A stretch of DNA of 64,000 nt from an uncultured delta proteobacterium (GCA_963753975.1 CAVWEH010000002.1:684919-748918); one strand, 5' to 3'. Counted from the first letter of the stretch, positions 1-64,000 are shown. Notes: a model not told the origin generated them from the sequence alone. Translations and numbers: made by a program.

Positions 1-61
1 TGTGCGGCGGGTGCCTACAAAATTGTGATTTGGCAAGATGCTCGCGGCCCGCTCGTACCAG

Positions 62-457
62 CTAAGGGTTAGGTGCCTCCTTCAATAAGTATTGTTCTAC
101 AAAATCGAGAGAAGACACAAATCCCTGTATCGATTTGTTTTCCGACACTACGACGTGATGGATCTTGTTTTTAACCATCAATTTGGCAACTTCGCCCACA
201 GGGGTATCGGGACTGACTTCAATAGGCTTGTACGTACAAATCTCCCATGCGTGCGCTGCCTTGGGGCTTTTCCCAGTCGAGTGGAAATGAAGCAAGTCTG
301 AAGCGCTAATAATTCCGAAAAGCATGCCCTTCGAATCTACAACCGGCACGGACGATAGGCCGTACGAATTTAGCAGTTCTTCAATGTGCTCGACGGTGTC
401 TTCCGTATTTGCAGTCTGTACGCTTTTCGTCATAATGTACGAAATTGGCTTATCCAT
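62..457 (-). CDS. Standalone CBS-domain pair protein
   Basis: 131-aa ORF with two CBS repeats (SSVPVVDSKGMLFGIISASDLL and IHHVVVSENKSIQGFVSSLDFV). TAG stop. Confidence 0.8.
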   Translation of the reverse strand: MDKPISYIMTKSVQTANTEDTVEHIEELLNSYGLSSVPVVDSKGMLFGIISASDLLHFHSTGKSPKAAHAWEICTYKPIEVSPDTPVGEVAKLMVKNKIHHVVVSENKSIQGFVSSLDFVEQYLLKEAPNP

Positions 458-784
458 TTTGTTTACCTTTCTGTCGGATACCTAACATGTTTGGGCTCAA
501 GCCGCGGCCCATCAGGGCTGTCCTGCCTGGAGCAATATTGTTAGGAGGCGCAACTATTGCGGCTCTTTGTATCCCACGAGAGATTTGATCTTTTGCCAGA
601 ACGTACCTGCATCTGAAAATGTAAGAAGAATTAATATTATACAAGCATGACTTATTAGTGAATGTCAAGATTGAATTTCTCTGCGGCAAAGCCGCCGAGC
701 GTCTTCGATTCATGAGGAAATACTAATTCTGTATTCGGTCACTTGCCCCGCAGCAAGCTGCGCGGCGTGCGCTCGCCAATGAAT

Positions 785-1204
785 TCATTTTTTCAAAAGC
801 AGAAATGTTGCCGAAACACGGCAGATGTTTTTCCCCTTGTCATCCTTAACCAGGCAATCTCCGATGATCAAACTTTGACCTTTTTTAAAAACAGTGGCAT
901 CGGCAATAAGCTCCCCACTATTAACTCCCGCCAGAAAATTGCTCTTTAGCTCGATAGTGGTTAAACCCTCTTCCGGGCTTAATTGAGTCATCATCGCATG
1001 GGCAATAGCCTCATCGGCCAGAGCAACGATAAGCCCGCCTTGCATCATTTTCGCTCCCTGCAGATATTCCGGGCGCACTGGCATTCGAAACCGGGCATAA
1101 CCATCTTTTAAATCAGCCAGAGTTACGCCTAAATAATCCAGAAAGGGATTTATGCCTTTCTGACCATCACAAATTTTTTTCAGGTAGAGGTTGTAATTGA
1201 AAAT
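785..1204 (-). CDS. PaaI/hotdog-fold thioesterase with no canonical start codon for its N-terminus
   Basis: The track fragment 785..1084 has the hotdog core (MQGGLIVALADEAIAHA). The frame stays open 40 codons upstream and reads FNYNLYLKKICDGQKGINPFLDYLGVTLADLKDGYARFR, a typical PaaI N-terminus. The only start candidate is ATT at 1202..1204, 6 nt after AAGGAG. Confidence 0.65.
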   Translation of the reverse strand: MFNYNLYLKKICDGQKGINPFLDYLGVTLADLKDGYARFRMPVRPEYLQGAKMMQGGLIVALADEAIAHAMMTQLSPEEGLTTIELKSNFLAGVNSGELIADATVFKKGQSLIIGDCLVKDDKGKNICRVSATFLLLKK

Positions 1205-1325
1205 AGTTGTCTCCTTTCTCTATTGAGCAAACCACTTTCACAACTTAACGCTTGCCTTGCATAAAATAATATCGCCGGAAAATCAAACCAAACTTTAGCC
1301 GGTCTGCCATAATTTAATGCCGGAT

Positions 1326-2195
1326 TTATGAAGACATCGAGAGGAGGAATGATCGAAGATTTGTTTTTTTATTTTTTATGCCGAGTTTTAAACGAATATT
1401 TTTTCTGTGAAAATCAACAGCCGTCGCCGATATATTCAAATATTCAGTCATTTCTTTAGTAGTCTTGCCTTCCCGGATGAGAGTGGCAATTTGAATTTCC
1501 CGCGGTGTCAGATCAAAATGTTTCGTGGTTAGATTATGCAGAAAAGGCGAGATGATCTCTTTGAGGTGGCTTTCAATTATGCTAACATGCGTTAATTGAT
1601 TATCATTCAATTTCAAACTTTTTAATTTTTCAATAGGGGGAAGAATAAGCTTTTTAACATTAGATAGAATGTTTTCTTCCATGGCTATCTTATCTTCTTC
1701 TCTCTGCTTCAACAAAACTTTTAAGGCTATATTGGCTTCTTCTAACGTTTTGGACTTCAATTGCAATTCTCTTTCACTGTTCTTCAAATCATTCTCAGCT
1801 TTTCTACGTTCATTGCGCTCGGCTAATTCGTTCAACGCCCGGTTAACCGACGGAGCAAGTCTCAATAGATTATTTTTCAAAACATAATCCGTCGCTCCCT
1901 TTTTGAGTAACTCCACTGCCAGTTCTTCCCCCAAAGCGCCGGAGACAAAAATAAAAGGAATGTCGGGATATTGGCTCGAAACAATGTTCAATGCTGACTT
2001 ACCGCTGAACCCGGGCAAAGAATAATCGGCCAGAATTAAATCCGGCAAAAATTCATCCATTTGTTTGGTAAATTCTGCTTTGGTGGCAACTCTTTGAGCA
2101 ACGAAGTTTAACCCGGCTTGTTTTAATTCATCTTCCATCAACTCCGCGTCCGCGGCCGTATCTTCTAATATTAATATACGCAATACTTTATTCAT
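1326..2195 (-). CDS. Response regulator: REC domain, coiled-coil linker, LuxR-type HTH
   Basis: 289 aa. N-terminal receiver (ILILEDTAADAE...LILADYSLPG). C-terminal LuxR HTH (LTPREIQIATLIREGKTTKEMTEYLNISATAVDFHRKNIRLKLG). Last gene of the HK-CheY-RR operon. Confidence 0.85.
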   Translation of the reverse strand: MNKVLRILILEDTAADAELMEDELKQAGLNFVAQRVATKAEFTKQMDEFLPDLILADYSLPGFSGKSALNIVSSQYPDIPFIFVSGALGEELAVELLKKGATDYVLKNNLLRLAPSVNRALNELAERNERRKAENDLKNSERELQLKSKTLEEANIALKVLLKQREEDKIAMEENILSNVKKLILPPIEKLKSLKLNDNQLTHVSIIESHLKEIISPFLHNLTTKHFDLTPREIQIATLIREGKTTKEMTEYLNISATAVDFHRKNIRLKLGIKNKKTNLRSFLLSMSS

Positions 2196-2254
2196 TCGGA
2201 CATCCTCAAGTTTTAATTGGCAATACTTGTTTAATCCATCCTTACGTAAACTGA

Positions 2255-2689
2255 CTAATCGGCATTTACATTAAGCTTAATCCAATAATTTATAATTTTC
2301 TTGATATGATCCGCAAATTCATCGGCATCTAAAGGTTTGACTAAGTAACTATTGGCACCCAATTTATAACTTTCTATCCTATCCCTTTCTTCATTGGATG
2401 ACGTAAAAACAACAATGGGGATATGTTTTGTCCTTTCATCAGATTTTAGTAATTTCAGAACTTCCAGGCCATTGATTTTAGGAAGTTTTAAATCCAGCAA
2501 TATTAACCGTGGCGGCTTAATTCTTTTTGAGCTAAATTTACCCGTGGGATCGAAAAAGTGTTTTGTCGCTTCAACTCCATCACCGAGTATAAGAACTCCG
2601 GATTTAATTCCTAATTCACGAAATGTATCCAAAATCATTTCCACATCATGATGATTATCTTCAACTATAATGATATCCGTATTATCCAT
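2255..2689 (-). CDS. Single-domain CheY-like response regulator
   Basis: 144 aa with receiver motifs (IIIVEDNHHD, LILLDLKLPKINGLEVL, VVFTSS, KP). Lies 8 nt downstream of the kinase gene. Confidence 0.85.
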   Translation of the reverse strand: MDNTDIIIVEDNHHDVEMILDTFRELGIKSGVLILGDGVEATKHFFDPTGKFSSKRIKPPRLILLDLKLPKINGLEVLKLLKSDERTKHIPIVVFTSSNEERDRIESYKLGANSYLVKPLDADEFADHIKKIINYWIKLNVNAD

Positions 2690-2697
2690 TTTTCAAG

Positions 2698-4920
2698 TCA
2701 GTCCCTTACCGGCAGAGAAAAATAAAAAATTGCTCCTTCTTCAACTTTGCCTTCAGCCCAAACACGACCTCCGTGGCGATGAATTATTCTCTGAACAATG
2801 GCCAAACCGACGCCGGTGCCTTCATAATCATCAGCGCTATGCAAACGTTGAAAAACTCCAAACAACTTATCATAATATTTCATATCAAAACCTACGCCTT
2901 TATCTTTTACATAGTAAATATTTTCATTCCCTTCCGGATACCCTCCTGTTTCGATATATGCTTTATCTTTAAATTTTGTATATTTTACAGCATTGGATAA
3001 AAGATTAGAATAAACTTGTTTTATTAATGTGCGGTCACCCCGGCTTGGCGGGATATTTTTAATCTTAAAATCAATTCTTCTATCGGGATTAATGATCTGC
3101 AACTCCATCCATATATCATTGATTAAGCCTTCCATATCCAGTTTAGACATATTAATTTCCAGCCGTCCCAAACGGGAGAAGGAAAGCAAATCGTCAATTA
3201 ACTTACCCATCATTTGCGTATTGCTTCTGATCAAATCAAATTTACGTTTGGCATCGTCATTGAGCTTATCTCTTTGATCTCGAAGAATCATCCTGGTGTA
3301 GCCGTCAATAGCACGTAGCGGTGCTCTGAGATCGTGAGAAACTGAATAGCTGAAACTTTCCAATTCTTTGTTCGTTACTTCCAGTAACTTTGTCCGCAGT
3401 TCAATGAGTTTTTCTACGTCTTTGCGTTCTCGTATTTCTGATTGCAGAGCTTCATTAGTTCTTTGTAATTCGTTTGTTCTTTCTTTTACCCGTAATTCCA
3501 ATTCATTATGCGCCGCCTTTAACGCTTGCTCTATACGTCTTAATTCTGTTACATCACGGGCCGCCGCAAAAATACCCTGCACCTCTCCGCTCTCGTTTTT
3601 ATATAAGGAAGCATTATATAATACTTCGGTAACACCACCTGCAACAGTGCGTAGGGACAGAGGATAGTCCCGGACAACGCCTTTTTCAAATACCAGTTTG
3701 TATCCCTCGTCGGCCTTTTCCGGTTGAGTAAAATAATTGGAAAAATTACTGCCGATCAATTCTTTTCTGGATCGTCCCGTTATCAACTCCGTTGAGCTGT
3801 TGACATCCATAATTTTTCCTTCCGGGCTGATGGTCACTAAAGGATCGAGGCTCGCTTCGATTAGACTTCGGGCATATAAAAAAGCCCTTTTATATTCCTG
3901 CTCGTATTGTTCACGATAATATTTTGCCTGCCGATAACGCCAGATATACGCAGCAACGACTCCAAGAATTAATATTGTGACTATTATGAAAAATACAGCC
4001 ATCCAAAAACGTTCGGTTAAGGAGGCATATATTTCTTCTGTATCAACTTTAGCGACAAGAAACCACGTGGAATCCGGCACCGCCTTGATTGCTGCAAGAA
4101 CATTTTTTTTACGGTAATCTATCCCCTCAACAACGCCTTTCGCTCCTAATACAGCCCTAACGGCAGGTAGCGATGATTGAGTTATCGGATATCTCATCGT
4201 CATAGGTATATTCTTGCTGTAACGCAACTCGTTAAGATACACAACTTCGTTACCATCACGATGTGCCAACAAAGCCTCTCCCGTCTCACTAGGTGTTGGC
4301 CATACTTTAATAGTAGGGTATAAACGTATATTGGGATCTATAATAACCATTACAGTACCAAGGCGTATTGTGTTCTTCTTTTGAATAATCACAATAGGTA
4401 TAGCCATTGACAGAAAAACACCGCTCGTTTTGTCGTCTCTATAGAAATCACTAAAAACTATATTATTTTTTTCGAAAGCTTCATTGATGACATTAGAATA
4501 AATCTTACCAAAATTAGAATTGTATCTATTTAGGGCCAATTTAACTTTCTTATTCTTATCGAGAAGTAAAATGTTTTTATATTGATATGATTTTTGTGTT
4601 GCCGAAAGTAAGGACAAAATATTCTTTTTTGCTTCCAGAGATGACGGATTGTTGAAGAATTGGAATACGTTGGAAGCAAATACATTATTTTCAAAGATAA
4701 CGGTCGCATTAGCGATACGTTCTTTGCGCCAATTGTTGATTTCCCCTACTTTAAGCTCGGCAATTGCAGTCAGTTGCTGACGGGCAGCATTACCAATATC
4801 TGTTTTCTGATCCTGATATACATAATAGCCCCGGACAATTATAAAAACGGAAACTGAGAAAAATATTATTAATGCAATTGAAAGAGTAATTTTGTTTTTC
4901 TGAGGGAGAGGATTTGTCAT
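2698..4920 (-). CDS. Sensor histidine kinase (TM, periplasmic Cache-like domain, TM, PAS, HisKA, HATPase_c)
   Basis: 740 aa. Two TM segments flank a domain of about 270 aa. PAS region (LDPLVTISPEGKIMDVN). H-box SFSYSVSHDLRAPLRAI. N/G boxes (LLSNAVKYT, DKGVGFD, GTGVGLAIV). Confidence 0.9.
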   Translation of the reverse strand: MTNPLPQKNKITLSIALIIFFSVSVFIIVRGYYVYQDQKTDIGNAARQQLTAIAELKVGEINNWRKERIANATVIFENNVFASNVFQFFNNPSSLEAKKNILSLLSATQKSYQYKNILLLDKNKKVKLALNRYNSNFGKIYSNVINEAFEKNNIVFSDFYRDDKTSGVFLSMAIPIVIIQKKNTIRLGTVMVIIDPNIRLYPTIKVWPTPSETGEALLAHRDGNEVVYLNELRYSKNIPMTMRYPITQSSLPAVRAVLGAKGVVEGIDYRKKNVLAAIKAVPDSTWFLVAKVDTEEIYASLTERFWMAVFFIIVTILILGVVAAYIWRYRQAKYYREQYEQEYKRAFLYARSLIEASLDPLVTISPEGKIMDVNSSTELITGRSRKELIGSNFSNYFTQPEKADEGYKLVFEKGVVRDYPLSLRTVAGGVTEVLYNASLYKNESGEVQGIFAAARDVTELRRIEQALKAAHNELELRVKERTNELQRTNEALQSEIRERKDVEKLIELRTKLLEVTNKELESFSYSVSHDLRAPLRAIDGYTRMILRDQRDKLNDDAKRKFDLIRSNTQMMGKLIDDLLSFSRLGRLEINMSKLDMEGLINDIWMELQIINPDRRIDFKIKNIPPSRGDRTLIKQVYSNLLSNAVKYTKFKDKAYIETGGYPEGNENIYYVKDKGVGFDMKYYDKLFGVFQRLHSADDYEGTGVGLAIVQRIIHRHGGRVWAEGKVEEGAIFYFSLPVRD

Positions 4921-5109
4921 GCCCGCGCTACTTTCTTATGTACAATAGGCCTTTATTTATTTTGAGTTATTATAAACTCGAATAACTTTCAATACAAGAG
5001 TGTTTCTTAATATTCACTACGTACAAAAGCAATTAAAATGACTAATAAAAGCAGATTTGCCCCGTGCGCTGACATATCTCAATCTTCATCATGACGGCAT
5101 TACCATATT

Positions 5110-5672
5110 TTACTTATCCTTTATATTTTTGCGCTGGTGCAATGTAACGATTGCAGAAAACGAAGCGCCGACCAAGATCACTGCCCTCAAAGCAACAAGG
5201 AAAAGAGTGTATGTCAATGCGGTGTACATCGCCGACTCAGAGATTTTATTGATGGTCGCATTACGGCCCTCCAAATCGTAATCTGGAAAAACATAAAAAT
5301 AATGATGGGCAATGTCGTCTGTGTCCAGTACAATCTGCTGAATTTTTGAACGGTCCTCGACAATCGTGATGCGCAGCCAGCGTAGTTCTTTGTAATGGGA
5401 AAAGACCAGCAAAATGCTAATCACCGCGGCAATTCCCGCAAGGGCAGGAACCCAGGTTTCATCCTCCATCAGCCGAAAAGAAATAAGAAAACACACGAAA
5501 AATAGATGAAGCAAGAAAACCCGGCAGACCATACCCAGGAAGCGAAATGCGAAAAATCACCCATACTGTCTATTCTTGTAATAGCTGTCGTGTAGGCAAA
5601 GACAAGCGAAACTAACACGAGTCCGAATAGTGTGCCGGCCACCTGGGCCAGTGCTAAAAAACCCTATTCCAT
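5110..5672 (-). pseudogene. Disrupted hypothetical multi-TM membrane protein (in-frame TAG at codon 3 plus one frameshift)
   Basis: ATG at 5670..5672 has an AAGGGA RBS, followed by GAA TAG (5664..5666). The frame then reads GFLALAQVAGTLFGLVLVSLVFAYTTAITRIDSMGDFSHFASWV and shifts near 5535 into the 140-aa track ORF 5110..5532. No family recognised. Confidence 0.3.
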
Positions 5673-5745
5673 ATTAATTATTTCCCTTTTAAAATGCAAT
5701 ATCCTTCCTTATCTAAGTGTCAATCAATAATGCCTTGATCAACCT

Positions 5746-6113
5746 TTACCTGGAGAAAATCATTTTTATCGAGATGATCAGTAAGGCAATGCCGAATATT
5801 CTTTCCCGTGTTTGATTGGATATATTAGTGGCTAATTTAGCACCAATTAGCCGCCAAATAAGAACCCAACGCAGATTAATGCGCAGCAACGGGAAAATCA
5901 GCGTATCCTTGTTTATAATACGTCCATGCGGCAAGGATGCCTATTGGTGGAACTAATAAAGCCAATGTCGTTCCTTGGGCCGTTTTTGGGAAAGGCCAAA
6001 AATGATGACCGAAACCGGTACAACAATAGTTCCACCCCGATACCGATTAATCCGCTTAAGAAACCGGCCAATATTCCCAGCATAATATAAAGCAGGCCCA
6101 ACGACATGGTCAT
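5746..6113 (-). pseudogene. Half-size (4-TM) TSUP/TauE-SafE family membrane protein, broken by about 4 frameshifts
   Basis: Stitching frames gives MTMSLGLLYIMLGILAGFLSGLIGIG|GGTIVVPVSVIIFGLSQ|KTAQGTTLALLVPPIGILAAWTYYKQGYADFPVAA|ALICVGFLFGG|LIGAKLATNISNQTRERIFGIALLIISIKMIF. This is the classic TSUP repeat signature. At least two breaks fall in G- or A-runs. Confidence 0.6.
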
Positions 6114-6203
6114 TCTATATATTGCCAAATATTAAAAAATATTTTCTATGCATGAGCACTCGTCCAATACAAAATATTATTAAAAGTCAGGCAGAATAAC
6201 AGC

Positions 6204-6713
6204 TCACGGGGAAAGAACAAACTGATCATTTCTGTTTTTCGCCCACGCTTCTTCATTATGAGCAGGGTCCAAGGGACGATCTTTACCGTAACTGATCGTG
6301 GAAATCCTTTTTGCATTAATACCTTTTTCAGTCAGGTATTTCCTGGCGGTATCTGCTCTTCTCTGACCAAGAGCCATGTTGTATTCTTCCGTTCCTCTTT
6401 CGTCGCAATTACCCTCTATTTTTACTTTATATTCAGAATTTTTCAATAACCAATTAGCATGAGCGTTTAAAATTTTTCTATCCGCTGGCCGCAGGTTATA
6501 TTTATCGAAATCAAAATGAATATTTCCCAACTCGAATTTCTGTTCTCCCGTGGCAACAAGTGGTGCCGGAGCCGACTTCATCTCTTCCTGTTTGGCATTC
6601 TGCGGCTGCGCAGAATTTTCTACAACTGTTTCTTTTTTAGCACATCCGGTCATCCCTAAAAAAACAGCCACTGCTAAAAGAGTTATAACCTTGAGATACA
6701 ATGCGTTTTTCAT
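6204..6713 (-). CDS. pal: Pal-like OmpA-family peptidoglycan-associated lipoprotein
   Basis: 169 aa. Lipobox LGMTGC. OmpA_C motifs (FDFDKYNLRP, NCDERGTEEYNMALGQRRA). No tolB adjacent, so the symbol is tentative. Confidence 0.8.
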   Translation of the reverse strand: MKNALYLKVITLLAVAVFLGMTGCAKKETVVENSAQPQNAKQEEMKSAPAPLVATGEQKFELGNIHFDFDKYNLRPADRKILNAHANWLLKNSEYKVKIEGNCDERGTEEYNMALGQRRADTARKYLTEKGINAKRISTISYGKDRPLDPAHNEEAWAKNRNDQFVLSP

Positions 6714-6779
6714 GACTTTGTTTCCTCCTCATTTTTTTATCGTTTCACAATCGGACTAGCGCTCATGCATAGTACCAGT

Positions 6780-8240
6780 CTATTTTGACAAAAGCGTAAT
6801 ATACAAACTCGTTCCATTGCGGTAAATCAACATCAGGATTTCCTGATCAGGCTTAACCTTACCGACAATCGTATTGTAGTCATTAATATTCGAGATTTTC
6901 TTTCTGTTTATTTCCATTATGATATCGTTGGCCTGCAATACACTGCTGGCCGGACTATCATCGTCCACAGCAATAACCATGACACCTTTGATGCGTGCAG
7001 GAATTCCCAGCATTTTTTTCTGGTCGGCTGTAATACTTTGCACATGAATACCGATGAACACGTTCGCTGATTCACTTGTTGTCGGAGATAGCTTTGCCGG
7101 CAACTCGCCGATCTGAACAGATAATGTCTTCTCTTTACCTTCATGAAGAACCTTGATATTTACTTCTGTGCCGGGTTTCGCACTGGCGACCATATTTCGA
7201 AACTCAGAAATATCATTGACGTCTTTGCTTCCATATTCCAAGATAATATCGCCGCGCTGGATTCCGGCTTTTTGTGCCGGAGAGTCTTCCGCTATATCAC
7301 TGACCAAGACACCCTTTTCACTCTTCAATCCGAACTGTCTGGCCAGTACGGAAGTCATAGGCTGAATGCTTACGCCGAGCCATCCCCTGATTACTTTGCC
7401 CCTTTTAATTAGGCTATCCATCACAACTTGGACCATGTTGCTCGGAATTGCAAAGCCGACACCCTGATATCCTCCAGACGTGGTAGCGATTGCCGTATTA
7501 ATACCCACCAGTTCGCCTTTAACATTGACCAAAGCGCCGCCGGAATTCCCTGGATTTATTGCCGCATCAGTCTGAATGAAATCTTCATAGTCCGCGATGC
7601 CCACATCGGCCCGCCCAATTGCACTGATAATTCCTGATGTCACTGTCTGGTTCAAGCCGAAGGGGTTGCCGATCGCAATTACACTTTCACCTACTTTCAA
7701 TTTATCCGAATCGCCAAGATTGAGAACCGGAAGATTATGGGTATTGATCTTTACCACGGCCAGATCGGTTCTGGGATCGGCACCGACAACTTTACCTTTG
7801 AATTGTCTCTTATCGGATAACTTCACTGTAATCTCCTCCGATCCCTGCACCACATGATTGTTGGTTATAATATAGCCCTCTTTACCTACAATGACACCCG
7901 AGCCTAATCCCATTTGTTTATATTTTTCAGGTTTATTATTAAATTGATCGCCGAAGAAATTTCTAAATAAAGGATCATCAAAAAAAGGATTCGGAATCGA
8001 TTGGGTGGTTACGGTCCTTTGCGATGAAATATTCACAACTGCCGGTTTGGCAACAGCCGCTAACTCAGACATGGCCCGATCAATCCTGGACAAAAGATCA
8101 ATGGATTCTTTGGAAATATTAACTTCTTGAGCTTGACTGGTTTTAAATATGCCGAAATTTGAAGTAAGAATTGATCCGCAAACGATACCGATAAAAATTA
8201 AGACTGCTGTAAAGATCAGATACTTTATTTTTGTTTTCAT
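6780..8240 (-). CDS. htrA: HtrA/DegP-family periplasmic serine protease with two PDZ domains
   Basis: His/Asp/Ser triad context (TNNHVV, DLAVVKI, GNSGGALV) and two PDZ-like segments. The start is more likely MKTKIKYL (8240) than the track start at 8267. Confidence 0.9.
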   Translation of the reverse strand: MKTKIKYLIFTAVLIFIGIVCGSILTSNFGIFKTSQAQEVNISKESIDLLSRIDRAMSELAAVAKPAVVNISSQRTVTTQSIPNPFFDDPLFRNFFGDQFNNKPEKYKQMGLGSGVIVGKEGYIITNNHVVQGSEEITVKLSDKRQFKGKVVGADPRTDLAVVKINTHNLPVLNLGDSDKLKVGESVIAIGNPFGLNQTVTSGIISAIGRADVGIADYEDFIQTDAAINPGNSGGALVNVKGELVGINTAIATTSGGYQGVGFAIPSNMVQVVMDSLIKRGKVIRGWLGVSIQPMTSVLARQFGLKSEKGVLVSDIAEDSPAQKAGIQRGDIILEYGSKDVNDISEFRNMVASAKPGTEVNIKVLHEGKEKTLSVQIGELPAKLSPTTSESANVFIGIHVQSITADQKKMLGIPARIKGVMVIAVDDDSPASSVLQANDIIMEINRKKISNINDYNTIVGKVKPDQEILMLIYRNGTSLYITLLSK

Positions 8241-8360
8241 ACTGGCTACCTTTCTTCCTAAAATCATGGGAAAAACTTCAAGGGCAGTCCGGAGACTGCC
8301 TTTGAAGAGCTCCCCTGTCCTTATTCGTTCTAAAATTCAATATCTGTATATTATGGAAAA

Positions 8361-8813
8361 TCAACTTCGCACCAGCAATACAGGAGATTTGGCTCTTTTC
8401 ATAACTTTATCGACAACGCCGCCCAGCAAATTTTTCAAAATTCCTGTTTTCCCATGCGAAGCAATTACAATCAGATCAATGCTTTTTTCTTCCTGTTCTT
8501 TGAGTATCTCTTCGTAGGGAATGCCTCTTCTTGTATCATAAACAATTTCTATGTCGGAATGATTGTCCGTAACTTTTTTAACTTCCTGTTGCAGTTTATC
8601 TTTTGCATTTTTTATACTTTCTTTATAAATTTTCTGGACAACTCCTTCATCCACACAATAATCGACTGCACATTGTTGAAACCCGTCATCAATAACATGA
8701 AAAAGATAAATCTTGGCTTTATTTTGTTTGGCAATATCTATCGCCTGTTTTAACGCGTTATCCGCATAAACTGAAAAATCCGTTGGTACTAAGATTTTCT
8801 TTGGTGCAAACAT
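8361..8813 (-). CDS. Universal stress protein (UspA family)
   Basis: 150 aa. KKILVPTDFS ... LIVIASHGKTG ... GGVVDKVMKRAKSPVLLV. RBS AAGGAGG sits 5 nt upstream. Confidence 0.85.
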   Translation of the reverse strand: MFAPKKILVPTDFSVYADNALKQAIDIAKQNKAKIYLFHVIDDGFQQCAVDYCVDEGVVQKIYKESIKNAKDKLQQEVKKVTDNHSDIEIVYDTRRGIPYEEILKEQEEKSIDLIVIASHGKTGILKNLLGGVVDKVMKRAKSPVLLVRS

Positions 8814-8940
8814 AATGTCCTCCTTATCTTTATTTATCGTTAATATTTATGATTATTCTGAAATTTACAATAATGGTTGTTCTGTAGGTAAGTAGTAGGA
8901 TAAAGCTACTATTTCTGATTTCTGAAAAACATCTACCGCA

Positions 8941-8977
8941 AAAGATCCTCCTCTGTATTGGACAGAGGAGGATCTTT
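8941..8977 (-). terminator. Perfect 16-bp hairpin downstream of ferritin
   Basis: aaagatcctcctctgt-attgg-acagaggaggatcttt. On the minus strand it is followed by TGCGG rather than a long U-tract. Confidence 0.5.
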
Positions 8978-8999
8978 AAATTATTCAGGCAATACGTTT

Positions 9000-9536
9000 T
9001 TATGCAACAATATTGTAAGCTACCGGATCAAGCGGTGATCCTGCTGTAAAAACACGTGTGGCTAGTTCCCGATCCAGCATCAAAATGCCTTCTTTGGATG
9101 TTTCCACCATGGCCAGTTCGCGGGATACTTTTTCCGTATTTTTTTCTTCTTCAATCTGCTCATTTAAAAACCAGGAAAGCAGCGGCTCGGAGGTATAGTC
9201 GTTTTCTTCACGGGATATTTTTGTCAGATTATTAATTTTTCCGGTGATAAATTTTTCATGTTCATAGGCATCCTGCCAGGCCTCCAGTGGTTTTTTCCAG
9301 GTTGTTTTAATCTGCTTTAAATCCAGCAGCGTTACCTGGCCGCCTCTGTCCAGTATGTGATCATAAAACTTCATGGCATGGATCATTTCTTCATGCGCCT
9401 GACAACGCATCCAGTGCGCCATACCATCAAGATTCTGTGCGTGGAAATAAGCAGTCATCGATAAATAGATGTAGAACGATTCCATTTCATGTTTTATCTG
9501 TTCATTCATCGCATTTCTTATTTTTTCCCCAATCAT
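9000..9536 (-). CDS. ftn: Non-heme ferritin (Ftn)
   Basis: Ferroxidase-centre residues in context (EMESFYIYLSM, AHEEMIHAMKF, NEQIEEE). The ATG at 9536 is better spaced from GAAAGGAAG than the GTG at 9545. Confidence 0.85.
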   Translation of the reverse strand: MIGEKIRNAMNEQIKHEMESFYIYLSMTAYFHAQNLDGMAHWMRCQAHEEMIHAMKFYDHILDRGGQVTLLDLKQIKTTWKKPLEAWQDAYEHEKFITGKINNLTKISREENDYTSEPLLSWFLNEQIEEEKNTEKVSRELAMVETSKEGILMLDRELATRVFTAGSPLDPVAYNIVA

Positions 9537-9626
9537 CTGCCGCACCTTCCTTTCTTAACTTCAAACCGAATTATCTTTTTTCTTTTTTCAGCCTCATTCT
9601 AACCGATAATATTCCACCGATATTTT

Positions 9627-9800
9627 TTATGATACTTTTTCGACATTTTGTTCATTATATTCCGGCGGCGACTGCAAAAGACCGGCAATGCGTGTTTTGT
9701 ATTCAAGAGCAGGAAAATCTTCTTTCAGTAAATGACCGACTAATTTATCTATACGAAATTGCAACTGCTGCCATCCTTGATCCATTGTGTTCTGATTCAT
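9627..9800 (-). CDS. 57-aa hypothetical small protein (below the ORF-track cutoff)
   Basis: ATG preceded by AAGGAGG with a 6-nt spacer. Encodes MNQNTMDQGWQQLQFRIDKLVGHLLKEDFPALEYKTRIAGLLQSPPEYNEQNVEKVS. Lies 81 nt upstream of ferritin on the same strand. Confidence 0.4.
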   Translation of the reverse strand: MNQNTMDQGWQQLQFRIDKLVGHLLKEDFPALEYKTRIAGLLQSPPEYNEQNVEKVS

Positions 9801-9930
9801 AAATGACCTCCTTTATTTGATTATTATGTTGTGTTAACAACTAATTATTTTATTGTTGTAATCGTTCTTTTTTTACTTAAATTGAATACTATAGCTCACA
9901 TTCCCCGCAACTTATGGTGGAGAGCTCCAC

Positions 9931-10548
9931 TTAATCTTTACGTGCCAATTTTGCAGCAATTTGAGCAACATGCTTGCCCTGGTATCTTGCGGCCTGCAGT
10001 TCATTTTCGCTGGGCATTCTTTCACCCTTACCGCCAGCAATGGTGGAAGCGCCATAAGGAGATGAACCGGTGATTTCATCAATACGCATTTGCCCTCCAA
10101 AAGCATAAGGCAAGCCTACAATGATCATTCCTTGATGAAGCAGGGTAGTATGGAAGCTGAGGATTGTTGATTCCTGGCCTCCATGTTGTGTTGCCGAGCT
10201 GGTAAAGACACTTCCTACTTTACCGACAAGAAGCCCCTTGGCCCAAACCCCTCCCGTGGAATCGAGAAATTGACGCATCTGACCGCACATATTGCCGAAA
10301 CGCGTCGGTGTGCCGAATATAATTGCATCAGCAGAAACCAAATCGTCTGCAGTACAAACATTAATCTGAGCAGTTTTCTTCTGAAAATCCAGGGCTCCCA
10401 TTTTCTTTAAAGCGTCAGCGGGCAAAGTTTCCGGTACGCGATAGATTTTCACTTCGGCGCCTCTGACCTGTTTTACGCCTTCAGCTACTGCTTCAGCCAT
10501 TTTATATATATGACCATACATCGAGTAATAAACGATTAGAACCTTCAT
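9931..10548 (-). CDS. wrbA: NAD(P)H:quinone oxidoreductase, WrbA-type flavodoxin-like protein
   Basis: 205 aa. [24 protein letters not shown] ... [10 protein letters not shown] ... GGQE signature of WrbA. Confidence 0.9.
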
Positions 10549-10765
10549 AACCTTCTTATCCTTCCCTTTGATGACTTTTCAGTTGGAATGAAATAATTAT
10601 TCTTATCGCTGTTCTTCCTTACGGATTTCATCTTGCGACTGTAAATTAATGTAAGGGGTGAATGAAAACAATACTGATTAATTGTAAGGGAAATAGTAGG
10701 TAATGCCTACCACCCCTTTAAAAGATGATGAAACTTACAAAGGGGATTAAAAGAGAAAAATTTTA

Positions 10766-11854
10766 TTATTCTCGCCTCATGACATGTACAGCAGTGGCTT
10801 TGAAGGACACGACTACATTTGAATTTTCACGTATGCCCAGATCCTCGCAAGAAGGCGTGGTGATATAAGCAACGAGAGAAAAACCGCAGTCCAAAACGAG
10901 TTTATAAAAAAACCCTTGCCGGACAATTTTCCCAATTTTTGCGTCAAAGATATTACGCGCGCTTATTTTGCCCTGTGTATCTTTGGATATCGTAATATTT
11001 TCCGGCCGTAAACAACAGTGAACATTTTGTCCCGGAGCGAAATTGCCTACGGCTTCAATAATTTTTCCAGCTACGGAAATCTCCATCAGGCCTGCATTGC
11101 TGCTTTTGACAGTGCCTTCCAAAACCGATTCTGTTCCGACGAAGTTAGCTATAAATTCATCAGCCGGCTGATTAAATATTTCTGCAGTTGTTCCCGATTG
11201 CACGATTTTACCGCCGTTCATGAACGCAACATTCTGTGCCAAACGCAGTGTTTCTTCTCGGTCGTGCAGCGCCACCACGGCCGTTATTTTTGTTTCCTTT
11301 AAAATCCGCTGCAAATCGTCAATGATGGCTTCACGGGAAGGCGGATCAAGAGAGTTAAAGGGTTCATCCAATAAAATCAGTTGGGGCTGAAGGGCAAAAG
11401 CGCGCGCCAGTGATACCCTTCTGGCTTCACCTCCCGAAAGTGATTTCGCCGATCTTTTTTCCAGTTGCGCGATTCCAAAATAATCCAATGATTCGCCAAC
11501 ACGATTTTTGATCTCATAATTTTTTACTTTTCGAAATTTCAAACCAAGGGCAACATTTTCATAAACCGAACTACTAAGAAGTAAGGGCTCCTGAAAAACG
11601 ACGGCTGCGTTGCGGCGGAGAATCATGCGGTCAACACGCGAATTTATCGGCAATTCTTGGAAATAGAGCTGTCCCTGCCAAGGCTTCAACAAACCGGCCA
11701 TCGTTAAAAGCAGGCTGGACTTCCCGGCACCGTTGGGTCCGATCAAGACGAATATTTTCCCCCGTTCCACAGTGAGTTCGCTAATATTCAATACAGCTAC
11801 ACCGCCGCGCTGAACGATTAAATTTTTAACGGTAAGAATATTCTCAGATTTCAT
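10766..11854 (-). CDS. tupC: ABC transporter ATPase with C-terminal TOBE domain (tungstate/molybdate type)
   Basis: Walker A GPNGAGKSS, signature LSGGEARR, Walker B LILLDEP. The C-terminal ~120 aa is TOBE-like. 4-bp overlap with the permease gene. Confidence 0.8.
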   Translation of the reverse strand: MKSENILTVKNLIVQRGGVAVLNISELTVERGKIFVLIGPNGAGKSSLLLTMAGLLKPWQGQLYFQELPINSRVDRMILRRNAAVVFQEPLLLSSSVYENVALGLKFRKVKNYEIKNRVGESLDYFGIAQLEKRSAKSLSGGEARRVSLARAFALQPQLILLDEPFNSLDPPSREAIIDDLQRILKETKITAVVALHDREETLRLAQNVAFMNGGKIVQSGTTAEIFNQPADEFIANFVGTESVLEGTVKSSNAGLMEISVAGKIIEAVGNFAPGQNVHCCLRPENITISKDTQGKISARNIFDAKIGKIVRQGFFYKLVLDCGFSLVAYITTPSCEDLGIRENSNVVVSFKATAVHVMRRE

Positions 11855-12549
11855 CGCGTATGCTGCCTTTGCTGTATCTGCGTGAGCAGGAGATTAACGA
11901 GGAAGGCGAGCAGCAGCAGGATAATACTCAGCGCAATAGCGATGTCAAAATTTCCTTTGCCGGTTTCCATAACCGTGGCTGTGGTGAGCACGCGTGAATA
12001 CCCCTTGATATTACCGCCGACCATGATGGAAGCACCAACTTCGGAAATCACTCCTCCAAAACCGGCCATAACCGCCGCCAGAAGCGGCAACTTTGCTTCT
12101 TTGATCAATACCCACACCATCTGCAACCGGCTTGCTCCCAGCGAAAGAATCTGCATGCGCAAATTTGGCGGCAAATTTTGCATGGCGGCAAGCGAGATAC
12201 CCATTACAATGGGCGTAGCAATAATTGCCTGCGCGACAATCATAGCGGTTGGTGTATAAAGAATCTCCATAAACCCTAGAGGACCGCTGCGCCAAATCAT
12301 GATAGTCACAAACAATCCAACAACGACGGGTGGCAAGCCCATCCCCGTATTGATTAAACTGATGACCAGCCTCTTCCCGCGAAAATTGGTTAAAGCAATG
12401 GCTGTTCCAATGGAAACCCCGATGAAAAGGCTGATGAATGTAGCTGTCCCCGATACCTTCAGAGACAGCCATGTAATGCCCAAAACTTCCGGGTCAAAAG
12501 AAATAATCAGCTCAAATGCCTTGATAACGCCTTGTAATATTAATTCCAA
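11851..12549 (-). CDS. tupB: ABC transporter permease (TupB-like)
   Basis: 232 aa, about 6 TM segments, EAA-like loop (LSLGASRLQMVWVLIKEAKLP). Confidence 0.8.
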   Translation of the reverse strand: MELILQGVIKAFELIISFDPEVLGITWLSLKVSGTATFISLFIGVSIGTAIALTNFRGKRLVISLINTGMGLPPVVVGLFVTIMIWRSGPLGFMEILYTPTAMIVAQAIIATPIVMGISLAAMQNLPPNLRMQILSLGASRLQMVWVLIKEAKLPLLAAVMAGFGGVISEVGASIMVGGNIKGYSRVLTTATVMETGKGNFDIAIALSIILLLLAFLVNLLLTQIQQRQHTR

Positions 12550-12573
12550 TCAATGCCTCTGACAATTCTATTG

Positions 12574-13446
12574 CTATTTTCCTAAATCTTCCATCGTTTT
12601 GCCCGCGTCGGGGAAGAACAAAGGCGAACCGAATTTATCCACGCCGAATGTTTTAATTATTTCCTGCGTTTTTTTGGAGATCATAAAATCGGCAAATGCT
12701 TTCGCACCGGCCGCGTTGACTTTCGACCATTTAGCGCTGTTGACTTCAATCACGTGATAAATATTGAGCAGCGCCGCATCGCCTTCCACCAGAATATCCA
12801 ATCCCAGATTTTTCTTGAGGGCTAAATAGGTTCCACGGTCGGCGAGCGTATAGCCTTTTTTCTCCGCCGCAACATTCAAAGTCTGTCCCATACCTAATCC
12901 GGTTTCCTGATACCAATTCTGCCCGACAGGATTGATCTCTGCTTTATTCCATATTTTTTTTTCTTTCGCATCTGTTCCCGAATTATCTCCGCGCGATAAA
13001 AACAAAGCGTTCGCTTTAGCAATCAACTTAAGTGTTTCAGACGATGATTTCATCCCTTTAATTTTGGCCGGATCAGCACCCGGTCCGACAATAATGAAAT
13101 CATTGTGCATCACTAAACGCCGGTTGATGCCATAACCCTCATCGATAAACTTTTTTTCTGCATCCGGTGAATGAACAAGCAGGACATCCGCTTCGCCCCT
13201 CTGTCCCATCGCCATGGCCTGACCGGAACCGACAGCAATAGTCTTGACAAAGTAGCCTGTTTGTTTTTCAAATATAGGAATCAGCACATCGAGCAATCCT
13301 GAGTCCTGCGTGCTCGTCGTTGTCGCCAGAAGAATGTTTTTCTGTTTGGATTGCGGCTTGGCGGCTAAAGAATTTGATGCGCCAAAGGCAAATAATACCG
13401 CCGTGATGAATATAATGATTAATTTATTGTTTCTTAATAATTTCAT
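12574..13446 (-). CDS. tupA: Periplasmic tungstate-binding protein (TupA family)
   Basis: Signal peptide. Canonical TupA anion-binding motif ATTTSTQDSGLLDVL. Also VHSPDAEKKF and RGDNSGT. Confidence 0.8.
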   Translation of the reverse strand: MKLLRNNKLIIIFITAVLFAFGASNSLAAKPQSKQKNILLATTTSTQDSGLLDVLIPIFEKQTGYFVKTIAVGSGQAMAMGQRGEADVLLVHSPDAEKKFIDEGYGINRRLVMHNDFIIVGPGADPAKIKGMKSSSETLKLIAKANALFLSRGDNSGTDAKEKKIWNKAEINPVGQNWYQETGLGMGQTLNVAAEKKGYTLADRGTYLALKKNLGLDILVEGDAALLNIYHVIEVNSAKWSKVNAAGAKAFADFMISKKTQEIIKTFGVDKFGSPLFFPDAGKTMEDLGK

Positions 13447-13462
13447 TTTACACTCCTTGTAA

Positions 13463-14341
13463 TTAAAATATTTTGATTTGTTTTATTTTTCTCTGAGCTC
13501 TCTGCCATTCTAGAGAATTAGGGAAAAATAGGGGCGAACCGTATTTATCCTTGCCAAAATCCCGGATAATGAGCTGTCCTTTTTTAGGCGAGGTCAGCCA
13601 TTTAACAAAGGTTATCGTATCATTGTGATTAACTTTGGGGAATTTTTTTGGATTAACCGGTATGAGTGAAATATAATTTAAAAGAGCTTCATCACTTTCG
13701 ACCAGAATGGCCAGCTTAATTTGATCCTTCAGCGATAGATATGTAGCGCGGTCAATCAATGTATAGGCCGCCTGCCGATCCGTGTATTTCAATGTGGCGA
13801 CATTCCCCTCCGCACCTTTTTCATAAATCACATACCATGATCTTTCCGGCTTGACGTCCGCTTTTTTCCAGAGCTCCATTTCCGCCACATTGGTCCCTGA
13901 TTTATCCCCGCGGCTGATAAAAGTAGAGCCGCTGGTCATAATTTTTTTTAGTGCCTCCGTCGCTATTTTTGATCCCTTAATGGCGGCGGGATCGGCAGCA
14001 GGCCCAACAATAACAAAATCATTGTACATGAGAGGAATTCTTCGTGTACCGAAACCATCAGCGACAAACTTTTCTTCCAAAGATTTGGCGTGAACCATCA
14101 CCAAGTCGATCTGGCCTTTCGTAGCCATATCCAGTGCTGCGCCTGTTCCCGCGCCCACGTGGCGAACACGAATACCCGTATCTTTTTCAAACCTATCTTC
14201 TAAAACGCTGACAATTCCCGAGTCAATGGGGCCGATGGTGCTGGATAACAGGATAAACTTATACCCACCTCCTGCCAGTGCAATAGACGGGAAAACTAAA
14301 AGAAGTAAGACTAAACATTTACCAATACTTTTTTTCATCAT
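13463..14341 (-). CDS. Second TupA-like periplasmic binding protein with a divergent anion motif
   Basis: 292 aa, signal peptide, same fold markers (VHAKSLEEKF, RGDKSGT). The TTTST motif is replaced by SSTIGPIDSG. Confidence 0.7.
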   Translation of the reverse strand: MMKKSIGKCLVLLLLVFPSIALAGGGYKFILLSSTIGPIDSGIVSVLEDRFEKDTGIRVRHVGAGTGAALDMATKGQIDLVMVHAKSLEEKFVADGFGTRRIPLMYNDFVIVGPAADPAAIKGSKIATEALKKIMTSGSTFISRGDKSGTNVAEMELWKKADVKPERSWYVIYEKGAEGNVATLKYTDRQAAYTLIDRATYLSLKDQIKLAILVESDEALLNYISLIPVNPKKFPKVNHNDTITFVKWLTSPKKGQLIIRDFGKDKYGSPLFFPNSLEWQRAQRKIKQIKIF

Positions 14342-14383
14342 CCCCGACTCCTTTTCTTACTTTAATATTTTATAGAGAATAGA

Positions 14384-15301
14384 TCATTGCTGGGAATAAA
14401 GAATTTTCCCGGAGTCTCTGAAATCATAACCGCCGATTTTTTCCACACGGCCGCGGAATGCATTCGATTTTAGTGTCTCGATGAATGATTGCACGCCCGC
14501 TTGAAAATACGTGGATTGATCAAGAATCATATCAAAGCATTCTGAAGTTATAGGCTCAAAAGCCAGCCTTAAAAGCTTTCCTATGGCGGCAGAGGCTATA
14601 CCAACATCGGCTTCACCGGAAAGAATAGAAAGGCCTACCTCAAAATGAGTATAAACTTCTTTTTCATACCCATCGATTTCTTCAGGATCAATTCCCAATT
14701 TCTGTAAATGATAATCCAAAAGCAGCCTCGTTCCCGAACCTTTTTGGCGGTTGATGAAACTAATTTTTCTGCCGGCAAGGCTTTCAAATCCGGTAATATG
14801 AGAAGATTTACTTTGCTGACACAGAAAACCCAGCTCGCGATAAAAGAGGTTGACAACCACGGGGTTAACGTTTTGCAGATAGCGGGGCAAATACGGGATA
14901 TTATATTGACCGCTTTCGGGATCGAAAAGATGGGATAAGGCAATATCGGTCAATCCTTCATTGAGCGCTTTTAGACCATTAACGCTTCCGGTGTTGGCTG
15001 AAAAAATATAAAAATCGGGATGAGATTTTTTTGTCGCGGTCAAGAGCATGTCCAAAACGGGATCGTTACTGCCGGAGGCTAGAATAGCGCCGCTAATTCT
15101 ATTGCTCTTATTTCGTGCTTGTTTCAGACCGGATTGCGCATTAGTTTCAATCCATTCATCGATAAATTTTTTGGGGAATATCCACTTGCCTGTTACCCGC
15201 GTGCAGGGAATTCGTCCGGCTTTAATCAAGGCGTAAACCTGTTTTTCGTGGATATCAAGATATTCAGCCACTTCCTTAGTATTCATTAATTCTTCAGACA
15301 T
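14384..15301 (-). CDS. Transcriptional regulator: excisionase/MerR-type HTH fused to a PBP-like oxyanion-binding domain
   Basis: N-terminus MNTKEVAEYLDIHEKQVYALIKAGRIPCTRVTGKWIFPK. The C-terminal ~230 aa is PBP-like (COG1910-type architecture). Sits at the head of the tup locus. Confidence 0.7.
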   Translation of the reverse strand: MSEELMNTKEVAEYLDIHEKQVYALIKAGRIPCTRVTGKWIFPKKFIDEWIETNAQSGLKQARNKSNRISGAILASGSNDPVLDMLLTATKKSHPDFYIFSANTGSVNGLKALNEGLTDIALSHLFDPESGQYNIPYLPRYLQNVNPVVVNLFYRELGFLCQQSKSSHITGFESLAGRKISFINRQKGSGTRLLLDYHLQKLGIDPEEIDGYEKEVYTHFEVGLSILSGEADVGIASAAIGKLLRLAFEPITSECFDMILDQSTYFQAGVQSFIETLKSNAFRGRVEKIGGYDFRDSGKILYSQQ

Positions 15302-15514
15302 AACACCCCCTAATAGACAGTTTTTTACATAAACGATGCCGACAAGAACTTCAAGGTATATTATTGTAAATCTTTACTAATTCCTACTTATTATTCCAAG
15401 AATCATGTTTAGCAGCCGTATAATTATAGCTTCATACAAAAAATTTCTTGACAAAAGAAAAATAAATGATACACCTGTTTCAAATATTTGTTTAAAGTGA
15501 TTGTTTCAATTAAT

Positions 15515-16144
15515 ATGATCGCTGAAAAAAAAGTAAAACCGAGGGTAGAATCAATACTGAAAGCAGCCGGGGAAATATTTGCTGAACAAGGCTTTCGCAA
15601 AACTACCGTACGGGAAATATGTAAGCGCTCCCGGGTAAACTTAGCAGCAATAAACTATTATTTCGGCGACAAAGAAAGATTATATCTGGCCGTTTTAAAA
15701 TATTACCGTGAACTTGCTATACAAAAATACCCCCTTACTTTCAGCATCAATGAAACGGATACACCCAAAGATAAGCTCAGTAATTTTATTCATACTTTTA
15801 TCTATCGTTTTCTGGAAAAAGGAAAAACTTCATTATTTGGCAAACTTCTTGCCCGGGAATTTACCGAATCTACCGCGGCGTTAGATGTTTTAGTGGAAGA
15901 CTTCATCAAGCCAACGTTTATCAAATTATCCTCTATCGTCAGAGAAATTGTGGGCAATAAACCTCCTGACAAAATAATAGAACTTTGTGCTATGAGTATT
16001 ATTGGTCAATGTCTTTATTTCCGTAATGCCCGGCCTATTATTTTCCGGCTGCGGCATAAAGAAGGATATACTGACGAAGACATAAAAGAAATAGCCGAAC
16101 ACATAATAAATTTTTCACTAAAAGGGTTGCTTAACTATCAATAA
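15515..16144 (+). CDS. TetR/AcrR-family regulator upstream of the RND operon
   Basis: TetR HTH (FAEQGFRKTTVREICKRSRVNLAAINYYFGDKERLY). ATG at 15515 is preferred over the TTG at 15488. Confidence 0.85.
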   Translation: MIAEKKVKPRVESILKAAGEIFAEQGFRKTTVREICKRSRVNLAAINYYFGDKERLYLAVLKYYRELAIQKYPLTFSINETDTPKDKLSNFIHTFIYRFLEKGKTSLFGKLLAREFTESTAALDVLVEDFIKPTFIKLSSIVREIVGNKPPDKIIELCAMSIIGQCLYFRNARPIIFRLRHKEGYTDEDIKEIAEHIINFSLKGLLNYQ

Positions 16145-16315
16145 CATATAAACTATGATCAGATAATAAATGTCGAGAAAAATATTACTCAACATCATCT
16201 TAATTTTTATTATCCGGTCAAAATGTTTCGGTAACGTATATAATTACCAAAGATACAAAACTCAATGTGCAGCAAAGCATTGAAATTATCAAAAAAGGAA
16301 TAGGTAAAATTTGGC

Positions 16316-17594
16316 ATGAATCAACCATCAAAGCTGGAAACTCACACTGGACCTCATTTAACCAGAATTCAAAGATTCTTTCATTTTATCCGCCGCCACT
16401 GGATAATTATTATTGTATCCATTGTAATTATCATTGCGGGCAAAATATTCCTTGTGCCAAACATGGTGAAGTTTGGTACAGGTAAAAAATCTTTTGATCA
16501 GCCTCCACAGCCTGTAACGGCCTTAATGACAAATAAAGCTGATTTTGATGTATATCTGAAAGGGTTAGGTACCGTCATTCCCACAAACACCGTTACTGTC
16601 AAATCTCAGGTCAGTGGCCAGCTAATGAGCGTGCACTTTAAAGAAGGACAGCATGTTAATAAAGGTGACTTGATTGCAGAAATTGATCCACGCCCTTTCC
16701 AGGTTCAACTTATGCAGGCCGAAGGGCAGCTTGCCCGTGACGAAGCGTTTCTGAAAAACGCCGAGAGCTGATCTGGCGCTTTACAAACAGTTGCTTGCCC
16801 AGGATTCTATTGCCGCGCAACAGGTAACAACGCAGGAATCATTGGTGAAGCAGTACCGCGGTGTAATTGAAACAGACAAGGGTCAAATCGCCAATGCTAA
16901 ACTCCAGCTTACTTATGCCCGCGTTATCGCCCCGATTACCGGACGCGTCGGTTTGCGGCAAGTTGATCCCGGCAATATGGTTCAGGTTAACGATCCCAAC
17001 GGTATAGTGGTAATCACACAACTGCAACCGATCACAGTCGTATTTTCACTGCCTCAGGACAATTTGACGATTTTGATGAAACGCTGGAATGCCGGGACAA
17101 CCTTACCTGTCCAGGCCTATGATCAGGAAGGCAAGATATTACTGGCCAGCGGCAAACTGCTCGCAATTGACAATCAGATCGATACTACAACAGGAACAAT
17201 TAAACTGAAGGCGATATTTGACAATAAAGATAACAAACTTTTTCCCAACCAGTTTGTTAATGTTCGGCTGAAAGTGGATACTCTTCGTGATGCAACTGTA
17301 ATGTCCACTGCTGCAGTGCAGCGCGGCAGTATCGGTACTTTTGCTTATGTGGTCAAAGATGACAAAAGTGTAACTGTAAGGATGTTGAAACTAGGACCTA
17401 CTGAAGGCGATAATGTCGTCGTAATGGAAGGCCTGGTACCCGGAGAATTGGTGGTGACCGTCGGAGGTGATAAACTGCGTGAAGGCACCAAAGTAGAGAT
17501 TATGACGCCGAACAGTAAAGAAGCATCAGTGCGTACAGACAAAACAACCACAGCTCCCAAACAAAAAACGCGGCAGACTTCAGCACCAAAGTAA
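16316..17594 (+). CDS. mdtA: RND membrane-fusion protein (MdtA-like), one frameshift near 16765
   Basis: Track ORFs 16316..16771 and 16791..17594 join as ...[11 protein letters not shown]|[20 protein letters not shown]... The HlyD-type lipoyl and beta-barrel segments are recognisable. Confidence 0.75.
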
Positions 17595-17655
17595 ACTATG
17601 TCGGCTTTGATTCTCGTCTATATAATTACCGCACCTCAATAAGATAGGCAAATAT

Positions 17656-20600
17656 ATGAATCCTTCACGTCCTTTCATCTTGCGTCCCGTGGCTACATCA
17701 TTGTTCATGGCCGCGATTCTGCTTGCGGGCATTATCGCTTATCATGTACTGCCTATTTCCGCGCTGCCTCAGGTTGATTACCCGACTATTCAGGTTGTGA
17801 CCCTTTATCCCGGAGCAAGTCCGGACGTTGTTACTTCCTCCATTACTGCGCCACTGGAGCGCCAATTCGGCCAGATGCCGGGACTGAATCAGATGTCTTC
17901 GACAAGCTCAGGCGGAGCATCGGTAATTACGCTGCAATTCAGTCTCAGCCTGAACCTCGATGTTGCGGAGCAGGAAGTGCAGGCGGCAATCAATGCCGGC
18001 CACTAACTTTCTTCCCACAGATCTGCCGATGCCGCCGATCTACAGCAAAGTCAACCCGGCGGATGCACCGATTATGACTCTGGCGATAACATCCAAAACC
18101 TTGCCGTTGCCGAAAGTTCAGGATCTCATCGACACGCGTGTCGCCCAGAAAATATCGCAATTGCCGGGTGTCGGACTGGTCAGCATCAGCGGCGGACAAA
18201 GACCGGCGGTACGCATTCAGGCCAATCCCAAAGCACTGGCAGCCTATAATCTCACGCTGGAGGATTTGCGCACGACCATCGGCAATGCCAATGTCAACCA
18301 GGCCAAAGGCAGTTTTGACGGTCCGGAGCGCGCTTCCACAATCGACGCCAATGATCAGATCAAGTTGGCTGCAGAATATGAAAAAGTTATTGTTGCTTAC
18401 CGCAATGGCGCGCCGGTGCGCCTGACCGATGTAGCGGATGTCCGTGATGATGCTGAGAATGTCAGCCTGGCGGCCTGGCAAGATCAAACGCCGGCTGTTA
18501 TCGTGAATATTCAGCGTCAGCCGGGCGCCAATGTCATCGAGGTTGTCAATCGCATCAAGAATATAATTCCGCAATTGCGGTCATCACTGCCCGGTTCGGT
18601 TGACGTTATCATGCTGACCGACCGTACCACAACCATCCGGACATCAGTGAATGACGTTCAGTTTGAACTGATCCTGGCCGTTGCTCTCGTCGTTATGGTC
18701 ATTTTCCTTTTTCTGCGCAATCTATCGGCAACAATTATTCCGAGCATCGCCGTGCCGCTTTCGCTTATCGGAACATTCGGAGTCATGTACCTTTTCGGTT
18801 TCAGCATCAACAATCTGACTTTGATGGCCTTGACGATCTCGACCGGTTTTGTCGTGGATGACGCCATTGTTGTCATCGAAAATATCGCCCGTTATATCGA
18901 ACAGGGTTTGTCCCCAATGGAGGCCGCCCTCAAGGGTTCGGCGCAGATTGCCTTTACAATCATTTCGCTTACTTTTTCCCTGATCGCCGTTTTGATTCCT
19001 CTTCTTTTCATGGGAGATGTTGTGGGACGACTTTTCCGGGAATTTGCGATCACCCTGGCCGTCGCCATATTGATTTCGGCGGTTATTTCGCTGACGCTTA
19101 CACCGATGATGTGCTCCAAGCTGTTGCGGCATGTGCCGGAAGAAAAGCAAGGACGTTTTTATCACCAAAGCGGCTTGTTTTTTGAAAGGACAATTGCCCG
19201 CTACGGCAAGATGCTCACCTGGGTTCTTGATCATCAGAAAGCCACACTGCTGGTGGCCATTGCTACGCTTGGTGCTGACAATTCTTTTGTATATCTTCAT
19301 TCCCAAAGGGTTTCTTCCCCGTACAGGATACGGGCATGATTCTCGGCATATCGGAAGCACCGCAATCGATTTCTTTTTCCGCGATGGCCGAACGTCAGCA
19401 GGCGTTGGCTAAAGTGATTCTGCAGGACCCGGCCGTGGAAAGCCTGTCTTCCTTCATCGGCGTGGATGGAACCAATGTAACATTAAACAGCGGGCGCATG
19501 ATGATTAATCTGATACCGAAGAATAAACGCGATCTTGATGCTTCCGGCGTTATCCGCCGTTTACAGGCAAGACTTGCCGCAGCAGAAGGGATATCTCTTT
19601 ACATGCAGCCGGTGCAGGATCTGACGATTGAAGACAGGGTCAGCCGCACGCAGTATCAATTTACACTGGAGTGCGCCGATCCGGACGAACTGAGCCTTTG
19701 GACTCGCCGCCTTGTCGAGCGTATTTCTCACTCGCCATATCTTACCGATGTGGCCAGTGATTTACAGGATCAGGGATTGCAGGCTTATGTGGACATAGAC
19801 CGCAATGCGGCCGGCCGGCTCGGCATCACGACTGCTGCCATCGATAATATTCTTTATGACGCTTTCGGCCAGCGCCTTGTTTCCACGATATTCACGCAAT
19901 CAAACCAATACCGCGTTGTTCTGGAGGTAAAGCCTGATTATAAAAAAGGACCGGCAGCCCTGAATGATTTGTACATAACTTCGCAGTCCGGAACTCAGGT
20001 TCCTCTGGGGGCAATCGCGCGGATATCGGAAAAACCGACGCCGCTTGTCGTCAATCACCAGGGACAATTTCCCTGTGCCACAATTTCTTTTAATCTGGCG
20101 CCCGGAGCATCACTGGGAAATGCCGTCTCGGCTATCGAAAAAGCCGAGCGCGAAATAGGCATGCCGATCAGTGTCAAAACCGGTTTCCAGGGAACGGCTC
20201 TGGCTTTCCGGGCTTCGCTTACCGGCACGCTGTTCTTGATCCTGGCCGCCATCATCACGGTGTATATTGTCCTGGGCATTCTTTATGAAAGCTATATCCA
20301 TCCGATAACGATTCTATCCACTCTGCCTTCCGCCGGTGTCGGCGCCTTGCTGGCGCTGATGATTTCCGGAAATGATCTGGGAATTATCGGAATCATCGGC
20401 ATCATCCTGCTCATCGGCATCGTGAAGAAAAATGCCATTATGATGATTGACTTTGCCCTCGATGCCGAACGCAAAGAAGGCAAGACCGCCGCGGGAAGCA
20501 ATTTATCAGGCATCGCTTGCTGCGCTTCCGGCCGATTATGATGACGACCATGGCCGCCCTGCTGGGCGCACTGCCGTTGATGATCGGTACCGGAGTCGGA

Positions 20601-20756
20601 TCGGAGTTGCGCCATCCCCTGGGCATTACGATGGTGGGAGGGCTTATTTTGAGCCAGATTCTGACACTTTTTACAACACCGGTTATTTATCTGGCTTTTG
20701 ACAGCCTGAGCCGTCGAATCAGGGCGCGAAATTGGCCGTCATTCAGTAACCGCTGA
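17656..20756 (+). pseudogene. mdtB: RND inner-membrane pump (MdtB-like), about 5 frameshifts
   Basis: About 1033 codons spread over frames. Breaks near 17995, 19265, 19318, 20480 and 20515. Hallmarks include [26 protein letters not shown] and [20 protein letters not shown]. Confidence 0.8.
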
Positions 20757-20777
20757 TAAAGGCGATGGGACCGTATC

Positions 20778-23700
20778 ATGAACATTTCCACTCCTTTCAT
20801 TCACCGTCCTGTAGCGACGACCCTGATTACGCTGGGTATTGCTCTGGCCGGCCTGGTTGCGTTTAGCCTGCTGCCGGTGGCGTCACTGCCGCAGGTTGAC
20901 TTTCCCACCATATCCGTTTCAGCATCGCTTCCCGGAGCCAGCCCGGAAACAATGGCCGCCACGGTGGCCACGCCTCTGGAGCGGTCGCTGGGACGCATTG
21001 CCGGCATCACCGAGATGACCTCGACAAGTTCGCTGGGTTCGACCACGAATCACTCTGCAATTTGATCTGGACCGGGATATTGACGGGGCGGCGCGTGATG
21101 TGCAGGCGGCCATCAATGCAGCGCGCAGCCTTCTGCCTTCGGGATTACCCAGCAACCCGACTTATCGCAAAGTAAACCCGGCGGATGCCCCCATCCTCAT
21201 TTTAGCTCTGACCTCGGATACCATGACCCGCGGCCAGCTCTATGATGCGGCATCTACTATTCTGGCGCAGAAACTTTCTCAGATAAAAGGTGTCGGCCAG
21301 GTGAATGTCGGCGGCAGTTCGCTTCCGGCCGTGCGGGTGGAATTGAATCCGGCCTTGCTCAACCGCTACGGAATAAGTCCGGAACAGGTGCGCCTCTCTA
21401 TTGCCGCCTCCAATGCCAACCGTCCCAAAGGTTCCGTGGAAGCAGGCGATAAACACTGGCAGATATCATGCCAATGACCAGGCAAAAAAAGCAGCCGATT
21501 ATATTCCGCTGATTGTGTCTTATCGCAATGGCGCCGCTGTGCGTCTTTCGGATTTAGGCGAGGTGGTCGATTCGGTACAGGATTTGCGCAATGCCGGGTT
21601 ATTCAACGGCAAACCGTCCGTTTTGCTGATCATCATCCAAGCAGCCCGGCGCCAATGTCATCGAAACGGTCGATCGCGTCAAGGATATTTTACCGCAGTT
21701 GCAGGCCTCCATACCGGCGGCGATCAATTTACAGATTGCTTCGGATCGCACTCCGACCATCCGCGCCTCATTGAGCGAAGTCGAACGCACCTTATTGATC
21801 TCCATCGCGCTGGTGATTCTGGTTGTATTTTTGTTTTTGCGCAATATTTATTCCACACTTATTCCCAGCATTGCCGTGCCTGTTTCACTGATCGGCACCT
21901 TCGGCGTCATGTATCTGGCCGGTTATACGCTGGATAATCTTTCCCTGATGGCGCTCACCGTTGCCACCGGTTTTGTCGTTGATGACGCTATTGTTGTTCT
22001 GGAAAATATCTCCCGCCATATCGAGGCGGGGCTGACTCCTTTTCAGGCGGCGCTGCTTGGGAGCAAAAGAAGTAGGCTTTACCGTGCTTTCGATGAGCCT
22101 CTCCCTGATTGCCGTATTTATTCCTATTTTATTGATGGGAGGAGTTGTAGGCAGGCTTTTCCGCGAGTTTGCCGTGACGCTTTCCGCGGCCATTATAGTT
22201 TCTCTTCTTGTATCTCTGACCACGACGCCGATGATGTGTGCCCGTCTGTTGCGATCGAAAGAAGAACTGAAAACAGGCTGGTTCTATCGAAAAAGTGAGC
22301 AGATATTTGAGGCGGTTCTCGGCTTTTACCGGCGATCACTGAGTTGGGCTCTGCGGCATGGCCGGCTCATGATGTCGATACTGTTTGTTGTTATCTGCCT
22401 GAATGTTTTTCTTTATATCATCATTCCCAAGGGATTCTTTCCTCAGCAGGATACCGGAGCGCTTGTCGGCACAATTCAGGCTGACCAGAATATTTCTTTT
22501 CAGGCCATGCAACGCAAGCTGATCAGCATCATGGATATCATTCGTTCCGATCCGGCTGTTGAACAGCATATGCCGGTTTTACCGGAGGCGGGCAGACGCA
22601 ATTCCGGTTTCATGTATATTTCTCTGAAGCCGATTCGCGAGCGCAAGGTTTCCTCCGATCAGGTCATGGCCAGGCTGCGCCCCAAGCTGGCGCGCGAAGC
22701 GGGGGCAAGACTTTTTCTGCAATCGGTGCAGGATATCCGCGTCGGCGGCCGGGCGGCCGGAGCCACCTATCAATACACTTTGCAGGCCGAAGATCTTACC
22801 GAATTACGGTTATGGGAAAAACGCCTCAAGGATGCTTTCAACGAACTTCCCGAATTGACGGATGTAAATACGGATGAGCAGGATAGAGGATTGCAGACTT
22901 CCGTTACTTTTGACCGCGACACGGCCTCGCGTATGGGAATCACTCCGGCGCTTATCGATGCGACATTAAATGATTACTTCGGCCAGCGTCAGGTATCCAC
23001 TATTTACAATCCTCTTAATCAATACCGTGTCATCATGGAAGCTTCGCCTCCCAACTGGCAAAGTCCGGAATCCCTCAAAGATGTATACGTGATTATTCCC
23101 GCCAATGCGCAACTTCCGAATGGAGCGCAGGTGCCCCTTTTGTCCTTTGCCAACTATGGCTTGACCAATACACCGCTTGCCGTCAACCATCAGGGACAAT
23201 TTGCCGCATCCACGATTTCTTTTAATCTTCCCCTGGGAGTGTCGCTTTCTCAGGCAACAGTGGCGATTCAGAAAACAATGGATCGTCTCGGCGTTCCCGG
23301 TTCCATCCGGGGAAGCTTTCAGGGAACGGCCCGAACATTTCAGGAATCATTACAAAGCCAGCCCTGGTTAATTCTGGCGGCACTCATTGCCATATACATT
23401 GTGCTGGGCATTCTCTATGAAAGTTATGTGCATCCGGTCACGATTCTATCCACACTGCCCTCCGCCGGTGTCGGGGCGTTGCTGGCCTTAATGTTATTCA
23501 ATACGGAGTTCAGCATCATGGCTTTGATCGGTGTTATTCTGCTCATCGGCATCGTCAAGAAAAATGCCATTTTGATGATTGACTTTGCTCTGGATAAGGA
23601 ACGAAAAGAAGGGAAAAGCCCTGAAGAATCAATATTTGAAGCCTGCCTGATGCGTTTCCGGCCGATCATGATGACGACGATGGCGGCGATTTTCGGCGCC

Positions 23701-23910
23701 ATGCCTTTGATTTTGCTCACCGGAGAAGGTTCCGAATTACGCAGGCCTTTGGGAATTTCTATTGTGGGCGGTCTGATTGTCAGCCAGATTCTGACACTCT
23801 ATACAACGCCTGTCGTTTATTTATACCTTGATCGTTTCCGGTTGTTTTGTTTAAGGATATTACGACGGAAAAGTGACCGGTTGCCTAAGCCGGCGTTGGA
23901 GAAAACTTAA
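20778..23910 (+). pseudogene. mdtC: RND inner-membrane pump (MdtC-like), about 6 frameshifts
   Basis: About 1044 codons. Breaks near 21050, 21460, 21640 and 22060, plus a compensating pair near 22570/22598 (AGFTGGGQT is readable only in another frame). N-terminus [16 protein letters not shown]. Confidence 0.8.
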
Positions 23911-23921
23911 AAAGGATTATT

Positions 23922-25349
23922 ATGAAAAAAATATCAATATTTAAAATGCTTCTTGTTATTTTATTGATGATGTCCGGCTGTTCTGTCGGGCCGGATTATA
24001 AACGTCCCGATGCGCCGGTACCATCATCTTTCAAGGAACTGAAAGGCTGGCGTGAAGCCCTGCCCCGCGATCAGGAAATTAGAACAAACTGGTGGGAAGC
24101 CTTCGATGATCCCATCCTTAACTCGCTTGCCGAGCAGGTTAATGTATCGAACCAGTCGATAGCGCTTGCGGAATCTCAATATCGTCAGGCCCAGGCGCTG
24201 GTGCAACTGGCGCGGGCCAGTTACTTCCCTACTGTCAATGCGGGGGCAGCCTATACCCGCTCGCTGCCAGCCGGGGATGGGGAACCTATAATCCGGTAAA
24301 CCAGCATCAGGTTTCTCTCAATGCCTCCTGGGAAGTGGATTTGTGGGGAAAAGTGCGACGGCAGGTGGAATCAAGTACGGCAACTGCCGAAGCATCTTTT
24401 GCCGATTTACAGGCTATGCGTTTATCGATGCAAGCGGAACTCGCCCTGAATTATTTTCAGCTGCGGACTCTTGGATGCCCAAAAGAAAAATCTTGAGGAA
24501 GCTGTTGCAGCTTACGGAAAAGCTCTGGAGCTTACGCAAAACCGCTATAATGCCGGTGTCGCGGCCAAGGCTGATGTTGCCGCAGCCCAAACCCAACTTA
24601 AATCCACTCAAGCTCAGGCTATCGATGTCGGCGTGCAGCGGGCACAACTGGAGCATGCCATCGCCATCTTAATCGGCAAGCCGCCGGCCGATTTTTCTCT
24701 GCCGCCTGTGACATTTGCTGCGCCGCAAATCAAAATTCCTGTGGCGCATTCCTTCCGATCTGCTGGAACGCAGGCCGGATATTGCCTCGGCGGAGCGCAA
24801 GATGGCTGCGGCCAATGCCCAGATCGGAGTCGCCAAAGCGGCATATTATCCATCCATTACTCTTTCCGGGTCATTGGGATACGCAAAGCGCTGAACTGGC
24901 CAACCTGTTTACATCACCAAGCTTTTTCTGGGCTTTAGGACCGATGGCTCTGGCCGACAACTTTATTTGACGGCGGGGCGCGCAAAGCACAGACTGAGCA
25001 GGCAATGGCCGCATATGATGGAACAGTAGCCTTTTACCGGCAAACCGTACTTACGGGATTTCAGGATGTTGAAGACAATCTGGCCGCCCTGCGCATACTT
25101 GATGAGGAAGCGCAAATGCAGGAACAGGCCGTAAATTCCGCTCACGAATCGGTCACTCTGACAACCAACCAGTATAAGGCCGGAATTGTCAGTTACCTGA
25201 ATGTAGTTACCGCCCAAACTATTGCCCTGACCAATGAAAGAACGGCCATTAGCATCAGCGGTCAGCGCCTGAATGCAGGCGTCCTGCTCGTCAAAGCTCT
25301 TGGCGGCGGATGGAACGCGGCAGAAGCTCATGGTGCCGACCAAAAATAA
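23922..25349 (+). pseudogene. NodT/OprM-family outer-membrane efflux lipoprotein, about 5 frameshifts
   Basis: Lipobox LMMSGC. Stitched pieces include [68 protein letters not shown] and FDGGARKAQ...ALGGGW. Breaks near 24295, 24470, 24745, 24890 and 24965. Confidence 0.75.
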
Positions 25350-25450
25350 AACTTCTGAAATCTGGTGGCGCCTGGAAATATGAATAACAAGAAATAGGAT
25401 TTATGTATTATAAGTCTTTTCCCCAATCATCATGATGACCAATAAAAAAA

Positions 25451-26032
25451 ATGCATGGTCTTCTTTTAACTATAACAAAATATTCTTACATGGGAATATT
25501 TACCGCTCTCGGCCTGGGTATATTGGGAATACCTATTCCCGATGAAACCTTAACAGCTTTTGCTGGATTCTTAGCTTTTCAGGGTAAATTGAATTTCTTT
25601 TTTATTCTGGCTGTAGCTTTTGCTGGAACATCATGCGGCATCACGATTAGTTACTTCCTCGGAAGATATTGCACAAATTTTATTTCAAGAAAATATCCGG
25701 ATAAATTTCCGGTCAATTCCAACCACTTGCTGGAGGTAAAAAAATTCTATTTAAGATTTGGGAAATATGCCCTGTTGCTGGGCTATTTCATCCCGGGCGT
25801 ACGACATCTTACCGCAATTTTCGCCGGAACAACCTTCCTACCCTATAGGCAATTTGCTCTTTTTGCGTACGTGGGTGCCTTTTTATGGACGGTGACATTT
25901 TTGCTTCTTGGATATTTTTTAGGTCACGAATGGTATCTTGTCGTTCATTTTTCGAACCGCATTTTCATACCTTTAATACTCTTGTCGGTTTTGATTTTCT
26001 TTTTAATCGCGTATCTGAAAGAAAAAACATAA
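25451..26032 (+). CDS. DedA-family membrane protein
   Basis: 193 aa. DedA/SNARE-associated motifs (PIPDETLTAFAGFLA, GYFIPGVRHLTAIFAG). Confidence 0.85.
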   Translation: MHGLLLTITKYSYMGIFTALGLGILGIPIPDETLTAFAGFLAFQGKLNFFFILAVAFAGTSCGITISYFLGRYCTNFISRKYPDKFPVNSNHLLEVKKFYLRFGKYALLLGYFIPGVRHLTAIFAGTTFLPYRQFALFAYVGAFLWTVTFLLLGYFLGHEWYLVVHFSNRIFIPLILLSVLIFFLIAYLKEKT

Positions 26033-26050
26033 AGGATTACGAACCAAAGA

Positions 26051-27301
26051 ATGGATTCAAATGTTGGCGGAATAATTTTTGATAACCTTAAGAATTTTAA
26101 ATTCATATTCCGCACTTTACGATACCGGAATTATCGTCTTTTTTTCATCGGCCAATTCATTTCTCTCATCGGCACGTGGATGCAGCAAATTGCTGTAAGC
26201 TGGTTAGTTTATAAAATGACGCACTCCGTGTTCCTTTTAGGGTTGGTCGGTTTCGTCAGCCAATTTCCGATATTTGCTATTTCTCCTTTTGCCGGTGTTT
26301 GGTCCGATCGCTTCAACCGGCATCGGATGCTTATTATGACTCAAACATTATCTATGATCCAGGCAATGGCCCTAGCGATCCTTGTCTTATCCGGCGTCAT
26401 TTCCGTGTGGCAAATAATCTTCTTGAGCTTGTTCATCGGTTGTGTAAACGCGATAGATATGCCCACCAGACAATCATTTGTCATCCACATGGTTGATGAG
26501 CGCAGGGATCTGAGTAATGCCATTGCCCTAAACTCCGCCATGTTTAACGCAAGCAGGCTTTTGGGACCATTCATCGCCGGCGTTTTGATTGCAATCGTCG
26601 GTGAAGGAATTTGTTTTCTCATCAACGGTTTAAGTTATATTGCTGTAATTTTGGCTCTATTAGCCATGAATGTCAGCAATATGCAATTTGGATTTAAGAA
26701 ATCCAGTGTTATCGAAGAGCTAAAAGATGGGTTTACTTATGCCTTTGGTGATCCAAAAATAAAATCTATCCTAATGCTTGTCGCCCTTACCAGTATAATG
26801 GGAGTCCCTTTTATCGTCCTCATGCCCGCTTTCGCTAAAGACATATTACACGGGGGACCTCATACACTGGGATTTTTAATGTCCGCACTGGGTGGAGGAG
26901 CATTGATGGGAGCTTTTTATCTTGCTGCACGAACTGATATGAAAGGTCTCCGAAAAATAATAAATCTGGCTGCCCTGCTGTTCGGCATTGGTCTCATCGG
27001 ATTTTCTTTATCAAAAAATTTATGGATTTCCCTATTAATGATACTCATTGCCGGTTTCGGCATGATGGTGCAGGTTGCTTCCAGTAACACCTGGTTACAA
27101 ACAAATGTAGACGATGATAAACGCGGCCGGATGATGAGCTTTTACGTTGTCTCTTTTACGGGCATGGCACCTTTTGGCTCTTTGCTGGCAGGAAGCATGG
27201 CTGGCGCTATAGGAGTCTCCAATACAATTTTTATCGGTGGAGTCGTCTGCATTCTTGGCGCTATTTTTTTCCTGAAATTGTTTCATCGCTCCGAATATTA
27301 A
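26051..27301 (+). CDS. MFS transporter (MFS_3/EntS-like subfamily)
   Basis: 416 aa, 12 predicted TM segments. N-terminus FRTLRYRNYRLFFIGQFISLIGTWMQQIAVSWLV is typical of this subfamily. Confidence 0.85.
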   Translation: MDSNVGGIIFDNLKNFKFIFRTLRYRNYRLFFIGQFISLIGTWMQQIAVSWLVYKMTHSVFLLGLVGFVSQFPIFAISPFAGVWSDRFNRHRMLIMTQTLSMIQAMALAILVLSGVISVWQIIFLSLFIGCVNAIDMPTRQSFVIHMVDERRDLSNAIALNSAMFNASRLLGPFIAGVLIAIVGEGICFLINGLSYIAVILALLAMNVSNMQFGFKKSSVIEELKDGFTYAFGDPKIKSILMLVALTSIMGVPFIVLMPAFAKDILHGGPHTLGFLMSALGGGALMGAFYLAARTDMKGLRKIINLAALLFGIGLIGFSLSKNLWISLLMILIAGFGMMVQVASSNTWLQTNVDDDKRGRMMSFYVVSFTGMAPFGSLLAGSMAGAIGVSNTIFIGGVVCILGAIFFLKLFHRSEY

Positions 27302-27444
27302 ATAAATCGTTATTTTTCTACAAATTGTTTATTTGTGTATTTTGTAAAAAAAGCTTCGCAATAGATTAGCGTAGAACAAAGAAAGACATTAATATAAAAA
27401 ATTTATGTGAACAAACATCACCTTAAAAGTGTAATATAATTATG

Positions 27445-27473
27445 TTGACCTTACACCGGATTTTAGGTATTAA
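27445..27473 (+). promoter_or_regulatory. Candidate sigma70 promoter
   Basis: TTGACC, 17 nt, TATTAA. Lies in the 290-bp AT-rich region upstream of the biotinyl-domain gene. Confidence 0.4.
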
Positions 27474-27500
27474 TTTAGACCTGATATACATATGAGAATA

Positions 27501-27529
27501 TTGACATGTTCTTTAAAGAATTTTAAATT
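27501..27529 (+). promoter_or_regulatory. Second candidate sigma70 promoter
   Basis: TTGACA, 17 nt, TAAATT. About 65 nt upstream of the ATG at 27595. Confidence 0.4.
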
Positions 27530-27594
27530 GCTTTTTAAATACATTTTTAATAGTGCAATATTTATAAGCAGTCAAAAAGGAGAAATATAAAATA

Positions 27595-27810
27595 ATGAGC
27601 ACGGAAATAAAGGCACCCATGACCGGGAAAATCGCCAGCATCGTTGTTCACGTGGGTGATCAAGTCAATGTAGATGACGAAGTCGTCATCATGGATGCCA
27701 TGAAAATGGAAATACCCGTCTATGCGCCTGTTCAGGGAACAGTCAAGGAAATAAAAATCAAAGAAGGCGATTCTGTAAAAACAGATCAAGTTCTAATGAT
27801 CATTGGTTAA
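27595..27810 (+). CDS. Standalone 71-aa biotinyl/lipoyl-attachment domain protein (BCCP-like)
   Basis: Biotinylation motif MDAMKMEIPV. RBS AAAGGAG. No carboxylase or decarboxylase subunit is adjacent. Confidence 0.8.
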   Translation: MSTEIKAPMTGKIASIVVHVGDQVNVDDEVVIMDAMKMEIPVYAPVQGTVKEIKIKEGDSVKTDQVLMIIG

Positions 27811-27819
27811 AATAGACAC

Positions 27820-28500
27820 CTATTTGGCGGAAGCTTTTTTAGTAGGCAAGGTGTCAGCCCATTCACTCACGGTTAAAACATCCGCCTGACGGGGAAACAC
27901 CTTTTCAACCAACACGCGATGTACTTCCGGATCAGCATCTAAACACGCATCGGAAAGAACGACAAGTCCGTAATCCTTATCCGCAGCTTCCCGCAGAGTT
28001 GAAAGGACAACGCCGCTTGTTGCAATACCAGTTAGAATCAGCTTGTCGATCCCACGGGAGCGGAGAAGAACCTCGAGATCACTACCGGCAAACGCGCTCA
28101 CGCGTAATTTCGTCACGACAGGTTCGTCCGGAAGCGGCGCTACCGAAGAATGAATTTGTGTCGAAACATCGGAAATGGTCATGCCTCCCAGTTTTGAGAC
28201 GGCTGAAAACGTTTTGTTCTTTGCGCTTAATTCCGGATAGCCGTCACGGAATGCGACACGAACAAAAATAACCGGAATTCCCGCATGACGGGCAGCGCTC
28301 ACGGCATGTTGAAATGGAATCATGACTTCTGGTTTTTCAGCAAAATGCTGAACAATTCCGTTTTGAACGTCCATCACTAAGAGCGCTGAGTGATTCGCTT
28401 GCATCATATCAGCATTCTTTACTGTAATGACAGGATTGGCCATACAAGAGGTAAGAAGTAACAGGCAGATAAATCCCAAAATCTTCTTAGTGCTTTTCAT
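27820..28500 (-). CDS. Isochorismatase-family cysteine hydrolase, predicted lipoprotein
   Basis: Lipobox LLLTSC. ALLVMDVQNG ... LILTGIATSGVVLST ... SDAC (catalytic Cys context). Confidence 0.85.
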   Translation of the reverse strand: MKSTKKILGFICLLLLTSCMANPVITVKNADMMQANHSALLVMDVQNGIVQHFAEKPEVMIPFQHAVSAARHAGIPVIFVRVAFRDGYPELSAKNKTFSAVSKLGGMTISDVSTQIHSSVAPLPDEPVVTKLRVSAFAGSDLEVLLRSRGIDKLILTGIATSGVVLSTLREAADKDYGLVVLSDACLDADPEVHRVLVEKVFPRQADVLTVSEWADTLPTKKASAK

Positions 28501-28519
28501 AATTGCCTCCGTAAAAACA

Positions 28520-28550
28520 AAACCCCGATCTTTTTTTAGAAACGGGGTTT
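28520..28550 (-). terminator. Hairpin plus U-tract just upstream of the isochorismatase RBS
   Basis: Minus-strand AAACCCCG-N15-CGGGGTTT followed by TGTTTTT. Could terminate the upstream gene or act as a leader structure. Confidence 0.45.
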
Positions 28551-28832
28551 CGGTAATCAGTTCATGCTTCCCTCGTGTAAGGTTGAATGGTTCAGTAAAT
28601 TTATTCTCCGACTTTACATAGTTTTTAAATTATCACTATTCACATTAGAAATCTACTCTGAAAAAAATCAAGGAAATACTTCTTACAAGGAAGAAGTTGA
28701 TTGTTTGTTTCGCCTACAAGTCAGCAATTATGGTGATTAAAATATTTTGAGGATTTGCATTTGAATGTTTGATCAATATACGGATCGGTGAGAACTAGTT
28801 TATCTACGCTTCGTTGCACCTCTTGGTTGGGC

Positions 28833-29408
28833 TCAGTTTTCGTTCCCTAGAACCGCTCGTTCTGCGCTGATCCACAAAGACGTGTCTTCCTGCGCCAGAA
28901 TCTTAATTATTAGGCTTCTCACGTCTTTCATGCTCTTCCTGTTTGTCAATGTTTTTGCCAGTTGCCACTGTCGGGATGCCTCCTGATGAGCGCCAATTAC
29001 CTCAAGGGAGATGGCTAGTTTTCCTCTATCGATCCCTTCAGCAATGAGTTTCGCTTTTGTCAAGTCCCCGTAAGAAGATGCTAATTCTTTCAAAGCCAAC
29101 ACTTGGAATGGAAAAAAGAATGACGAATCAATATCCTTTGTATGTCCATCATTTTGAAATATCCTGAATCCATCATTGGCTTCTGCATCGACCACGTTCC
29201 ATCTGTGGAATGCTGCCCTTATAATATCATTGTGGCGTGCTGCCCGTCCTGCAAGGAACTCTTGTTCCGTTTTTAGATCAATTCGTATAATCTCTTTATA
29301 AGTTGGACGCACATACATATGTAAAAGATTCATGAGGAGTGCTCCTATAGCCACGCCACCGATGAATATGCCACCCATCTTGAGTACTTTAATCGTGAGT
29401 TGTTTCAT
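28833..29408 (-). CDS. Hypothetical N-terminally membrane-anchored protein
   Basis: 191-aa ORF with one TM segment (GGIFIGGVAIGALLMNLL). No recognisable family. Slightly higher GC than its neighbours. Confidence 0.5.
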   Translation of the reverse strand: MKQLTIKVLKMGGIFIGGVAIGALLMNLLHMYVRPTYKEIIRIDLKTEQEFLAGRAARHNDIIRAAFHRWNVVDAEANDGFRIFQNDGHTKDIDSSFFFPFQVLALKELASSYGDLTKAKLIAEGIDRGKLAISLEVIGAHQEASRQWQLAKTLTNRKSMKDVRSLIIKILAQEDTSLWISAERAVLGNEN

Positions 29409-29681
29409 AATTCATTTTAGCCCCAACAATGTTTATATGTATCTTTAAAAACCTAGACGCCGTATATTTGCTGTATATCAATACGAACTATAAAATTGTC
29501 GGTCTTGTATGTCAAATAAATATTGATTACTAATTGAAAGGAAGTATGTAAGCCAAAATTGCTGGATGCTTTGTTTCAGGAAGAAGTAGAGCCTACGAAG
29601 CTGCATCTTTTGATTAGAGCGATAATGAATTTTCAAGGGCAGATTAACAAATCCAAGGGATAAGTGGCCGGAACAAGTACT

Positions 29682-30014
29682 CTATATTCCCAAATTAGAG
29701 AGCGTTGTGCAGAAGGTATTGATAATCCCCACTAGCCTCGGATGAGATATTTCGAAGCCCTGAACCGATGAGGCCAAACCTTCAATCGACAAATTGAGGA
29801 GCGTCGGATTCTTTTCGCTTCGTGTGGCTTCGCGGGCTGATAATTCGGCAAATCCTACGATGCTTTCCGCATGCTCATAATGAGTTTTGGAAAGGTCGGC
29901 AATTTCTGTCCTCAAGGTCATCAACAGGATCAATAACTCAGCTTTGTCACTCTCTTTGACCGCTGCGCTCTGCTTCAGCCTCTCTTCAATCTTGTCAAGA
30001 TGATCCTGAATCAT
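29682..30014 (-). CDS. Small helical protein, DUF4404-like
   Basis: 110 aa. The C-terminal HPRLVGIINTFCTTLSNLGI and the overall pattern resemble DUF4404. This is from memory and unverified. Confidence 0.5.
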   Translation of the reverse strand: MIQDHLDKIEERLKQSAAVKESDKAELLILLMTLRTEIADLSKTHYEHAESIVGFAELSAREATRSEKNPTLLNLSIEGLASSVQGFEISHPRLVGIINTFCTTLSNLGI

Positions 30015-30380
30015 TTCCGTCCACCATTATTCGCCTTCATTCCAAATGTTCCCCGAACCTCTCTGCCACATGGTTAAAAGCATACGATGGGTGGTTTTGC
30101 ATGTCAATGAAAAACTAACCGCAAAATATAAGGTGTGATGCCGGTGTTTATCTTCGGGTGTGAATTGTGTTTATTACCAATTGAAGTCCTGTATTTTAAT
30201 CGAGGCTGACGATTTGCTACTTTCAGAAAGAACTGTTTGCTGAAAACATCTGCTTATCCACGCCCCCGATTCCATCAAAAGGTTATTCATTATTTATTGT
30301 ATGCAATTATTTTGGCAATTATTTTGTCAAACATAATAAATAAATATAGCAGAAAGGGGAAAAACAAACCATAACCAGAC

Positions 30381-30416
30381 AAAAAAGGAAGGGACAGGTT
30401 TTTGCCTGTCCCTTCC
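30381..30416 (-). terminator. Rho-independent terminator of the K/A-rich gene
   Basis: Minus-strand GGAAGGGACAGG-loop-CCTGTCCCTTCC followed by TTTTTT. Confidence 0.65.
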
Positions 30417-30443
30417 TTCGGGCAAATAAAGTTCTTAATAAAC

Positions 30444-30659
30444 TTATTTTGCAGCTGGAGCTGCGGCAGGGGCTTCGGCGGCCTTTTCGGCTTTCTTCGC
30501 CTTCTTTACTTTCTTTACTTTCTTTACTTTCTTCACTGCTTTTTTCTCCGCCATTTTTGCGGGGGCGGCTGTTCCAGCGGCCATCGGTTTTTCAGCTGCC
30601 ATAGCTGTGGTGCAAAATGCGAAAACCAATGCAACAACAAACAATACTAAACGTTTCAT
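30444..30659 (-). CDS. 71-aa secreted Lys/Ala/Pro-rich polycationic protein
   Basis: Signal peptide MKRLVLFVVALVFAFCTTAMA. The mature part is AEKPMAAGTAAPAKMAEKKAVKKVKKVKKVKKAKKAEKAAEAPAAAPAAK. RBS AAGGAGG. Confidence 0.6.
   Translation of the reverse strand: MKRLVLFVVALVFAFCTTAMAAEKPMAAGTAAPAKMAEKKAVKKVKKVKKVKKAKKAEKAAEAPAAAPAAK
30495..30539 (-). repeat. 9-bp tandem repeat inside the K/A-rich CDS
   Basis: ctttacttt occurs 3 times perfectly (30504..30530) with degenerate flanking copies. It encodes (KKV)n. Confidence 0.8.
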
Positions 30660-30742
30660 CTTAAATCCTCCTTCTTAAATTATGTTTTATTTAATACCAC
30701 CCTTAAAAATTAAGGGACCTCAAATTAATCCGGATAAATACC

Positions 30743-31135
30743 TCAATACCCCGATTTGTTCGCCGACGTGGATTTCTCCCCGACCGGTTTAACTTCTTTT
30801 TTCTTCGAGTTGACTTTTGCCACTCTGGCAGCGACTAATTTACCGCCTTGATTAATATAGGCTATTTTTACAGTATCGTTTACAGTAATATTTTCAGTTG
30901 GGTTCTCCAAGGCAAATTGCATTACTTCTGCATTGCCTCGTACTGTGCGTTCAATCTTAAGTGAGCAATCCGATATGTCAATGACTTTTCCCCTTGCATT
31001 CATCTTTGCCGATTTAACGACATTTGTTTTTGCCGGATCAACTTTGGTTGCATCAGTTGCGGACTTGTCGGCAGCAAACGCCAGAGCTGACAAAAGAAAA
31101 GCAACGCTAACTATATACACTAAAGTTTTCTTCAT
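30743..31135 (-). CDS. Hypothetical secreted protein
   Basis: Signal peptide MKKTLVYIVSVAFLLSALAFA. No recognised family. The start is more likely at 31135 than at the track start 31153. Confidence 0.55.
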   Translation of the reverse strand: MKKTLVYIVSVAFLLSALAFAADKSATDATKVDPAKTNVVKSAKMNARGKVIDISDCSLKIERTVRGNAEVMQFALENPTENITVNDTVKIAYINQGGKLVAARVAKVNSKKKEVKPVGEKSTSANKSGY

Positions 31136-31819
31136 AGCTCTCAAGCTCCGCAATATTCCTATTATTCTAATATAGCAACTAATGTACCATTCAAATCATT
31201 TATCATAAATAAGTGTATATAATTGAAATACTTAGATTAATTATTTTCAAAAAGATAGTGGAAGCTACTTTTAAAGAAATTAGTGGGGAATAAGTCCCCA
31301 GATGTTGAGGATTTAATCAACAGTCAAAGAACTGAAAAGAGCGTTTTAATATCATTTTTAAAGCAAAGATGATATTTACGCGTCAAGGAGGAACGGCTGG
31401 ATGGAGCGATCATTACTTCATTCAAGGTTCACAGTCTTGAAGAAATTATGAACGTTCTGAAGGTCTGTTTGCCTCGTATCAAGATCATCCAATCTGAAGA
31501 GCTTAAAATATCTTCCTAGAAAATATGAAGACATGCATCTCTTGGCAGAAAGAATCCTGATCATAAGATTTCAAGGTGATCGTCATTGATTTCCAATCGA
31601 AAGGATGTATACTTGCCAAAATCACTCGATGATTGACTTCAGGAGGAAGTGCTTGCTGACTACACCTACGACTGTTCATCGTTGGCTGCAATGATAAATC
31701 TTAAATTACAAATTTTTATTTAGTAGAAAAAAACATCAAAAAAAATCAAAAGGGGTAACTATAGGGTAGCAGAGAGAAAAATAAAGGGCTAGGCGATTTG
31801 TCTAACCCCTTGATATATT

Positions 31820-31895
31820 TGGTGAGCCCTGTCGGGATCGAACCGACAACCTACTGATTAAGAGTCAGTTGCTCTACCAGCTGAGCTAAGGGCCC
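31820..31895 (-). tRNA. tRNA-Lys (CTT), CCA encoded
   Basis: Cloverleaf by eye: GGGCCCT-TA-GCTC-AGCTGGTA-GAGC-A-ACTGA-CTCTTAA-TCAGT-AGGTT-GTCGG-TTCGATC-CCGAC-AGGGCTC-ACCA. Confidence 0.9.
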
Positions 31896-32024
31896 TAAGG
31901 ACTGTTGAAAAAAGTCCATGCTGCCTGCGTTACCCTCAATATTCGTCGTTGCGACGTACATTTAGTACGACTCACTCCTCATATTTTCGGGTGCCTTGCA
32001 TCTGGCTTTTTTGAACAGTCCTTA
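31896..32024 (-). other. Long imperfect hairpin filling the tRNA-Arg/tRNA-Lys spacer
   Basis: 19-nt arms at 31896..31914 and 32006..32024 pair 18/19. They enclose about 91 nt with further partial pairing and small internal hairpins (cgtcg-ttg-cgacg, gtac-attta-gtac). The 3' arm abuts tRNA-Lys +1. Confidence 0.5.
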
Positions 32025-32061
32025 TTAAATTGGATTAAAAAACAACCCAATATATTCTTTC

Positions 32062-32138
32062 TGGTACGCCCGGTAGGATTCGAACCTACGACCAACAGAT
32101 TCGAAGTCTGCGACTCTATCCAGCTGAGCTACGGGCGC
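32062..32138 (-). tRNA. tRNA-Arg (TCG), CCA encoded
   Basis: GCGCCCG-TA-GCTC-AGCTGGATA-GAGT-C-GCAGA-CTTCGAA-TCTGT-TGGTC-GTAGG-TTCGAAT-CCTAC-CGGGCGT-ACCA. Confidence 0.9.
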
Positions 32139-32158
32139 TTATTTTCCAATCCAAAATA

Positions 32159-32236
32159 TGGGGTGAGTGAAGGGACTTGAACCCTCGGCCTCCGGGGCCA
32201 CAACCCGGCACTCTAACCAATTGAGCTACACCCACC
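32159..32236 (-). tRNA. tRNA-His (GTG) with encoded G-1, CCA encoded
   Basis: G-GTGGGTG...CCGGG-TTGTGGC-CCCGG...GAGGG-TTCAAGT-CCCTT-CACTCAC-C-CCA. The extra 5' G opposite C73 is the His identity element. Confidence 0.9.
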
Positions 32237-32246
32237 ATTTTCGCCT

Positions 32247-32323
<77 letters not shown>

Positions 32324-32458
32324 AAATATTAAATCCTGTGCACTAAAAAAGAGTTAGCCTAATATCCTCTCTGCTATTTTTTGTCAAGATCAAATGCTGA
32401 AGGAATCATGAATTATCTGACATAACCGGCAATACCATCAAACCTGTATCCGTTTCTT

Positions 32459-34155
32459 CTAACATTTCCTCCTTTCGGATCCGTTGTATAAAAATAACTG
32501 CCCGCTTGCCGAATTAAACCAACGATAAAGTTCTCTGGTATTGGTCATTCGGGATGTGGCAATGTTGCCTAATGATCCTTCAAACACATACCCCTGCAGA
32601 TTTTTCCCGCCTCCGGCTAAGATCATAATGATAAAAATGATCATTTTTTTGTGGATTATACCAGCGATAAAAACTCGTTGTCCCCGGCGTTTCCGGGGCA
32701 AATAGCCGGAAAGCAATTCCGTCTTTAGTATAACCATTTCTGATTGATCGTTTCCGTTTCTGCCTGAGGATTGGCTGTAAATAGATAATCCAATCCTTTA
32801 GAATACCGAAAAATATCAATAGCCTGTGGTACACTATCGGGTATCACTTCTACAAATACTTCGACCATTCCGTCCCCACCATTGGAATTAAATATGATAT
32901 TATCCCCATAATACCCCGGCATCATCTGCCCGGCATTTAAAGTAACAGTAAGATAATTAGTTTGACTGGTTATCGTTCCGGAATTAGGCACTATTGTTAT
33001 TCTGCCGGCAGGTATACGAATCACACTTTTTCCCAATATCTTTACGCCCTCGAATACTAAACGGTTGTCATTACTGGCAATTGTAAGAACATGAGGACCG
33101 TCAACCAGCCCTTCTGCAACCGGCAATTCCCCTTTTTTCTCTTTTAGATCGTTAACCCATCTATGATTACTAATTAATTGTTCATCAAGATATATAATTA
33201 AATTACTATTGTCCGGATAAGTTACCAGATAAAGGATTATTCCCGTTCCGTTAAAACGGAGCTTAATGGAGCTTTCGCCTTCCGTACTCGAGGGGTATCC
33301 GTCATTTACAGTCCATCTGCCCATCAAGTCCATTACTTCTTTTAGATGCCCGGGCACAGTATAAATCCCCCCGTCCGGAATTTCATCATTGACAAAAGAT
33401 ATATACCGGCCTTTTTTGAAGTTTGCCGGGTTTTCACCACGTTTAGGTTTTTGTAGCGTTACCGACCAAGTTAACATTTCCTTACCCTTATTGGTCACCT
33501 TTATCTTTTTGGAAACGGTTTTCCCCGGCGAAATACTGCCCATATCCATTCTCAAGGGATTTAAATTAATCAAAGCAGATTCCTGGGTAGAAACTATGGA
33601 AAAAGTGACAAAGATCGTTCTTAGCCCGCCTGTAGAATTAATTTTAATTGCTTCTTTATACGTTCCAGCAGACAAATTCTTACTGCAGATAAGTCTCCCA
33701 TTTTCGGCTTCTAGTTTCATTTCTACGTTGTAAAGTGCAATATCTGACCTATTATTATCGTTCAACAAAGATTCACCCGGCAGTATCCGGATTTCAATGT
33801 GTAAATAATCTACTTTTTTTTCCACTACGCCTGTTAACGGTGCACCTTCCGACGCGATCCAGCCTTCCGGCCCGTTTGTTGACCAGTTTAAAATGCCGGC
33901 TCCCATATTCTTTAATGTAAATGATCCGGCACCGGCTTCATCCGGAATTATTTTTCCCAGATTAAATTCCCGCGGTGTTATTGACAAAACCGGGCGCAAA
34001 AAATCTTCAGTATTATTTCCAGGATTTTTGCCGTTGAGCTCATTTTGTTTAATAACAGATTGATTTCCGCCGGCATTATCTTGGGCAGTTACGGTAAGGG
34101 GGAAAATTGTCAGCGCAATAACAATGAAAATAAAATATTTTTTTATCGAAATCAT
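32459..34155 (-). CDS. Large secreted protein with C-terminal DUF5648-like repeats; 3' end broken by two frameshifts
   Basis: The 476-aa track ORF (signal peptide, beta-rich repeats) continues through shifts near 32735 and 32600 into ...GYTKDGIAFRLFAPETPGTTSFYRWYNPQKNDHFYHYD... and ...GYVFEGSLGNIATSRMTNTRELYRWFNSASGQLFLY... This is the [FY]R[WF][YF]N..DHFY...GY..EG repeat. Confidence 0.65.
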
Positions 34156-34436
34156 AAATACCCCTCAAAAATGGCTGATTGACTACTAACTCAAAGATGA
34201 AATTTAAGCAACTATTTTGAAGCTCAAAGTAGCCAGATCGGGACTGTCATTAATGTTTAGGGTGAAGTCCGGTTGCAATTAGTTTATTTATCTTTCTATT
34301 ATCATTATATTAAAATAGGTATCTTGTTCAAAATGCTTGACACGACTTACAAACAAGATGTAACTTGCCAGCAATTTTTCATGATAATATTTCGAAAGCG
34401 TAGAGTTTTGCTAATTATGTTTCCGATAAAGCAATT

Positions 34437-35555
34437 ATGAATTACGATACCTTAAAATATTGGCTTGCTTTAAAATCCATTGCCGGAATCGGCAACATTG
34501 CCTTTACGGCCTTGGTGGATAAGTTTGGTTCGCCACCTTCTATTTTCAAAACTCCCGCTTCCAAGTTAACACAAATCAATGGAATTACAAAAAAAATGGC
34601 TGCTGATATCAATAACTTCGGAACTTGGGACAAAATCAACGACGACCTTGAGTTCCTGAATAAAAACAAAATTAATATAATCACTTATCAAGACGACTAT
34701 TACCCGGCAAAACTCATAAATATTTATGACCGTCCTCCTTTTCTTTATGTTCGGGGAGCTCTCACGAAAGATGATATAAATATTGCCATAGTCGGATCCA
34801 GAATGGCCAGCACCTACGGCAAATATACGACGGAAAAGATTAGCCGTGAGCTTGCCCGCAAAGGCCTAACTATAGTCAGCGGTTTAGCCCGGGGAATTGA
34901 TTCCGCGGCTCACCGTGGAGCACTTGCTGTCCAGGGCAGAACAATAGCCGTTTTGGGCAGTGGACTGGATGTTGTTTATCCGCCGGAAAACAAAAAATTA
35001 TTTGCTGATATCATTCAAACCGGTGCTGTCATTTCCGAATTCCCTCTGGGCACACCGCCGCGGTCAGCTAATTTCCCGGCTCGTAATCGTATCATCAGTG
35101 GAATATCCTACGGTGTCCTGGTGGTAGAGGCAGGAGAAAAAAGCGGCTCTCTCATTACAGCGAGGTTTGCTTTAGAACAAGGAAGGGAAGTCTTTGCCGT
35201 ACCCGGCAGCATTGATGCCGCAAGTTCGCGGGGAACCAACAAATTGATCAAACAAGGAGCCAAATTAATTGAAAATGCCGATGATATTATAGAGGAAATA
35301 TGGCCCCAACTGGAGAAAAAACCATTCCCTACAACTTCAGCCCCCACTCAACAAACAAAAAAAGTTGAGAAAAATGAAAATTTAAACCTTATTGAGCTAC
35401 AGATTATTGATCTTATCTCCGGTAAACATATTCATGTTGATGAGCTTATTTCTACTTCCGGGTTATCGCCTGCTGACATTTTAAGTACCCTGATGACCTT
35501 GGAATTAAAAGGAATTGTTAAACAGTATCCGGGAAAATTTTTTTCCTTGGCTTAA
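34437..35555 (+). CDS. dprA: DNA-processing protein DprA (Smf)
   Basis: 372 aa. GSRMASTYG, GLARGIDSAAHRGAL, VLGSGLDVVYPPEN, ANFPARNRIISG, and a C-terminal winged-helix. Confidence 0.9.
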   Translation: MNYDTLKYWLALKSIAGIGNIAFTALVDKFGSPPSIFKTPASKLTQINGITKKMAADINNFGTWDKINDDLEFLNKNKINIITYQDDYYPAKLINIYDRPPFLYVRGALTKDDINIAIVGSRMASTYGKYTTEKISRELARKGLTIVSGLARGIDSAAHRGALAVQGRTIAVLGSGLDVVYPPENKKLFADIIQTGAVISEFPLGTPPRSANFPARNRIISGISYGVLVVEAGEKSGSLITARFALEQGREVFAVPGSIDAASSRGTNKLIKQGAKLIENADDIIEEIWPQLEKKPFPTTSAPTQQTKKVEKNENLNLIELQIIDLISGKHIHVDELISTSGLSPADILSTLMTLELKGIVKQYPGKFFSLA

Positions 35556-35559
35556 TCGC

Positions 35560-35860
35560 GGAACTGAACTGCAAATCTCGTTTTGGATTCAGTTCCTCCG
35601 CTTTGCGGGATGACCCCCAATTCGACCGTCAAGCTTCGGCGGCAGTGACCTTCAGGTTATTAGGTTATAAGCTTCTCCCGGTATTCGTAACCTAAAGGTC
35701 ATCATGATCGGGGCTTCGCTTTCGGAATTGGAGTTTCACAAATAAAAAGCTTTACAAATTCAAGTCTGTCATTTATAGGGTGCGGCGAAATCGCGGGAAC
35801 CGCAAAGTAAGCTTCGGAAACCAATTCCGATACGCTTACCTTTCGGAATTGGAGTTTCAC
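35560..35860 (+). repeat. Two copies of a structured intergenic repeat (TTCGGAATTGGAGTTTCAC box family) between dprA and topA
   Basis: Boxes GCTTCGCTTTCGGAATTGGAGTTTCAC (35713..35739) and CGCTTACCTTTCGGAATTGGAGTTTCAC (35833..35860). CCAATTCCGA (35821..35830) pairs with TCGGAATTGG (35843..35852). TCCGCTTTGCGGGA mini-hairpin at 35597..35610. AAGCTTCGG occurs twice. Nested hairpin 35646..35701. Confidence 0.7.
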
Positions 35861-35876
35861 GAATAAAGGAGAGGTT

Positions 35877-38213
35877 ATGGCAAATTCTCTGGTAGTGGTG
35901 GAATCACCCACAAAAGTTAAAACGATTAAAAAATTTCTGGGCTCTGATTTTAATGTCGTTGCTTCGATGGGACATATTAAGGATCTGCCGAAAAGCGTTT
36001 TGGGCATTGATCTGGATAAGAATTTCGAGCCGACATATAATATAATTGAAACCAAGAAAAAGACAATTGATGAGTTAAAAAAAGCCGCCAAAACTGCAGA
36101 GAATATTTACCTTGCCCCCGATCCCGACCGTGAAGGTGAAGCAATCGCCTGGCATATTGCGGAAGTAGTTAATGCTAAAGATAAGAACATTTACCGCGTA
36201 CTGTTTAACGATCTCACCAAAAAAACGGTTTTAGAAGCAATCAAAAATCCCTCGGAGTTGGATTTCAATAAATACGAGGCACAGCAAACCCGCCGTATTC
36301 TCGATCGTCTGGTTGGTTATCAGATAAGCCCCATTCTCTGGGATAAAGTAAAAAGAGGATTGAGCGCTGGACGTGTCCAATCAGTCGCGGTGAGGATGAT
36401 TTGCGAAAGAGAAGACGAAATAAATAAATTCGTTCCTGAAGAATATTGGAATCTTCTGGCGCAATTTGAGGGAGAGAACCCTCCGCCTTTTGAAGCGAAA
36501 TTAATCAAGGTCGACGGGAAAAAAGCAAAAGTTGTCAGTGGCGAACAAGCTAATCGACTGGCCGATACATTAAAAAAATCGTCTTTTATTGTCGAGAAGC
36601 TGGAGAAAAAGGAGATAAAACGTTCATCGCCGCCGCCTTTCACTACCAGCAAGTTACAGCAGGAAGCATCACGCTGGTTTAGGTTTTCAGCAAAAAAGAC
36701 AATGATGGTTGCCCAAAAATTATATGAAGGTATCGAATTGGGTAGCGAAGGCTCTGTGGGCCTGATCACATATATGAGAACCGACTCGTTCCGCATTGCC
36801 GAAGAAGCGCTTAAAGAGGTGCGCGATTATATCCAGGAAAATTATTCGCCTGATTACCTGCCGGATAAACCCCACTTTTTTAAAAATTCGCAAAAAGCCC
36901 AAGATGCCCATGAAGCAATCCGACCATCCAGCATGTCTCACAAACCGCAAGCCATTAAAGATTATTTATCCAATGATGAGTTCAGGCTTTATCAACTTAT
37001 TTGGAACCGCTTTACTGCCAGTCAAATGAATCCGGCTATTTTCGATCAAACAACTATTGATATTGCCGGTGCTAATTGTCTCTTTCGAGCGCAGGGACAG
37101 GTATTGAAGTTTCCGGGTTTTACGATTGTCTATACCGAAGGCAAAGATGAAAAGGAAGAAGACAGCGAGCTAGGAAAAATGCTGCCGGAAGTTAAAGAAG
37201 CCGAACAAATGAAGCTGCTTAAATTAAATACGGAACAAAAGTTCACCCAGCCGCCGCCACGTTTTTCGGAAGCATCATTGGTGCGTGAACTGGAAGAGAA
37301 GGGAATAGGACGGCCAAGCACTTACGCCAATATTCTCTCCACCATTAAGGATCGGGAGTATGTGCATCTGGAAAAAGGCAAATTCTTTCCAACAGAAATG
37401 GGCAAGGTTGTCACCGAGCTTTTAGTCCAAAGCTTTCCGACGGTTCTGGACATCGCTTTTACCGCCGACATGGAAAACAAACTGGATATGGTTGAAGATG
37501 GTTCCAGTCAGCGAGTGAAAATCCTTAAAGACTTTTACAACCCTTTTGCTGAAGAATTGAAAAAAGCAAAAGATGAGATGCGCAACGTCAAGACGGAAGA
37601 GACTCCGACCGACTTGGTTTGCGAAAAATGCAATTCGCCCATGGTGATCAAATGGGGGAAAAACGGAAGATTTCTTTGTTGTTCCAATTATCCCGAATGT
37701 AATAACACGATGAATTTCACACACGATGAAAATGGCAAGGTAAAACACGTGGAAAAACAAAAAACAGATATTAAATGCAGCAAATGCGGTAAAGACATGC
37801 TGGTCAAAGAGGGCCGTTTCGGACAGTTTCTGGCCTGTTCGGGCTATCCGGAATGTAAGAATACCATGACCGCGACAAAAAACGAGAATGGCGAAATCGT
37901 CGCGCAGGAAGCGCCGACAACTGACGAAGTTTGCGAATTGTGCAGCAAGCCGATGACCGTCAAGCGCGGTCGCTATGGTCAATTTCTGGGTTGTACCGGT
38001 TATCCCGAATGCAAAAATATCAAAAAGATGGGTAAGGACGGCAAGGTGGCAACGCAGGAATCTGAAGTAACAGAAGAAGTCTGCGAAAATTGCGGCAAGC
38101 CGATGGCGATCAAGCGCGGCCGCTATGGCCAGTTCTTGGGATGCACTGGTTATCCCGAATGTAAAACCATCAAAAAAATACCTAAAAATAAATCGAGCGA
38201 ACCACAGGTATGA
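35877..38213 (+). CDS. topA: DNA topoisomerase I with four C-terminal C4 zinc ribbons
   Basis: 778 aa. Toprim (VVVESPTKVKTI, DPDREGEAIAWH), active-site region LITYMRTDS, and four CxxC...CxxxxC repeats. Confidence 0.95.
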   Translation: MANSLVVVESPTKVKTIKKFLGSDFNVVASMGHIKDLPKSVLGIDLDKNFEPTYNIIETKKKTIDELKKAAKTAENIYLAPDPDREGEAIAWHIAEVVNAKDKNIYRVLFNDLTKKTVLEAIKNPSELDFNKYEAQQTRRILDRLVGYQISPILWDKVKRGLSAGRVQSVAVRMICEREDEINKFVPEEYWNLLAQFEGENPPPFEAKLIKVDGKKAKVVSGEQANRLADTLKKSSFIVEKLEKKEIKRSSPPPFTTSKLQQEASRWFRFSAKKTMMVAQKLYEGIELGSEGSVGLITYMRTDSFRIAEEALKEVRDYIQENYSPDYLPDKPHFFKNSQKAQDAHEAIRPSSMSHKPQAIKDYLSNDEFRLYQLIWNRFTASQMNPAIFDQTTIDIAGANCLFRAQGQVLKFPGFTIVYTEGKDEKEEDSELGKMLPEVKEAEQMKLLKLNTEQKFTQPPPRFSEASLVRELEEKGIGRPSTYANILSTIKDREYVHLEKGKFFPTEMGKVVTELLVQSFPTVLDIAFTADMENKLDMVEDGSSQRVKILKDFYNPFAEELKKAKDEMRNVKTEETPTDLVCEKCNSPMVIKWGKNGRFLCCSNYPECNNTMNFTHDENGKVKHVEKQKTDIKCSKCGKDMLVKEGRFGQFLACSGYPECKNTMTATKNENGEIVAQEAPTTDEVCELCSKPMTVKRGRYGQFLGCTGYPECKNIKKMGKDGKVATQESEVTEEVCENCGKPMAIKRGRYGQFLGCTGYPECKTIKKIPKNKSSEPQV

Positions 38214-38214
38214 T

Positions 38215-38332
38215 CTCCAAAGCAAGTTTTGGAGAAATTTCACAGCAATCTGCTGTTATCATACCTTCCGCTTTGCGGGATAGTTCAACTTAACAATTCC
38301 AATACGCTTCGCTTTTGTAATTGGAGTTTCAC
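38215..38332 (+). repeat. Third copy of the same intergenic repeat family between topA and trmFO
   Basis: Hairpin CTCCAAA-gcaag-TTTGGAG (38215..38234). TCCGCTTTGCGGGA (38267..38280). CAATTCCAA...CGCTTCGCTTTTGTAATTGGAGTTTCAC (38305..38332), whose GGAG here serves as the trmFO RBS. Confidence 0.7.
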
Positions 38333-38334
38333 AT

Positions 38335-39659
38335 ATGAAATCAGGGCAGGTCATGATTATCGGCGGGGGCTTAGCCGGTTGTGAAGCTGCATGGCAACTC
38401 CTGCGACATGGCCATGCGGTTCGTCTTTATGAAATGAAACCGCAGAAGTATTCACCCGCCCACAAAATGGATACATCTGGCGGAACTTAGTTTGCAGCAA
38501 TTCATTTAAATCCAATAGCCTCGATAATGCCACGGGATTACTCAAAGAAGAAATGCGCCGGCTCAGTTCGCTGATAATAAAGACAGCGGACGGCACGGCG
38601 GTTGCCGCAGGTTCCGCGCTGGCTGTTGATCGCACTCAATTTGCCCAAAAAGTAGAAGCACAACTCCAGCAGCAAAAGAATTTTACTCTAAGTAGAATCG
38701 AAGTTGCCAAAATCCCGGAAGATTCTCGGACGATAATTGCCACGGGTCCACTCACTTCCGATGCTCTGGCAGAAAATATTGCGCAAATACTGGGCAACTC
38801 CTATTTATACTTTTACGATGCTATAGCACCGATAGTCGAGGCGGACTCTATTAATATGGACAAAGTTTTCTGGGCATCGCGCTATGATAAAGGCACACCT
38901 GATTATCTGAACTGCCCACTTACCGAAGATGAGTATAAACACTTCCGGCAGGAACTACTGGATGGCAAAAAAGTTGCCATGAAATCCTTTGAAGAAATAA
39001 AACATTTTGAAGGCTGCCTGCCGATTGAAGTACTGGCCGCGCGCGGCGAAGATACCCTTGCTTTCGGCCCGATGAAGCCGGTGGGCCTGATCAATCCCAA
39101 AACTGGAGTAATGCCTCACGCTGTAGTTCAGTTGCGCCGGGAAAATACTGTAGGATCACTCTTTAACTTGGTCGGCTTTCAGACTAAACTCACCTGGCCC
39201 CAGCAGGAGCGCATCTTCCGCCTTATTCCCGGTTTGGAAAATACTCAGTTTGCCCGGATGGGCAGCATCCATCGCAACACTTACATCAACTCCCCTGCCC
39301 TGCTGCAACCATCATTGCAATTAAAAACTAATCCCAATATTTTCTTTGCCGGTCAAATTACCGGAGTTGAAGGTTACACGGAATCGGCAGCTATGGGACT
39401 TTTGGCCGGATTAAATGCTGCGGCTCTCATCGAAGGAAGACAATTACAGCCTCCTCCCCTGAAGACGGCGCTGGGAGCCCTTCTCCACTATATTACCTCC
39501 TCAAAATCCGCCAATTGCTTTCAGCCAATGAACATTAATTTCGGCTTATTGGAGAAACTACCCGAAAAAAAATACAAAAAAAAAGATAAAAACATTTTGT
39601 ACATTAATAATTCGCTAAAAGCCTTGAACGAATGGATTAGAACCCAGAAGTTAGACTGA
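38335..39659 (+). CDS. trmFO: Folate-dependent tRNA (m5U54) methyltransferase TrmFO (Gid), frameshifted near 38465-38490
   Basis: N-terminus [23 protein letters not shown]...[13 protein letters not shown], then HLAEL and [25 protein letters not shown] in other frames (two indels within about 25 nt). The remaining 368 aa are collinear with Bacillus TrmFO as I recall it. Confidence 0.85.
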
Positions 39660-39868
39660 TTTTTTACCTCTTTACCCGTTTACTTTTACGAGGGGCAACG
39701 TTATTTTGGATTAGTGTAAATAACATTGATGACAAGGTTTCCTTGATTTAATTCTTCAGAGACAAATAAGGAAAACCGATAGAAATTATGCTGAAATTTT
39801 CTTCGCTAAAAATATTGATTCGCGGCTTATATTTATTCAAAATCAGAAAAGAAAGTAAAACGCCGCGA

Positions 39869-40534
39869 TCAATAACAGTGCTGGACCATGTCCGGCGAAC
39901 CCGAATCCATTTTTTCCATGAGAGTTTCAATATCGGCGATGGGCAATGCACCACCGGAATTCTTGATGAACACACTAACATATTTATTGTCATGTTCCGT
40001 TTTTATATAAAATTCCTTCAAATTACTCATCAGCGCCCTGGACATCGCAAACCGAATTAATCTCCAAAAAGCCAGCGACAGATCTGCGGCAGTGCCTTTA
40101 AAACTGGGAACATCGTTATTCAGCTGTACGTCTTTCTTGATTTCGTGTTTAAAATCCAAATAAAAATTGAAAAAGCGCATTTCTTCGGCCAGTAATTGAG
40201 AAAGATTTATTCTATTTTCTTCCTTTGCATCCAACGCATAAAACTTACCGGCCACATCTCTAAACAGGCTAAAGAACAATTCGGATTCCTGGCTCACGGC
40301 TTGAATTTCCGTCCTGATCCGCTGTAAATCTTCTTTCATCCCTGCCGCCGCCTTCGGATATCTTTCCTCCATTTTTTTTGCACTTTCTTCGATACGGCGC
40401 AAGAGCAGCTTAGAGCGCCCCATTATACTATTTAGAGGATTGGCGAAATTATGGAGAATACCGGGAATGAGTTCCTTGATAAAGGATGCCGCAAATTCTT
40501 CTTCTAAAGTTCGATAAATTTCAACTCTATCCAT
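39869..40534 (-). CDS. Soluble histidine-kinase-like protein (DHp H-box plus degenerate ATPase region)
   Basis: 221 aa. H-box-like GILHNFANPLNSIMG. No TM or sensor domain. The C-terminus (IKNSGGALP) is only weakly HATPase-like. Confidence 0.5.
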   Translation of the reverse strand: MDRVEIYRTLEEEFAASFIKELIPGILHNFANPLNSIMGRSKLLLRRIEESAKKMEERYPKAAAGMKEDLQRIRTEIQAVSQESELFFSLFRDVAGKFYALDAKEENRINLSQLLAEEMRFFNFYLDFKHEIKKDVQLNNDVPSFKGTAADLSLAFWRLIRFAMSRALMSNLKEFYIKTEHDNKYVSVFIKNSGGALPIADIETLMEKMDSGSPDMVQHCY

Positions 40535-40885
40535 TCCCGCTCCTCATTTAAAACTACTGCAACTTCGTACGCAAAGCAAATTTAGCTTCGCGGCTAGCTT
40601 TTTTAATTTTTTATTTTCCCAGCGAACGGATTTTCCATTTATTATCCATCTAAAGTGGTGCCGAGAATTCTCGTTTGGATAGACCGAGTATAGGAAGAAG
40701 GAACTTTTGTGTCAAGATAATTAAGCAATAGATGCCAAATTACTTGACATAATATTAAATTTAATGATTAAACTGTACTGCTGTTTAGGCGGAACTTGCG
40801 GCCCTGTAAGGCTATATAATTCTATGCCATATTGAGAAATTATTATGCTCTTCAATAAACATTATGTTCAGGAGGTATAAACATC

Positions 40886-41347
40886 ATGAAAAAAGTTTTT
40901 GTGGGTGTCGTTATTTTTATGTTTGCCGTTTTACTTTTCAGTGTTCCCGTAAAAGCTGAAAGCCCTATTATCGGAACATGGAAAACAATCGCGGATGAAG
41001 GTGTTGACAAAGGAAAGGCAAAATCCCATGTGGAGATATTTGAGAAGAATGGAACATATTCCGCCAAGGTCATTAAACTATTGCTCAAACCCCAGGATAC
41101 GCTTTGTGAAAAATGCGAAGGGGATTTAAAAAATAAACCGGTGGTCGGCATGATATTTCTGCGAGATATGAAAAAAACCGGAAATACGGACGAGGAATTC
41201 GGCGATGAATATGCGGGTGGAACGATTATGGACCCTGATAACGGCAAAATTTACAAATGCAAAATGTGGGTCAAGGGCGATGTTTTGACATCACGGGGAT
41301 ATATCGGATTCTTTTATAGAACCCAACAATGGTTTAGAATTAAATAA
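40886..41347 (+). CDS. Secreted DUF2147-family protein
   Basis: Signal peptide. GTWKTIADE...CEKCEGDLKNKPVVGM...GGTIMDPDNGKIYKCKMW...RGYIG pattern of DUF2147. Confidence 0.75.
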   Translation: MKKVFVGVVIFMFAVLLFSVPVKAESPIIGTWKTIADEGVDKGKAKSHVEIFEKNGTYSAKVIKLLLKPQDTLCEKCEGDLKNKPVVGMIFLRDMKKTGNTDEEFGDEYAGGTIMDPDNGKIYKCKMWVKGDVLTSRGYIGFFYRTQQWFRIK

Positions 41348-41425
41348 CTCGGTAGGAATATAGTGGTCTGTATTCGAAATATTTCACTAAAAAAAGATAT
41401 TAAAAAATAAATTTAGAAAGAATAA

Positions 41426-41457
41426 TAAAAAGGGCTTTGAATAATCTTCAAAGCCCT
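41426..41457 (-). terminator. Rho-independent terminator after tRNA-fMet
   Basis: Minus-strand AGGGCTTTGAA-gatta-TTCAAAGCCCT followed by TTTTTATTATT. May also serve the converging plus-strand gene. Confidence 0.65.
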
Positions 41458-41465
41458 AAATTTAT

Positions 41466-41542
<77 letters not shown>

Positions 41543-41671
41543 ATACATCGCTCTTCAAAAAGAGTGGACTTTACATCATTATCTCCAATATTTGTCAAGG
41601 AGTAATTTGGGCAAAGTCTTTCCTAAGTAATGTTGCTTGCTATTCTTAAAAGAAAATTGGGCAGAATATTG

Positions 41672-42517
41672 CTACTTCGTTATGTAGCCCATAAAACGGT
41701 AAATAAGCTTAGCTGCCATGAAGTCCGGCGCGATAATACCGGGAAGCGGTGCGAGTTCTACTGCGTCAAAACCACGAATTTTGCAGGAGCTGGAAACCAA
41801 TTTCAGCAAACGTAAAACATTACTCCAATAAAGACCGCCCGGTTCCGGCGTGCCCGTAGAAGGCATTATAGAAGGATCAAAGACATCCAAATCAATACTG
41901 ACATAAATATCTCCTTGCAAATCCTTACAAATTAAGTCACACGAGTCCTTATTTTCTAAAACAAAATCGGCGCTATAACTTTTAACATTGCTTTGCGATA
42001 AATATTCCGCTTCTTCGTTGCTCATGCTCCTGATACCCACTTGAATCAGAGGACATATTTCGGCAATTCTTCTCGCCACACAGGCATGACTGTAAGGGCT
42101 TCGCTGATAACTTTCCCGCAGATCCGCATGGGCATCAAGTTGTAATATCTTTAATCGAGGATATTTTTCTTTGACGGCCTGAACGGCACCGAGGCTTATA
42201 CTGTGCTCTCCGCCGAGTATTACGGGTATTTTATTTAAAGCAACAATTTTGGCAACTTTCTTGCGCAGAATATTAATCATGTTTTTTGGTCCGCGGGCAT
42301 CAATAGCAAGCGGTGAAGTTGTATGAATACCGGCCAAATATGTTTCTTTTTTCAACTCTTCATCGTAGAGCTCCATGTTGGTCGAAGCTTCAATTATGGC
42401 TGCGGGCCCACGGCGGCTTCCCGGTTGATAGGTAGAAGTCAGATCGTAGGGCACGGGAACGACAATAAACAAAGCATCACGAAGTGAACACTCCGGATAT
42501 ATACCTCCAAAATTCAT
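41672..42517 (-). CDS. speB: Agmatinase / ureohydrolase family
   Basis: Arginase-family Mn ligand motifs (GGEHS, LDAHADL, SIDLDVFDP). The ATG at 42517 (MNFGG) is preferred over the TTG at 42559. Confidence 0.8.
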   Translation of the reverse strand: MNFGGIYPECSLRDALFIVVPVPYDLTSTYQPGSRRGPAAIIEASTNMELYDEELKKETYLAGIHTTSPLAIDARGPKNMINILRKKVAKIVALNKIPVILGGEHSISLGAVQAVKEKYPRLKILQLDAHADLRESYQRSPYSHACVARRIAEICPLIQVGIRSMSNEEAEYLSQSNVKSYSADFVLENKDSCDLICKDLQGDIYVSIDLDVFDPSIMPSTGTPEPGGLYWSNVLRLLKLVSSSCKIRGFDAVELAPLPGIIAPDFMAAKLIYRFMGYITK

Positions 42518-42671
42518 AAGTCGCAATCCTCTAATTAACACTATCTCAGCCAAATCCAAAAACGGGAAAAACTTTAATATCGGTATTCATCACTCTAAGA
42601 GAGCAGGTTTCCTAGCATATAGCAGTAAATCTGTCCAGTTTTTCATAGATACCAGTTAAGTATTTATTTTG

Positions 42672-43487
42672 TTAATATTCATAACAGACGATATAAAAGA
42701 AGATTTTAACTACCTGCGGCCGGTAATAGCTCAGAAAAAATTTGTTGTTTTCATAGTAAAGAAATGAAAAGTGTCTGATCCAGTCGCCTAACGCAACAAA
42801 AGTTTTCTTCTTTTCCGCAACAATACACTGACGCAAAACAGGTCTGTGGGAATGACCGAGGATAACCGCATCATAATCCTCTCCAAATTTGGTTTTAGCA
42901 AAAGAAAACATTTTTTCGACCAGTGCATCGCCATTTTCTATGGTCATCTCTTTGCTGACTGCGGAACTAAAGCCGGCTATCGCCCAACGAATCGATGCGG
43001 GAATATAATGTTGAAAACGATAAAATACGCGACTGCGCAATATTTTCCGCAGAAACATATATTTAATATTGGTCTTATCGATTGTATCGCCATGAGCAAC
43101 CAAAGCCCACAAGTTATCCAGTTTTACTCTCTCCCATTCATCAAACACTTCTATTCCTAAAATATTTTTAAAATATTCTCCCATAAAAAAATCATGGTTT
43201 CCTTCGCCCAAATGAATGCTGATGCCGGTTTTCTGCAATTCAATTAATTTATCGATAATCAATTTGAATTCGGGATAAATTTTTTCTCTCCGGCAAAACC
43301 AAAAATCAAACAAGTCACCGACGATATAAAGAGCATCGATAGCTGTTTTTTCTTTGCCTAATTCATCCGAATTAACAAGAGATCTAGCCCTTCCTTCCTT
43401 AAGGTCATTTAAGAAATTAATCAACCGGCCATATCTTTCATCGCTGACTCGTTTTAAATGGGCGTCGGATATAAAAATGGCTTTCAT
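42672..43487 (-). CDS. lpxH: UDP-2,3-diacylglucosamine diphosphatase (LpxH-type metallophosphoesterase)
   Basis: ISDAHL, GDLFDFW, GNHD, AHGD, GHSH motifs in LpxH order. Confidence 0.75.
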   Translation of the reverse strand: MKAIFISDAHLKRVSDERYGRLINFLNDLKEGRARSLVNSDELGKEKTAIDALYIVGDLFDFWFCRREKIYPEFKLIIDKLIELQKTGISIHLGEGNHDFFMGEYFKNILGIEVFDEWERVKLDNLWALVAHGDTIDKTNIKYMFLRKILRSRVFYRFQHYIPASIRWAIAGFSSAVSKEMTIENGDALVEKMFSFAKTKFGEDYDAVILGHSHRPVLRQCIVAEKKKTFVALGDWIRHFSFLYYENNKFFLSYYRPQVVKIFFYIVCYEY

Positions 43488-43725
43488 CTTTTTGTCTCTT
43501 CAGTTTAATGCCTTTATCCTTTAGCAGAAAACCGCCTCTAAGGTCAATATGCACATTGGCTTAAATGTTCGTGAAACGAATCTTGCAAAAATCTAGTCAA
43601 ACTTATAAAAAAGATTCTCCCCAGAGATCAAGTAAATGATTCTTGTTTTGTTCGGTATTTTTTGCTAGTTTCTTTAAAGGTTATCAAAAACATGAAATTA
43701 GCGAATACATTCTTAGGATAAATAT

Positions 43726-44722
43726 ATGACTCCAAATCGAGAAACAATCAAGCGCGCCAAGGAAGTATTAAAAATAGAAGCGCAGAGTATTTTGAACTTG
43801 ACTGAAAAAATCGATATCAACTTTTCCCGTGCCGTGGATTTAATTTATGTCTCCAAGGGCAGGGTAATCATTACCGGAATTGGTAAATCCGGTTTGATTG
43901 GACGAAAAATCGTCGCTACTTTAACAAGTACGGGAACACAAGCGCTTTTTTTACATCCTGTTGAGGGCATCCACGGCGATTTAGGCATTGTTACCAAAGA
44001 AGACATTCTGCTGGCTATATCTAATAGCGGTGAAACCCACTGAGCTCATGCCGGTTATCAACTCCGTCCGTCATATCGGCACTACCGTCATAGCCTTTAC
44101 CGGCGATATGTCATCAACCTTGGCTCGAGCAAGCGATATAGTCATTGATGTTTCCGTGGAAAAAGAAGCCTGCCCTTTTGGCCTTACTCCTACTTCCAGC
44201 TCTACTGCTGCCCTGGCCATGGGTGACGCTTTAGCTATAGCTCTTATTGATAAAAGGCAATTTAAAGAGAAAGACTTTTATAAGTTTCATCCGGGCGGAA
44301 GCCTTGGCGCAAGATTAAAAGAAACAGTCGGAGAGGTTATGATTACAGGGAAAAAAATCCCGCAAGTACTCTCTGGAGCATCTGCCCAGAAGGCGATACA
44401 AGAAATCGACCGGAAAAATGTGGGGTTCGTCCTGATAACCGATAAAAAAAACAAGCTCCGGGGAATTTTAACTGACGGTGATCTACGCCGCATAATTGGT
44501 AAAGGTATTTCTTTAGAGGGAAAAATTATTGATGATTTCATGACGCGCAATCCCCAGACAATAAGCGAAAACGTGTCGCTGGCGCAAACTATGGAATTTA
44601 TGCAAAAGCAAGAAATTACCACATTCGCCGTAGTTAACGAAAAAAAGGAACTCCAAGGATATATCCATCTGCATGATATTTTAGGCCGTGGCGGATCGGT
44701 TAATATTTCTCTTACTTATTAG
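43726..44722 (+). CDS. kpsF: Arabinose-5-phosphate isomerase KpsF/GutQ (SIS plus two CBS domains), one frameshift near 44035
   Basis: ITGIGKSG...LAISNSGET then H-stop. Removing one C from the ACCC run restores GETTELMPVINSVRHIGT. The CBS pair lies at the C-terminus. Confidence 0.85.
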
Positions 44723-44743
44723 TTTTAGGGAAAGATAGAAACT

Positions 44744-45272
44744 ATGGCGCTTTATGAATTTGATGGTAAAAGACCTCAGGTACCGCCGGATTCATTTGTC
44801 CATCCTAACGCTGTCTCTGATTGGTGATGTAAAAATCGGTCATGAATGCTTAATCGCCCCCGGTGTTTCTATCCGTGCAGATTTTGGACCGATCACAATA
44901 GGAAATCATTCCAGCATTCAGGATAATGCCGTCATTCACGTTTTTCCTGACTCTGTTGTTACTATCGGTGAAGATGTCACCATCGCCCACGGGGTCATGC
45001 TTCATGACGCGCAAATTAAATCACGCTGCGTAATCGGCATGGGTGCTATTGTTCTCTTCAATGTTATATGCGAGGAAGATGTTTTTGTGGCGGTGGGTTC
45101 GCTGATACCTAAAGGCATGCACATTCCCGCCGGTAAAAATGTTTCCGGTAATCCGGCTGAAGTTACTCATGATGTCACCGAAAATCAAAAAATAATGGCT
45201 AAAGCCGGCATTGATTATTATCGCGGACTTTGTAAAAAATACCTTACCACCATGAAAACGGTTGTTTATTGA
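44744..45272 (+). CDS. Gamma-carbonic-anhydrase-like hexapeptide-repeat protein, one frameshift near 44815
   Basis: MALYEFDGKRPQVPPDSFVHPNAV then a shift to (L)IGDVKIGHECLIAPGVSIRADFGPITIGNHSSIQDNAVIH. A single extra base in gctgtCtctgatt. Confidence 0.8.
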
Positions 45273-45320
45273 TCTAATAACGAGTATTTTTTTGCTAATA
45301 TTTCTCTCTTAGTCAGCCAA

Positions 45321-45353
45321 TAAAAAAGGGCTTATGACTAACCATAAGCCCTT
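45321..45353 (-). terminator. Rho-independent terminator after tRNA-Val
   Basis: Minus-strand AAGGGCTTATG-gttagt-CATAAGCCCTT followed by TTTTTATT. Confidence 0.65.
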
Positions 45354-45363
45354 TGCTGTCGAA

Positions 45364-45438
45364 TGGTAGGCGGTACTGGGATTGAACCAGTGACTTCTAC
45401 CGTGTGAAGGTAGCACTCTCCCGCTGAGTTAACCGCCC
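45364..45438 (-). tRNA. tRNA-Val (CAC), CCA encoded
   Basis: GGGCGGT-TA-ACTC-AGCGGGA-GAGT-G-CTACC-TTCACAC-GGTAG-AAGTC-ACTGG-TTCAATC-CCAGT-ACCGCCT-ACCA. Confidence 0.9.
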
Positions 45439-45549
45439 AAGTGCCGTCTGCTATAGCTTAAACCATCTTTCATTTCAAGGGAAAAAGTGTTTTCGTTAAG
45501 CAAACAGAAAATAATTCTAACATGAAATTAATTTTGTATACTGAATACA

Positions 45550-46357
45550 TTAGGAATTAGCTTTAACCAAATCCTGATAATACTTCACCCTGCGATCAGC
45601 AAAGATATCATTATAGTTATTTATTTTTTTGTTCCTGGCCATTTGCACATCAATTTCTACGATGCCTAGTTTCATCATTTTGGCCATCGGCACGATACAA
45701 GATGTGTGCGTCCGGAGACGTTATCTGGCTTTTGCCGGTGTAAGATAAATTTTTGCCGCTTCTTTCTTCACGACCGGTGCGATTGGCAGTTACAGCATAA
45801 ACCTTGTTTTCCAAGCATCGGGTAACCATGGCCTCCTGACAATAGGGAAGAACAAGATTAGACGGATGACAGATAATATCAGCGCCTTTTAAAGATAATA
45901 TTCTTGCGGACTCCGGGAAAAACCAGTCGAAGCAGATCATGATTCCGACCTTACATTGACCGATATCATAGACCGCAAAAGATTCATTGCCCGGCTGAAA
46001 CCAAAGTTTTTCTTCATTAAAAAGATGAATTTTGCGGTAAGTCGCCATATAACCTTTAGGTGAAATCAAAACAGCGGAATTATATAAATTCTCACCTGCG
46101 CTCTCGGCAATTCCGGCCACAATATGAATTTTTTTCTTTCGGGCTATCGAAGATAAAGCTTTTATTGTTTTTCCCGCGGGAATTTCTTCGGCCATTTCCA
46201 GGGCTTCGTCTCTGGACGCAAAAAGATAACCGGTATTAAACAGCTCCGGTAAAACAATCAGCTCGGCATCGGCTTTTTCCAACATTGCTAATGCTTTATC
46301 AATGTTTGCATCAACCTTGCCGAATTGCGGCGAAAACTGAATAAAACCTGCCCTCAT
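45550..46357 (-). CDS. Carbon-nitrogen hydrolase (nitrilase superfamily), 3' end frameshifted near 45680
   Basis: E-K-C triad context (VLPELF, YRKIHLF, ICFDWFFPE). After ...ADGQ the natural C-terminus (MKLGIVEIDVQMARNKKINNYNDIFADRRVKYYQDL) is readable only in another frame and ends at 45550. Confidence 0.75.
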
Positions 46358-46472
46358 CTTCTCCCCTCTTAAGATTTAGATTTAGAGGTTACATTTCTGA
46401 ATGACGTTTCTGTCAAGATGATTTATTTAGATTGTGGGGAAACAATGAAAAAAACTTTTCGCCGTCAATCCC

Positions 46473-46503
46473 TCCGTCATCCCGCAACTAAAAGGATGAC
46501 GGA
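46473..46503 (-). terminator. 10-bp hairpin downstream of the thiolase gene
   Basis: TCCGTCATCC-N11-GGATGACGGA. The U-run lies about 20 nt away, so terminator function is uncertain. Confidence 0.35.
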
Positions 46504-46552
46504 AAGATTGAACGAAGTTATAGCTTGACGCTAGAAGGGGCGATTTTCTTAA

Positions 46553-47740
46553 TTAAAGCATTTCATATATACCGGCAGCTCCCATTCCACCGCCGATGCA
46601 CATGCTGACTATACAACGCTTGGCGTTTCGACGCTTTGCTTCGTGTAGTATTTGTGCTGTCAACTTGGCGCCGGTGCAACCCAGCGGGTGACCTAAAGCG
46701 ATGGCGCCACCGTTCGGATTGATATCACCCTTCCAATATCTTTCTTCCAAACCAAGTTTGCGACAGCAATAGATAGCCTGAGAGGCAAAAGCTTCATTGA
46801 TTTCGAAAAGGTCAATATCATTAGTGGTCAGTCCGGCCAGTTTCAGGACTTTTGGTATTGCTACCGACGGGCCAACGCCCATCTCTTCCGGCTTACATCC
46901 GGCCACCGCATAATAAGTTAGTTTGGCTATCGGCTTCATTCCGAGCTCATTTGCTTTATCAGCACTCATCACTAGAGCAAAAGCGGCACCGTCCGTCATC
47001 TGCGAAGAATTCCCCGCAGTGGATGATCCTCCCGCTTTAAAGGGCGATTTTAATTTAACCATGTCCTCCAATTTTGCCGGCCATCTCACACCGTCATCCG
47101 TATCGAAAACAACCTTTTCCCTGATTCGCTTGCCGTTTTTCACTTTGTATTTATAGGCTTGGATGGGAATGATTTCTTCCTTAAATTTACCCGCTTTAAT
47201 CGCTTCGTATGCCCGGCGATTACTCTCCAGACCGAATTTATCCAAATCCTCTCTGGAAACTTTGTAGTTGGCAGCAACGTTTTCCGCGGTTATCCCCATG
47301 GAAACGTAAGCATAAGGTTTATCCCATGGATAGTCCGGCATAGGTCGCATGGATGAACCACCCATAGGAATATGAGACATTGTCTCGCAACCCCCGGCAA
47401 TAATAACATCAGACCAGCCCGCCCTGATCTTTGCCGTGGCGTCAGCGATGGCCTGCAAACCCGATGAACAGAAACGATTGACGGTCATACCGCTGGTGTT
47501 TTCGGGTAATCCTGCTCCCAGCGCTATAATTTTCCCCAAATTCATTCCCGTTTCGTGTTCCGGGAAGGCGCATCCTACAATCAAGTCATCTACGTCTTCT
47601 GGTTTGACCTTAGGCACTCTCGCCAATAAGCCTTTAATCACTTGAATTGCATATTCATCAGCCCGGGTAGAGGCCAATCCGCCTCTTCTATATCTTGCTC
47701 CGGGACTTCTTACGGATTCTACAATTACGGCATCACGCAT
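46553..47740 (-). CDS. fadA: Acetyl-CoA C-acyltransferase / 3-ketoacyl-CoA thiolase
   Basis: Active-site contexts NRFCSSGLQA, NEAFA, GHPLGCTGA. The ATG at 47740 has a GGAGGA RBS; the track start at 47806 is unlikely. Confidence 0.9.
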   Translation of the reverse strand: MRDAVIVESVRSPGARYRRGGLASTRADEYAIQVIKGLLARVPKVKPEDVDDLIVGCAFPEHETGMNLGKIIALGAGLPENTSGMTVNRFCSSGLQAIADATAKIRAGWSDVIIAGGCETMSHIPMGGSSMRPMPDYPWDKPYAYVSMGITAENVAANYKVSREDLDKFGLESNRRAYEAIKAGKFKEEIIPIQAYKYKVKNGKRIREKVVFDTDDGVRWPAKLEDMVKLKSPFKAGGSSTAGNSSQMTDGAAFALVMSADKANELGMKPIAKLTYYAVAGCKPEEMGVGPSVAIPKVLKLAGLTTNDIDLFEINEAFASQAIYCCRKLGLEERYWKGDINPNGGAIALGHPLGCTGAKLTAQILHEAKRRNAKRCIVSMCIGGGMGAAGIYEML

Positions 47741-47831
47741 GATATTCCTCCTTAAAAAATATATGTCTGTTTTTAAACAGTGGCCAATGAAGTATAAAAA
47801 GTACATTTACCACTGATAGTTCAATGCTCAC

Positions 47832-50249
47832 TTAATTGCGCAGTGGTTTCCCCGTATTGAGCATATGTACGATTCTTTCGTGAGTTTTAGCTTCGCCCAA
47901 AAGACTGATAAACGCTTCTTTTTCCAGATCAAGGATTTCCTGTTCGGATACCCACGTTCCTTCGGCACAATCGCCTCCGGAAATGATATAAGCGACCTTT
48001 CTCGAAACATGCACGTCATAATCGGATACGAAATTACCCTGGCGCATATTGTAAAGCGCAGCGTCAATGATCCCGCGGAAATTCTCGCCCATGACGGGAA
48101 TCATCGCCGGTCTGGGTTTTTTATAGAATTTGGCCAGACCCAAGACAACCTGCTTGGCATCCCAGATATGCTGATCTCGGCTCAAACTGATTGAGTCCGT
48201 TTTGCGGATATAACCCAACTCCATGGCATCGGCGGCGCTTGTGGATACCTTGGCCATGGCAATATTCTGGAAGACCTTGGCATATATCTGTTGGAGATTC
48301 ATGCCGTCTTCTACCGCACCGTCGGGAATGCCTTCTGTACAGCGAACCATTAATTCCTTGACGCCGCCACCCGCTGGAATAAGGCCGACACCAACTTCCA
48401 CCAGACCGATGTAGGTTTCACCATGGGGCTGGCATCTGGCACCGTGAATGGCCATTTCACATCCACCCCCTAACGCCATTCCGGCGGGGGCCGTAACAAC
48501 CGGTTTCGTAAGATATTTCATCTTCATATTGGCGTTCTGCAGCGCCTCGATAGCCTGCCCTATAAGATCCCACTGCTTTTTCTGCGCAGCATCGAGGGCA
48601 ATGAGAATATTGGCCCCCACGGAGAAATTCGTGGCGTGGTTGGCAACTACCATACCGACGAAATCTTTTTCCACGATATCACAACTTTCAACAAGCATGT
48701 TCGTAAGGTTCTCTTCGATAGCATTCATCTTCGTGTGAAATTCCAGACAGCAAACGCCGTCGCCAATATCTACCAGTGTAGCGGCAGAATTACTCTTCAC
48801 AATCTTTTTTCGCTCTTTGAGAGAAGGAAGCAAAATAATCTTCGGATTCTCTTCTATCTTGACATAGCCCTTTTTGGCGAAGTTATAGTAATACATACCG
48901 TCTTTCTTTTTTACATAGAAAGATTTATGCCCGGCTTTGAGCATATCCTCAATTTTCTTGGGGACTTTGAGCTTCATTTTTTTCATAACTTGGACGGCTT
49001 CTTTGACTCCTACGGCGTCCCATGTTTCAAACGGACCAAGTTGATGATTGTAACCCCATTTCATGGCATTATCGATGCCGATGATGGTGTCGCTTATTTC
49101 CGGAACACGATTGGCGGCGTAAATGAAATTATTACAGAGGTATTCACGCGCAACTTCCGCGGCCACATCCGTGCCGTTGAATAATACTTTGAGCTTATCG
49201 GCAAAGCCGCCTGCCGTTTTTTTCGCGGCCTCTATGGATTCAAATTTTGGTTTGGTCGGAATGACATATTGCATTGTCTTATAATCGAGAACCAACTTTA
49301 CCTTTTTTCCTTTTTCATCCTTGGTTCTTTTGTAGTAACCCTGGCCAGTCTTATTGCCCAGCCATTTATTTTCAATCATCTTCAGGGTAATTTCATTAGG
49401 TTTGAAATAATCTCTCATTTCGTCATCCGGCACCCCGTCATAAAGGTTTTTACTGACATGAAAACCGGTATCCAGTCCGACCAGGTCTATCGTGCCAAAA
49501 ACAGCGGAACCGGGCCTCCCGAGAGGCTTGCTTATAATGGCATCGAGTTCTTCGATTTTAAGGCCTTTGCTGAACATCACATGAGCAGCGTTGGACATAT
49601 CGAAACTGCCGATGCGGTTGCCGATAAAGTTCGGCCTGTCTTTACAAACAACAACCCCTTTCCCCAAAACGCTTTCACAGAATTTTACCATATAATCAAC
49701 GACAGCTTTTTTCGTTTTTTCACCGGGGATAATTTCGAGCAGTTTCATGTAGCGCGGTGGATTAAAGAAATGCATTCCTAAAAAGCGCTCTTTCAATTTC
49801 GGGCTAAAATTGGCGGATATATCCTTAATGGGAATTCCCGATGTATTTGTTGTCACAATACAGGTATCTTTCACGATTTTTTCGACCTTGGCAAAAAGAT
49901 CCTGCTTGATTTTTAAATTCTCAATAACGACTTCGATGACCAGATCGACATCGGCAAGCCAATTTAAATTATCTTCAAAATTGCCGGTTTTAATCATTGA
50001 TGCATTTTTTTTGGTATAAAACGCCGACGGTTTGGATTTAAGCGCTCCGGCCAATCCGTTTTCGGCGAACCGGTTGCGCCACGCCCGGCTTTTCTCGGTG
50101 AGCCCTTTCTTCTTATCCGTTTCCGTCAACTCGAAAGGAATGATATCCAAAAGAAAACATTCGATACCGGCATTGGTTAAATGAGCGGCGATGGTCGCGC
50201 CCATAACTCCCGCTCCTAAAACAGCTACTTTCTTAATCTCATCTGACAT
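47832..50249 (-). CDS. Fused 3-hydroxyacyl-CoA dehydrogenase (N-terminal) and enoyl-CoA hydratase (C-terminal)
   Basis: 805 aa. NAD fold VAVLGAGVMGATIAAH. A C-terminal crotonase-like half (ALGGGCEMA). Domain order is reversed relative to E. coli FadB. Confidence 0.9.
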   Translation of the reverse strand: MSDEIKKVAVLGAGVMGATIAAHLTNAGIECFLLDIIPFELTETDKKKGLTEKSRAWRNRFAENGLAGALKSKPSAFYTKKNASMIKTGNFEDNLNWLADVDLVIEVVIENLKIKQDLFAKVEKIVKDTCIVTTNTSGIPIKDISANFSPKLKERFLGMHFFNPPRYMKLLEIIPGEKTKKAVVDYMVKFCESVLGKGVVVCKDRPNFIGNRIGSFDMSNAAHVMFSKGLKIEELDAIISKPLGRPGSAVFGTIDLVGLDTGFHVSKNLYDGVPDDEMRDYFKPNEITLKMIENKWLGNKTGQGYYKRTKDEKGKKVKLVLDYKTMQYVIPTKPKFESIEAAKKTAGGFADKLKVLFNGTDVAAEVAREYLCNNFIYAANRVPEISDTIIGIDNAMKWGYNHQLGPFETWDAVGVKEAVQVMKKMKLKVPKKIEDMLKAGHKSFYVKKKDGMYYYNFAKKGYVKIEENPKIILLPSLKERKKIVKSNSAATLVDIGDGVCCLEFHTKMNAIEENLTNMLVESCDIVEKDFVGMVVANHATNFSVGANILIALDAAQKKQWDLIGQAIEALQNANMKMKYLTKPVVTAPAGMALGGGCEMAIHGARCQPHGETYIGLVEVGVGLIPAGGGVKELMVRCTEGIPDGAVEDGMNLQQIYAKVFQNIAMAKVSTSAADAMELGYIRKTDSISLSRDQHIWDAKQVVLGLAKFYKKPRPAMIPVMGENFRGIIDAALYNMRQGNFVSDYDVHVSRKVAYIISGGDCAEGTWVSEQEILDLEKEAFISLLGEAKTHERIVHMLNTGKPLRN

Positions 50250-50344
50250 GATTTTCCTCCTTCGCCTTTCTTGAAATAGCCGTCATCGGTTTAAGGGACG
50301 GCTTATAAATGGCGGTTTTAAAAGTTTATGGCCTCTCAATTTAA

Positions 50345-52207
50345 TTAAACGGCAAAAGCCGCTTCAGTTATTTCCAGGGGCGCTTTTTCATCCATTTTAA
50401 TGGCTTCACAGCGCGCCTTCACAGTCGTCAAACTTTCCACGGCGAAAAATTTCGCCGAGGCCACCCTGCCGCTGTAAAAAGCGGCTTCCTTGTTTTCCTT
50501 ATTCAAAGCCTTCTGTTTTTCCGCGCTGTCTGCTTTCTTTTCCTTATAGATCGCCGCGAGCTTTTCCGCAGCGATTCCGGCTCCATCAATAAGGAAATGT
50601 CCGAGTATCACATCGCCGAAAATTTCCATAAACTTGTAAGCATTAAGAATGGGGAGCAGGAAATTTCCCGCTTTTCCGGCCTGAACGAAAAACATCGTCA
50701 AATCCATGCAGGCATTGGCGGCTTCTTCCAGTATGGCGGTATATTTGCCAAGTTCTTTGTGCTCCTTCATTTTCTTGATGTTTTTCTGAATTTCGCCGAA
50801 GAGATTCATAGCATTCATGCCCTTTCTCTGACCAAGGCTCCTGCCCACAAGGGTCAGAGCCTGGATGCCGTTGGTTCCCTCATAAATGGTGGCAATTTTT
50901 TCATCCCGCAGATATTGTTCTACGGGGTACTCGGAGCAGTAACCGTATCCGCCGTAGACATCCATGGCCATGGAACATACCAGAAGAGACTTATCGGAAC
51001 AGTAGGCCTTGACGATCGTGGTCATGAGATTAAGGAACCCCTCCCATGTCGCCTTCTCCTCTTCTGTTTTGGCGACTGTTGATTTGTCCATACAATACGC
51101 AACGAAGTAATTCATAGAGCGCATGCCTTCGAGGTGAGATTTCATCCACATCAATTTGCGGCGGATGTCAGGATGGTTGATGATCGTTACAGCTTTGGCG
51201 TCAGGGTTCTTTCCCGCCAGGATATCGTTGCCCTGAACACGTTCCTTGGCGTATTGAACGGCATGCTCATAAGCCGCTGATGCCGAATCCAATCCCTGCA
51301 TTCCTGTTCCCAGTCTAGCTTCATTCATCATCTGGAACATGATGGGCATGCCATCGCGTTCCTTACCCAACAGTTCACCAATACACTTCCCATCCTCGCC
51401 GAAGTTCAGAGTTGCCGTAGCCGATCCTTTGATGCCCATTTTGTGCTCGATACCGCCTGTGTTGACATCGTTGGGTTCACCCAAAGATCCGTCATCATTA
51501 ACCCGGATTTTGGGTACGATGAAGATGGAAATACCCTTTGTTCCGGGAGGGTCGCCTTCAATTCGGGCGAGAACCGGGTGAATGATATTTTCAGTAAGAT
51601 TATGGTCTCCCGAAGATATAAAGCATTTGGTTCCCGTGATCAGGAATTTACCGTCCGGAAGACGCTTTGCCGTCGTCTTCGTAGCACCAACGTCGCTGCC
51701 CGCACCCGGCTCGGTCAGACACATAGTCCCAGCCCACTGGCCGGCATACATCTTGTGCATGTATTTCTTCTTCTGTTCTTCCGTCCCATAGGTATAGATG
51801 AGACCAGCGGCGCCATGGGTAAGACCCGGATACATACAGAAGGCATAGTTGGCGGCACCCATCAGCTCCGTTACGGCGAAACCGATGGAGCGCGGCAGGC
51901 CTTGCCCACCGACATCGGGCGACTCCGAAGCGGCAAGCCATCCTGCCTCGACGTATTTTTTCCATGGCTCGTGATAGCATTTAGGAACAGACACTTTCCC
52001 ATTTTTAATTGTGCACCCTTCCTTGTCGCCTTCGGCGAGCGTAGGCGCAATGACGTTTACGGCCATTTTTTCGGCCTCTTTAAGCACCATCAAAAGATCG
52101 TCTTTGGAGAAGTCTTTAAAAGCTTCTGATTCAAACAATTTTTCAATGCCCAACTGTTCGAAAAGGACGAACTCTTGATCTCTCGTGTTCACCAGCAAAT
52201 TACTCAT
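50345..52207 (-). CDS. Long acyl-CoA dehydrogenase with C-terminal extension
   Basis: ACAD motifs (CLTEPGAGSD, YEGTNGIQ). The ATG at 52207 has an AAGGTGG RBS; the GTG at 52216 is an alternative start. Confidence 0.9.
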   Translation of the reverse strand: MSNLLVNTRDQEFVLFEQLGIEKLFESEAFKDFSKDDLLMVLKEAEKMAVNVIAPTLAEGDKEGCTIKNGKVSVPKCYHEPWKKYVEAGWLAASESPDVGGQGLPRSIGFAVTELMGAANYAFCMYPGLTHGAAGLIYTYGTEEQKKKYMHKMYAGQWAGTMCLTEPGAGSDVGATKTTAKRLPDGKFLITGTKCFISSGDHNLTENIIHPVLARIEGDPPGTKGISIFIVPKIRVNDDGSLGEPNDVNTGGIEHKMGIKGSATATLNFGEDGKCIGELLGKERDGMPIMFQMMNEARLGTGMQGLDSASAAYEHAVQYAKERVQGNDILAGKNPDAKAVTIINHPDIRRKLMWMKSHLEGMRSMNYFVAYCMDKSTVAKTEEEKATWEGFLNLMTTIVKAYCSDKSLLVCSMAMDVYGGYGYCSEYPVEQYLRDEKIATIYEGTNGIQALTLVGRSLGQRKGMNAMNLFGEIQKNIKKMKEHKELGKYTAILEEAANACMDLTMFFVQAGKAGNFLLPILNAYKFMEIFGDVILGHFLIDGAGIAAEKLAAIYKEKKADSAEKQKALNKENKEAAFYSGRVASAKFFAVESLTTVKARCEAIKMDEKAPLEITEAAFAV

Positions 52208-52259
52208 AAGATCCACCTTTCTTTTTCTTATTTAGAAATATATTTTAAAAAAATATCCA

Positions 52260-52892
52260 TCATGCCTGTTTTAAGCCTTTAATGAATACCTCTAATGCCG
52301 ATTTGATTGTGGTGCGAATTTTTTCTTTTCGTTTCACTTTCCGGCCCGAAAAAAGATACAGCGAGATAATGCCATTGAGTAGACCCCAGATAGCATACTG
52401 ATTTCGTTTGGAATTGATGTTTGCGGGTAATTCTTTTGATTCCAGACCCGATTTCAGGATTTTACCAAACACATCAATTGACTTGTTATTGGCTTCGATG
52501 ATTTGAGGATTAAGCTCCTCGGATAGATTCATTTGATCGGGCTGAAGCATGTAAATCATAAGGATCCTAAACAGTTCACTGTCGTTTAGAAAAAAATCGG
52601 CGTAGGCATAGGAAAATTCAACTAATAAATCAGCCGCTGATTTTTTTTTATTAAAAAGCCCAGACGTTTGCTGATTAAATTTCTCGATATCGTTTAGTAA
52701 GACCTGGGTATAAATTTCTTCTTTGCTGTTAAAATAAAGATAAATCGAACCCTTGCCCAACTCGGAGAATTTAGCTATTTCGTCGACAGTAACGTTATTA
52801 AATCCTTTTTCTAAGAACAGTGAACGAGCCGATTTGAGGATTAATTTTCTGCGGTCGTCTTTCTCTTTTCCTCTACGTTCTAAGAGCCCCAA
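52260..52892 (-). CDS. TetR-family regulator at the head of the beta-oxidation operon
   Basis: HTH SARSLFLEKGFNNVTVDEIAKFSELGKGSIYLYF. The start is uncertain: TTG at 52892 after GGAAGAGG, while the maximal ORF runs to 52991. Confidence 0.75.
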   Translation of the reverse strand: MGLLERRGKEKDDRRKLILKSARSLFLEKGFNNVTVDEIAKFSELGKGSIYLYFNSKEEIYTQVLLNDIEKFNQQTSGLFNKKKSAADLLVEFSYAYADFFLNDSELFRILMIYMLQPDQMNLSEELNPQIIEANNKSIDVFGKILKSGLESKELPANINSKRNQYAIWGLLNGIISLYLFSGRKVKRKEKIRTTIKSALEVFIKGLKQA

Positions 52893-53127
52893 AACAACCC
52901 TCTTCCTGCCATAAATCCTAGCTTGCTTAACTACAGTCAATATGTGACCAGCAGTCATGCTGCTTGTAAAACAATAAGATGTTAAAGTCAAGGAAAAAAA
53001 TATTTATTTGGAAAAACAGATAAATTTATAGATTTAACTCATGCTTTATTTGATATTAAAAGCAATATTGATATTTTTTGCAGCTGAAAACGGTCTCTTA
53101 CGTATTGGACACAAAGCTTCTCCAAAG

Positions 53128-53883
53128 CTATTTTGGCCGGCGTGCATATATATGCAATGAACCGGCAAATTCACGGATTACAGGTATCCTTTCGAGAATA
53201 AAACCTATTTTATCCATTACATCAACTAGCTTAAGAGGCGTGGCCGGATGTAACCAATCAAATGGCTTAATTCGGATGTCAACAAATCCTACGTGGCATA
53301 ATAAATTATATATTCTCCAACTCAAGAATGCGGTTTCGTCGGGCGAATCTCCAATTTTTCGTTTTACCCAAGAAATATTTTTTTGCAGAGCAATTTGCGG
53401 ATTAAGCATATTGGGTTCCGTAAAACTCAATATACCATTGGGTTTTAAAAGTTTATAGATTGTGGCGAGTGCCGGTGTTATATTCAGATGATGTAATACC
53501 GATGACCCAATTACGGCATCAAAAGGACCCATCGGATCGCAATCTTCAAATCTGCTTTCTAAGAATTGAACCTGCTCTGCAGGAAGGCCTTTTGCCTGAG
53601 CTTTAGCTAATAACTCTCTGGAAATATCCACAGCAACTATCTTCGCACCTGTTCCGGCAAACATTTTCGTAAAGATTCCCGTGCCGCAACCGATCTCTAA
53701 AACATAACTTTCTGATCCTAAACGGGCGCTATCAGCAATTATTAACGCTCTTCTTTTCGCTCGGCGCTTTCCTGCCTCTGTCTTCCAGCCCCAGATCATC
53801 TCCGGATCTTTGTCGGCAATGTTTTTGCCATGAGCAATTTCGTGAAGCGCTTTTTTGTTTTCTGAGCCATTAATTCTACACAT
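53128..53883 (-). CDS. Class I SAM-dependent methyltransferase
   Basis: Motif I VLEIGCGTGIF, post-I VAVDIS, motif II/III region AVIGSSVLHHL...LLKPNG. Confidence 0.8.
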   Translation of the reverse strand: MCRINGSENKKALHEIAHGKNIADKDPEMIWGWKTEAGKRRAKRRALIIADSARLGSESYVLEIGCGTGIFTKMFAGTGAKIVAVDISRELLAKAQAKGLPAEQVQFLESRFEDCDPMGPFDAVIGSSVLHHLNITPALATIYKLLKPNGILSFTEPNMLNPQIALQKNISWVKRKIGDSPDETAFLSWRIYNLLCHVGFVDIRIKPFDWLHPATPLKLVDVMDKIGFILERIPVIREFAGSLHIYARRPK

Positions 53884-53906
53884 TAAATACTAGGCCTGCT
53901 TGTTGT

Positions 53907-55361
53907 TTATACAAATTTGATTCGTCTTAAAGCAAAAAAGACCATTCTCAGTAATAGCCAGCCATGTTTCCAGCGGCTGATATTGGTCTTGCCATAAGTA
54001 CGCTCACGGTAACGGATAGGAACTTCAACAATTTTCAAATTCAATTTGGCAGCACCGAATAAAAGATCAAAATCACCAAAAGGATCGAAATCACCAAAGT
54101 ATGACCGGTTTGCCGCAATTCTTTCATAATCGGCCTTCCAAAGCGCTTTTGTCCCGCATAAGGTATCCTTGATCGGCTGCCCCAATAACCAGGAAAAGGC
54201 TAAACTGAAAAATTTATTGCCCAGTAAGTTCAGAAAACGCATTGCTTCTTTTTCCATTGGATAAACTAATCGCACCCCATTTACAAATTCAGCCTTGCCA
54301 TTGGCAAGCACGTCGTAAAACCTAGACAGATCTTCCGGCGGCACTGTCAAATCAGCATCAAGAATCATCAGGATATCACCGCTTGCATGCTGGAAACCTA
54401 AACGAACAGCATCACCTTTACCTTTGCCCTCTTGACGTAAAAGCATAAACGGCCGACGAGGATTGTCCGCCATCGCTTTTTTGATTGTTTCGTAAGTATT
54501 ATCAGTAGAATTACCTTCAACAAATATTATTTCTGTACCTCCACCCATTTCCGGTATGGAGGACAATATATTGGCGATATTACCGGCTTCATTACGTGCA
54601 GGAACAATAACTGAAACCCTAGGCACATCTAACATCGTTGCATTATAAGCGCAGGGCTTGGCAACAATAATATGAGTTAGGGCAAATAATTTAAAGGGCC
54701 AGATTTTGGCAACAAACCGGTTCAATAAAGAAGCAACTAATGGAGTCCGCATAGGCCAGATCATTTCCTCCCAGTGCCTGACAATCTCAAAATTGGTCAG
54801 AGAAAGCAAACCCGTTATGTCTTCCACCGTAAGCCAGTTTTGGAACAAGGCCGGCTTTGCCAGTCTCAACTTTCTGACAATCCAAAGCGGCAACTCCCAT
54901 AAGCGGCTATAAGAAGTAATAATTATCCTTGATCTTGGTGTGGTAAAAGACTGTATATTCTTAAATACTAATTGTACGTCCCATAATTCGTTGACCAGGT
55001 CAGAAAGGATGATAAAATCGAATTTGGTTTCCAGATCAAGTTCATGGGCGTCGGCTTGAATAAAGTGTAAATTGGGATAGCGGTTCTTGGCGCGCTCAAT
55101 TATTTCCGCCGAGAAATCTACACCAACTCCATAAGAAGGCTTAAGAGCAGCAAGCAGATCACCATAACTACAACCTATCTCAATTACACTCTGTCCGGAT
55201 GGAATAACAAATTGTAATACCTTTTGTAACCGATGGTGATAATACCCGCTGAAACCTTGCCGCTTATCAGCCTTTCGGGCAACCTTATCCCAATGGGAAA
55301 TACGTGCTTTTTGATAATTTTTATACTCCAGCAGCTTTTCATGAAAATCATTTTTTTTCAT
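53907..55361 (-). CDS. Bifunctional SAM methyltransferase and GT2 polyprenyl-phosphate glycosyltransferase (DPM1/GtrB-like)
   Basis: N-terminal half has VIEIGCSYGDLL...ILSDLVNELWD. C-terminal half has VSVIVPARNEAGNI...ILDADLTVPPEDL...GTKALW. Amphipathic or TM tail. Confidence 0.85.
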   Translation of the reverse strand: MKKNDFHEKLLEYKNYQKARISHWDKVARKADKRQGFSGYYHHRLQKVLQFVIPSGQSVIEIGCSYGDLLAALKPSYGVGVDFSAEIIERAKNRYPNLHFIQADAHELDLETKFDFIILSDLVNELWDVQLVFKNIQSFTTPRSRIIITSYSRLWELPLWIVRKLRLAKPALFQNWLTVEDITGLLSLTNFEIVRHWEEMIWPMRTPLVASLLNRFVAKIWPFKLFALTHIIVAKPCAYNATMLDVPRVSVIVPARNEAGNIANILSSIPEMGGGTEIIFVEGNSTDNTYETIKKAMADNPRRPFMLLRQEGKGKGDAVRLGFQHASGDILMILDADLTVPPEDLSRFYDVLANGKAEFVNGVRLVYPMEKEAMRFLNLLGNKFFSLAFSWLLGQPIKDTLCGTKALWKADYERIAANRSYFGDFDPFGDFDLLFGAAKLNLKIVEVPIRYRERTYGKTNISRWKHGWLLLRMVFFALRRIKFV

Positions 55362-55454
55362 AACAACAATTTTCCCAGATAAACTATTGTCCCGCTTTCT
55401 TCAATAATATATTAAAGTATAGTACAAAAAAAGAGGGTAAAAAAGGAAATAATC

Positions 55455-56051
55455 TTAATTTTTTTCTAATATAAAATAGTCTCCACAAGCATTGGGAAAA
55501 TTTTTATAGTCAGTCACATGATGTTGTTCAATTCTATCATATCCAATTAATCTAAATAACTTTACCATATCTTTATCTACCCTTGGTATACCAACCAGTA
55601 AACGGCCATGGGGTTTTAATATACGGAACATTTCCTGTAATATTTTTTTACAACCATGAATATGTTCAAAAAAGGAGAAAGCCACAATTAAATCAAATGT
55701 ATTATTTGGAAAATTTATTGTCAACAAATCATCCCGATAAAGTTTCGCATTTATACCAAGTTTTTGCAAACAGGACTGAACAACACTTGGATTTGAGGCA
55801 ATGTCAATCCCATAAAGCCTGTAGGATATAGCAAATAGCGTCGGCAGTAATAAGCCGCTCCCATATCCAAACTCCAATACATTTTCATATGGTGGAGAGA
55901 GCAGTGAAAGATATTGCTGAATCCGATAACGGCATAAAGCTCCAATTAATGGCTTGTAATAATATGGTAAAGGATCATCATCGCCATTAGGTTGGAACGT
56001 TCTTTTGGGAAACAATTTAAATTTTGCAGCATTTTTCATCTTCGTATTCAT
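55455..56051 (-). CDS. Class I SAM-dependent methyltransferase
   Basis: VLEFGYGSGLLL...GIDIA...LIVAFSFFEH...LKPHGRL. Its start overlaps the stop of the upstream GT-C/TPR gene by 4 bp (ATGA). Confidence 0.75.
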   Translation of the reverse strand: MNTKMKNAAKFKLFPKRTFQPNGDDDPLPYYYKPLIGALCRYRIQQYLSLLSPPYENVLEFGYGSGLLLPTLFAISYRLYGIDIASNPSVVQSCLQKLGINAKLYRDDLLTINFPNNTFDLIVAFSFFEHIHGCKKILQEMFRILKPHGRLLVGIPRVDKDMVKLFRLIGYDRIEQHHVTDYKNFPNACGDYFILEKN

Positions 56052-58009
56052 TTCATATTCTTAAATTTCGGATTTATTCGAATTGCTTCCCTTAAATGAT
56101 ATGCTGCTTCGGCAAAAAGTCCTTGTCGTCTCAAAATTTCTGCCAAATAAAAATGAGCACCGGCATATTCAGGCTTAATTTCTAGTGCTTCGGTAAACTC
56201 TTTAACGGCAAGATCATTTTTTTTGTAAATACCATAAACAATTCCGCGATTAAAATACGCTTCTGCAAGTTTTTGATTTAATCTTAACGCCTGATTGAAA
56301 TCAGCAAGTGCTTTTTCGTATTGTGCTTTTAAACGAAAAGCTACGCCCCTGTTGTTGAAAGCGCCTGGCATTTCCGGCTCAACTTTTATTGCTGCCGTGA
56401 AATCATCAATGGCCAAGTCAAAACGGCCCATTTCCAAATAAAGCAACCCCCGGTTGAAATACGTATCGGCAAATCGTGATCCTATTTTGAGTGCATGATT
56501 ATAATCTCTCAGTGCGTATTTATTTTGACCGATAGCTTGATAAACTATAGCTCTGTTATTTAAAGCATCTGTATAATTTTTATCAATCTCTAATGCCGAA
56601 TCAAAATCTGTTATAGCCAACTGATATTGACCATTACTGGCATATGCCCGACCTCTAAAATTATACGCAACGCCAACTTTATTATCTTTCTTAAGCACAT
56701 CGTTCCATAATGCAAAGTTATCACCCCACAATTGACAACGTTGCCAAGCAAGAAATGATAAAACTATTATTATAACGGATGCTATTAAAACTATGCCTAC
56801 CTTACTGCACGGCCGTTTTTTGACAAAATCAGCCGCAAACCAGACAATCATTATAAACAGTCCAATCAATGGAATATAAGCATAACGATCGGCCATTGCC
56901 TGGGCGCCTACCTGTACAATTCCGATCACGGGTACTAAAGTACCTATGTACCAAAACCACCCTACCGGCAAATAAGGATATTTCCGAAAATACCTGCATA
57001 CTGTAATGGTAATTATAAGTAACAATGAGGCAGATAGGAATATTTGCCATGACGGTTTATCTATATTTGGATAAAAAACGGCAAGATCCAGCGGCCAGAA
57101 TAACTTCTTTATATACAGCATATAGGAAACTATGGCGTTATTAATACGTTCAGCCAATGGTAAAAAATCCAAACTGGCCACAGTATTTACTGATCTGGCT
57201 GCATAAAAGGTCAGACAAATAGAAATGCCTGTTAATATAAGAAGAGGAATCTTCTCCAAAATCAAAAATGATATTTTAGTCTTTTTAACTGAAGGTGACG
57301 TTGATGCTTCTGATCGATCTTCGTCTCGCTGATTGATTGCAGTGCGCTTCAATGGCCAGTAATCAAGGAGTAACAAAACAAAGGGCAGTGTTATCAGCAT
57401 CGGCTTGCACATGAGCCCCAAAGCAAAACAAATCAACACCGGCAGATATCTTTTCCAGTGGGGAGACCTGACATACCAAACATAAAAGAGCATCGTTGAT
57501 ATCCAGAAAAAAGTACTAAGCACGTTTTTCCGCTCTGCTATCCAGGCTACGGATTCCACATTGATCGGATGAATGGCAAACAAAACCGCCACAAAAGCGC
57601 TTCGCCAGATTACTCCAGTAAGAGTATCCAGAAGTAAAAATAATAAAACAGTATTGAGAATATGGATAATCACGCTGGTCCAATGATGGCCGCCGGCTTT
57701 ATCACCAAATACCTGCCAATCCAGCATATGCGACATCATAGTCAAAGGAAGCCAGTGACCGGTATGAAAATCGGTAAATGCATACGTTATACTCTTTAAT
57801 GTAAAGCCCGATTGGATTCCAAAATTGTTTGTAACATAAAGTGGATCATCATAGTGGACAAATCCATAATTTTGCACATTCCAATAGCTCGTTAAGATAA
57901 TAGCAATAATGGCCATGCTGATGATCAATTTCTTTTGGTTTGCAGAAATATGCTCGTTCATAATATCATAAAACTTGAGTTGATATTCAACCACCTTATT
58001 TCGTTTCAA
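56048..58009 (-). CDS. TMTC-like GT-C membrane glycosyltransferase fused to a TPR array (paralog 1)
   Basis: 653 aa. About 11 TM segments. Acidic first-loop motif GFVHYDDPLYVTNN (GT-C/DUF1736-like). The C-terminus holds about 7 TPR repeats. Confidence 0.7.
   Translation of the reverse strand: MKRNKVVEYQLKFYDIMNEHISANQKKLIISMAIIAIILTSYWNVQNYGFVHYDDPLYVTNNFGIQSGFTLKSITYAFTDFHTGHWLPLTMMSHMLDWQVFGDKAGGHHWTSVIIHILNTVLLFLLLDTLTGVIWRSAFVAVLFAIHPINVESVAWIAERKNVLSTFFWISTMLFYVWYVRSPHWKRYLPVLICFALGLMCKPMLITLPFVLLLLDYWPLKRTAINQRDEDRSEASTSPSVKKTKISFLILEKIPLLILTGISICLTFYAARSVNTVASLDFLPLAERINNAIVSYMLYIKKLFWPLDLAVFYPNIDKPSWQIFLSASLLLIITITVCRYFRKYPYLPVGWFWYIGTLVPVIGIVQVGAQAMADRYAYIPLIGLFIMIVWFAADFVKKRPCSKVGIVLIASVIIIVLSFLAWQRCQLWGDNFALWNDVLKKDNKVGVAYNFRGRAYASNGQYQLAITDFDSALEIDKNYTDALNNRAIVYQAIGQNKYALRDYNHALKIGSRFADTYFNRGLLYLEMGRFDLAIDDFTAAIKVEPEMPGAFNNRGVAFRLKAQYEKALADFNQALRLNQKLAEAYFNRGIVYGIYKKNDLAVKEFTEALEIKPEYAGAHFYLAEILRRQGLFAEAAYHLREAIRINPKFKNMK
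56070..56170 (-). repeat. 101-bp conserved 3' block of paralog 1
   Basis: About 96% identical to 58186..58286 (4 mismatches by eye). Encodes PEYAGAHFYLAEILRR.GLFAEAAYHL.EAIRINP. Confidence 0.8.
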
Positions 58010-58055
58010 AAGTTTCCCCTGCAGAATTTATTCCTATAAACCAAGCCGATTAAGA
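56850..58055 (-). repeat. 1206-bp direct repeat, copy 1 (5' UTR plus GT-C domain of paralog 1)
   Basis: Matches 59065..60270 at a constant offset of 2215 bp. Only three differences seen (57527, 57712, 58032). Confidence 0.9.
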
Positions 58056-58133
58056 GATATAATTTTTTCATTTTAAAACAGGATTTACTCTTACACCTGG
58101 TCCTAATTAATAGAACATTCTTCTTATCGCTTT

Positions 58134-60224
58134 TCAGTTGTCAATATTATTTTTAATCTTTACCTTATCTTTATCTTTATATTCTGGATTTATTCGAATT
58201 GCTTCCTTTAAATGATATGCTGCTTCAGCAAAAAGTCCCTTTCGTCTCAAAATTTCTGCCAAATAAAAATGAGCACCGGCATATTCCGGCTGGAGGCTTA
58301 GAGCTTTCTGGAAATGTTTTGCAGCTTCATCCATACTATCTTGCTGCAGTAAAACTTTACCCAGATTATAATGAGTAATGGCATTAGCAGGTTGAAGTTG
58401 TAATACTTCGTTATATTCTTTTACGGCTTCTTCGATTTTTCTCTGCCTCAGCAACGCATTCGCCAAATTATCATGAAACGCGGGCTGATTACTGTTTAAA
58501 GCAATGGCTTTCTTGTATTCCTCTATAGCTTTAGCAACAAAATTCATTTTAAGCAAAATACAGCCGATGTCGTTATGAGTTCTAGCAGATTGAGGGCTAA
58601 ACTTTAAAGCCTGTCTAAAAGCAGCGATAGCTTCATCAAAACGTTTCATCTTAAAAAAGATATAACCGATGCCGTTATATGCCTCAGCAGATTGAGGGTT
58701 AACCTTTAAAGCCTGGTTAAAAGCCGCAAGTGCTTTATCATTTTCCCCTTGCATGCTGAAAGCATGGCCCAAGTTTATTAGCGCCAAATCAATTTTCGGA
58801 TTTAATATCAGTGCCGTGTTATAGTGCTTTATGGCTTCTTCTATTTTGTTCTGTTTAAGTAATTCACCGGCCAAACCTATATGGGCGAAAAAATTAAATT
58901 TAGTAACCTTAAGAGCATGCTCAAATAGTGTTATATTGTTTTCCCAATATTTTACCTGAAAATTTGTAAGGATTAGCAAGGTTGTAATTACTACGCCAGC
59001 AGTCAGCGCAATAATTTTCGGTGACAAGTATTTTTTTAGAATATCTGTCATACCCCACGCTGCTATTATAAACAGTCCAATCAATGGAATATAAGCATAA
59101 CGATCGGCCATTGCCTGGGCGCCTACCTGTACAATTCCGATCACGGGTACTAAAGTACCTATGTACCAAAACCACCCTACCGGCAAATAAGGATATTTCC
59201 GAAAATACCTGCATACTGTAATGGTAATTATAAGTAACAATGAGGCAGATAGGAATATTTGCCATGACGGTTTATCTATATTTGGATAAAAAACGGCAAG
59301 ATCCAGCGGCCAGAATAACTTCTTTATATACAGCATATAGGAAACTATGGCGTTATTAATACGTTCAGCCAATGGTAAAAAATCCAAACTGGCCACAGTA
59401 TTTACTGATCTGGCTGCATAAAAGGTCAGACAAATAGAAATGCCTGTTAATATAAGAAGAGGAATCTTCTCCAAAATCAAAAATGATATTTTAGTCTTTT
59501 TAACTGAAGGTGACGTTGATGCTTCTGATCGATCTTCGTCTCGCTGATTGATTGCAGTGCGCTTCAATGGCCAGTAATCAAGGAGTAACAAAACAAAGGG
59601 CAGTGTTATCAGCATCGGCTTGCACATGAGCCCCAAAGCAAAACAAATCAACACCGGCAGATATCTTTTCCAGTGGGGAGACCTGACATACCAAACATAA
59701 AAGAGCATCGTTGATATCCAGAAAAAAGTACTAAGCACGTTCTTCCGCTCTGCTATCCAGGCTACGGATTCCACATTGATCGGATGAATGGCAAACAAAA
59801 CCGCCACAAAAGCGCTTCGCCAGATTACTCCAGTAAGAGTATCCAGAAGTAAAAATAATAAAACAGTATTGAGAATATGGATAATCACGCTGGTCCAATG
59901 ATGGCCGCCGGCTTTATCACCAAATAACTGCCAATCCAGCATATGCGACATCATAGTCAAAGGAAGCCAGTGACCGGTATGAAAATCGGTAAATGCATAC
60001 GTTATACTCTTTAATGTAAAGCCCGATTGGATTCCAAAATTGTTTGTAACATAAAGTGGATCATCATAGTGGACAAATCCATAATTTTGCACATTCCAAT
60101 AGCTCGTTAAGATAATAGCAATAATGGCCATGCTGATGATCAATTTCTTTTGGTTTGCAGAAATATGCTCGTTCATAATATCATAAAACTTGAGTTGATA
60201 TTCAACCACCTTATTTCGTTTCAA
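58134..60224 (-). CDS. TMTC-like GT-C membrane glycosyltransferase fused to a TPR array (paralog 2)
   Basis: 696 aa. The first ~385 aa are identical to paralog 1 except V/L at one site. The last TM segment and about 8-9 TPR repeats differ. The final ~35 aa are again homologous. Confidence 0.7.
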   Translation of the reverse strand: MKRNKVVEYQLKFYDIMNEHISANQKKLIISMAIIAIILTSYWNVQNYGFVHYDDPLYVTNNFGIQSGFTLKSITYAFTDFHTGHWLPLTMMSHMLDWQLFGDKAGGHHWTSVIIHILNTVLLFLLLDTLTGVIWRSAFVAVLFAIHPINVESVAWIAERKNVLSTFFWISTMLFYVWYVRSPHWKRYLPVLICFALGLMCKPMLITLPFVLLLLDYWPLKRTAINQRDEDRSEASTSPSVKKTKISFLILEKIPLLILTGISICLTFYAARSVNTVASLDFLPLAERINNAIVSYMLYIKKLFWPLDLAVFYPNIDKPSWQIFLSASLLLIITITVCRYFRKYPYLPVGWFWYIGTLVPVIGIVQVGAQAMADRYAYIPLIGLFIIAAWGMTDILKKYLSPKIIALTAGVVITTLLILTNFQVKYWENNITLFEHALKVTKFNFFAHIGLAGELLKQNKIEEAIKHYNTALILNPKIDLALINLGHAFSMQGENDKALAAFNQALKVNPQSAEAYNGIGYIFFKMKRFDEAIAAFRQALKFSPQSARTHNDIGCILLKMNFVAKAIEEYKKAIALNSNQPAFHDNLANALLRQRKIEEAVKEYNEVLQLQPANAITHYNLGKVLLQQDSMDEAAKHFQKALSLQPEYAGAHFYLAEILRRKGLFAEAAYHLKEAIRINPEYKDKDKVKIKNNIDN
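58186..58286 (-). repeat. 101-bp conserved 3' block of paralog 2
   Basis: See 56070..56170. Confidence 0.8.
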
Positions 60225-60270
60225 AAGTTTCCCCTGCAGAATTTATCCCTATAAACCAAGCCGATTAAGA
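59065..60270 (-). repeat. 1206-bp direct repeat, copy 2
   Basis: See copy 1. Includes 46 bp upstream of the start codon. Confidence 0.9.
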
Positions 60271-60346
60271 TGTAAATATTAATCTCAAGCTATTTTGGAC
60301 GATGAGCACTGATGTGAATTACGGATAGATTGTAGCCAGGATATCA

Positions 60347-60375
60347 TTGACATATATGTAGTACAGTGTTACATT
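60347..60375 (+). promoter_or_regulatory. Candidate sigma70 promoter for the divergent GT-C gene
   Basis: TTGACA, 17 nt, TACATT. Confidence 0.35.
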
Positions 60376-60466
60376 TTTTGCTAGCAAAATAAAGTATTTA
60401 TCAAAAAATTGTATATATTTAGACTTCGAAAAATTTTTCCAAAAGAATTTATTTTGTCGTATTTCA

Positions 60467-60491
60467 AACAACTTTGACTATTGAAGTTGTT
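60467..60491 (+). promoter_or_regulatory. 8-bp inverted repeat just upstream of the GT-C RBS
   Basis: AACAACTT-tgactattg-AAGTTGTT. Ends about 10 nt before GGGAGGGAG. Either an operator or a leader hairpin. Confidence 0.3.
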
Positions 60492-60508
60492 CCATTCAGG
60501 GAGGGAGA

Positions 60509-61693
60509 GTGTTGAGGCAGATGAAAATCAATAAAATTAATAAATGCGAAAATATATTCATAATTCTTATTAGTATAACAATTTTATCATTATTGTTCAT
60601 AGAAATAATGATCAATATAACTCCGCCGATAGCCCGTGACGTGCTCATTCATCATTTGGCTATTCCTAAGCTCTGGCTGAAAAATGGCGGTTTCTATGAA
60701 ATCAAATGGGCTGATTTTTCTTATTATCCAATGAATATCGATCTACTTTATATCATCCCGCTTTATTTCAATAATGATGCCATTCCCAGTTTTATCCATA
60801 TGGGCTTTGGCATCGGAACAGCGTGGCTGATTTATCACTATGTCAGCAATAAATTAGGCCGTCTTGCAGGGCTTCTTGGTGTTCTTGTTTTTCTCAGCAC
60901 ACCGATTGTGGTGCGTATGTCCACGGTTGCCTATGTCGATCTTGGTTTGGTTTTTTTTACAACAGCCAGCCTTCTCGCATATGTCCGCTGGCGTGACGGC
61001 GAGTACAAAGAATACAAATGGTTTTTATTTTCCGCAATCGCTTTGGGTCTGGCTCTGGGAACAAAATACAATGCCTTGATTGCATGGTTTTTTCTATCGT
61101 TCGCAATTGTATTTGTCTATTCCAGGGACACGGAAAGACAAGGGAAAGCTATAGGGTATGGTGCCGTCTTTTTTCTCGTTTCTCTCTTGATATTTTCTCC
61201 CTGGCTGATCAAGAATATAATTCTTACGGGCAATCCTTTATATCCGCTATTTAAAGGCATCTTCAGCATAAGCAGTGTCACCACTGAAGGAGGCACTACT
61301 TCCATAGTTTCCGGAAATACTTATATGGGTATCTTCAAAATGCGGGAAATGTTATACGGAGAAAATTTTTGGGAAACTTTGCTTATTCCCCTCCGGTTTT
61401 TTTTCCAGGGGCAAGATCATTCCGACCGTTATTTCGACGGTGTCTTAAACCCTATTCTAATAATCGCACTTCCTTTTGCCTTTATGAACAAGTCATTCTA
61501 TCGTGATAAGCTCTTTTTTATGTTGTTTGCCGGTTTCTTCATTTTAGCGACCTTTTTCCTTGATCAGCAAAGGATACGTTATATATTACCTGTCATCCCA
61601 ATTCTATCTATCCTGACAGTAATGGGTTTGATAAATATCTTCAACTGGACGATGAGCATATCAAATCGCTTCAAGGAACCTTTGTTATTGTAG
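60509..61693 (+). CDS. GT-C family glycosyltransferase (ArnT/PMT_2-like), membrane part, ends at an in-frame TAG
   Basis: 394 aa, about 11 TM segments. First-loop PPIARDVLIHH and GTKYNAL motifs typical of GT39/GT83-type enzymes. The start codon is uncertain (GTG 60509 or ATG 60521). Confidence 0.7.
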   Translation: MLRQMKINKINKCENIFIILISITILSLLFIEIMINITPPIARDVLIHHLAIPKLWLKNGGFYEIKWADFSYYPMNIDLLYIIPLYFNNDAIPSFIHMGFGIGTAWLIYHYVSNKLGRLAGLLGVLVFLSTPIVVRMSTVAYVDLGLVFFTTASLLAYVRWRDGEYKEYKWFLFSAIALGLALGTKYNALIAWFFLSFAIVFVYSRDTERQGKAIGYGAVFFLVSLLIFSPWLIKNIILTGNPLYPLFKGIFSISSVTTEGGTTSIVSGNTYMGIFKMREMLYGENFWETLLIPLRFFFQGQDHSDRYFDGVLNPILIIALPFAFMNKSFYRDKLFFMLFAGFFILATFFLDQQRIRYILPVIPILSILTVMGLINIFNWTMSISNRFKEPLLL

Positions 61694-61696
61694 TTC

Positions 61697-62188
61697 TTGT
61701 TTTCTATTTTTATTTTAATGATGGGCAGGAACTTCCTTTATATAAACAATTATTTTCAGAATATTGGACCAATTAACTATATTTTAGGCAAAGAATCAAG
61801 GGATGAGTTTATTACGCGTCATGATCACAGTTATTCAGCTATTAAATATATTAATGCAAACACACCGGAAAATGCCAAAGTCAGATTAATTTTACTGGCG
61901 GGACGCGGGTATTATCTGGATAGAATATATGAGGATGATTCTTCTTATGGTATGGATGTTATTCGCGGCCTTGCAGTAAGCTCCACCGACGATAAATCCT
62001 TTCGTGCTTATCTTAGTTCCCTTGGCTGCACTCACATTCTGATACGGGTGGATTTGTTTCATCAATTTCTGCGTGATAATTATTCTCCGGATGCGGGTAA
62101 ATTACTAATTCAGCGGATGAGCAAAACAATGGATATGATATACAATAAGGATGGATATGCAGTATACAGAATAATCCTCCCCTCGTAA
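61697..62188 (+). CDS. C-terminal TM segment and soluble domain of the same GT-C protein (same frame, separated only by TAG 61691..61693)
   Basis: 61697 minus 60509 is divisible by 3. The sequence continues one more TM helix (FLFSIFILMMG) and then a domain of about 140 aa. No RBS or ATG of its own (TTG only). Confidence 0.55.
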   Translation: MFSIFILMMGRNFLYINNYFQNIGPINYILGKESRDEFITRHDHSYSAIKYINANTPENAKVRLILLAGRGYYLDRIYEDDSSYGMDVIRGLAVSSTDDKSFRAYLSSLGCTHILIRVDLFHQFLRDNYSPDAGKLLIQRMSKTMDMIYNKDGYAVYRIILPS

Positions 62189-62350
62189 GCTCTCCGCTCG
62201 GGGGCGTTATGTCCAATAGCCCATAATTTCTTCATACGGTAAAGAAGCATTTCGCTTCTTACACATTGAACTTCACGTTTAAGATTTATGTACCCGAATA
62301 CTCCGGTGGAGTTATGTTTTCAGATAAGGAAATTGAAATTATAAGATAAT

Positions 62351-62383
62351 AAATAAAAGAAGGGGGTCGCATAGACCCCCTTC
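62351..62383 (-). terminator. Rho-independent terminator of the pilin gene
   Basis: Minus-strand GAAGGGGGTC-tatgc-GACCCCCTTC followed by TTTTATTT. Confidence 0.7.
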
Positions 62384-62426
62384 TTTCGTTAAACTACGGT
62401 AGAAATAGAGTCGTGAACAATATTTT

Positions 62427-62837
62427 TTATTGAACCTTTAGGTCATCAGTGACACCACCAGTAGGTGCATAGATGACTGATCCCGTTACGTGGGAGGTGT
62501 CTCCCGAGTAAGTACCTGTTACCTGGCCCGTATCGTCTATCGCAATTGTAACTCCATTTGATACTCTCATTCCTGGATATAAAGTAGAACTAAGATCACC
62601 CGGCCCTACTGTTGTAACAGCAGGAGGAGTAGCTCCCGGATTATCAGCCATATACGCTTGCGTTCCCGTATAAGCATTTCTCGCATCGGCTCTTGTGGTT
62701 GCAACGTAGCCCCTTGCCCTGTATAGCATGAATTGCGGGATGGCGATGGCTGCCAAAATACCGATAATCGCCACAACGATCATCAACTCAATCAACGTGA
62801 AACCTTTTTGTCCTTTTTTCTTAAAAAACTTTAACAT
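62427..62837 (-). CDS. Type IV pilin-like protein (class III signal peptide)
   Basis: [12 protein letters not shown]|[24 protein letters not shown], with G-1, F+1 and E+5. The C-terminal ~90 aa is Thr/Ser/Gly-rich and has no Cys. Confidence 0.85.
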
Positions 62838-62996
62838 AATGTTCCTCCTTCTATAATAGCATTTTAATTTTTGCGTTTTTATTTGTTATTAAATACACTA
62901 TATTTCGCCAAATTTGTCTACCCGTTAATTTTGCCTTCTCACCCCCTTAATTGTTTTTATCTTAAACTTTCTTTCTCTCTACACATTTTAACTTCA

Positions 62997-63012
62997 AGCA
63001 ATTGATATGCCA
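62997..63012 (-). promoter_or_regulatory. Sigma54 (-24/-12) promoter upstream of the pilin
   Basis: Minus-strand TGGCAT-ATCAA-TTGCT against the consensus TGGCAC-N5-TTGCW. A second TGGCAT lies 7 nt upstream. About 160 nt from the ATG. Confidence 0.5.
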
Positions 63013-63753
63013 AATGCCACAAATATACTTCTCTCCATAAAAATACCTGAAATTAGTGTTTAAATCCAAGAATAAACATTTCCTCAAAATCTTTATAGCG
63101 GTAGAGTTGATAATCCTATAGATTCGATAAGCGGTGTTTTTCACCAAAACACCGTAGATTTCACCCTTTATTAAAAAATGCTATTTTGCAGTTAATAAAT
63201 AATATTAAACTCAAAGGCAAATCCCGAATCCCAAAATAAGGACAGTTACCGGCAGTATGGACTGCAGCTCCCAAGCCGGACAAAATGTGTTAGAGTAGTT
63301 GGCACGAGCCAGAGTCCAGGAGAACGGGAGAAAGTATCTTGCCATGAAGCACCGAAAAATTTTTGCTATCGAACTCCTACGCCGGATTGTCGCAAAACTG
63401 CTCAGCGGGATGAGCATGCCTTCCCGACTCATATGCCGTTAGATCGTAGCTATAAGCCAGTGGTTAAACTAAAAGTGCCATAGTTGACAGTTTCGGATAC
63501 ATTCAGGTAGCTGTTACAAAAAAAGCACGGTCCAACTAGCCCGGACGAGGCATCCTGAAGGAGGTAGAAAGTAATATCGTACAAGTTTTTTATTTTATCC
63601 GCCAATATGATATACAGGACACAAGGAAGCGCAGATGAAGTGGAGTAAACCCCTCGATTGTATTGCCGCTGGCACTGATTAATATAAACTACATCATAAA
63701 TGGCAAAGTTCAAATATAAATTAGAAACTTAAAAAACGAGGAACTGCGATTTA

Positions 63754-64000
63754 TGGAACAGGAAAAGCCAGAAACACCTTCAAAATCTGTTTGGAAAAGG
63801 ATAAATAATTCAAAGTATCTTCTAATTATATTTGCAATAGCTTCTTTTCTCCTTCCATTTTTAATTGGCAGTTATGACCTTCACACAAAAAGACAACTAG
63901 AATTTATGGATAATATGGCGGAAGAATATATGTTGCTTGGTGTTAAACTTCAGCAAACGGGCAAATATGAAATTGAAAAAAATAAAAACTTCTTTTTCAG
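63754..64000 (+). CDS. 5'-partial hypothetical membrane-anchored protein (runs off the window)
   Basis: ATG after GAGGA. MEQEKPETPSKSVWKRINNSKYLLIIFAIASFLLPFLIGSY... is open to the window end. Confidence 0.4.

Follow-up and report, generated by a model that had tools for sequence, protein, structure and literature searches.

The window, a stretch of 64,000 nucleotides from an uncultured delta proteobacterium, belongs to a Smithella-like (Smithellaceae) genome. It contains an operon in which a gene for a periplasmic adaptor (MFP) is followed by two tandem RND permease genes (RND1 and RND2) and a gene for a NodT-family outer-membrane factor (OMF). The window and all relatives share this Mux architecture. 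The start of RND2 and the stop of RND1 overlap (ATGA). A TetR/CecR-like gene lies upstream; downstream of the OMF gene come genes for a DedA-family protein and an MFS transporter. Coordinates are listed in Table 1.

The corrected 425-aa MFP passes the MdtA/MuxA equivalog model (NF008589, 435.6 bits, cut-off 391) and the corrected RND1, which is 94–95% identical to its relatives at the protein level, passes the MdtB/MuxB equivalog model (NF007798, 1708.5 bits, cut-off 1584). RND2 stays under the cut-off of the MdtC equivalog (NF007905, 1602.4 vs 1774 bits) and lies above that of the subfamily model RND_permease_2 (NF033617, 1308 vs 1250 bits). By these scores it is classed as MdtC/MuxC-like and not as a strict MdtC equivalog. 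The corrected OMF reaches 476.7 bits with TIGR01845 (cut-off 210). For the TetR protein, CecR is the top NCBIfam match, a weak one under the curated cut-off; the protein is 93% identical to that of the related contig L001. PF00440 and PF09209 are found at the matching position in relatives. The region is read as a normal, conserved and functional-looking operon for a predicted drug-efflux pump of the MuxABC-OpmB / MdtABC type.

Table 1. Genes of the efflux locus and single-base indels located in them (window coordinates).
Feature	Position	Strand	Remarks
TetR/CecR-like regulator gene, intact, AT-rich	15515..16144	+	GC 0.37; alternative TTG start at 15488
Periplasmic adaptor (MFP), MdtA/MuxA family	16316..17594	+	425 aa once extra base 16766 deleted
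Extra A, MFP	16766	+	relatives G or A at adjacent column
RND1 permease, MdtB/MuxB family	17656..20781	+	1039 aa once six extra bases deleted
Extra C, RND1	17996	+	alignment
Extra T, RND1	19269	+	relatives C or T at adjacent column
Extra G (GG to GGG), RND1	19308	+	alignment
Extra A, RND1	20485	+	relatives G or A at adjacent column
Extra C, RND1	20514	+	alignment
Extra G, RND1 3' end region	20726	+	relatives C, G or T at adjacent column
RND2 permease, MdtC/MuxC-like	20778..23910	+	1041 aa once seven extra bases deleted
Extra A, RND2	21045	+	relatives AGG or CGG; window A and C in tandem
Extra C, RND2	21467	+	relatives ATG or CTG
Extra C, RND2	21634	+	alignment
Extra G, RND2	22059	+	relatives C or G at adjacent column
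Three extra bases, RND2	22562 A, 22571 T, 22595 G	+	all at sites polymorphic in relatives
OMF lipoprotein, NodT family	23922..25349	+	474 aa: four extra bases deleted, one G restored
Missing G in G-run, OMF	24274..24275	+	sole 1-bp deletion
Extra C, OMF	24468	+	alignment
Extra G, OMF	24746	+	relatives C or G at adjacent column
Extra A, OMF	24885	+	alignment
Extra A, OMF	24957	+	relatives G or A at adjacent column

Indels were called in a six-way MAFFT alignment of the window with five related loci. The operon carries 19 indels of 1 bp, 18 of them insertions private to the window and one a deletion in a G-run. They are distributed over the MFP (1), RND1 (6), RND2 (7) and OMF (5) genes. A sequence-only reading had counted about 17 frameshifts. 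It had located 17 of the 19 events; the insertion at 20726 had been missed and the triple 22562/22571/22595 had been taken for a pair. These three insertions jointly add 3 nt and the RND2 frame thus recovers. Deletion of the 18 extra bases and addition of one G yields open reading frames of 425, 1039, 1041 and 474 aa, in agreement with the gene lengths in relatives. None of them has an internal stop, as the sequence-only reading had stated.

The dN/dS values of the corrected genes are 0.06–0.19, similar to those of the intact flanking genes. Substitutions private to the window comprise 157 synonymous and 45 nonsynonymous changes, a ratio of 0.29 that falls within the range of intact relatives. 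These values point to strong purifying selection acting on the four genes once corrected, also on the window's own branch. The relaxed selection expected of pseudogenes (dN/dS approaching 1) was not seen in the four genes, and neither was the expected mixed spectrum of lesions, in which deletions would equal or outnumber insertions, lengths would vary and premature stops would occur. The initial view that good protein sequence and the lack of stops argue against long-term decay was therefore correct.

A real and very recent inactivation would mean a population whose efflux operon no longer functions and has acquired 19 frameshifts. Although the indels are present in the given sequence and bacteria can do without efflux operons under many conditions, such an event is highly improbable. 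In decaying bacterial genes deletions usually predominate, and longer indels occur as well. The 18:1 ratio of insertions to deletions, all of exactly 1 bp, is unlike natural decay, and in-frame stops and large deletions are both absent from the operon. At commonly assumed indel-to-substitution ratios, 19 neutral indels would be accompanied by more than 100 extra nonsynonymous changes, whereas the private nonsynonymous-to-synonymous ratio is that of intact genes. Furthermore, the inserted bases copy alleles of the relatives, the operon is intact in every relative, and insertions of the same kind also disrupt trmFO and kpsF, two genes of housekeeping type.

Recent inactivation had been proposed together with horizontal acquisition. 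The GC content is 0.511 in 16316–25349 and 0.410 across the remaining window. By gene it amounts to 0.37 (TetR), 0.45 (MFP), 0.52 (RND1), 0.52 (RND2) and 0.53 (OMF), followed by 0.43 (MFS). In 1-kb windows the mean is 0.517 inside the operon and 0.411 outside (s.d. 0.036, maximum 0.519), and GC3 is 0.52–0.58 in the operon compared to 0.33–0.45 in neighbouring genes. The efflux genes are thus GC-richer than the rest and the TetR gene is AT-rich, as first noticed. A composition atypical for the host, as in genomic islands, is indeed found (GC 0.51 vs 0.41). However, the TetR-MFP-RND-RND-OMF-MFS locus is intact and likewise GC-enriched in every recovered Smithella-type metagenome contig (86–92% DNA identity), so the GC excess is an old lineage trait and not a recent acquisition. 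In all relatives the operon lies at the same place, with the HTH/PBP regulator gene on one side and the MFS gene on the other; there is no presence/absence variation among them, and no integrase or transposase was found adjoining it. With the same locus in all relatives and no adjoining mobility genes, a recently acquired genomic island is not supported. Most likely, the operon is GC-richer than the host throughout the lineage as a result of ancestral acquisition from a GC-rich proteobacterial donor. The combined proposal of a recently acquired and inactivated operon is unsupported in view of the intact locus in relatives, the purifying selection and the 18:1 spectrum.

Composition could also act through the sequencing itself, if systematic indels in the operon arose from its high GC, from homopolymers or from a methylation motif. 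The operon is the window's GC-richest long stretch with the highest indel density, and its sole deletion (24274) sits in a G-run. In contrast, neither a motif nor a positional base preference was found around 37 insertion sites. Most inserted bases lie outside any run; runs of at least three identical bases hold just 3 of the 18 operon insertions, and no homopolymer bias of the insertions was seen. AT-rich genes and spacers carry the same insertions, while the acyl-CoA dehydrogenase (49% GC) and modB (48% GC) genes are intact. In contig L001 the operon is equally GC-rich and has no coding frameshift, whereas nine +1 bases private to L001 cluster in its modC (45% GC); modC is intact in the window and in the JGI contigs. 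Composition- or motif-dependent errors, another of the proposed options, are mostly unsupported by these observations and quite improbable as the cause.

Insertions of one base are also found elsewhere in the window. They break trmFO (2), a kpsF-like gene (1) and a DUF5648 gene (3), all of which regain full length when the extra bases are deleted. Over the whole window, operon included, coding frameshifts comprise 30 insertions and 1 deletion. The density is 2.1 events per kb in the operon and 0.22–0.44 per kb in the flanks (binomial p 2e-5), the latter from a count of coding frameshifts (6 definite, 12 at most) in the 27.2 kb comparable with relatives. The reported excess in the operon is therefore real. 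Long genes outside the operon had been described as intact, which holds for topA, fadB and the acyl-CoA dehydrogenase and histidine kinase genes (full-length domain matches); the broken trmFO, kpsF-like and DUF5648 genes show that errors are nevertheless present there too. The events are strongly clustered. The second error-rich stretch of the window is 38.4–46.6 kb, and long stretches, for example 46.6–53 kb, are clean.

The inserted bases themselves are informative. At 12 of the 18 sites the window has gained a base identical to another allele that relatives show at the adjacent column, where about 2.2 matches are expected by chance. A null simulation gave a mean of 2.2 and a maximum of 10, and none of 20,000 runs reached 12. 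This match of tandem alleles points to a consensus derived from mixed haplotypes. The other 6 insertions lack the signature in the comparison with five relatives. These six sites, and the occurrence of +1 insertions in several parts of the contig and not in the operon alone, would suit random insertion errors of long reads that stayed uncorrected in the consensus where local coverage dips across the operon, mixed strains playing no part. Random errors would not, however, fall on positions variable among relatives in 12 of 18 cases with 2.2 expected, nor cluster strongly and spare long stretches, and they leave the near-total insertion bias unexplained. This origin is unlikely, if less so than the two alternatives above.

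The comparison contigs differ in their error content. Private frameshifting indels in the operon coding sequence number zero in L001, two in L002 (both in the OMF gene) and zero in the JGI contigs L084, L091 and L093, which represent three species. L001 and L002 are ENA contigs named 'contig_N' and both bear private +1 insertions. We assume that the JGI contigs are short-read and the ENA 'contig_N' contigs long-read assemblies. An independent assembly, Logan contig L083 (99.6% identical), aligns gap-free with the window over 25196–27418. No intact near-identical (>95%) copy of the OMF segment was found in the protein collection.

Taken together, the 19 frameshifts are best explained as consensus errors of a mixed-strain metagenome assembly in an ordinary efflux operon and not as gene decay, with a probability of roughly three in four. 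The indels are private to one assembly, they lie at variable sites, and errors of the same type occur elsewhere in the contig. Among the explanations initially listed, a low-coverage or chimeric metagenome stretch fits best, given the mixed-haplotype signature at 12 of the 18 sites. Reads of two or more co-occurring haplotypes may have been piled onto one contig of a probably long-read assembly. At some single-nucleotide differences the consensus would then keep both alleles side by side and gain one base. Flye merges related strains into a single consensus (PMC8302730), and polishers often run into difficulty in heterozygous regions and may introduce frameshifts there (PMC8092372).

The operon is probably hit hardest because its conservation between Smithella species, which is far higher than that of the flanks, would recruit more foreign reads. 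Compared to another Smithella species the DNA identity is 87.5% in the operon and 75–77% in that species' flanks. The 38.4–46.6 kb stretch, on the other hand, is not especially conserved between species. Cross-species recruitment thus cannot explain all clusters.

The errors resemble those of mixed-strain long-read assemblies: they are single-base and private to the assembly, their removal restores the genes, and they cluster at sites variable in relatives. They differ from the typical residual nanopore error, the homopolymer-length indel (PMC9262707), in that nearly all are insertions outside homopolymers. The operon itself has the gene order of MuxABC-OpmB of Pseudomonas aeruginosa, with MFP, RND, RND and OMF in one operon. 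The comparisons tested were with family models and with Ralstonia and Burkholderiales loci. The latter have the same gene order, and protein identity to proteobacterial loci of this architecture is 77–79% for RND1, 73–74% for RND2 and 55–61% for MFP and OMF. Unlike MuxABC-OpmB, the window operon has an adjacent TetR/CecR-like gene as its putative regulator, and it comes from a Smithella-like bacterium of the Syntrophales and not from a proteobacterium. With MdtABC of Escherichia coli (mdtABCD-baeSR) it shares the MdtA adaptor and the tandem MdtB-type and MdtC-type RND permeases, which in E. coli act as a heteromultimer. The second permease of the window, however, scores under the MdtC equivalog cut-off (1602 vs 1774 bits), and the operon is followed by the DedA-family gene and the MFS transporter gene instead of mdtD and baeSR. 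Furthermore, it includes its own OMF gene, whereas E. coli MdtABC uses TolC.

In the open reading frame map, all four efflux genes of the operon (MFP adaptor, two RND permeases and OMF) are broken into overlapping fragments on the same strand. Indels were called from a six-way MAFFT alignment of the window with five relatives. The alignment contains 18 single-base insertions that are private to the window, i.e. absent from the aligned relatives, and a single deletion. Removal of the 18 bases and restoration of the missing G yields ORFs of 425, 1039, 1041 and 474 aa. None has an internal stop, as the sequence-only reading had stated. That reading had counted about 17 frameshifts. The frameshifts themselves are confirmed and 17 had been located, but the total in the MAFFT alignment is 19: the site at 20726 was missed and a triple (22562/22571/22595) was taken for a pair.

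Single-base events and other features of the window
Feature	Position	Strand	Details
Operon insertions, part 1	16766, 17996, 19269, 19308, 20485, 20514, 20726, 21045, 21467	+	MAFFT alignment
Operon insertions, part 2	21634, 22059, 22562, 22571, 22595, 24468, 24746, 24885, 24957	+	MAFFT alignment
Missing G in G-run	~24274	+	sole deletion, 1 bp
Tandem allele	21045		A+C in window; relatives AGG or CGG
Tandem allele	21467		C+A in window; relatives ATG or CTG
Tandem allele	22571		T+G
Tandem allele	24746		C+G
trmFO (GIDA family)	38215-39659	+	+1 at 38476, 38486; corrected 457 codons
KpsF/KdsD-like SIS+CBS gene	43726-44722	+	+1 at 44036; corrected 334 codons
DUF5648/BACON-domain gene	32300-34164	-	private +1 at 32499, 32618, 32742; corrected 582 codons
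Probable events near gene ends	39886, 42521, 42545, 42716, 44814, 45667		vs relatives
Insertions in spacers	32343, 34406, 40829, 43712, 46398, 46449, 46544		single-base, vs relatives
DedA/VTT-family gene	25451-26032	+	between OMF and MFS genes
Region lacking synteny	27800-32400		short ORFs only (one DUF4404)
tRNA cluster	31820-32323	-	Lys-Arg-His-Arg
Tandem paralogous genes	56048-58009, 58134-60224	-	PMT_2 glycosyltransferase-like N-terminus + TPR repeats each
Third PMT-family gene	60509-61693	+	

Judged by sequence comparison, the frameshifts almost certainly arose in assembly, and the conserved operon itself is ordinary. Five independent lines of evidence back this reading: the indel spectrum, tandem alleles at the insertion sites, selection on the corrected genes, the type of assembly affected and similar errors elsewhere in the window. 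The same five contradict a recent inactivation of the operon, which had been put forward from the sequence alone, and make true inactivation very improbable.

Each indel is exactly 1 bp long. Insertions outnumber the deletion by 18 to 1 in the operon and by 30 to 1 with the window's other frameshifts added. Runs of at least three identical bases account for only 3 of the 18 insertions, and no positional motif, homopolymer bias or inserted-base bias was found at the insertion sites. This lack of a motif argues against a sequencing error that depends on composition or motif. Furthermore, insertion sites elsewhere in the window are AT-rich, the acyl-CoA dehydrogenase gene (49% GC) is unbroken, and in L001, a related ENA contig, the GC-rich operon is clean, yet modC (45% GC) is error-ridden. 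Such a sequencing error is therefore quite improbable. Programmed frameshifting and transcriptional slippage were also considered and rejected. The 19 sites are without slippery or homopolymeric context and the relatives encode the proteins in one frame, which leaves no room for either process.

At 12 of the 18 sites the inserted base is the relatives' allele at the adjacent column, and the window carries both alleles in tandem. Random insertions into the same alignment give a mean of 2.2 such sites, and none of 20,000 simulations reached 12. Noise from low coverage alone would not follow polymorphic sites and is an unlikely explanation. Alternatively, the +1 insertions could be real, and a natural Smithella population would then have its efflux operon and several other genes hit at polymorphic sites. 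Error-prone recombination or repair where divergent alleles meet is a conceivable cause, and the inactivation would be too recent for a visible relaxation of selection. We consider this hardly credible.

The corrected genes have dN/dS values of 0.06–0.19, the same as those of intact neighbours. Private changes on the window branch comprise 157 synonymous and 45 nonsynonymous substitutions. The range seen in the intact relatives includes this ratio; neutral sequence would be expected to show a very different one, a nonsynonymous excess of ~3:1. Taken at face value, the annotation would show four pseudogenes and suggest a loss of efflux or a decaying acquired island, neither of which is supported.

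The operon coding sequence contains no private frameshifting indel in L001 or in three JGI Smithella-type contigs (L084, L091 and L093), and two private +1 insertions in L002, a second related ENA contig. The modC/TOBE gene of L001 (L001:345–1014) is fragmented by nine +1 inserted bases, at which its window counterpart (10766–11854) and the JGI contigs are unbroken. Both ENA contigs bear Flye-style 'contig_N' names, and they and the window probably derive from long-read assemblies. One published long-read pipeline used metaFlye followed by one Medaka round (PMC12313526).

Similar errors are present in other genes of the window and in spacers (see table). The insertion in the KpsF/KdsD-like gene is private to the window when compared with three further relatives (L095, L096 and L100), and the DUF5648/BACON gene encodes 573–578 aa in relatives. 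Of the insertions near gene ends or in spacers, those between 38.3 and 43.4 kb were scored against a single reference (L095) and thus cannot be polarised.

The operon has 2.1 frameshifts per kb, versus 0.22–0.44 per kb in the checkable 27 kb of flanks (p = 2e-5). If the community holds several Smithella lineages, noisy long reads of relatives would map to the conserved operon and not to the flanks, and these foreign reads would leave a mixed pile-up behind the consensus. We infer such cross-lineage recruitment for the operon. Assembly with Flye merges related strains (PMC8302730), and wrong corrections with added frameshifts have been reported for polishers in heterozygous regions (PMC8092372). 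The second error-rich stretch (38.4–46.6 kb) is not unusually conserved, so read recruitment fails to explain its errors. Microdiversity within the species or a drop in coverage may lie behind them.

When a 210-aa piece of the corrected OMF that covers four sites was searched against proteins, the best match was 95% identical and no near-identical intact copy was found. Exact protein matching found no record of the TetR product and, for the MFS product, only the Logan contig L083 (2.2 kb), which ends 150 bp inside the OMF gene and therefore covers no insertion site. An Rfam scan of the window found six tRNAs only, none of them in the operon.

The practical value of these results lies chiefly in not calling four pseudogenes, a loss of efflux or a decaying acquired island. 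One point is reusable, the 'tandem-allele' diagnostic, which needs no reads to flag consensus errors from mixed haplotypes. Frameshifts that are clustered, all +1 and outside homopolymers, with an extra base equal to the relatives' adjacent allele, point to a mixed-haplotype consensus; genes with these signs should be corrected rather than called pseudogenes.

The operon had been described as GC-rich, and this holds: GC content is 51.1% in 16316–25349 versus 41.0% in the remaining window (window mean 42%). It is 0.37 in the TetR gene, 0.45 in the adaptor gene, 0.52 in both RND permease genes, 0.53 in the OMF gene and 0.43 in the next gene. In 1-kb windows the mean is 0.517 inside the region and 0.411 (sd 0.036) outside. 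The operon also exceeds its flanks in L001 (0.47–0.53 versus 0.36–0.45), L002, L084, L091 and L093. Thus, the GC excess is genuine but ancestral, a lineage-wide trait and not a recent gain by the window genome.

The longest ORF fragment (617 aa) is 88–94% identical to RND permeases of Smithella, Smithellaceae and Syntrophaceae MAGs and of many metagenome contigs. Contigs encoding these proteins (L001, L002 and L084–L094) were fetched. They share 86–92% DNA identity with the window and the gene order molybdate-type ABC, HTH/PBP regulator, TetR, MFP, RND, RND, OMF, MFS. The protein lengths are 416–425 (MFP), 1039–1041 (RND1), 1041 (RND2) and 472–477 aa (OMF), and the four genes are unbroken except for the OMF gene of L002, which is split in two. 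Horizontal acquisition had also been proposed earlier; a recent one is not borne out, as the same GC-enriched locus is present in Smithella-type relatives.

Between the window and L084 (5573–14556), DNA identity is 87.5% in the operon and 75–77% in the flanks; dS is 0.38–0.52 in the operon versus 1.3–2.3 in flanking genes. This low dS between two Smithella species suggests interspecies exchange or unusual constraint. In a sliding-identity comparison with each relative, all relatives are about equally distant from the window within the operon, so that a mosaic would not stand out.

The DedA/VTT gene (best NCBIfam match UptA, below cut-off) is found in the window, L002 and L083, whereas L001, L091 and L093 lack it. 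In its place, the L084-type species has an ORF of 130 aa and a second OMF gene. Further downstream, the region without synteny to relatives ends at the tRNA cluster, and in L001 a phage-type integrase adjoins the tRNA-Lys match. This region may be an integration hot spot.

In a search of species-representative genomes with the RND1 protein, the matches listed were distant homologues (63–77% identity), with no Smithella among them. Outside the family, the best among the matches listed are proteobacterial loci (Burkholderiales, Ralstonia) of the same four-gene architecture, with 77–79% (RND1), 73–74% (RND2) and 55–61% (MFP and OMF) protein identity and 62–66% GC. These matches would be consistent with the operon having been transferred long ago from a GC-rich donor. 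The biological content is modest and expected: across Smithellaceae, a MuxABC-OpmB-like pump of proteobacterial type is kept at one locus.

The corrected adaptor passes the MdtA/MuxA equivalog model (435.6 versus a cut-off of 391 bits) and the first permease passes MdtB/MuxB (1708.5 versus 1584 bits). For the second permease, MdtC is the best match but below cut-off (1602 versus 1774 bits), and only the subfamily model is passed. The OMF belongs to the NodT family (476.7 versus 210 bits). With the OMF gene inside the operon, we take the architecture to be nearer to MuxABC-OpmB than to mdtABCD of E. coli. The operon is an ordinary member of the known MuxABC-OpmB/MdtABC-type family and nothing new.
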